Assembly: GCA_010015585.1 (NCBI GenBank)
Contig: ML975191.1
Direction: 5' to 3' (one strand)
Length of the DNA: 41,700 bases
Source: Eremomyces bilateralis CBS 781.70
Lineage: Eukaryota
Below, piece after piece: positions 1-41,700 of the stretch. Position 1 is the first letter of the stretch; every line of letters starts with the position of its first letter. The position numbers and the translations under genes were made by a program. The notes under the pieces were generated by a model. It saw only the letters and a program-made list of their open reading frames with translations. It made no database searches and was not told the origin of the DNA.

Positions 1-139
1 GCCAAGTTCTACCGGGACCTACAGAAGAACTACGCAGGGTCGAAATTCTTAGACGGACAACTCTCGATTCTCTTAACACGATATAGAACCCGCCCCTACC
101 TTCTTTTAAACTAATTTCCTAATCTTTTCTTTACTTTTC

Positions 140-234
140 TTTATTTTCTTCTTTTACTTTACCAAAAGTTCGACTTGTATAATAAATCAATCTGCCTCGT
201 GTATATAAAAGCAATCTAGACCAACCCGTTCACC
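140..234 (+). repeat. 95-bp direct repeat, copy 1 (copy 2 at 2991-3085), flanking the truncated LINE
   Basis: tttattttcttcttttactttaccaaaag...ccaacccgttcacc recurs at 2991-3085 with 2 mismatches by eye. Confidence 0.9.
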
Positions 235-2990
235 TTATTAGACTTCTTTACGGCACCTTGGACAAGCACTGTAAACGGGCGCGACCTTGTGACTGGTCTA
301 GACCGGAGTGGTCACTACAGGCAGCAGAGTTCCTGGCTGGCGCCCGCCAGGCCCGACGCCGGCTCTAACGGACCCAGGACCCGGACGACGAACGAGACTA
401 GAAATACTAAAGGAATACCCTAAGGAGGAAGATGCGTAGTAACGGCCGGACGAGATAGAGAAAACTTATCTAGACACTTACTAAAGACGAGAATTACCCG
501 GACTATATATACAACCGAGGGCTCTAGAGACTAAATAAGTAGAGCTAGAAGACCGCTAGGCAACCCGGTAGGCTTATAGCTATCCTACCACTTAGGCGCA
601 CGGAGAACGATCCCCCGACGGGAGACAACTAAGGGAAAGCAGAGATCCTTACTACAAAGTTCTTCCCACGGAGCGGTGCCGCTGACCTCTAAGATATAAC
701 CAACGAACAGTTCCCACGATTCGATATCGGGCAAGAGGTCACCCTAGATAAGATCACCCGGATTATCCGCCGGCTACCGAACCAGAAGGCCCCCGGGCCT
801 GATATGATCCCGAACGAGGTACTAAAGGCCCTCTCTAATATCCTAGCCGTAGACCTAGCCCGGACGGTCACCGCTCTCTTCCGAAGCGGGGAGCTACTAG
901 CAGTTCTAAAGGAATCTACTACGGTGGTACTAAGGAAGGACAAGAAAAAGGACTACTCTCTTCTAAGCAGCTACCGCCCTATTACTCTTAAAAACACGGT
1001 TACAAAGCTAATCGAGAAAATCCTCGCAGATCGACTGATCACTGAAGCGGAAACACGAGATCTGATTCCCTGGAACCAAATGGGAGCTCGAAAGGAGAGA
1101 TCCACTCTCTCCGCCCTAGAACTCCTTACCGGGACTATACAGACGGCGTAGCACGCAAAGAAGTCTGTGGTCTCTATACTTAGGCTTGACCTTGCTGGAG
1201 CTTTTGATAACGTCTCTTACCCCCGGCTGCTCTGGGTCCTTCGTCGGATGGGATATCCCGAATAGATTATCTAGATGATCGCATCTTTCTTAACCGGACG
1301 GCGAACAAAGATTCTCTTCTCGGACTTTAAGAGCCGCTGGTTCGACACGGAGACAGGGATCCCGCAAGGCTCTACCCTATCACCCGCGCTGTTTATCCTA
1401 TTCATATCTAACCTACTACATCAGTTTAAGGATATTCAGGGTAACGTGCTCGGGTTCGGGTTCGTTGATGATACTACACTGGTTACCTGGGGAGATACGG
1501 CAGCAGCTAACTGCCAACGACTAACTGCGGCCCACGATACTTGCCTGGAATAGGCGTCACGGTTCGGGGCTAAATTTCCCCCGGATAAGTACCAGATTAT
1601 CTACTTTACCAAGAAACGTAATATTTCCGCTAATCTCCGGTCTACGATCTAAATATAGGGACATTAAGCTAAATTAGTTATATCCCTCCGGGTACTAGGA
1701 GTTTAGCTCGACCCTTCCCTCTTATAGAAGGACTATATCCTCCGGGTAATATAGAGGGGACTTAAGGCCTTCGACTCCCTGGCGAGGGTAACTTCATCGG
1801 TATAGGGACTATCCGTCCGGAAATCGAGGCTGCTCTACATAGCGGTTGCACGGCCTATTATGACATACGGCGCCCCTATTTGGGGAGTCTATTAGCAGGG
1901 TGAGCCAATCTCTGAAGGCAAAATGAAGGACCTAGCCAAGGTTTAGAACAAGTGTCTACGAAAGATCCTAGGGGCTTATAAACGGACACCAATCGCCGCG
2001 CTTAAGAGAGAGGCGGACGTTCCCCCAATCGAACTCTACGTCCAAGAACGGGCCGCCCAAAGAGCAGCATCGACGAACACCCACAAGATTACTACCCAGA
2101 TTAAGGGAGCCCTGACGCAAGTCTAGGATGCTGCTTCTGCTCCCCCGAGACGAACTCGAGGCCGACCCCGCCGTATCCGGTCTAAACCTAAACCCGCGAT
2201 AAGTACGCTTCGGACCCAGTATAATAGACTTCTGTTCCCCCGGCCCGAACCAATTAGAGGATATTAGACATAATAGCGAAAAGGCCCGTACCGGATAATC
2301 TAGGACGAGTATCGAGCGAAATAGAGGGAGAGATGGTAAGCCGAAGCGGCCAGACTAGGAAGGAGAGTAAGGACATAGAAGGACCCGTAGGAAACCCAGT
2401 GCCTTAACCGGTACGACGGCCTTCAGAAATACGAGGCCTCGGCGCTTATAGTACTACGGACTAAGGTAGTTAGAGTTAAAGGATGGCTCGCAAAAATTAG
2501 TATCCCTAGAATCCACCTAGCGTGTGAGTGCGGTACCCCCCGATAGTCTCTCTACTATCTCCTTGTATTTTGCCCGCAGCGGACCGACCAGAGGATCGAG
2601 CTCCTCTAACGAGCTGGAATAACGGACTTTAAGAGGATATTGCATAATAGGGACAAGGTGCGCCACGCAGTAAGGTGGCTGATCGATGCGGGAGGCCTAG
2701 AGTAATACCGGGTAGCCAAGGAAGTTAAGGAGGAGGTAATAGAGGACTGGAAACCGTTCCAGTTCCTCCACGACGTGCCAGAATAAGCTCTCCGCGTAGG
2801 CGGAAACACCGACTCTTACGGATAGATAATAAACGTTTAAGATAGTCTACTAAAGGGAGGAGGCGGGATTTTATGTACCCGCAGCCTCAGGGCTACGGGG
2901 AAACTTTTGCCCGCGGCAGACTAGATAGAATATCGTGCTCATAGACCCGAAAGGGATCCAGATAGTACGTTAAATTGATTCTTATTATTA
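232..2990 (+). mobile_element. 5'-truncated, RIP-inactivated Tad1-like LINE (RT, C-terminal Zn finger, (TTA)n tail)
   Basis: RT motifs KAPGPDMIPN, YRPITL, GIPQGSTLSP, FVDD; CECG...C finger near 2520-2575; colinear with 29083-31850; many TAG/TAA stops. Confidence 0.93.
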
Positions 2991-3085
2991 TTTATTTTCT
3001 TCTTTTACTTTACCAAAAGTTCAACTTGTATAATAAATCAATCTGCCTCGTGTATATAAAAGCAATCTAGACCAACCAGTTCACC
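2991..3085 (+). repeat. 95-bp direct repeat, copy 2
   Basis: Matches 140-234; starts right after the LINE tail. Confidence 0.9.
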
Positions 3086-5324
3086 CATTCAAGGTTCTTA
3101 CCGATCATAAGAACCTCCGCTACTTCATGACAGCCCAACGCCTTACCGAGAGACAGGCCAGGTGGGCGTTACTTCTTTCGGAATACCAATTCCAACTCGA
3201 ATTCCGCGCCGGGAGGTTGGCGCTAAGGCCAGATGCGCTGTCTAGGAGAGAACAGGATATGCCTCAAGGAAAGGATGATGCGAGGCTCGAAAGCCGAGTT
3301 TCCCAGTTACTTAAAGACGCCTGGTTACCACCAGCCTCCGAGAGAACAGCAGCGGCAGTCGCTATATAAGCTTTACTTTACCCCCTTCGCGAACCACACG
3401 GAGAGGAAGCTAAGAAGAGAGGCGAGATCCTAAGTATCGCAAAAGGTAGCGATATCTTTGAAGAGCCAGAGTTACAACTCCTTTGGGATCGTGGACTCGT
3501 GGAAGACGAGTCCTACTAACGGATTCACTAAGCTATCGCTAACAAAGAGAGAGCCTTCCCACCCGAACTGAAGCTCTCCGTACAACTACCAGACTGCGAG
3601 ATCGACCACCGCGGTGCAGTTACGAGGAGAGGAATCATATGGGTTCCTAACTGGGAACCCCTACGGACGACGCTGGTCCAGAAAACCCACGATTCTCACG
3701 TGACCGGCCACCCAGGAAGGGACAGCACCCTTGCGATCCTCTCGAGGAGTTTCTTCTGGCCCCAGCAGTATAAGACAGTGCGACAATTCGTCCGAAACTG
3801 CGACGTTTGTGGGAGAACGACGGTATAGCGCGATAGGAAACGTGGCCTCCTAAAACCTCTCCCGATTCCCGCACGGTTCCACAGCGAATTATCAATCGAT
3901 TTCATAACGGAACTCCCAGGAGAAGGAGACTCCCCGAGATACCTTATGGTTATCACCGACCGTCTTCTAAAAAGCGTGACGCTTGAAGCAATGACAACTA
4001 TGGAAGCGGAGGCTTGCGCAGAACGCTTCCTTTAATGTTACTATCGGTTCTACGGGTTCCTATCAGCACTCACTTCGGACAGAGGAAGCAACTAGATAGG
4101 ACGCTTCTAGAAGAAGCTATGCGAGCTTATAAACATGGAACAGAGGTTATTAACGGCGTTCTACCCGCAAACAGACGGAGCGACCGAACGCATGAACCAA
4201 GAAGTACTAGCGTACCTCCGTGCCTTTATAGCCTACTCTCAACTAGACTGGCCGAAACTGCTCCTAACCGCAATGTTAGCCCTGAATAATCGCGATTCTT
4301 TAGTAATAGGCGCAAGTCCCTTCTTCTTAACACATGGATACCACTCAGAACCGGTACAGCAAGTGGAGAGAGTCTCCCCGAACAACTCCCCAGCCGCCGA
4401 CGCGGAGACTTTCGTCTAACGAATTCACGATGCCCAGGAATACGCCCAAGCCGCGATGGCTTGGTCGCAACAACGCATAGAAGACGACGCCAACCGCTCT
4501 AGACGAGCGGCTGAAGTGCTCAAAAAGGGTGATAAAGTTTGGCTGAACCTGAAGAATATCAGTACGCTACAGCAGTCTAAGAAGTTGTCCTAGACCCAAG
4601 CGAAGTACACGGTTAAAAATCAAGTATCGCCAATGGTCTACGAGTTGGCTGACCTGCCAACTGGGATCCATAACCGTTTCCACGTGGACCTTCTACGGAG
4701 AGGCGCAACCGACCTACTCCCATCCTAAGAAATTGAAGACGCCCAACCCCCTGCACTAGTCCCTTAGACCGACGAAAACGACGCCGAGTATATAGTAGAA
4801 CGGATCCTTCGCGCAGAGAAGCGTAGAGTCGGGCGTGGATGGCAGCGGAGACTGCTAATTAAATGGAAGGGATAGGCGGAGCCAACCTGGCAGCTACGGA
4901 AGGACTTCGTAGATGTTGAAGACCTTGATAGGTTCGAGAGGGAGTTTAGAAAAGGCGATGGAGTCGGAGAAGACGGTGCTGAAGCTATCATAGGGCCTCG
5001 TCGGAGCCGCAAGACGGCGGTTAACGCGATGGAGGAGGCCTTCAATTGGCACAAACGCTGTATGGCGTTTGTAAGTTGTATTCTCCCACCTACCCTCCCT
5101 TCTTTAGTCCTTTGTACCCGGTGAAGAGGGGGATAATGTTATGGGTTGAAACCCTTGGTTGGCTCAGGCTGAGAGCCTAAGCCTGATTAGGTTAAGGGTA
5201 AATCAGAGTCTAACCTCTCCGATGTAAACAAGAAAGCTTCCCTTTCTTGTTCTCTTCTTTAGCTTAATCTAGAATATCTTTGGCTACGTGTATGTTGTGT
5301 GCATCCAGCTACCGTGCCGTAACA
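3086..5324 (+). mobile_element. Ty3/Gypsy chromovirus 3' part (RNase H end, integrase, chromodomain, PPT, 3' LTR 5137-5324), pseudogenised
   Basis: FKVLTDHKNLRYF; HHCC (HDSHVTGHPG...CDVC); SIDFITELP; PQTDGATER; chromodomain EYIVERILR..IKWKG; purine tract gaagaggggga before a 188-bp TG..CA LTR. Confidence 0.93.
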
Positions 5325-7337
5325 ACGGCAAGGATTTGGGTTCTGTCTAGACCGTCCTTTTTAGCACGTTTTCGCGCCCTTTCTATAATAGCGGCGAACA
5401 CAGATCCTGTGACAAGCTTCGCGGTATACACTTAGGCAAGCCTTCGTTGGGCTCGTTCGTTGTACTTAAGCTATCCTTTCTCTCGGATAGTGATACGCTG
5501 GGCTCCTCTGCCGATATATAGCTTCCTCTTGTCGGCTATGTATCGTATAGAGTTTCTCTCTGCCTAAGCTTTGCCTAGGATAATAGAAAAGCTCAGTCCT
5601 TTTACTATATACCCGTAGGCTCGTTCTGATCGTCCATCGATGTCGATCGTAGCATAGGTTATATGCGTAATACGGAGGTCGTCTCCGTTCTTGTGGCTTT
5701 TCTTAGCTAGTGTTAATTGCAACGATGCAATCGGGATGCGCGGTAGATTGTAGGTTCGGACGCACTTTTCGCTAAAAGCGGCATAGGGGAGACAGCCATT
5801 GTCGAAGAATGATTCGGTGAATGAGGTTCCGTTGATTAAAGTATCTATTAAGAAGGGGGTACTCTCTATCCTATCCTTTGCTGCTCTGATCTCCTCCGCT
5901 CTCGGGGTTGTCGAAAGGTCCTCGCCGTGTATATCTATACTTGGCCCTCGCACGCGTCGAGACGCGAGGGCTACTCGTTTTCCGGCTCGGAGGTGTCGTT
6001 CTCTGATCCTTCTTCTTGTACAGGGGACTCTATCAAAGTATCGACAGCAGAGACCTGTGTCTTTGGTTTGACCGCTGGCTTGAACTTACACTGAGAGAAG
6101 TTGGCATGTCTCTTCCCTTTGCAGCGTCCGCATTTGCCCGCCTTGACTAGGCTTCGGAACTTATCCTCTAATCGCTATTTTGCCCGGGGGCGCTTATCCT
6201 CCTTTTAATTGCGACTTAGCGAACCCGTTTGTACTAGGATAGCCGCAATTTTGACCGCTAACGCATTCACGTCCGTCATTGTCATATCGTTATCGCCATC
6301 CTTCTCCGGTATTCGTGGGGAGCTCGACCTCGTACGTTCTACTGTTCTTTAGGAGGCTTCGCTGATGTAGAAGTGTTTGGACGATCCGGTTAGTTTGCGA
6401 AAGTCCGGATGGGCTTCGAAGTTGGTAGTGTAGCTCTGGATCTCGGCAACATATGATTCGTAATCCGTGTTTGAAAGCTTGGCCGTAATTAGCACTCGGG
6501 ATAACGCTAGGCTGAGGGCAGTTTTCATAGTCGAGATTTTGGAAGTTTTTATAGGGGCAAGTGTGCCTAATTAAGCCGAGAGCTATTCGAACTGTTGTCT
6601 GAAATCTTCGAACTATTATCTCTCTCCTTGGCGTAGTCGGTTCAGCTTATCGAGTGACTTCCTTTCCGCTTCTCTATCTAGGAATTTGTCGTCTATATAC
6701 GCCAGGAAGTCGGTTGGCGACCAGTCTCGGTCGTTGCCTCCGGCTTGTAGCCAGTGGATAACTCGTTGTTATTTACTTTCTGGTAGGCCGGTGAAGATGT
6801 TCGTGTATATCGCTTTATTGGTCCCGAGTCGTCCCTTCTCTATCTCAATCTTGGACTCGAGAGTCCATTTAAAGAGGCCGTAGCTAGCTGTCTTGCCGTT
6901 CCATTCTGGCCATCGTATAGCTTTTGAGGAGCTACCACGGTCTTGATTTGTAGCGGTGAGGGCGGCGACAAGTTGTTATATAGCGTCGGATCCGTCGTTG
7001 GGAGAGGCTATATTAATATGGATACTCGCGAGGTCCTCTGCGAGTTCGTCGAGGGATACTTCGGGTCGAGGAGTGAGGATTGCGGGAGTTAATGATGCCG
7101 GCGTGGGCGCATCTTCGCTCATTAGGGGCAGTAGAGTAAGCTTAATCTATGTTACGGCACGGTAGCTGGATACACACAACATACACGTAGCTAAAGATAT
7201 TCTAGATTAAGCTAAAGAAGAGAACAAGAAAGGGAAGCTTTCTTGTTTACATCGGAGAGGTTGGACTCTGATGTACCCTTAACCTAATCAGGCTTAGGCT
7301 CTCAGCCTGAGCCAACCAAGGGTTTCAACCCATAACA
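5325..7337 (-). mobile_element. Ty3/Gypsy 5' part of the same family (5' LTR 7150-7337, gag, protease), interrupted at 5325
   Basis: LTR is the reverse complement of 5137-5324; gag ATG near 7122; Zn knuckle CGRCKGKRHANFSQC near 6090-6133; protease-like FLIDTLING..FFDNGC in ORF 5564-5953; RIP-type stops. Confidence 0.88.
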
Positions 7338-7426
7338 TTGCCAGGGCTATGGGTACCTAAAACCCCGCCTCCTCCTTTGTGGTAGTAATTGTCCTTTCGT
7401 CGTTGCCTTCGTGGCTCTCCTTCTTA

Positions 7427-8334
7427 GGCCTTGTCTACTTCGTAGCTGGCAGGTTTAAGAAGCAGGGGCCAGGTGGGCGTTGTGGCTTTTCTATTATTAG
7501 AAACCTGCCAAAACGGCCAATGTCTACCCACTGGCAGGTTCGGAAGCTGCAGGTTCTTACTGTGTAGTCATGTTCCCAAGTCACGATGTGTGACTTCGCA
7601 TAATAGCTTCAAATTCCGAACTGACCTCTCTTAGCCATCCACCCTGCAGCTACATCCCAGCCACGTGACCTAGGAATACTATGCTCTAATTAGTCTATTT
7701 CGAAAATCCCTAAAGCGTGGGCACCCCTACCACCTATTCTGGGCACCCCTACAACATATTCTGGGCATCCACCATCACCTGTTTTGGGCACCTCCACCAC
7801 CTATTTTGGGCCCTACTATCACCTATTTTGGATACCGTTTATCACTCCCGCCTCCCGTTTTGGGCACAGGTGATAGAACGGGTGGTGGGAGTACCCCAAA
7901 ATGGATGATAGAGGGTGCTTAAAATGGGTGATGATGGGGTTCTAAAGTCGGTGGGGGGGAGTGCCTAAAATAGGTGGTGGAGGTGCCTAGAATGGGCGGT
8001 GGGGGTTGGGACGATGTAGAGGGGCCATTGTGATAACAATGAGGAGTAGAGAACCTGCCAGCGAGCGTTATTATCGGGTCCATCGATGTAGCAGAAAAAA
8101 ACCTGCCGCAGGTTTGCCTAATTGAGCGAAATACGAGGTGGCGCTGCGCTAAAAAAGCCACATTTCGGGATGTGGACCTGCCGGCAGGTTTCACCATTAA
8201 AAAGTAGACATACACCCATTCTGGCGCTAATATCGAACCTGCCACGAATCTGCCACGAATCTGCCACTATTTAAGTAGACAAAGCCACCTGCCAGCGCTA
8301 TTATCGAACCTGCCGGCTCGAAGTAGACAAGGCC
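7427..8334. mobile_element. Non-autonomous PIF/Harbinger-like (Tourist-type) MITE, 908 bp
   Basis: Perfect 16-bp TIR ggccttgtctacttcg (about 30 bp imperfect); TTA on both sides (7424-7426, 8335-8337); many subterminal aacctgcc/ggcaggtt motifs; no transposase ORF. Confidence 0.8.
7718..8005. repeat. Foldback array: about 22-bp tandem units followed by inverted copies
   Basis: tgggcacccctaccacctattc-like units from 7718, then reverse-complement units (aaaataggtggtggaggtgcc) after about 7870. Confidence 0.8.
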
Positions 8335-8699
8335 TTAGTCGGTGCTTCCGCGGCGTGGTGGAGCAATACAGCAATACTGCTCCCCGTCGCAAGTTTATCT
8401 CTTGGTTGGGTTTGGGCTGGCTGAGCCCTTTTTGTCCGTTGGGGTTATTATCCCTCACTCCGCTTTGGTTTTTTCGTTTCTGGAAAATGTCTGTTGCCGA
8501 AAATGTCCGTTGTATTTGTTTTTGGTCGATTGAGGAGTCGTCGTGAGGGCTTGTGGAAAAATGTTCCGGGGGGCATCCCTGGGCGGTGTGATAGATGATT
8601 TTCCTGTAGTGACTTTGCACAGATTCGAACTCAGTTCCTCTGAGTCTTTCTGTGCGCCTATCACTCCAGTTACCATTCCACCATCGTCCCAGGGACAAT

Positions 8700-9522
8700 T
8701 CTCTTATATAACCCTCTTACTTCTCCTTCTCTTTTCTCCCTTCCTCCCTCTCGTTGCTTCTCTTCCTACTTCGAGCTTCTTCCTCCTTCTAGCTTCTTCC
8801 TCCTTCTAGCTTCTTCCTNNNNNNNNNNAGCTTCTTCCTCCTTCTAGCTTCTTCCTCCTTCTAGCTTCTTCCTACTTCTAGCTTCTTCCTACTTCTAGCT
8901 TCTTCCTTCTTTATTCTATCCTTCCTACTTCCTACTTCTACCTTTTTCCTTTTTACTTGTTCCTACTTCCTTCTCCCTTCCTGCTACTTCCCCCTTCTCC
9001 TTTCTCCCTTCTTCCCTCCTTACTTCTCCCTTTTTGCTTAATATAATATCCCACTTCCTTCTCCTTCTCCTTTTCTCCTTCTTCCTTCTTACTTCCTACT
9101 TCGATTAGATTCCTCCTTCTTATTATTTCTCGTATTTCTCCCTTCTTTTTTCTCTCCTTTCCCTCTTACTTCTCCTTCTCCTTCTATCCCCCTTCTTACT
9201 TCTTCTATCTCCCTTCTCCCTTTTCCTTCTCCTTCTTCTTCCTCCTCTTTCTCCCTTCCGACTATATTCCTACTCCCTTTCTCCTTCTCCCTTTTCCTTC
9301 TNNNNNNNNNNNNNNNNNNNNNNNNNNNNNNNNNNNNNNNNNNNNNNNNNNNNNNNNNNNNNNNNNNNNNNNNNNNNNNNNNNNNNNNNNNNNNNNNNNN
9401 NNNNNNNNNNNNNNNNNNNNNCTATATTCCTACTCCCTTTCTCCTTCTCCCTTTTCCTTCTCCTTCTTCTTCCTCCTCTTTTCCCCTTCCGACTACATTC
9501 CTACTCCCTTTCTCCTTCTCCC
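8700..9522. repeat. Pyrimidine-rich low-complexity tract with a 17-bp minisatellite (about 8763-8906) and about 72-bp repeats; contains N gaps 8819-8828 and 9302-9421
   Basis: Unit ccttctagcttcttcct repeated; sequence on either side of the second gap is duplicated. Confidence 0.85.
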
Positions 9523-9699
9523 TGTTACGGCACGGTAGCTGGATGCACACAACATACGCGTAGCCAAAGATATTCTAGATTGAGATGAAGAGTACAAGGT
9601 AGCTGTGACAGAGGAATCTTGATGAGGTTCCATCTCTACGCTAGGTTTGATTAGGCTTAGGCTCTCAGCCTATGCCAACCATGGGCCATGCCCATAACA
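9523..9699 (-). mobile_element. Solo LTR, variant of the Gypsy LTR at 5137/7150
   Basis: Same termini (tgttacggcacggtagc...cccataaca) with a divergent middle; flanks ctccc/agtac, so no TSD. Confidence 0.85.
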
Positions 9700-10230
9700 A
9701 GTACCTCGACTTCGCTCCAGCACGGCGGGCGTTCCATCACGCAGGGGGGGAGGTTACAATTACCTCTATGAACCTACAGCTCGCCATGTTTGGATACTAG
9801 TAGTTCTTGAACCATAAAGGTTACTAAGTTACTATAATATTGGTTCTATCAATAACTGCTGCTAGATATATAACTGTTGCTCATCCTTGTAGTCCCATCT
9901 TGCTTGGACCCTGATTATGGTAAAGTCTGTCGATTAATAATGGCTTCTCTGCTGGCGACTAGAGTGCGTAGGTAGAGGATTCCGCGATTGCAAATGGCGC
10001 ATATGGTGGTTGATCAGTAAGCAGAGCGAAATCAGGATAGGGGTGAAGGAAAAGGCAAAAGAAAACCGAAGTGTAAGAAGGATAGAAGAAGGAGACCATA
10101 GTCATAGCTCACTGATAAGTTGGACAGGCACAGCTCCGCACGATTTCATGCGGACCATCTAAGGTGGCTACACGTATTATGCCATTAGGAACAAACTATA
10201 TAGCGTGTAGTATCGTTTTACTACCTACGG

Positions 10231-11280
10231 CTAAACTTTTGCCCCTTTACAAAGTTCGACATACTGTATAGCAACTGCAGCGACGGTGTTGTGGTAGGGC
10301 GTTGGCTTGATGTCGAGCAGCCCCTCTGTCTTACGGGCGTCGACTGCCACGTCAAATGTATGTTGTACTCCACCTTCTTGCAGTATACCGTCGGAAAACG
10401 CCCCCGGAACAACTGACTTGGCGATGGCCGTTGTCTTGATCCAATCACCAGGTCCACCCAGGATAAAACTCTGGTTACCAGTGATATTCTCGTCAAGGCT
10501 GCGGAGGTGTGCCAAGGCGACATCATTCACATCCACAACGGCAGAGTTCAGTGGAATGGGTGATTGATTTCCCTTCAGTAGACTCAGCAGAATAGCATTA
10601 CCGCTCTTTTCAAGCTCCCTCGGTGTCGTCGCAAGGTCATCCACGCCCAAAATCAAGCTCGGCATAAGCGTGATAATGTCGAAAGGGGTTGCGTTCGTGC
10701 TCTGCCATTCTTCGATAGTGTTAAGAGATTTTGTCTTGCTAGCTTGATACACTCCAAAACCAGGCATGTATGGTTGACTGAGATTCGGTATCCGCCACTC
10801 CGAGGTGACTGGCAGTTTACTGGAGTCCCCCTTTCCTATAAAGTACTCCGGTGGGGTGATGGCGACAATGGAAGACGTAATCACGACTCGTTTCAGTGTA
10901 TCTTTGGCATGCTCTGCTCCACTGGCCAGAATGCCCATTACACCCAGCACAGCGGGCGTAACAAAAGCATCCTCCTCAGAACCAGATCCGATTTTCGAGC
11001 TAACGTTCGGCATCGGCGATGCGCAATGGACGATGTACCTCGCCCCTTTGACGGCTTCGTCATAAGCATGGGAGACAGTCATATCAGGCACAACGACTGA
11101 AGACAGTTGATTTTCTGCAAGTGACAGGCGTTCAATTCTTGGTGCGCCTCGGAGCTTATCGAGGTCTGTCGCCTTGCGAATCGCGCAACGCACTTGGTAT
11201 CCGCGTTCGAGGGCAAGTGCAAGGACCCGTATGCCGAGGAATCCGGTCGCTCCAGTAAGTAGTATGAGACCGCTAGCCAT
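10231..11280 (-). CDS. NAD(P)-dependent epimerase/dehydratase-family (Gre2/aldehyde-reductase-like extended SDR), 349 aa, intronless
   Basis: MASGLILLTGATGFLG Rossmann motif, HCASP, VVITSS, YQASK, VDVNDVALAH; likely start is ATG 11280, not the longer ORF-track start. Confidence 0.9.
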   Translation of the reverse strand: MASGLILLTGATGFLGIRVLALALERGYQVRCAIRKATDLDKLRGAPRIERLSLAENQLSSVVVPDMTVSHAYDEAVKGARYIVHCASPMPNVSSKIGSGSEEDAFVTPAVLGVMGILASGAEHAKDTLKRVVITSSIVAITPPEYFIGKGDSSKLPVTSEWRIPNLSQPYMPGFGVYQASKTKSLNTIEEWQSTNATPFDIITLMPSLILGVDDLATTPRELEKSGNAILLSLLKGNQSPIPLNSAVVDVNDVALAHLRSLDENITGNQSFILGGPGDWIKTTAIAKSVVPGAFSDGILQEGGVQHTFDVAVDARKTEGLLDIKPTPYHNTVAAVAIQYVELCKGAKV

Positions 11281-11890
11281 AATGATTGATTTGATCTTTT
11301 GATAGCGAAAAGGTATTGTAATTGTAGTTAGAATAGTGTTAAGTATCGATGTGGAACAGCATAGCTTTCTGGTCTTATAGCCTACTCGGTTTACATTACT
11401 GCAGTTGTGAGTACCACTCAAAGAATCATTCACGGGCATCATGACCGGAGTTTTGGATAAAAATGTCATAAACTCCATACACGCTGTTATCTCCGTAGTT
11501 AGAGATCTTAGTGGCACCAAGTGAATCATCTGGCGTTGTAAACACACCTCCATAAAACTGAGCGGCTGCGCCAATGGCAAGCCAAAAAGGAGCGGACGCA
11601 CGAGCGGACGTTGAAGCGGGAGCGGAAGCTAAACTAGCGCGTGGCGGCGAGCGCGCATTCCAGGTCCCTGCATACCAATATCTGTCCGATATCTACGTCA
11701 CGCTCATAAGCTTCGATTTATAATCGTGAATTTAACTTTGCAATTGTGGGCGAAGCTATCTATGATGTGCTCATATTGAGCTCTGGGCAGGTATATAAGT
11801 CTTGCATAGGAGTGTTCGAGTGGAAAGGTCATTAGCATTATATCTTTATCCTCTTACAAGTGTACATCTACGAGCAACTACAAAGTTATC
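11281..11890. promoter_or_regulatory. Bidirectional promoter with clustered AGCGG motifs and a TATA-like element
   Basis: Five AGCGG copies in 11561-11625 (gagcggacg twice); tatataag near 11793; lies between two divergent ATGs. Confidence 0.55.
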
Positions 11891-12968
11891 ATGGCCGACA
11901 AACTCAAACCCTATGCCGACTTGTATACCAATCCCCAAGGGGTTGGCGACAAGCGACCCACTGCCCTCCGCGTGGTTCAAGACGACGGACTCGTTAACGC
12001 TTACGAGGGGAAAGTCGGGCTTATAACAGGTGGAACAAATGGCATTGGTGTCGAGGCGGTGCGAGCTTTGCACGCCACCGGGGCAGACGTCTACTTCACC
12101 GCTCGTGATGCTGCCAAAGCAAAAAAAGTGATCGAAGATATCCGGACTACATCGGAGAGTCAGGGTAAACTCGATTTTGTGATCATGAACATGGACTCGC
12201 TTCAGTCGGTGCGAGAGGCGGTCAAGGTTTTCTTGTCCAAAAGTTTTAAGTTGAATATCCTCATCAACAATGCCGGTATGTGTCCACTTCTATATATTGA
12301 CTTTTGCGGTTCCTGAGTCTGCTCTAGGCATCATGGGAACTCCTTACAGTTTGACTGAAGACGGATTCGAGCGTCAATTTGGTGTCAACCACCTTGCGCA
12401 CTTTCTATTCACCGTATTGCTCTTGCCGACACTTGAAAAGAGCGCCACGCCACAACTACAGTCTCGTGTAGTGAATGTTTCCTCCTCGTCGCACAGGCAT
12501 GCCACGATTTCTTGGGAGCACTACAATTCTCATCCGATTATTTATAATCCTGAGTTTGCTTACGGTCAGAGTAAGACAGCAAATATATGGATGGCGAATA
12601 CCATTGACCGCAAATACGGCTCCCGCGGTGTCCATGGATTATCTGTGGGGCCTGGTGGAATTTGGACTGGTCTGCTGGCTTACACTCCAGCTGACATCGT
12701 GGATGCGTTTAAGCTGAACCCTAACATTAACATTCATATGCTAAGCGCCGAGCAGGGGTCTGCTACTACGCTTTGGGCTGCGGTTGGTAGAGTGTGGGAA
12801 GGGAAGGGAGGAGAGTACCTCCATGACTGCCAAATTGCGCCTCCGGAAACGGGTGACTTCTATAACGCGATGAGTGCTGCTGCAGCACCGTGGGCCAAGG
12901 GACGGACAGACGATGAAAACAGGTTATGGACATTGAGCGAACAGCTTGTTGGGGCGAATGCACCATGA
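11891..12968 (+). CDS. Short-chain dehydrogenase/reductase (retinol-DH/WWOX-like), 341 aa; intron 12276-12327
   Basis: TGGTNGIG; NNAG-IM joined by a gtatgt..ctag intron; FGVNHLAHF; VVNVSS; YGQSK. Confidence 0.92.
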
Positions 12969-13070
12969 CCATAGCCGCTTGGTTGCTATAAGAAGGCAAA
13001 GCTGAACGCACTAGTAAGTTAACTGTTACTGGTGTAAAATAGCAGCACGGGTCAAATTAAGCAGAATTAT

Positions 13071-14893
13071 TCATTCGCGATTAATGAGTTTCATGGCTCC
13101 TGCTTGTTCAAGCAAGTTCAGATACTCCCCTGAATTCGATGTTAGGCCTGTAACAGAGCTGTTCATTCGACTTACCTGCAAGACGCCAGCGTATCTCAAG
13201 GCACTGTAGCCCTTTAACGATTTCCCTCAGAGCCTCGTACATTTTTGGATCATGATCTTCTCGTATAAACCATGCGCACTCTGTAGCAGCATGGTACAAA
13301 CATGGCGCCGTGAAGGGGCATGCAGTGTCAATTTTGGCAATCTTTGGTGCAGTAGAAACCGCAAGATCTTTAATACCACGGAGACAAATGTTCTGCATTT
13401 CTAGTGCGAGAGGCTCCCGTACGGTGGAGCCCGTAGGCTCATTGCAACCGTATAAGTTGTACAGTATGAGGCCGCTTGAAGTACAAAGCGCCGAAGCCAT
13501 CAGCCTAGAAGGGGATTGGGAGTTATTGAACGATGTGCCATTAATTTCCGACTTGTCGAGGGCGGAATGGAGCATAGAGAGCGCGGTGTGGAGATTGTGG
13601 GCTTCGGAAAGCAGGTGCGCGGCGTCGTCTGATGTCAATTTTGCTGCTCTGTGATGGGCGACCTTACTGAGCATGTGAGCACTCTGGCACACAGTGGCAA
13701 ATGAACCTAGCACCATGGTTTCGCTGAAGGTGGTGGAGTATAGATGTTCGCTTCCCACTATCGTTCCGCTGTCCCAATCTTCGTCGTTGACTGGTAAAAG
13801 CTCTTCGAAACAGGGCTCAGGTGCTGCAAACGGCATTCCCCTCGTTTCGATGTTCACAAATCTAGCCGATGGGTTAGTCGGTATATACTATACAAACGAA
13901 CATTATTACAGACCTGTCAAGTACGAAGACCGCCCACCATGTCCTACGTTGCTCTTCGCGGAGAGTCCAGGTCTCGAAGTCTTCAAAGAGCTGCTGCGCG
14001 CGCTCTCTATCATGCATACCCATTAGAATACCCAGCCGGGCCGCACGGCCTATGGTGAGGTATGCGGCCGGATAAATGGCGTTAGAGAGCTCATATACAG
14101 CTAATAGAACAAGAGATTGAACGAGACGTATAGAGACGAACCCAGTCGTTTCCGCGGTCGAGCAGAGTGATGTTGCGACTGCATATAAGCTAGAGATGGA
14201 AGGCCGATACTCGATTCGGTTTAAGCAGAGACCCATGCATAATAGAAGGAGAGGCAGACAGGTGTCCACGTGGGCAGAACCATGGTCTAGACTCTCTAGG
14301 TCTCGTATAAGTCGCTTCTTGCTAATCATGGGTAGCCACATGTGCACAGTCGCGAGATATTGCAGACAGATCTCGCTATGATCATGCTTAAGAGAGGCTA
14401 ATGCAGATCTCCAAATGGGGGACGATTCAGACCCAAAATCGAGAGCATTTGCATTCAAAGGGGTCAGGAAATCGGTATCCAAGAAGAACGATAGCGGAAA
14501 TGGTCGGCTGGGGCCTTCGGCGGAGCTGTGCTGGTTGGTAGTTATCGCGATATAGTCCTTAACGTGACTTCTACTATCAACATGGGGACGGGGCACTGAT
14601 GTATGGAATACCGCATTGCTCGCAGTAGTGTTCGATTCCGACCAATCAGTATATTCGCACTTTTTCCGAAGGCGAATGCACTACTGCGAATAAGCATGGT
14701 TCTCATATGCTGTCATATCTATAGATATAGGGCTGCTTTTATACCAGGGCACATGATGGTACATCTCTTGTGCATTTTCGCTTCAGGCGCCTGCGATATG
14801 TGTGAGCCACCGCGAGTCTCAGATCAGTTACTCGTACCTGCAAGCCTGACATGCCTGAAGGGCTTTTTGTGCTGTTCCCAAGATCGAGGACAT
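13071..14893 (-). CDS. Zn(II)2Cys6 transcription factor with fungal middle-homology region, about 537 aa, 5 exons (14893-14838, 14790-14745, 14680-13914, 13861-13176, 13129-13071)
   Basis: Spliced N-terminus CQACRRLKRKCTRDVPSCALCIRLRKKC; VHMWLPMI; EEQRRTWWAVFVLDR; all introns GT-AG and frame-consistent. Confidence 0.9.
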
Positions 14894-15396
14894 AATTCTG
14901 GCGCGGTAATACTCCAGGGTAGCGCCTAGGCCGCGAGGCCTCGTGGTTGTAGATTCCTACCGATTTGTCTTTAGCAGCTTTGGAGTCCTTTCATATAATA
15001 ATCGAAAACCTTGTAGCTGCAGCAAGTGCCTGGAGGAACGAAGTGCCTGGACTCTGGAGGAACGAAGTTCCGTAAGGTCTGAGTGAGAGAGAGATTCAAC
15101 GCCCGTCAGGCCTCTCAGCGAGGCCCATGTGGGGAACTACCGAGGCTGACTAATTACATACATTTGTGCCCTGTGGCCTTCTGCCCCCGTTTTCTATCTT
15201 CGGTCTTCTAACTGGCTTCTATATCTGCGGCTAACATAGGGAAATATTATAACTGTATTAAGGGAATAAGATGGTCAGTGTGCTGGGTGCCTCTGTTCCT
15301 CTAAGTTCTGATCTAGATGATGTTTGGAGTATAATATGATCCATTTTGTTGTAGATTAATGAACTGTCTGAGCAGGTGGGAAGTCTGCAGGCTATA

Positions 15397-15538
15397 TGTG
15401 ATGGATCAGAGGTCTGTAGACCTGGATGCCTTGTGGCCTTGTGGCCCGTTTGCTCTGCACCATCAGGACATAATTCCTCGCACACTTTAGATAGATTCCG
15501 CCTTCATAGCAACAATTCAATGTTTGCCTCACGATTCG
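15397..15538 (+). mobile_element. Truncated LTR (family of 40253-40424)
   Basis: tgtgatggatcagagg...tgtttgcctcacgatt matches 40253 onward; cut off by the Copia LTR at 15539. Confidence 0.8.
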
Positions 15539-16852
15539 TGTTGATAGTTTAGGCGTGTCTATCCACACGGAAGCAATAGGTTACGTGACGAAGAATGTAA
15601 AGTGCTTGTATTTCTGTAAGAAGTAGAGTACCGAACGAGGTAGATATACCCATGACTAAGTAATAGCCGAAGAGGGGAAACTAATGACTAAGTAATAGCC
15701 GAAGCGGGGAAACGAATGACTAAGTAATGACATCAGATCTTGACACACCCCCTCAGATCTAGCAGAGATCTGTATATCACAACGGAATCGCGGAATCACT
15801 TAAGTTCATTTCGGTGACTGATGCGATCATATCTCGTGGGATTGTGATGAGGTGCAGTTTCCTTGGAGGTCTTGTGTTTTGGAGGAAAGTGTGATATTCC
15901 TGCCAGATCTTGTGGAGCGTAGGTTTCTCAGTGCGCTGGTTTGCTTTTGAGCAGTGGTGGAACGCGTCTGGCGCATTGGAGGCTGCTGTGCTGAAGAAGA
16001 GGCGGCGGAAGTTTGTTTATTCCTGCGCGGTGGAGGCCCAGGAGGGACTGGCGGTGTTGGGGCAGAGGAAACAGTTGCGGGTGTTATCTGCTGTGCTGGA
16101 GAGGAGACCCGGTAGGACTGGAGCGTTTCCTTGATGAGCTGAAGATCTGGTAAGGCATCTTCGAACTTTTCATTGGTAGGGGAAGGGGAATCACTGTGGA
16201 TTCTTTCCTGGGGAAGGATATCAAGAAGCTAGGATGCCCGATGACTGGACGATTGGTAAGGATCCGGTTCAGGTGTTGTTTCGGGCGTGGCGAGGTAACC
16301 TGAAGGATCATATGTGTGCTTTTGGACCTCGGAGCTTGTCTGTGGAAGTGGAGACAATGGGCTGTTAAGGTTTTTGGGCTGGATGCAGTTGTGCGTAGAG
16401 TCAAGGTAATGATCATCTGGAATAGGGGGAAGTTCGATATTGAAGCGAGGAACTTGTATAGAGTCAGGCATGTGGTGTACGGCGTCTGGACGAGCGTGAC
16501 CAAGGTGCCGATGCCATTGCTCTGGGGGAGCGGTGGGTAGTGAGATGCCGTAGGACGACGCTGCGTTAGCGGTGTAAACAGCAGGTTATGTAGCGATACT
16601 GTTAGGAGGCTCGAGGAAGAGGAGGTAGTTCTCCTTAAAGAGTCTCGTAATATAGTGATCACTATTTCTGTGACGCAAGAAGTGATCTTTACCAAAGTAA
16701 TAGATATCGATCTAATCGAAGAGCAGTCCGCCTGCGATATTAATATGGTAGCCGGGGAGGTAGATAACCCCCTATAGCTCCATAGTCCGGTTGTTACTAT
16801 AAGTATCCTTATAGATAACGTTGACCGACCTAGTACCATGATACTGGTGGAG

Positions 16853-17056
16853 TGTCAGGGCACGAAGAATGAGGCAAAACTCTGTGATTCGTGATATACT
16901 AGAATCAATCTACAAAGGAGCAAGAAGGATCTAAAATACAATCCGCTGTGTGAGGGAGTGATAAGTAGGCCTTGGGGGTGAACATAACACATCGTAAGGC
17001 CACAAGGCACCCACACCCCCAGGCATCAAACTGAATTCAGTCTTCGTTCCTTCACA
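16853..17056 (-). mobile_element. Solo LTR (204 bp) with 5-bp TSD TGGAG
   Basis: TG..CA ends; tggag at 16848-16852 and 17057-17061; inverted relative of 24878-25077 (strand is relative to that copy). Confidence 0.9.
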
Positions 17057-18387
17057 TGGAGGACCAAACCGAAACGAATGGCTCCAGTATCATTGGGGTT
17101 AAAGTCATGGAAGCGATGGATATCATGACAGACGTGAACGTTTACACCAGTATCAAAGATAAATAGATTGGTGGCATAAGGCTGGCGATCAATTGTCGCG
17201 ACATTAATAGTGTTCGCCTCCTTTGGAATCTGCGGTACTAGAGGAATAACGAGCTGGCCATTTAGATTAGGAGGGAGCCATGCCGGTGCTAAAACCTTGT
17301 CGCGTTGGAGCTGCTTGTAGATCTTCTCAAGCGGTCCTGGAGGGAGATTCTGAAATCGTTCGACGATAGCAGGGTCCTCGTGATAGTCCTTAGATCGCCT
17401 GGAGGAATTGACGTGAGGGCATTCTCCAAACCAATGTTTTACTCCACAGATACAGTCGTTGAACGGAACTTTAGCATTAAGTTGTCCTCTTTACGGTTGT
17501 TGTCGTTCGGTAACTTCGAGGGTTGCGTTAGCGAACTTCTATAAGGAGTCTTGGTTGCTAAGGAAGTTTCCAAGGTTAAGAAACCAATCGACGAGTGTCG
17601 GAAGGTCGGCCATGGTAGGGCTAAGCGTATTTCCAGCGATGCGGTTGAAGACGTGTACCTGGAAATCCTTCTCGATTGAAGTAGCGACGGCTATGAAAGC
17701 TCGACAGATGTAGCGGTTTGTAAGATGGTCAACAAGGTCACGGACAGACCCAATCTTCTCTTATAACTTAAGCCAATCGTTGGCATAGTCGAGATTGGAC
17801 TGGTTCCGGTTCTTCTTGCCCTCCTTTAAGCGGTTGAACTCTTCTTCAAGGTAATATGCCAATTAAGTTGACTGTGGGGCGGCGTAACGGTGGAGCGACT
17901 CCAACATGTCCTTGGCGAGATATTTATCCTTGATGTATCGAGTCATACCACCACTGACAGAAGCGGTGATAGCGTTGGCCAGGTTCTTCAGTTCATTTTC
18001 ACGGAGATCGTACTCCCTTTTCTCGTAGTCAAAGGATTTCCAGATCCATTGTTGTAGGCTGAGATCCGTGTCTGCAGTTAGACGAGAAGGAATGGTAGGA
18101 GACTTATAGATAGGCTGCGCTACAGCTTCCTTTCCATCTAAGGCAGGGGTTTCGACAAAGGTTGGGTTGACGTAGTCCCAAACTTTGATGCGTTGGGCGT
18201 AGTTCTTGATCTCTTCGTACCAGTCGATCCAGTTAGTAATATCCTTCAAGGTGCTCTTGATAGTGACTGTGTGATTAGAGCTGGTAGAGGAAGACATAGT
18301 GAAAAGAGTTGTAGGAGGACGATTCCTAAGAGGTAGGAATCGAGACTCGTACGACGACGTGTCAGAGGACCGTCAGAGGTCGGAGGA

Positions 18388-21300
18388 TGTCGGAACTCCG
18401 CGGCTATTACTTAGTCACCGCACCTTGTAGATTACATAAGATTACATAAGCCCTGGGTATATATACCCGTCAAGGTAAACTATGTACTTCTGACCGAATA
18501 CAAGCATCTCACTGCCTCTGAACAGGTATCCTATTGTTTCCGTGATTGATTGACACGCCAAAACGATCAACAGTTATGAGCCCAATTTGCCTTGAAGCTC
18601 GATCTCTATATCAGCTTTCCGATTGATCTCAATATAGACCGTTGCTCCGCCAAAGCATCGTCTTCCGCCCGCTTCCGCGTCCCTCGACGACATCCCGAGA
18701 GACTCCATTCCTACCTACGTCTAGGAACTGTCCTATTATAGCGACATTTTCACAATGTCTTCTTCTACCAATTCCAATCATACGGTCACTATCCAGAACC
18801 CGTTGAAGGATATCACCAACTGGATCGACTGGTACGAAGAGATCAAGAACTACGCCCAACGCATCAAAGTTTGGGACTACGTCAACCCAACCTTCGTCGA
18901 AAGCCCTGCCTCAGAAGGAAAGGAAGCAGTAAAGCAACCTATCCATAAGGATCCTGCTCTTCCTCCTAGTCCATCTGGAAATGAGACGAACCCTGACATA
19001 CAATGGCTCTGGAAAACCTTCGAATACGAGAAAAGAGCATACGATCTCCGTGAGGCTGAACTCAAGAATCTCGCCAACGCTATCACCGCTTCCGTCAGTG
19101 GTGGTATGACTCGGTATATCAAGGGCAAATACCTTGCCAAGGACATGTTGCAGTCACTCCACCGTTACGCGGCTCCACAGTCAACCAAATTGGCATCTTA
19201 CCTTGAAGAAGAGTTCAACCGTTTGAAGAAGGGAAAGAAGAACCGGAATCAGTCTAATCTAGACTATGCCAACGATTAGCTTAAGTTGCAAGAGAAGATT
19301 GAGTCTGTCCGAGATCTTATTGATCATCTTACTGACCGATATATCTGCCGAGCTTTTATAGCCGCCGCTAATTCCATTAATAAGGAATTTCGGACGCACG
19401 TCTATACCCGCATCGCTGGAGACACGCTTAGCCCTACCCTTGCCGACCTTCCTACACTCGTTGATTGGTTCCTCGGCTTTGAAATCTTCCACAACGACCA
19501 AGACTCTTCGCAGAAGTTCGCTAACGTAACCCTCGAAGTTGCTGAACACCAACATCAACCGCAAAGAGGACAACGTAATGCAAAGGTTCCGTACAAAGAC
19601 TGCATCTGTGGAGTGAAACATTGGTATGGGGAATGCCCTCACATCAATTCCTCCAGGCGATCCAAGGATCATCACGAGGACCCTGCTATTATCGAACGAT
19701 TTCAGAGGCTCCCTCCAGGACCGCTTGAGAAGATCTATAAGCAGCTCCAACGCGACAAGGTCACAGCACCGGCATGGCTCCCTCCTAATCCAAGTGCCCA
19801 ACTCATCGTTCCTCCGGCACCGCAGATTCCAAAGGAGGCGAATACCATCATTATCGCGTCAATCGATCACCAGTCTTATGCCACTAATCGGTTTATCTTC
19901 GACACTGGCGCGAACGTCCATGTCTGTCACGATATCCACCGCTTCCACGACTTCAAACCCAATGATACTGGAGCCATCCGTTTCGGCATGGCCCTCCATC
20001 AGTATCACGGTACTGGATCAGTCAACGTCACTCTTAAGGATTTTCGTGGAAACACCCGAACTATGGAGCTACAGGGGGTCATCTACCTCCCTGGTTTCCA
20101 TGTTAATATCGCAGGCGGACAACTCTTCGATCAGGTCGACATATACTACTTTGGTAAAGATCACTCCTTACGTCACAGAAATGGTGATCACTACATTGCG
20201 AGACTCTTTAAGGAGAATCACCTTCTCTTTCTCGAACCTCCAGACAGTATCGTTCCACAACCTGCTGTTTATACTGCCAACGCAGCATCGTCCTACGACA
20301 TCTCTATGACCACTGCTCCGCTAGAGCAATGGCATCGACGCCTTGGTCACGCTCGTCCGGACGCTATACGCCACATGCCTGACGCTGTACAAGGTATCAG
20401 AATTATCACCCACTCCTCGCCAGACAAGGACAACTCCTTGTGCGATACCTGCAACCTAGCTCAAGTCCCAAAGCGGATCTCGCGCGTACCACAACCACGT
20501 GGTAACGCCCCCTTTGAGAAGGTTTGCCTTGACCTAGTCTTCATGGAAAATGCCTTCAACGATGACAGGTATATCCTCCACTTCTATGATCCATACTCTA
20601 CGTTCCATAGGGCTTTCCCTATCCGCGACAAGAAACAACAGACACAAATGGCCTGCATTAAGGAATTCTTCTGCTGGATCTACAACTGGGGATTTCGAGT
20701 CCTTACTCTCCAGCTCGATAATGAGACAGCCCTCAGCGATGAGTTTGACAAGTTCTGCCGCGACGCTGGAATCGAGGTCAATCACTCCGCTCCAGGTACA
20801 CACGACCAGAACGGCTTTATAGAACGTTCTGGGGGGGTGATGGTAACTATGGCTTGCAAAATCTGCATCGAGTCTAAACTTCCGAAGTCTCTCTGGCCTG
20901 AATTTGTCGCGCATGCCGAGTACCTGCTTAATCGGACTCCATTCAAGCACCCTACTCTTAACAAGTTCATTACACCCTTTGAGATTATCGCGAAGAGGAA
21001 GCCAAACCTCTCCCATCTCCAGATCATTAGATCTAAGGCTTTCGTACGCAAAGAGAACGCAAAGAAGGATAAGATGGAAGAACGCGCTCATATAGGTTTT
21101 CTGACTGGCTACTCTGCCTCAAACATCTATCGTGTCTGGGTTCCTTCGCTAAATCGTATCCTCGATAGCCGAGACGTCCGGATCGATGAGTCCATTCAGT
21201 ACGACCCAGTCCTCCACGCTACCCTATCTCCTCCTTCAGACCAGGATATCCAACAGCTTGAGGTTATAGTTCCTCGCTTCAACACGGAACTTCCTCCTAT

Positions 21301-23770
21301 TCCAGATAATGATTCCCTTAACCCTGCGCACAACGGCATCCAGCCCAAAGACCTTGACAGCCTATTGTCTCTACTTCCACAGACAAGCGCTAAGGTCCAA
21401 CAGCTCCTATCCAGCCCTCCAGGTCATCTTGCTACGCCTGATGCAACACCTGAACCGGACTCTCAGCAATCGTCCAGTCATCAGGCACTTCAGCCTCTTG
21501 ACAACAATCCTTAGGGAGGAATCCAGAGTGATTCCGCTTCCCCTACCAATACAGGTTTCGAAGACGCCTCACCAGATCTTCAGCTTATCGAGGAAACGCT
21601 CCAGTCCTACCGGGTCTCCTCTCCAACACCACAGGATATACCCGAAACTGGTTCCTCTACTCCAACTCCATCAGTCCCTCCTGAGCCTACCACGCGCCAG
21701 ACGCGCTCTACTACTGCTCAAAAGGAAACTAGCGCACTAAGAAACCTACGCTCTACAAGGTCTGGCAGGAAAATCACACTTTCCTCCAAGGCAAGAGACG
21801 TCCAAAGAAACAGTGCCATCCAATCCCAAGATGAACTTATCGAAAACGCAATCCATGCTTTCTCCGTCGCTGTCGCCAAAGCTGTCCTAGTTTCTGACAT
21901 GCCTCGTGAACCACAACACTGGTCTGATATGAAACACCACTTCTACAGCACTGAATGGTTCCGGGCAGCCAAGATTGAGATCGCAAAGCTTATCGAAATG
22001 GGAACACTTGTCGAGGTTGATATACCTACAGGCCAACAGGTCCTCCCTGTTCGCTGGGTCTTCAAATACAAGCAGGATCAGAACGGATACTTCACCAAGT
22101 TCAAAGCTCGCCTCTGCATTCGCGGAGACCTCCAATTTATCCAGAATCGAGACGACCTTTACGCTGCCGCTGGTGCGTACTCCACCTTCCGCGTCCTAAT
22201 GGCCCTTATGGCTGCCTTCGACCTTGAATGCGTTGCCGCTGATGTTACTAATGCATTCGCCAATGCGGTTCAAGATACCGAGGTCTATATCCGCTGCCCC
22301 GAAGGCTTTGGTCAGAAAGGACGCTGCTTCCTCGTCAAGAAAGCCCTCTACGGACTCCGCAAGTCCCCAAAGCTATGGTTCGAAACTATCTCTGAGTTCC
22401 TCTCCACCCTCGGTCTTACAGCAATCACCGAGGACCCCTGCGTATTTATGTCCCCATCACTTATCGTCTTTGTCTACGTTGACGATATTATCGTACTCGG
22501 CTCGAAGTCGAATCGTCCACTAATCGATGAGTTCTTTCGTAAACTCCTCGCACGGTTCGAGTCCCGGATACTCGGTGATATCGAGGTCTTCCTCGGCATT
22601 CGTATCGTCCGCGATCGTGCACAACGGAAGGTCTGGCTCTGTCAAGACGCCTACGTAGATAAGTTGGTCAACAAGTTCCATCGGGAAGAGGCAGCACCGG
22701 TCAATTCACCCCTTTCCCAAGACTTCTCCGATCAACGGTATGAGGGAACCGCATCCGTTCGCTCTATCCAAGGTTACCAGCAGAAGGTCGGATCCCTTGT
22801 ATATGCCGCAGTGACCACACGCCCTGATATCGCCCTTGCGGTATCCAGGCTTTCCCGTCACAACATCAATCCGTCTCCAAGGCATATAGAAGAGGCTGAT
22901 CGCTGCATCGCCTACCTAAAGACGACGAAATTCCACGCACTTGAATACTCCGGGTCTTCACAACCTCCTCCAGATGCCAGCTCACTTCCCGTCCAGGCTG
23001 CTTCTGACGCATCCTTCGCTGATGATCCAGAGACTCGCAAGTCCTCTAACGGATACATCATTTACCTGTTCAACGGCCCCGTTCGTTGGCAATCCGCCCG
23101 TCAGACAGTGGTAACGACCTCTACAACCGAAGCTGAGCTCCTTGCCCTCTCCTGGGCAGCACGCGAAGTAATCGCGATGAACCGTCTCTTCCGTCAACTC
23201 AGATTTGATCCAGAGCAAGAACTCACGATCCAATGTGATAATAAGCAGACAGTTGGTATTGTCTCTAAGCCAACCCCTTTGCTCACTTCACGCCTCCGTC
23301 ACGTTAATATCCATCAGTTCTGGCTACGCCAAGAGGTTCAGACTGGTGACCTCAACGTTGAATGGGTCTCCACATCTGAGATGGTCGCCGACGGTCTTAC
23401 CAAGATACTCTCCCCTCAGAACCACCGGAAATTCCTCGAGCACCTGAATATGCGATCTATCCAGCATCTCATTACAATCCCACGAGATATGATCACATCC
23501 GTCACTAAACGAACGTAACTGATTCAGAAGGATAACTCCGCGATACGGTTGTGATATACAGATCTTTTCTAGATCTGGGGGGGTGTGTCGGAACTCCGCG
23601 GCTATTACTTAGTCACCGCACCTTGTAGATTACATAAGATTACATAAGCCCTGGGTATATATACCCGTCAAGGTAAACTATGTACTTCTGACCGAATACA
23701 AGCATCTCACTGCCTCTGAACAGGTATCCTATTGTTTCCGTGATTGATTGACACGCCAAAACGATCAACA
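18388..23770 (+). mobile_element. Full-length Ty1/Copia retrotransposon; 185-bp LTRs identical by eye (18388-18572, 23586-23770); TSD GAGGA
   Basis: gagga at 18383-18387 and 23771-23775; PBS gttatgagccc; G-rich PPT before the 3' LTR. Confidence 0.97.
18755..23518 (+). pseudogene. Copia gag-pol polyprotein, one reading frame broken only by TAG at 19277 and 21512
   Basis: CICGVKHWYGEC; FIFDTGA protease; WHRRLGH; QNGFIER integrase; YVDD RT; SDASFAD RNase H; ORFs at 18755, 19286 and 21899 share one frame. Confidence 0.93.
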
Positions 23771-24073
23771 GAGGAGGACGTTGCTTTAAGGAACAACGGT
23801 CCGGAATGAGTTCAATGGGAAAGCTGATATAGAGATCGAGCTTTAAGGCAAATTGGGCTCATAACTGTTGAACGTTTTGGCGTGTCGTTAATCACGGAAG
23901 CAATAGGATACCTGTTCAGAGGCAATGCGATGCTTGTATTTCTGTAAGAAGTAGAATACAGAACGAGGTAGATATACCCATGACTAAGTAATAGCCGAAG
24001 AGGGGGAACGAATGACTAAGTAATAGCCGAAGCGGGGAAATGAATGACTAAGTAATGACATCAGATCTTGACA

Positions 24074-24199
24074 GATATTGATTGGGACTCTGCGCCATGA
24101 CTAAGCGCCCCACCCTTGCATCGTATCGTGAGGCACCAATATCAGGCTATAAGGCTACAATACTTCAACGCCTCAAAGTACGAAAGTACGACCGTGACA
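24074..24199 (+). mobile_element. Probable LTR fragment ending in tgaca
   Basis: LTR-like terminus and a catgactaagc motif; no second copy in the window. Confidence 0.4.
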
Positions 24200-24877
24200 A
24201 TATATCTCAAAGCGGGCGGGGTAAGGAGAAAAGATGATTCGATCCGGGCCCATCGGGCTCAAAAGGGTCATACAGAGGTAGGGGTGTTCCCGATACGATA
24301 TCGTCACGATCTTGCCATATCGGTTATCGTATCGGTGAGGAAGAATCCCGCCGATTTATATCGGCCAATCGTATCCGCAGAGATACGGCGAATGCGAATA
24401 AATATCGGCAAGATCGTCGCCGATACGACTATCGTCTCCGATATTGGCGCTAAATCATGAGTTCGTCCTAATTTGGTATTCTCTCCTGTATATCTTCTCG
24501 CAGCGACGGTAATAATGTCTATTACGCGCAATATTATAGATTCTACATATATTTTACATTGAATGATAACTTTCTAGACTTCTTTTGGCAGCATAACCAT
24601 CATGGCTTTGAATGAGAATAGAGCAATGGTTACCCGCCATAACCAACAGAATTACCTCTTACTTAATGATGGATACGATGAAACTTTACCAGAAGATCAA
24701 ATAACGGAATCCGATTTTGAATCTTTTGTCAATCTATCATCAACTGAAGTCCTGCCCTCAGAGTCAGTTTTACAGGCCCTGACTTATTCCGCACTAACAG
24801 TATCATCCTCGATCCTGCCCCGGAAACGCCCAGCGCCTACTACAGCGTAGATGTAGGATTATTTCTAAACGACTGAA

Positions 24878-25077
24878 TGTGAAGGATCGAAGATTGAATT
24901 CAGTCTGATGCCTTGGGGCCTTGGGATGTGGATGCCTTACGGCCTCACGATGTGTTGTGGTCACCCCAAGGCCTACTGAATATTTCCCCTCACACTTAGA
25001 TCTCCCTTTCCCCTTGGTAGATTGATTCTAGTATATCACGAATCACAGAGTTTTGCCTCATTCTTCGTGCCCTGACA
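24878..25077 (+). mobile_element. Solo LTR (200 bp) with TSD CTGAA
   Basis: ctgaa at 24873-24877 and 25078-25082; related to 16853-17056. Confidence 0.9.
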
Positions 25078-26563
25078 CTGAAGTAGCTCGCGAATAGGTT
25101 ATAAAGCGGTCAGGAAAGCGGTAAACTACAGATATAGAGATTCGATGTGCTTTTATTAATAAGAAGACTAGTATCCAATATCCTTGGACGACCTTAGATT
25201 TATTACGGCAGACATTTACTTCGAATATGCAGTAGTATCTTAAAAAGTACTCTATCTATTCCCCTCATTCTTAAGATAAGCCCCTTCTAAAGAAGCAGGC
25301 AAGCGTTATTAGCCTTCTTACTCGGAAAGAGACCTTATTATACTAACAACTTCTTGAGCGGAATATTCTTTAATGGGTTATCTATGATAAACAAGCTTTT
25401 ACTACCATCGAATCGCCAGCTTTCTAGCAAATCTTTCGAGATATTCTAGGTATCTTACTCCCGTTCTCTTCACGGTCTACCCTACGACGGCGGCTTATAG
25501 AAAGCTTTAATATGCAGCGTCTTTAATTAAAGGAGGAGCTTTCCGTAACCTGCATAACTATTGCCTTGTCTCTTGACATCTGGACGAGCAAAAACCACCT
25601 TCCTATTCTCGGTATAATCGGCCACTGGCTTACGGAGACGTTCGAATATCAGGAACGGACCTTAGAATTCTGTGAACTCCGTAGAGTACATAGTAGGGAA
25701 AATCTTGCGGCAGCTATTAATGCTACTCTCGTAGAGTTGGATCTAACATTAAAGTTGATTATAATTACTGGAGACAATGCCCGTAATAATGAAGTTATGG
25801 CCTTAGAATTGTTCTATACCTTGAACGAAAAATATGGCGCAGAGACGCTCCTAAACGGGCTTCTATTCCGCGGAGTGGACAGCTACATCCGCTGCCTGGC
25901 CCATATTTTGAACTTAATCGTTCAAGATATCCTTCGCGCCTTGAAATCAGGAAGCGTGGAAGCGGCATACACCATCTATGATAGCTTATACGCTGGGGGA
26001 TCTATATCGAGTCAGACAGCATTGTCTAAGCTCCGAATTCTCGCTCTCTAGATTAACCGGAGCCCATAGAGACGGCAGAAATAGAAAGAAGTCTGTTAAT
26101 TCATGAATCTCTTAGAAAAATTCATTGAATATGATGTAGAGACTCGTTAGAACTCTACCTATCGAATGTTAGATGACGGGTTAAAAGCAAAGGCTTAGAT
26201 CAATCGATACGTAGCCCTATAGACGGAGATACCTTCCTTTACCGCCGAGGAATGGCAGCACCTGTCTCAGATTCATCAAGTACTGAGCAAGTTCAACGAG
26301 CTCACCCTGTTCGTATCAGAGCGAAAGCCACAGATCAGCCTTACCGTCCCACTCTATTATGAGCTATATGATTTACTCAATGAGGGGTCTGAAGCTCAGG
26401 GAGTCTTTTCGGGATTAAATCGTGATATTACCCAAGCAATCAAGGAAGGAATAAAGAAATACGAGAAATACTACACCTTTATAGATGAATTAGATACCTA
26501 CTACACTACTCTAATTCTAGATCCTCGGGTGAAAGGAGACCTAATCCTTAATAAATTAGAGGA

Positions 26564-29500
26564 AAATTTTTTTGTTAAAGCAAGGAACATTTTTCTGCAA
26601 AACAGCCCACAACTTGGAAATTAGCTGAGATTATGATCGTAATCGATTCTTCACACTTCATTCAATTATAATCAACTATTGCAGCCCTCCCAAATAATGG
26701 TTAGAGGGCGCATGAGGGGGAAAGGCCCGCAGGCCAAAGACGCGTCCCCGACGCGTCCCCAGCAGGCGGACCACCCACGACCCAACACCCGCAACGGAGT
26801 AGGAGAACAAAATGGACGGATAGATGAGGGGCGGATACTCCAAATTATGGAAAACTATATAAAACTCGCGTTAGAGAGCTGCCGTGGATAGGCTAGGGCG
26901 GGGTCGCTCCGTAGAGTTCTTAAGGCTTACCTAACGCCCGTTCTCCGGCTTATTCCGGAGCTAGCATAGAGAAAGAGTATAGAAAAGGCGTAGGCGGGAA
27001 CACCCGCCAGGGACCCAGCGATGGGTCAAATATTAGAGCGTCTTAGACGTATTAAAGCTAGAATCGCGAAAGACCGCGGTCGCCTAGCCGCGGCCCTAAC
27101 CACCGAGATACGAACCTAGAGTAAGATCGCCGTAGGGGGAAAGACTAAGGCGGTCGTTGAAGTGCGCCTCTCTAAAATAGCAGGAGCCGTAGAAGAGACG
27201 ACGGAAGAGAAACTATAGAGAATCAAGAAGGTAATCCTAGACGCGAAAGCGATTATCCCCCACTACCGGGCAGCCGGTAAGGTGTCGGTCGTGGTTCCTA
27301 CCACTACCCGACGGGACTAGATTATCGCTACTAGAATCGCTGGGGATAACGGCATTAAACTGATCCGTCGCCCGAAGCTACTTATAGTAATAGGTATCCT
27401 AATTTATATATAGATTATAACCGGTAAAAGTAAGGGGAACACCGAATGGGCGAGATAGATGTCGAACTAAAACGCTGTTAAAATTGAACGAATCTCCTGG
27501 CTCTATAAGAAAGAGAAGCTAGCGGCTATCCGGAATGCTGGGTCACAGACGAAGGGATCAATTATTATCGAGGTGGCTACCGAAACTGACGTGATACGTC
27601 TTATTAAGGACGGCTTCCTATATAGCGCCCTATGGCTCCCAGCTAAACTATGGGACGTTACTCTCCGGGCGATCTAGTATATCCGCTGTTAGAAATAGGG
27701 CCACACGTAGTCCGTTTATAACGCGGATAGCGACACCTGTGGGCGCTGCGCAAAACACTACCCTATAAGGGGATATATAATACAAGACCTTCAAGAGGCA
27801 AGGTGCGCAGGGTGTAAGAAACCTAGGCACTTTGCCTAGATAACCAGAAGCTGCGCGGTATATAAATCCTTCGTAGCTGGCCAGCGAGCTACAGAAAACC
27901 GCCTTAATGAAGCTACCCTCGCCGTCTACCGGGGGCAAAACCAAAACCAAAACCAAAACCAAAACCAAAATGTCACAACCTACCAGTTCCGCCACGATGA
28001 CGATGGATATATTATTATTAGCAACACCTAGAAGCGGAGGATGGCGGGACCTGGGAGGCCCTTAGGAATCACGGTAGCAGCCCGAGCCCCAGGGCAGCAG
28101 CGACTCTAGCTCTCGGCTAGTTAACTAGAAGACTTTATATCCGGCATTAGTACTTCTACCTTTACGATACCTACCGGAAAGGATATAACCGGAGAGGACA
28201 CGACATCTACCGGAAAGGATATAACCGGAGAGGATACGACACTTACCGGAAAGGACAATACCCCTAGTACTCAATGATAGGGACCGGCATCCTCTAATAT
28301 AACTACGGTAATGCGAACAACGATAAGGCTAGGGCTACCTTCGACTCGATTAACCCTACCCGGTTCCCTATACTTGCAATTCAGGAACCGATGGTCGCCG
28401 AAACCAAACCAACAGTCACCTATACACCAAAGAATTTTCGCCCAAGCCGACCTATATACTACGGTATACGGGTCGTCTTCTTTATCCACGATAAGATCCT
28501 TCTTACAGCTTGGGAATCAAAGCGAGCCTCCGACCACATCGAATGGATCCGCGTTATAACGCGTGACGGACCCCTCAACCTCGTTAACGTATATAATCCA
28601 CCAGGGCACGTAGGCCAGCCACAGCTTAAGAAGTGGCCGGAGATCGCAGAAATTCTCTGCGAAATTGGCCAAGAGAACGTTATCCTCCTAGGGGACTTTA
28701 ACTACCATCACCCAGCCTGGGGTAGAACCGGAACCCTAAAGGAGCTAAAGGTAGACTACCTACTCCTCTAAACCGAGCAAGCTAACCTCTAGCTCCTTAA
28801 CGAGTAAGGGGTAATAATATAGAAGCGGAACTAAAGCTAGTCGGTCATTAACCTAGCCTTTGCCTCGCCGGAGATCGCCTTACGGATCCTCCTCTACTAC
28901 CTACGGCCGGAGTAGTCTACTATAAAGGACTACTTTCTAATCGAGATCTAAACTAGATGCTAAGGTTTCCTTATACTAGACGAGCCTAAGGTTTATACTC
29001 AAGGATGCCCCGTGGGAAAAAATCCGGGAAGATGTCTCTAGCTCCTAGTGGTATGTACTAGAACCCTATACTGCGATTAATAACCTTATTAGACTTCTTT
29101 ACGGCACCTTAGATAAGCACTATAAACGGGCGCGACCTTGTGACTAGTCTAGACCGGAGTAGTCACTATAGGCAGCAGAGTTCCTAGCTGGCGCCCGCTA
29201 GGCCCGACGCCGGCTCTAACGGACCTAGGACCCGGACGACGAACGAGACTAGAAATACTAAAGGAATGCCCTAAGGAGGAAGATGCGTAGTAACGGCCGG
29301 ACGAGATAGAGAAAACTTATCTAGACACTTACTAAAGACGAGAATTACCCGGACTATATATATAACCGAGGGCTCTAGAGACTAAATAAGTAGAGCCAGA
29401 AGACCGCTAGGTAACCCGGTAGGCTTATAGCTATCCTACTACTTAGGCGCACGGAGAACGATCCCCCGACGGGAGATAACTAAGGGAAAGTAGAGATCCT

Positions 29501-31850
29501 TGCTACAAAGTTCTTCCCACGGAGCGGTGCCGCTGACCTCTAAGATATAACTAACGAATAGTTCCCACGATTCGATATCGGGCAAGAGGTTACCCTAGAT
29601 AAGATTACCCGGATTATCCGCCGGCTACCGAACTAGAAGGCCCCCGGGCCTAATATGATCCCGAACGAGGTACTAAAGGCCCTCTCTAATATCCTAGCCG
29701 TAGACCTAGCCCGGACGGTTACCGCTCTCTTCCGAAGCGGGGAGCTACTAGCAGTTCTAAAGGAATCTACTACGGTGGTACTAAGGAAGGACAAGAAAAA
29801 GGACTACTCTCTTCTAAGCAGCTACCGCCCTATTACTCTTAAAAACACGGTTACAAAGCTAATCGAGAAAATCCTCGCAGATCGACTGATCACTAAAGCG
29901 GAAATACGAGATCTGATTCCCTAGAACCAAATAGGAGCTCGAAAGGAGAGATCTACTCTCTCCGCCCTAGAACTCCTTACCGGGACTATATAGACGGCGT
30001 AGCACGTAAAGAAGTCTGTAGTCTCTATACTTAGGCTTGACCTTGCTGGAGCTTTTGATAACGTCTCTTACCCCCGGCTGCTCTAGGTCCTTCGTCGGAT
30101 AGGATATCCCGAATAGATTATCTAGATAATCGTATCTTTCTTAACCGGACGGCGAACAAAGATTCTCTTCTCGGACTTTAAGAGCCGCTAGTTCGACACG
30201 GAGACAGGGATCCCGTAAGGCTCTACCCTATCACCCGCGCTGTTTATCCTATTCATATCTGACCTACTGTATCAGTTTAAGGATATTTAGGGTAACGTGC
30301 TCGGGTTCGGGTTCGTTAATAATACTACACTGGTTACCTAGGGAGATACGGTAGTAGCTAACTGCCAACGACTAACTGCGGCCTACGATACTTACCTAGA
30401 ATAGGCGTCACGGTTCGGGGCTAAATTTACCCCGGATAAGTACCAGATTATCTACTTTACCAAGAAACGTAATATTTCCGCTAATCTCCGGTCTACGATC
30501 TAAATATAGGGACATTAAGCTAAATTAGTTATATCCCTCCGGGTACTAGGAGTTTAGCTCGACCCTTCCCTCTTATAGAAGGACTATATCCTCCGGGTAA
30601 TATAGAGGGGACTTAAGGCCTTCGACTCCCTAGCGAGGGTAACTTCATCGGTATAGGGACTATCCGTCCGGAAATCGAGGCTGCTCTACATAGCGGTTGC
30701 ACGGCCTATTATGACATACGGCGCCCCTATTTGGGGAGTCTATTAGCAGGGTAAGCCAATCTCTGAAGGCAAAATGAAGGACCTAGCCAAGGTTCAGAAC
30801 AAGTGTCTACGAAAGATCCTAGGGGCTTACAAACGGACACCAATCGCCGCGCTTAAGAGAGAGGCGGACGTTCCCCCAATCGAACTCTACGTCTAAGAAC
30901 GGGCCGCCCAAAGAGTAGCATCGACGAACACCTACAAGATCACTACCCAGATTAAGGGAGCCCTAACGTAAGTCTAGGATACTACTTCTGCTCCCCCGAG
31001 ACGAACTCGAGGCCGACCCCGCCGTATCCGGTCTAAACCTGAACCCGCGATAAGTACGCTTCGGACCTAGTATAATAGACTTCTATTCCCCCGGCCCGAA
31101 CTAATTAGAGGATATTAGATATAATAGCGAAAAGGCCCGTACCGGATAATCTAGGACGAGTATCGAGCGAAATAGAGGGAGAGATAGTAAGCCGAAGCGG
31201 CTAGACTAGGAAGGAGAGTAAGGATATAGAAGGACCCGTAGGAAACCTAGTGCCTTAACCGGTACGACGGCCTTTAGAAATACGAGGCCTCGGCGCTTAT
31301 AGTACTACGGACTAAGGTAGTTAGAGTTAAAGGATGGCTCGCAAAAATTAGTATCCCTAGAATCCACCTAGCGTATGAGTACGGTGCCCCCCGATAGTCT
31401 CTCTACTATCTCCTTGTATTTTGCCCGCAGCGGACCGACCAGAGGATCGAGCTCCTCTAACGAGCTGGAACAACGGACTTTAAGAGGATATTGCATAATA
31501 GGGACAAGGTACGCCACGTAGCAAGGTGGCTAATCGATACGGGAGGCCTAGAGTAATACCGGGTAGCTAAGGAAGTTAAGGAGGAGGTAATAGAGGACTA
31601 GAAACCGTTCCAGTTCCTCCACGACGTGCCAGAATAAGCTCTCCGCGTAGGCGGAAACACCGACTCTTACGGATAGATAATAAACGTTTCAGATAGTCTA
31701 CTAAAGGGAGGAGGCGGGATTTTATGTACCCGCAGCCTCAGGGCTACGGGGAAACTTTTGCCCGCGGCAGACCAGATAGAATATCGTGCTCGTAGACCCG
31801 AAAGGGATCCAGATAGTACGTTAAATTGATTCTTATTATTATTATTATTA
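26564..31850 (+). mobile_element. Full-length, heavily RIP-mutated Tad1-like LINE (ORF1 with CCHC knuckles; ORF2 APE endonuclease-RT-Zn finger)
   Basis: NVYNPP and LLGDFNYHHPAW endonuclease motifs; RT region as in 232-2990; (TTA)n tail; TSD (tta)ataaattagagga at 26548-26563 and 31848-31863. Confidence 0.95.
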
Positions 31851-32566
31851 ATAAATTAGAGGATAAAGAGGCTGGGAATCTAATATTAAGAGCTGTCCGT
31901 AACAGTCTTCATTAGAAATATCCACTTCGGAACCGCGAATCGCCTAGAACGGTATTACAGCAGTCGGCATCGGAAATCAAGACGGTAGAATCCCGAATAC
32001 TCCAACGGCTACAGCCTCAAGCGGTTCCCCTTCTGTCCGATATTAATCGGTACTTTGACAGTCCTCGAGTTAGCAATATTAATACTACAGATCCGAATTG
32101 GCTTTGTAACTGGTGGCGAGTATACAAGGATGAACTGCCTCAAATGGCAGCAGCAGCAAGAGAGTATCTACCAATTCCATCGTTAGAGGTGTCAGTAGAA
32201 CGATTATTCAATGCGGCAAGAGATATATTAGGTATCCGGAGATATTCGATGAAGGGTAAAACAATGCGGATGTTAATGTTGATAAATGATCCCTATGCAA
32301 AGCCCTAGAATTCCAGCAGCCAAGTTATCCAAAAATCTTTATAGAAATCAGATTGAAGCTAGTCCTAATGAAGTAGTTTACCGATTCACCGATTTCGCCG
32401 ATATTGACAAAATTTAACGGATAAAATATCGGTAGAATAGAAAGCTGCCGATATAAATCGGCGAATCGTATCCGTAAACCTGAAAGGTTAACGATATCGT
32501 ATCCGTGCCGATATCGTATCCGCAAAATCGGGAAATCCGCCAATCGGGAACAGCCCTATACAGAGG

Positions 32567-32660
32567 GTGAATCCTCACTTAGTACTGTAGATTCCTCCTT
32601 CATAGCAACAATTCAATATTTGCCTCACGATTGGAGACTCCCTACAGTGAGACCCTTACA
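32567..32660 (+). mobile_element. 3' part of an LTR related to 40253-40424; its 5' part probably lies at about 24220-24278, split off by the hAT insertion
   Basis: tagattcctccttcatagcaacaattcaa...gagacccttaca matches 40353-40424. Confidence 0.7.
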
Positions 32661-32661
32661 C

Positions 32662-32842
32662 TGTTACACATACAAATAAATTGCGCCTTACCAAAGGTGC
32701 AATTAACCATAGTACAGTAGGTAGACCGTTTATACACAGATGTAAATAGTAGATCGTAGTACGAGAGATCTTTTTCTTTTCTCTTCAGCAATTCATCAGC
32801 GTTACCAGCTTACCAAGTCCTTCGTGGTTTGGGTCTATGATA
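32662..32842 (+). mobile_element. Probable solo LTR; about 120 bp is inverted-homologous to 38659-38783
   Basis: tgttac...tgata (RIP form of tgaca); shares ggtagaccgttt...gtggtttggg with the 38659 copy; no TSD. Confidence 0.65.
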
Positions 32843-32955
32843 TATTTTACTCTGTAGCTTGATTTGCTGCTGAAATTTGGACGAAATAGCTGGAAATGTA
32901 AAATTTAGAAGACCCTTCGATTGGAACACCAAACACCATACTCCGCTATATATAC

Positions 32956-35027
32956 TCATCCTGTTGAGGCACTGTTCAGGCCGTCCTGTATCCTTCGTCT
33001 TTTCGATGCTCCCTGCCCGTTTCTACCATCCAGTCCTGAATCATCTTCAAAATCTTCAAAATCTCGCCTGGTTTTCCCACGACGCTGTTCATCAATTTCA
33101 AGACATCTCCGTACACCACTCAAAGCGCTACCAACAGCACTTTGATCAGAATATACCGGATCAGAATCCCCTTCCCAAACTAGACCCTCAAGAAGTTCGT
33201 TCTCCCTCATTACACCTAACTTTTTACCATCAAAGCCGTGAGCGATCTGCCAATTATCGAGTAACGCGCCGAACGAGCCTATCTCCTTTCCAAGGCCGAC
33301 CTCCATCTGGGACCAACAGTTTCCTTTCTCGCAGTAAAAGACACTCTCTCCCTCTTTTAAATCAGAAGAAACGAGTATCTCCCCTTTGCGCCGCCGCTCT
33401 TCTTTTCTTTGAGCATTAGCTAAGGCCACTTTGGCTCTGACTTGCAATTTTCCAAGCTCTTTTTTTCGCGAATCTTTGGTCCAGGAGGGGAGTGGCAAAT
33501 CCACATCGTGGCTCAAGACTCGCTCCCACTTTCTACCAATGTTATACATTGAGCTCCAGTCCAAAAGAAAATTCTCTTCGCAGAACTTTTGCCATGACTT
33601 CAGATGGCCAAGCACGAAGGCCCTGTGCTCTGATATAGCCCAATTGTGTATTTGGTCTACTATCGATAGTAGCTCCCAGGCTTTCATTTCCGTAACGATA
33701 CGGCCGCTCCATATTCGCTGGAAGACCTGGAGTTTAAGGGTTAGTTTCTGATTCCAATATGATACAGAACATGAGGGACGTACATAGACCGTATCGCTCA
33801 TATCTTCCCTGCCAGCGAACTCGTTGGGTTCTTGATACCACCAGTCAGTTCCACAAGTAGTAGAGTTGTCTACTCGTGGTCGCCGGTATCCGACTAATAC
33901 ATGCCAATGAGCACCAAATGAAGTCAAAGCGAACACTTGGTACTTGTGGCTAGTAGAGGTTTGGTACACCCTTTTCTCGTAGTTCTCCTTTGGGCCAGGG
34001 GTACGCGCTAGGTTGTCCAGTAGATCGAGATACGTGGCTGCGGCCAGACAAGCCTGTCGGCGCGCGGTACGGCAATCTCCATCCCAGCCTTTGGCCTCGT
34101 AGACTGCAAAAGGAAATGCCAGCTGAGTTCGGCCCCAATGTGGATCGGCCAATAGTCCACACTTTGGGTGCAATAACACCCTCTCTAACGTGTCTTGGTG
34201 TAGCTGCTCAACGAATGCTGGAGATTGATGATCTGAGAATGTGGCCAGACCAAATGTTATATCTGGTATCCGGTGGATTATCTTCGATTCGCCGGTTAAG
34301 GTGCACCGAATAGCATCGGTTTTCTTTTTGAAAGTGTGATACCCATGCTTGTCCCTAGAAGAAACTGTTAGCGCTATTTTTGCAGTAAAGAGGGCAGAAT
34401 TACATCGTCAGATATGGATCATCCCTAATCTGACCGAATACATCAGACCAAGCATCTGCATCCCATGGGTATTCACTCTTTTTCCACAACTCATTGTTTC
34501 TATTATGCTCTGCAAATCTCCTCGCACGTCGCCTGCGATCGGCCTCCCGAGGGTCGTTCCAATTAAGGTCTTCTAGAGTAGGTATCCATATACTGCGACT
34601 AGATTTTACAAACATTGGTTTATAAAACTGGTGATAGTATATTCCTCGTGCATTTAGCGCAAAATCTTTTCTAACGAGATCGAGTAACCCTGGTGGGTAT
34701 TGTATCGTCGGATCGAGGAAGCTACGGGAGTTAGCGGTTTAAATCAATATTAGCGGGTTTATCTTACCGGCCAGTATTGTGGTAGAGTTCTTCAACTCTG
34801 TCCGCTTTCTCTTTATCAGTTCCCTTCATAGTCGCCATATTGACAGTACTAGGACGGATAACCACGTCTGTAACCTTGCACCCAAGGCCATCAAGAGTTC
34901 CATTTCGTTTAGCCTGAATTATTTTCTTTTTCACATCTTGCATGTACTGCCTGTGAAATACTTTGTACTCTTTCTTGGTCATATTTTTAGGAAGTTGTGA
35001 AGAAAGGTCCTCCAAATGAGGTTCCAT
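32956..35027 (-). CDS. Putative PD-(D/E)XK nuclease-like protein, about 639 aa, 4 exons (35027-34768, 34721-34404, 34354-33784, 33726-32956)
   Basis: Three GT-AG introns with ctaac branch sites give an open frame; HRIPDITFGL...FPFAVYEAK followed by ARRQAC; function inferred from motif only. Confidence 0.7.
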
Positions 35028-35480
35028 TTTCTTTGCCGAAACTCGTTATTTGGGAAGCAGAATTATAGAGACGATAGATAAATCCCGAGCTTTTGTTACT
35101 TGTATTACTGACATATTTATACACGGACGTGTGGCAAATCCGAACCTAGACGCTACAGCAAGCGCCCTAAGAAAGCTACGTGGGGAGTCTGGGAGAGACG
35201 TTTCTGCCTAGCGCCACATTACGTCAGTGGTTTTCTTAGACATGGATGGGTAGAGAGTTAGGCAGTAGCTAGAGGGCTAATACGTAGTAAACCTGGCTGA
35301 ATGTCAGGGTACGTAGACGAGCGTACAGCTCACCTGATGTTGGGTAAACCTCGGCAGACATAGGGAATTTTAAGGAACTCCCCTTAAAGCTCACCTTAGA
35401 AATATAAAGCTTAGATCACCTTTTCGACTCTACTGCCAACTTCTGTTTGTTGTTTTTCGACATCGGCAACTTGCTACCGC

Positions 35481-38400
35481 ATGGGTAACATGTTCCATAC
35501 ACGTTCAGAACGTATTCGCATACTAATACATTATAGACGGCTCGGAATCTGGTACGATGTCGACTCCAGACCCTGGAGTCGACGATGAACAGATCCTCGA
35601 CCTGCTAAACGACGAAATACGCATAGCCAATACAGCGGAAGACCAAGGAGACAATGTAATTCGAAACACGTTTAGATCATGTTCCTGTATGCTTATGAAC
35701 ATGTTAGGATGTCCCTCAAGCCCTGACTATGCTGGCGAGGAATTCAAGGCCACCACTTACTACGCTTTTCTTAGAGTATACTACAGTACTTCCAGACTAT
35801 CCTCAAACACATCCAGATGGCTATACATACTGTATAAATCTCCAAGGGGAAGAGCAGGCAGGGAAATGGACAGTAAGCTTAACGAATTCCTAATAGTTAT
35901 ATACTATTAAATACTAAATGTACTTTATAAATAGATTCAATACGGCCATAGGATTCGGTATCCTGCTAACCGGACAAGGATTCCCTTTCTTGGAAATACG
36001 TTCGGGATGAAGAGTCACCTCCAGTGTACTGGTGTAAAGGTTTGCGAATACGTTTCGAACACGTTACGGAACCTACACCATACAACCACGTCTGAAGAGC
36101 TTTGGGAGCAGATTCGAGGATCGCGTACGGGAATTGACCTCACAGAGCCAGACCTAAGGAAAAGATACTCGAATACGTTAGGAACAACCTCTTAACATGT
36201 TCTGAACCTAATACTAACTTGATTAAGTCTCTATCTTGCCGCGCAGAAGAAATTCAATGCGAAGACAGCTTGTACAAATCAAGGCGATAGCTGCAAGCTT
36301 TTATTTCAGCTTAGCCATTACCTGGTATCTTAATATCCTATAATATATCTATGTATCTTAAAAAGACTAATTCATTTAGGATGTTGCTGGTATCTACAAT
36401 CCATATTTTAGATGCTCGAACTCGACTCCAGAAACGCGTTCTAAACACTTTTTTAAAGCGATCGCAACCGACGGGCGTTATAATATTGATCATCTCTGTG
36501 AGTTAGTTAACGAGGGACAGGCGCAAGATCATCCGTCAGAAGAATGCGGTGTCATTGAAGGAAACCAAACCCGGAGACCTACATGCAGTAAGACCCTATT
36601 TCGAACGTGTTTATAATACGTTTCTAACGCGTTCTATAGATGTAGATCACTACCAGGGGCAAGGTAGGCTCGAATCGATAGGCTGCAACGTCAGATTTGT
36701 TGTCTTTATGCCTGAGGACCTTGTAGCAGTACCATATATGCTTTTTACATCTTATGGTACTCATACTCATCCACCACCGCCACCGTCAAAAGCCCCAACC
36801 AAGCTGTGTGACGAGGTTATTAGACTGATCAAACGGACAAGGGACGCGAAGTTAACTCTTGGTAAACGTATTCCTAACACGTTCTGAACATGGTCTAATA
36901 CCGTATAGCGAAATTTATGCAAAGTGAGGCGCTCCGAGACTTCTGCCTACAGTATAATAAGGCTTCTTTAGCAGAAGTCCATCAGAGCTTTGGTAATATG
37001 GACCGGATTTCAGCCCTGATTCGTAAGGAGAGACTACTTCTAAATCCTCACGGAACCCATTTCCAAGGTGTAGTGTTTGAGAAGGGAATACATCATTCGA
37101 TATTCGATTCCAGAAACTGTATGTAATATACTTATAACATGTTCGGAACCGGCTACTAACGTAATAGGCATACATCCAAGAGATTTTTGACGACGGCAAC
37201 GATATCATGATTATTTGTTTCTTCCAGCAGCAGGTCAAGCTTCTATTTCAACAAGATTCCTTCGAAGTTGATATGTCTTTCAAACGGATTCGACAAAAGG
37301 ACATCAATGAGATCATTTTCGCAAATCTCATCCCATCACACGGAAAAAGTATGTCTTATTACGTTCCTAACGTATTCCGAACACGTTCCTAATACTATTA
37401 GTCATTACTTGGGGTCGCATCCTAACGAATATGGATTCCGTCCAAGGCTATCAGTTGGCCTTTGAGCGATTCTTCAGTACCGCTTCGAAAGTAGCGGAAA
37501 CGCCTGTGAAATGGAAGCACGTCCATGAAACCGCCGTAAATTCCTTTTCTGCGGTAGTAATGGATATGTGTCCAAAACAGATGAAAGGTATGGAATTCAA
37601 TTCTATATCCTATAAACTTAATCCTAACGCGTTCGGAAAGGGTTCGGAAGGTATCTTAAAACCGTTGACCCCCAGCGCCGCTCTTGGGACTGGCACGCGC
37701 GCCGGACGGTCATATTTTGCCGTGTCCACTTCTTTCGCAGTATTGAGAAGCTTATCCGGGAAGACGAGGCAGGCTTAACGCTCCGTAGCCGCCTGCGGTC
37801 TTTACTTACGTGTAAGACACGGGATGAGTATTATCAGCTCTGCGATTTGATTACAGGTACGTTCCGAATAAACTGTAAACGAGTTTCGAACAGGTTCTAA
37901 ACGTATTAGAGCACGAACGTGTTGAGATCCAGCAATGGGTACGTCATAAACGACACCCGGTTATCGCAGCAGGTCTAAACAGAGCTTGTTCCGATATGGA
38001 TCCGAACGTGTTCGACAGTGTCCTAAAGCATACAAATGCCGTTGAGCAAGCCGCAAACAAATCATACGCGCCAGGCAAGCGACAAGACCTGCTTATCGCT
38101 ATTAAACAGTAAGAATACGCGACCGGAACATGTTCTATACTTACTATAAATGCGTTTAGTGCCCAGACTAGGGATAAGCGAGATCTCGACCAGTATCGTA
38201 TACGGGAAGACCATAATATGACCCACGTCCAACGGAATACAACGCTTCAAGCCCGATATGAGGAGCAAATGCGCAAAGACAGTGAGTTACATAGTAGTGG
38301 CTCTGTACCAAACAGGTTCTAAACATATTCAGAGCGTATTCAACTCAAAAGACGTAGAGTTGAACCGTCATTGGACCATAACGACGATGAGATCCTTACA

Positions 38401-38691
38401 CTTGCGTCGTCGTCTGGTTACGTACGGACTCCAAGTCGACGAGGATCAAGATCTCCGGCTTTAAGAGCTAGGAGGTCTGAGTCGGTCGGAACTAGCAATA
38501 GGCCAATAAGGTATTTATAACGTACTTTAAACATGTTTCGATTATATTAACCTTCTAGTGAAAACTCTCTACCGCGCCTCCAGCGCGTAGCCGTAGAAAG
38601 GGAGCAAGACTTAGCTACGCGTAGACAAGAACTAGAGCTCCGCCAATTGGCCGCTCAGTGTCAAGGGCCCAAACCACAAAGGATTTGGTAA
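35481..38691 (+). pseudogene. Mutator(MULE)-like DDE transposase gene, 15 exons and 14 introns of 47-62 nt, about 824 aa; one 7-bp frameshift; C-terminus runs into an LTR
   Basis: Introns 35485-35536, 35656-35707, 35873-35934, 36177-36227, 36325-36379, 36588-36639, 36862-36908, 37119-37167, 37349-37401, 37588-37640, 37857-37909, 38109-38159, 38282-38332, 38511-38558; motifs C..GTHTHPPP, FEVDMSFKR, VVMDMC, FCRVHFFR, HTNAVEQ. Confidence 0.75.
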
Positions 38692-38846
38692 GCTGGTAAC
38701 GCTGTTGAATTGCTAAAGAGAGAAGGAGAAGATCTCTCTCACTGCGATCTGCTATTTACATCTGTGGACAAACGGTCTACCCATCCCTTCTGCCTTAGGC
38801 CGCAAGGCCACAACACACAGACTGGGCAAAGCCCAAGACTGTCACA
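38659..38846 (-). mobile_element. Probable solo LTR (188 bp) overlapping the end of the transposase frame
   Basis: Reads tgtgac...ccttgaca on the minus strand; TATA-like tgtaaata; no TSD (ctcag/aatgg). Confidence 0.7.
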
Positions 38847-39124
38847 AATGGAGACGATTCGGAACATAGCCTGCTAGAGTTCGCCGCGGACCGATCCCTC
38901 AATAGCGGAATTAGGCATAATACAGATAGAGGAGTCGTCGACCTCCTCTTCGACTGGAAAAGGAATATGGCAGAAATCTGCGGGCCTCGCGCCGCCATCA
39001 GACCGGTGGGCGAGAATATCGGAGCAAATGTGCATGGCCGGGCTTGGGGAAACAGAAGAGAGGGATTTCTCAGAGTTAACCACTGCACCAAATGGACCAC
39101 CTTATGGTACGCCCCCGCGCCATA

Positions 39125-39171
39125 AGGCATCAAACTGAATTCACCCTCTACTTCAACTTCGATCCTTCGCA
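39125..39171 (-). mobile_element. Terminal fragment of the 16853/24878 LTR family
   Basis: aggcatcaaactgaattca...ttcgatccttcgca resembles 17021-17056. Confidence 0.55.
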
Positions 39172-39276
39172 GGGATGCGATATCTATTCTCCAACTCCTT
39201 AAAGCACAAGGAAACCAAGACCTACAAGCATCTCAACCGCTCTCCCCTTCACCGCCTTCCCACTTCTCATACCACC

Positions 39277-40223
39277 CTAAGCCCACATCTTCATCGGCTT
39301 CACGTTGCCCGCCGTATCCGACGACGCAAACTGCCACCACCCGGGATGCCTCAGCATAAACACATTCGCCAACCCCATCTTCACTAGACCGGGAATTGGT
39401 GGCCAATTCATCCACAAACCGTCCTCAAACTCTCGATCCATATGCAGCAGCAAAAACACAAATACATCCGTGTACCCCGCATTCGTTATACTCGTCCTCC
39501 CCCAGTCCTCGAACGCCTTCGCCGCCTTTTCCGTCGGCTCCGGCCCGGCCGCCAGCGCTGCGATGGTCTTGATCTCCGAGTGAAAATGCGACTGAAACGG
39601 CTCAAGGAACGCGTCCATCTTGTCGCGGAGAGTCTGCGGCTTGAACGACGCCGGCTCCTGCGCGGAGGCGTGCAGGTAGTCGGACATCGTCTGGACGCCG
39701 GAGACGAAGGCCTCGTGCTCGCCAAGGGTGTCGTCGAAATAGCCGGGCTTCTTCATTTCGGCCTCGACGTGCGGGAAGAGGTCGCGTTCCTCGGCCTCGG
39801 CGTGCGAGATGACGAGCTTCGTCCACGCGCTGGCGTAGCCGATGAAGTTGGCGTGCTGGGCGGCGGGCACGGAAAGGGCTTGGTTGTAGATGCTATTAAA
39901 GCCGCGGAAGACGGCATTGTGCATCAAGGCCATATGGGAGGCGCCGGTAGTGAAGGTGTTGTTCTGGGAAAAGTTAGCGGCTTGCTTCACGCTCGCCAGG
40001 GGGGTAATCAGGTTGAATAAGCGGGTGAAGATAAATGGCGTACCTTTTTGGTCTCATATATGGGTGTATGCACAAGTGGGACCGGGCCCTCGACCCACGA
40101 CTTGTCGACGGTACTAGACATGGCTCTCTTATCCGTTTGCAGGTAGTAGTTGAAGGAGCCTCCGAGAATAAGCGCAGCGGTTATAGGAACACCAAAGGCG
40201 AGGATCGAGCGTAACCTAGGCAT
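39277..40223 (-). CDS. Hemerythrin/HHE cation-binding domain protein; intron 39964-40043; start 40223 (288 aa) or 40121 (254 aa)
   Basis: MALMHNAVFRGFNSIY; HAEAEERDLFP; EHEAF; HFHSEI; gtacgc..gctaac..cag intron. Confidence 0.85.
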
Positions 40224-40252
40224 GTATATGCGCACACTCCACCAAATGTACC

Positions 40253-40424
40253 TGTGATGGATCAGAGGTCCGCAGACCTGGATGCCTTGTGGCCCTGTGG
40301 CCCGTTTGCTCTGTAAACACCAGAACAGATAAACGCCTCGCACACCTTAGATAGATTCCTCCTTCATAGCAACAATTCAATGTTTGCCTCACGATTGGAG
40401 ATTCCCGACAGTGAGACTCTTACA
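40253..40424 (+). mobile_element. Solo LTR (172 bp), no TSD
   Basis: tgtgatgg...cttaca; flanks gtacc/gatcg; related copies at 15397 and 32567. Confidence 0.85.
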
Positions 40425-41083
40425 GATCGTATGCTCTTTTCTCGTATTCGAAGGTTTTCCAGAGCCATTGTATGTCAGGGTTCGTCTCATTTCTAGATGG
40501 ACTAGGAGGAAGAGCAGGATCCTTATGGACAGGTTGCTTTACTGCTTCCTTTCCTTCTGAGGCAGGGCTTTCGACGAAGGTTGGGTTGACGTAGTCCCAA
40601 ACTTTGATGCGTTGGGCGTAGTTCTTGATCTCTTCGTACCAGTCGATCCAGTTGGTGATATCCTTCAACGGGTTCTGGATAGTGACCGTATAATTGGAAT
40701 TGGTAGAAGAAGACATTGTGAAAATGTCGCTATAATAGGACAGTTCCTAGACGTAGGTAGGAATGGAGTCTCTCGGGATGTCGTCGAGGGACGCGGAAGC
40801 GGGCGGAAGACGATGCTTTGGCGGAGCAACGGTCTATATTAAGATCAATCGGAAAGCTGATATAGAGATCGAGCTTCAAGGCAAATTGGGCTTATAACTG
40901 TTGATCGTTTTGGCGTGTCAATCAATCACGGAAACAATAGGATACCTGTTCAGAGGCAGTGAGATGCTTGTATTCGATCAGAAGTACATAGTTTACCTTG
41001 ACGGGTATATATACCCAGGGCTTATGTAATCTTATGTAATCTACAAGGTGCGGTGACTAAGTAATAGCCGCGGAGTTCCGACA
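40425..41083 (-). mobile_element. Truncated copy of the 18388 Copia (5' LTR 40899-41083, leader, gag N-terminus from 40716)
   Basis: Near-identical reverse complement of 18388 to about 19046. Confidence 0.95.
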
Positions 41084-41384
41084 TGACTCCGCTGGTTTCA
41101 TTCCCTGGTTGTAATAAAGACGGCCTGAGCTGTACATTGAAACGTTTTGGAGTAGCTTATCAGTTATTGTGCCTCCAACCTGTACAATTTTGCCTTCTCC
41201 CGCATAATTCTTGATAAGGGCAGGTTGTTTGCCGATAATTGAAAATTGTGTGGCACTGCCCCCTCCACTGTACGGGTTTTCCCGGCGGCGTGCACGGTCC
41301 CACCTCGTGCACGATTCTCAAAGTATATCACGATCTGTGTTTGAAGCCATTCACACCCATATAAATAACATATGGATAAAGAGA

Positions 41385-41700
41385 GAACATTTTTCTGCAA
41401 AACAGCCCACAACTTGGAAATTAGCTGAGATTATGATCGTAATCGATTCTTCACACTTCATTCAATTATAATCAACTATTGCAGCCCTCCCAAATAATGG
41501 TTGGAGGGCGCATGAGGGGGAAAGGCCCGCAGGCCAAAGACGCGTCCCCGACGCGTCCCCAGCAGGCGGACCACCCACGACCCAACACCCGCAACGGAGT
41601 GGGAGAACAAAATGGACGGATGGATGAGGGGCGGATGCTCCAAATTATGGAAAACCATATAAAACTCGCGTTGGAGAGCTGCCGTGGATGGGCTGGGGCG
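41385..41700 (+). mobile_element. 5' end of a third, much less RIP-mutated LINE copy (runs off the window)
   Basis: Colinear with 26585-26900; has TG/CA where that copy has TA. Confidence 0.93.

Follow-up and report, generated by a model that had tools for sequence, protein, structure and literature searches.

Phased palindromes, one word per transposase clade, in the introns of a fungal transposon family

Nearly all of the short introns of a transposase gene of Eremomyces bilateralis contain the palindrome AACRYGTT or near variants of it, often in tandem and then spaced by exactly 11 nt. Related elements have the same architecture, yet each transposase clade uses a palindrome of its own. On sequence grounds, this shared design points to a conserved, undescribed recognition code. 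The earlier note on this locus knew of no fungal transposon with such a design. Our literature search agrees, i.e., no description of one was found, and intron-housed phased palindrome arrays in a transposon are undescribed in the literature as found.

The palindrome in the window

The window is the whole stretch of DNA analysed, 41.7 kb in length. It contains 16 copies of AACRYGTT, and all 16 are located within the transposase gene, termed gene A (35487-38537). Twelve copies are in introns (729 nt), four in exons (2482 nt) and none in the 38,489 nt outside of gene A. From base composition 2.7 copies are expected in the full window and 0.2 in the 3074-nt region. Fisher's test gives p = 1.3e-5 for exons versus outside and again 1.3e-5 for introns versus exons. 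As background for the motif we used the remainder of the window together with the DNA flanking related loci. Strict AACRYGTT is present in 10 of the 14 introns, the looser AAYRYRTT in 12 of 14. The initial observation is borne out, and more strongly than it had been put. Introns 3 and 5 possess neither a strict nor a loose copy, as had been noted, and the exonic copies reported at 36047-36065, 36433, 37916 and 38005 are all present.

The reported tandem spacing of 11 nt is borne out by autocorrelation. When the 14 introns are pooled, base identity at lag 11 is 243/575 = 0.423; 2000 dinucleotide-preserving shuffles of the same introns yield 0.279 +/- 0.018 and reach 0.329 at most (z 7.9). At lag 22 the identity is 0.392 (z 5.3). 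The exons of gene A are flat at 0.23-0.27. TRF (score >= 30) finds only two period-11 arrays in the window because the units are too diverged. The introns of other genes were said to largely lack the motif; it is indeed absent from the three RNA-supported introns of the neighbouring gene, in which CTAAC is present. An Rfam search of 35000-39000 gave no match.

Gene A and its introns

A spliced contig of run X3 has exon joints exactly at introns 2-12, with GT..AG ends, and a contig of run X4 has a joint at intron 9. Both runs are presumed RNA by program guess, and the spliced contigs were used solely for joints. Introns 1, 13 and 14 are not among the gene A joints listed; their basis is frame continuity and matching introns in the related element L007. 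An intron right after ATGG, matching intron 1, is also found in L007 and L002. All features are on the plus strand.

35481..38691, +, gene A, probable Mutator-like transposase gene; 15 exons, 14 introns; frameshifted relic; spliced model
35485..35536, +, intron 1, 52 nt, directly 3' of ATGG; AACATGTT, TACACGTT and AACGTATT in 11-nt phase; GT..AG and frame
35656..35707, +, intron 2, 52 nt; AACACGTT, AACATGTT; joint 35655>35708
35873..35934, +, intron 3, 62 nt; no strict or loose copies; lag-11 identity 0.41, possibly from eroded units; joint 35872>35935
36047..36065, +, exonic two-unit array AATACGTT-tcg-AACACGTT within the Cys/His finger coding region
36177..36227, +, intron 4, 51 nt; AACATGTT; joint 36176>36228
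36325..36379, +, intron 5, 55 nt; AT-rich and motif-free; identity at lag 11 is 0.25; joint 36323>36379, cut +1
36433..36440, +, exonic AACGCGTT, from the motif count
36588..36639, +, intron 6, 52 nt; AACGTGTT-tat-AATACGTT-tct-AACGCGTT; TRF period 11, 3.2 copies, 36599-36633; joint 36587>36640
36862..36908, +, intron 7, 47 nt, i.e., GTA plus four 11-nt units; joint 36860>36908, cut +1
37074..37118, +, zone of the frameshift, where exon 8 ends; once the RNA-supported intron 8 is removed, the frame stops near 37190
37119..37167, +, intron 8, 49 nt; AACATGTT; joint 37118>37168
37349..37401, +, intron 9, 53 nt; four units, among them AACGTATT and AACACGTT; joint 37348>37402 (X3 and X4)
37588..37640, +, intron 10, 53 nt; AACGCGTT adjoins the 3' splice site; joint 37582>37636, cut +5
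37857..37909, +, intron 11, 53 nt; AACGAGTT-tcg-AACAGGTT-cta-AACGTATT; joint 37854>37908, cut +2
37916..37923, +, exonic AACGTGTT, from the motif count
38005..38012, +, exonic AACGTGTT within GAACGTGTTC, codons P-N-V-F
38109..38159, +, intron 12, 51 nt; AACATGTT; joint 38108>38160
38282..38332, +, intron 13, 51 nt; AACAGGTT-cta-AACATATT; GT..AG and frame
38511..38558, +, intron 14, 48 nt; AACATGTT; GT..AG and frame

The splice model thus holds for introns 2-12, with a correction at intron 8. A frame-keeping intron 8 of 98 nt is rejected because the spliced contig gives 49 nt. With this shorter intron the frame starting from the ATG is terminated, and the window copy is frameshifted. The intact L007 reads FEKQMKHQNPEK followed directly by AYIQ across this point, and the protein P0002 aligns there too. 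P0001, the annotated E. bilateralis protein of 350 aa, is the C-terminal 350 aa of gene A and reads into intron 14. This is a warning to annotators: the 350-aa gene model is the tail of a frameshifted transposase relic. At codons homologous to those of the exonic two-unit array L055 has AACGAGTT-aca-AACGTGTT.

The affiliation of the transposase

The assignment of gene A as Mutator-like is supported by the predicted fold of a homologue. Homologues were obtained with phmmer. In a single whole-protein fold search with the AlphaFold model of P0005 (mean pLDDT 66.5, core 84-94), all four PDB matches at E<=0.001 were chains of the ISCth4 transposase, which we take to belong to the IS256 family; the next match was Hermes (hAT) at 2.6e-3. 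Source names read 'MULE transposase domain-containing protein', and PF10551 is found among Atlas neighbours. With regard to an N-terminal zinc-finger DNA-binding domain of the WRKY/GCM1 type, the homologues have conserved C..C...H.H and C...C...H.HPPPPP patterns; for residues 60-420 the Atlas neighbours have GCM (12% of members), FLYWCH, FAR1 and ZSWIM3_N families, with lead-level scores of 0.78-0.92. The label 'Mutator-like' of the earlier note thus has some backing in fold, source names and Atlas neighbours, but none in Pfam: none of 30 proteins matched any family including MULE (PF10551), 5 proteins being searched at E<=0.1 and 25 relatives at E<=0.01. Translations of 11 gene A exons had no Pfam match either, and a PDB sequence profile search returned two portal-protein rows only, at chance level.

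A dead copy

The element in the window is a relic. It is the dead remnant of a DNA transposon, probably Mutator-like, whose TIRs enclose two genes. Its two borders are as follows.

35326..35385, +, decayed left TIR, alignable to the L007 and L002 TIRs of 56 nt (GCAGCTCGGCTGACCCTCGGGTAAAC vs ACAGCTCACCTGATGTTGGGTAAAC)
38660..38691, +, junction with a high-copy repeat, which removes the remainder of the element; gene B and the right TIR are missing

A window scan at <=2 mismatches did not find an intact TIR tip, and gene B and the right end of L007 and L002 have no counterpart in the window. At the junction the DNA contig breaks off at 38692, loose ends of five contigs coincide at 38659, and the depth is 21,524 versus 179. 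A second copy of the element was not seen. The arrays of the window copy show partial erosion, with C replaced by T and G by A. The earlier proposal that many variants reflect CpG or RIP decay of AACGCGTT is compatible with the central dinucleotides (AT 62, GT 32, AC 27, GC 14), which fit symmetric transitions, and with the variants AACGTATT and AATACGTT in the window. However, L055, the cleanest relative, is dominated by AACGTGTT, and AACGCGTT is thus not established as the ancestor.

Related elements and clade-specific words

In 60 related metagenome loci, the counts of which are not independent because many are near-duplicates (L007/L008, L033/L034, L028/L029, L040/L042, L043-45), strict AACRYGTT is present in 5-23 copies at 10 loci (expected <0.6) and in 0-2 copies at the other 50. 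The introns of these relatives are predictions from a frame-keeping search and reading by eye. When individual clades are examined, each possesses one palindrome: AACRYGTT, AATRYATT, TGATYAAT, AAGTACTT or ACCATGGT. An unbiased count of 8-mers gives about 22 copies for AATRYATT and its sub-words, up to 33 for ATTRATCA/TGATYAAT, up to 49 for ACCATGGT-type words and 20-23 for AAGTACTT.

The spacing is exactly 11, 22 or 33 nt for four of the five clade palindromes. For AAYRYRTT these distances occur 48, 22 and 11 times, and distances of 10 or 12 nt do not occur at all. The corresponding numbers are 70, 36 and 3 for AATRYATT, 73, 35 and 16 for TGATYAAT, and 6, 3 and 4 for AAGTACTT. The exception is L022 with a 10-bp palindrome and a looser spacing of 11-14 and 22-24 nt, which counts against the DNA-site reading given below. 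Exact 11-nt units are also a product of replication slippage. A logo of 135 sites has a fixed AAC-RY-GTT core and visible neighbours at +/-11, with no information in the 3-nt spacer.

The related loci include complete elements of 5-6 kb which have the TIR tip GCTCGGCTGACC in common. Each harbors 21-31 arrays between its TIRs, spread along the full 5 kb at roughly one per 160-220 bp. Made of an 8-10 bp palindrome and 22-44 bp in length, the arrays occupy nearly every non-coding gap, i.e., all introns of both genes, the leaders and the intergenic spacer. All palindrome copies are located between the tips. The 23 copies of L007 span 165-5090, with tips at 10-5192, and the 43 of L033 span 2259-7228, with tips at 2082-7374; L002 and L022 have 21 and 37 copies, respectively. 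Beyond the tips of complete elements, e.g., L033, L007, L002 and L022, there is none. The TIRs of L007 are 56 nt long, 93% complementary and 5079 nt apart; they recur in L002 and L008, and the tip is also present in 5.1-6.0 kb elements of other clades. The terminal 100-180 nt at both ends (L007, L002, L033, L040, L022 and L006) are devoid of the clade palindrome and have CGACCAT-type repeats. The earlier note had considered conservation in homologues and recurrence at intact termini: the motif design, its phasing and the intron positions do recur, yet the motif is not at intact termini. At one insertion among about 10 complete elements a ~9-bp target duplication was not found; the flanking 9 nt differ (L008 left, L007 right).

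The intron positions are common to different clades. The tblastn pieces end at P0001 residues 47/48, 109/110, 180/181 and 246/247, and ORF fragments of the phmmer-found homologues break at matching positions. The clades which share these positions have proteins only 22-44% identical and different palindromes, so the introns are older than the words. The last unit of many introns reaches right up to the 3' splice site, as with AACATGTTTAG and AACGCGTTCTAG; this could point to a role in splicing. In L055 palindrome copies are immediately 5' of the ATG, and perfect AACGTGTTCTA triplets are present.

The element type has two convergent genes, A and B, of which the second was found in L007/L008, in L002 and, weakly, in L053 only. 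In L007 gene B codes for a C2H2-like finger which is split by an exon junction; this is why a six-frame C2H2 scan of the second-gene regions gave nothing, an outcome with no bearing on gene B of other clades.

Conservation of the arrays

The motif columns evolve slower than the adjacent spacers. Between L007 and L002 230 of 256 motif columns are identical compared with 139 of 171 spacer/flank columns (p 0.014); the reverse comparison yields 218/240 versus 135/165 (p 0.010). None of the array columns contains a gap. In 14 loci of the TGATYAAT clade pi is 0.24-0.26 in motif columns versus 0.36 in spacers (p 3e-5 and 7e-7). When the motif label is mapped onto the transposase tree 11 changes are required; the shuffled mean is 22.5, and none of 200 shuffles is as low. 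By these sequence comparisons, the 22-44-bp arrays appear to be maintained by selection.

Comparison with known systems

The subterminal repeat arrays of plant DNA transposons, such as the 12-bp TnpA sites of En/Spm and the AAACGG hexamers of Ac, consist of many short, element-specific words in direct and inverted orientation which are read by an element-encoded protein and required in cis. The palindrome arrays resemble them in copy number and element-specific wording, and may work likewise. Plant subterminal sites, however, sit within a few hundred bp of the ends, a region which here carries CGACCAT; at the ends of the six loci examined the palindromic sites are neither next to the termini nor related to the TIR word. 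Unlike the plant repeats, the arrays form 21-31 clusters bodywide, mostly intronic and in an exact 11-bp phase.

MuDR of maize has long TIRs and two convergent genes. Like MuDR/IS256, the present element has long TIRs (56 nt in L007), two convergent genes and a putative DDE transposase whose best solved structural match is ISCth4; the GCM/FAR1/FLYWCH-like neighbours of its N-terminal part, at lead level, may be a further resemblance to the Mutator/IS256 superfamily. It differs by the missing Pfam MULE match (0/30) and the missing 9-bp target duplication at the single insertion examined, and unlike MuDR, gene A has fourteen introns. We know of no counterpart of intron-housed palindrome arrays in MuDR/Mutator/IS256.

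Introner-like elements have an unusually stable predicted RNA structure. Such stability was not found in the 14 window introns (z -1.8 to +1.5). Copies in unrelated host genes were not encountered either, be it in the 38,489 nt outside the gene, in the three neighbour introns or in the flanks of complete elements, and recent gains at unshared positions were not seen, the positions being common to different clades. The introner-like elements of Dothideomycetes are likewise sequence-similar short spliceosomal introns (PMC4457414). The introns reported here, in contrast, occur in a single transposon family only, at old and conserved positions, and their units are missing from host introns.

Internally symmetrical stwintrons and sister introns of Hypoxylaceae have terminal inverted repeats of 45-55 nt, are nested and have spread to new positions in host genes (PMC8469720). 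They share with our arrays that they are fungal introns of conspicuous internal symmetry and many copies. Our arrays, by contrast, consist of palindromes of 8 bp, phased at 11 nt, and sit at fixed positions within a transposon. In Neurospora, recombination-independent homology sensing for RIP is reported to recognize base triplets 11 or 12 bp apart between intact duplexes (PMC4858203). The arrays described here repeat AAC and GTT triplets at 11-bp intervals, and the Neurospora system is likewise from a filamentous ascomycete. RIP sensing compares repeats of hundreds of bp and causes mutation (PMC4858203), whereas the arrays are 22-44 bp long and seemingly selected. A link of the arrays to RIP homology sensing would be an idea only, by analogy.

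What the arrays may be for

Our preferred reading, on which our belief is evenly balanced, is that the arrays are double-stranded DNA sites of a candidate dimeric, element-specific protein and are housed in introns. Protein binding, the identity of the binder and the purpose of binding we infer. The gene-body binding arrays suggested in the earlier note gain indirect support: the sites are palindromic, phased, confined to the transposon, clade-specific and conserved over their spacers. A domain which reads the termini is an unlikely binder, as the TIRs have another motif, common to the family, and never the palindrome. The end-reading transposase was rejected as palindrome binder because the TIRs have no palindrome. 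The 11-bp phasing would set the sites on one face of the helix. The palindrome may co-evolve with the element, which would give each transposase clade its own word, and the putative binder is probably element-encoded. It could be the transposase, through its second zinc-finger region, or else the small C2H2-like protein which the convergent gene B encodes; the latter, detected in so few loci, cannot yet be the reader for all clades. The introns, old and fixed in position, would be the housing which lets a compact 5-kb element carry 21-31 arrays. A likely use would be self-recognition in cis, e.g., marking full-length copies for assembly of a transposition complex, regulation or immunity.

All copies reside in transcribed DNA, hence location alone cannot tell a role in DNA from one in RNA. 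A role at the RNA level, in which the palindromes form hairpins of 8 bp with 3-nt loops in the pre-mRNA or bind an RNA-binding regulator for efficient or conditional splicing, is in our view unlikely. It would agree with the mostly intronic location (12/16 in the window), with final units running directly into the 3' splice site, and with the unit length, as an 8-nt stem plus a 3-nt loop makes 11, a minimal hairpin; in L055 neighbouring units do fold into 8-bp stems with 3-nt loops (mean z -0.9, 8 introns). Yet there is no sense-strand bias, the wobble-tolerant AACGUGUU occurring 24 times versus 19 for the non-pairing AACACGUU (p 0.54; AACGTGTT and AACACGTT as DNA). Neighbouring units can pair in 10/15 and 31/56 cases, 8 AC/AC pairs included, versus 0.58 and 0.60 at random, and the 14 window introns are not more stably folded than their shuffles, z being centred near 0. 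On strand symmetry, pairability and folding the hairpin idea was rejected. So was a branch site, since the spacer positions which would complete CTAAC carry no information in the logo and the unit does not merely amount to a CTAAC branch signal. Further, host introns lack the motif, and copies are also exonic and ahead of the ATG.

We consider it very unlikely that the palindromes are sites of host transcription factors, i.e., intragenic enhancers. Their size would suit dimeric factors, AACGCGTT includes ACGCGT, and ACGCGT or ACGT cores are presumably possible targets of cell-cycle, developmental or bZIP factors; moreover, the arrays begin about 100-180 nt inside the TIRs, near presumed promoters. 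Against this, the word switches with the transposase clade at constant architecture, and the arrays extend over the whole 5 kb without clustering at promoters. Under one sample prefix L005 has AACRYGTT and L048-L060 have TAGATATA-type words, contigs which are not assignable to one host. Quite improbable, too, is an absence of function, the introns having arisen from one repeat-rich seed in introner-like fashion or through 11-nt slippage and concerted evolution in the element. Introns within one element are alike, as the perfect triplets of L055 illustrate, an exact unit length is typical of slippage, and introner-like elements are known in Dothideomycetes (PMC4457414). But clades with different palindromes share intron positions, motif columns are more conserved than spacers of the same array, array columns are gap-free, and the spacer varies in sequence, never in length. 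The motif is missing in 38.5 kb of host DNA and from the flanks of every complete element, exons are enriched in it as well, and folding is not unusually stable. The serial gain of introns from one seed, entertained in the earlier note, finds no support in the common positions, the motif-free flanks and host introns and the ordinary folding.

Starting from DNA sites for a dimeric protein, one may go further: the introns of this family would exist as an address code made of a lineage palindrome set in one-turn phase into all non-coding gaps, by which an element-encoded reader senses the whole body and not only the ends. We regard this as possible, though doubtful. If true, mobilisation, regulation or protection would be reserved for same-lineage full-length copies, to the exclusion of foreign lineages and of deletion derivatives. 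A bolder version is an idea only, drawn by analogy with the proposal for RIP homology sensing: 11-bp-phased AAC/GTT triplets might pair duplex-to-duplex without strand opening and thereby fold the element or align copies.

Significance

The palindrome motif is a cheap annotation marker for an element family which Pfam misses. Phasing held strictly at 11 bp while the spacers mutate freely is a clean sign, rare for eukaryotic non-coding DNA, that spacing is under selection. The family also constitutes a natural experiment: at least five clades with one architecture and common intron positions have different palindromes, and swaps and analyses of co-variation are straightforward. If the arrays are protein-binding sites, cis-recognition of a transposon would extend over its whole body and be kept in introns instead of ends. 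This would join self/non-self sensing of transposons, by which parasitic deletion derivatives are avoided, with the question why some genes keep many short introns.

The palindrome in the transposase gene

The palindrome AACRYGTT occurs 16 times in the 41,700-nt window, where base composition predicts 2.7 copies. All 16 are located within the transposase gene, where the introns (729 nt) have 12 and the exons (2482 nt) have 4; the 38,489 nt outside have none. A strict copy is present in 10 of the 14 introns, the looser form AAYRYRTT in 12; introns 3 and 5 have neither. Inside the introns the identity at a lag of 11 nt is 0.423 vs 0.279 +/- 0.018 (maximum 0.329; z 7.9) in 2000 dinucleotide shuffles; at lag 22 it is 0.392. 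Across the exons of the gene lag identity is flat. Several introns consist almost wholly of three or four 11-nt units behind a 5' splice site; intron 7, e.g., is made up of GTA and four such units. The phased palindrome which the earlier note had described for this gene is therefore real, including its 11-nt autocorrelation peak. Equally, its statement that introns 3 and 5 and those of other genes largely lack the palindrome holds: three RNA-supported introns of an expressed neighbouring gene carry none, and their branch sites are ordinary CTAAC.

Features of the window:
26549-31850: 5.3-kb stretch bypassed by one contig each in runs X1 and X3 (joint 26549>31850)
32814-34800, minus strand: expressed neighbouring gene (introns 33727-33783, 34355-34403, 34722-34767)
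about 35326-35385: decayed left terminal inverted repeat (TIR)
35481-38691, plus strand: transposase gene, 15 exons, 14 introns of 47-62 nt
35481-35484: ATGG, the 4-nt opening coding piece, directly followed by intron 1
38660-39080: high-copy repeat (depth 21,524) which truncates the transposon relic
39739-40395: high-copy repeat (depth 6,880) downstream of the transposase gene

Introns 2-12 of the splice model agree with presumed RNA. Among the joints listed, a spliced contig of run X3 (presumed RNA) matches introns 2-12 with exact exon joints and GT..AG ends; the joint of intron 9 is also present in a contig of run X4. This run is labelled as a different organism (organism B), and its 251-nt contig is identical to spliced exons 9-10 (37204-37507), which could reflect a difference in labelling, a mixed culture or carry-over.

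An annotated Eremomyces bilateralis CBS 781.70 protein of 350 aa matches a 60-aa exon at 100% identity; this protein is only the tail of the gene product. With the RNA-supported 49-nt intron 8 removed, the frame from the ATG ends near 37190. Since intact relatives read through at this point, the window copy carries a frameshift in 37074-37118. In the DNA run X1 one contig spans 32621-38692 at a flat depth of 179, and no other contig of at least 80% likeness is placed there; the evidence points weakly to a single-copy gene. We take it to be cut at its 3' end, where a high-copy repeat begins at about 38660. An intact TIR tip, the second gene and the right TIR are all missing from the window element. 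This copy is dead.

The earlier note had found that many variants fit decay by CpG deamination or RIP. This stands as far as a fit: the window variants AACGTATT and AATACGTT and the centre spectrum (AT > GT ~ AC > GC) are in line with erosion by C>T and G>A changes. Elsewhere in the window, the stretch 26549-31850 has a depth of 6,000-26,000 vs about 180-700 nearby and is thus a high-copy insertion. Its differences from other copies read mostly A>G and T>C, so it is the window copy that bears additional C>T and G>A changes, resembling the effect of RIP or deamination. The 1-kb bin 9001-10000 (GC 0.395, GC skew -0.38, AT skew -0.37) is well off its neighbours.

Kind of element and relatives

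None of 30 proteins and none of 11 exon translations match Pfam, and a sequence profile of the transposase has no match in the PDB. An AlphaFold model of the homologue P0005 has a mean pLDDT of 66.5, with 84-94 in the catalytic core. Foldseek against the PDB returned four matches at E<=0.001, all of them the ISCth4 transposase, which we take to be an IS256 family member and bacterial kin of Mutator; Hermes (hAT) is next at 2.6e-3. Source protein titles and Atlas neighbours name a Mutator-like element. As a lead, the Atlas neighbours of the N-terminal part belong to the GCM, FLYWCH and FAR1 families.

A phmmer search with the annotated tail gave 375 proteins at E<=0.001; even the closest full-length ones are only 38% identical. 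Named homologues are scattered in Pezizomycotina (Coccidioides, Plenodomus, Polytolypa, Microsporum, Hypoxylon). Many matches are single-ORF fragments which end exactly at window exon borders (residues 1-47, 109-180, 181-246), and their read-through tails translate the palindrome, e.g., RTRSEQV, NAF and NMSRIRSEY.

A scan of metagenome contigs yielded 60 related loci with DNA. Ten have 5-23 strict AACRYGTT copies (<0.6 expected), the other 50 have 0-2. The cleanest case, L055, has introns of the type GTAAG..(AACGTGTTCTA)x3..G and two units directly upstream of the ATG. Loci L007 and L008, two assemblies of one insertion, and L002 each hold a complete element, about 5.1-5.2 kb long with a 56-nt TIR at either end. 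The intact gene A of these elements has 14 introns and encodes 868 aa; a convergent gene B encodes about 274 aa, and its introns also hold AACRYGTT units. Long TIRs with two convergent genes are presumably the MuDR layout, which the element matches. The one insertion examined showed no 9-bp target duplication. Of the 23 strict copies in L007 every one is between the TIRs, and 2 kb of flank has none.

Features of the complete elements:
L007 148-151, also in L002: ATGG opening piece, as in the window
L007 3984-5048, minus strand, also in L002 and L008: gene B; its product has one C2H2-like finger (coding sequence interrupted by an intron), a middle part rich in Pro and Ser, and an acidic, Cys-rich tail

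Clade-specific words

Loci without AACRYGTT carry another recurrent palindrome, as an unbiased 8-mer count per locus revealed. By eye, these words sit in short GT..AG segments which separate coding pieces. In four clades the copies are spaced at exactly 11, 22 or 33 nt.

Clade words and counts of copy spacings
Word; loci; copies; 11 nt; 22 nt; 33 nt; 10 or 12 nt
AAYRYRTT; as in text; as in text; 48; 22; 11; 0
AATRYATT; L006, L009-L011; about 22; 70; 36; 3; 0
ATTRATCA / TGATYAAT; 21 loci; up to 33; 73; 35; 16; 0
AAGTACTT; L028, L029; 20-23; 6; 3; 4; 0
ACCATGGT inside AACCATGGTT; L022; up to 49; looser, 11-14 and 22-24 nt (10-bp palindrome)

The TGATYAAT clade has extra counts at 7, 9, 13, 20, 24 and 31 nt, which we attribute to a second register of this word. 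Less closely checked words are of the ATCGAT type (L015), the TAGATATA type (L048-L060) and AACTAATT (L030). L053 holds both AATRYATT and AACRYGTT (9 and 10 copies). L043-L045 show only a (CA)n run, with no recurrent palindrome in the 8-mer lists; they may form a clade that lacks arrays, or their word may be outside those sought.

The word tracks the transposase phylogeny. Mapped on a tree built from four concatenated exons (45 rows, 38 distinct), it changes 11 times vs a shuffled mean of 22.5, and none of 200 shuffles is as low. Support for the TGATYAAT clade is 100/100; deeper nodes are unsettled and several branches are long. Homologues bear out palindrome, phasing and intron positions, though the word differs by clade. 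The earlier note had asked whether the palindrome recurs at the element termini; it does not: clade palindromes are absent from the TIRs and from beyond the tips of complete elements and start 100-180 nt inside the tips. What complete elements of all clades with own words have in common at their ends is the tip GCTCGGCTGACC, together with CGACCAT repeats inside the TIR. Arrays number 21-31 per complete element, and the median distance from one to the next is about 160-220 nt.

Conservation of the words

Stacked in a logo, 135 sites from 10 loci share a fixed AAC-RY-GTT core; neighbouring copies show up at +/-11, with AA at -11/-10 and +11/+12 and TT at -5/-4 and +17/+18, and the 3-nt spacer is without information. 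L007 and L002 have an overall identity of 88%; between them, 230/256 motif columns and 139/171 adjacent spacer/flank columns agree (p 0.014); the reverse comparison gives 218/240 vs 135/165 (p 0.010). These columns are free of gaps, against 41-172 gap columns elsewhere in the alignment. Among 14 loci of the TGATYAAT clade, with columns set on one reference and scored on the other loci, diversity is 0.23-0.27 at motif columns, below the spacers (0.34-0.37; p 3e-5 and 7e-7 for two references) and equal to the mostly coding remainder (0.26). This test is conservative because transposon copies partly decay neutrally.

Function of the arrays

We propose that the arrays would be DNA sites for a dimeric, element-specific protein and that old introns would house them, a reading to which we give about an even chance. 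Gene-body binding arrays, as suggested in the earlier note, are the best-supported interpretation, while the binding itself is putative. Three features, namely palindromic units, a phase of one helical turn and the lack of strand bias, point to double-stranded DNA as the substrate that would be read. Copies also occur in exons and upstream of one ATG. An RNA or splicing role of the arrays is unlikely. It could draw on the fact that all copies are transcribed and that the last unit often adjoins the 3' splice site. Against this, the sense strand of gene A has 24 AACGTGTT, which could self-pair in RNA via G-U wobbles, vs 19 AACACGTT, which could not (p 0.54); two neighbouring units can pair no more often than two random ones (10/15 and 31/56 vs 0.58 and 0.60 expected), and in folding the window introns resemble shuffles. 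Those of L055 do slightly better (mean z -0.9).

A neutral origin, by introner seeding or by slippage with concerted evolution, appears quite improbable. The introner-like alternative raised earlier finds no support: tblastn pieces from clades with different words share end residues (47/48, 109/110, 180/181, 246/247), hence the introns are orthologous and older than the words. That the arrays are sites of a host transcription factor is very improbable. As to the element-specific protein, its function is probably not TIR binding, because the ends keep one word across clades and the internal word changes. Two candidates for the reader are a second finger region in the transposase and gene B, which was found in one clade only. 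AATRYATT (L006, L009, L010, L011) and AACRYGTT differ by a symmetric transition pair, C3>T and G6>A; such a pair would be expected from a shifted half-site preference of a dimeric reader.

The literature search covered introner-like elements and Dothideomycetes, intron-bearing fungal Mutator-like elements, the motif strings, the TIR tip and periodic palindromic binding sites, with subscription journals and Repbase outside its range. It returned no account of intron-housed palindrome arrays and, by title or abstract, no such paper on Eremomyces bilateralis, consistent with the earlier view that no fungal transposon of this design has been described. Neighbouring papers deal with introner-like elements of Dothideomycetes (PMC4457414), symmetrical stwintrons (PMC8469720) and triplets spaced 11-12 bp in RIP homology sensing (PMC4858203).

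The finding of palindrome arrays extends to the whole transposon family.
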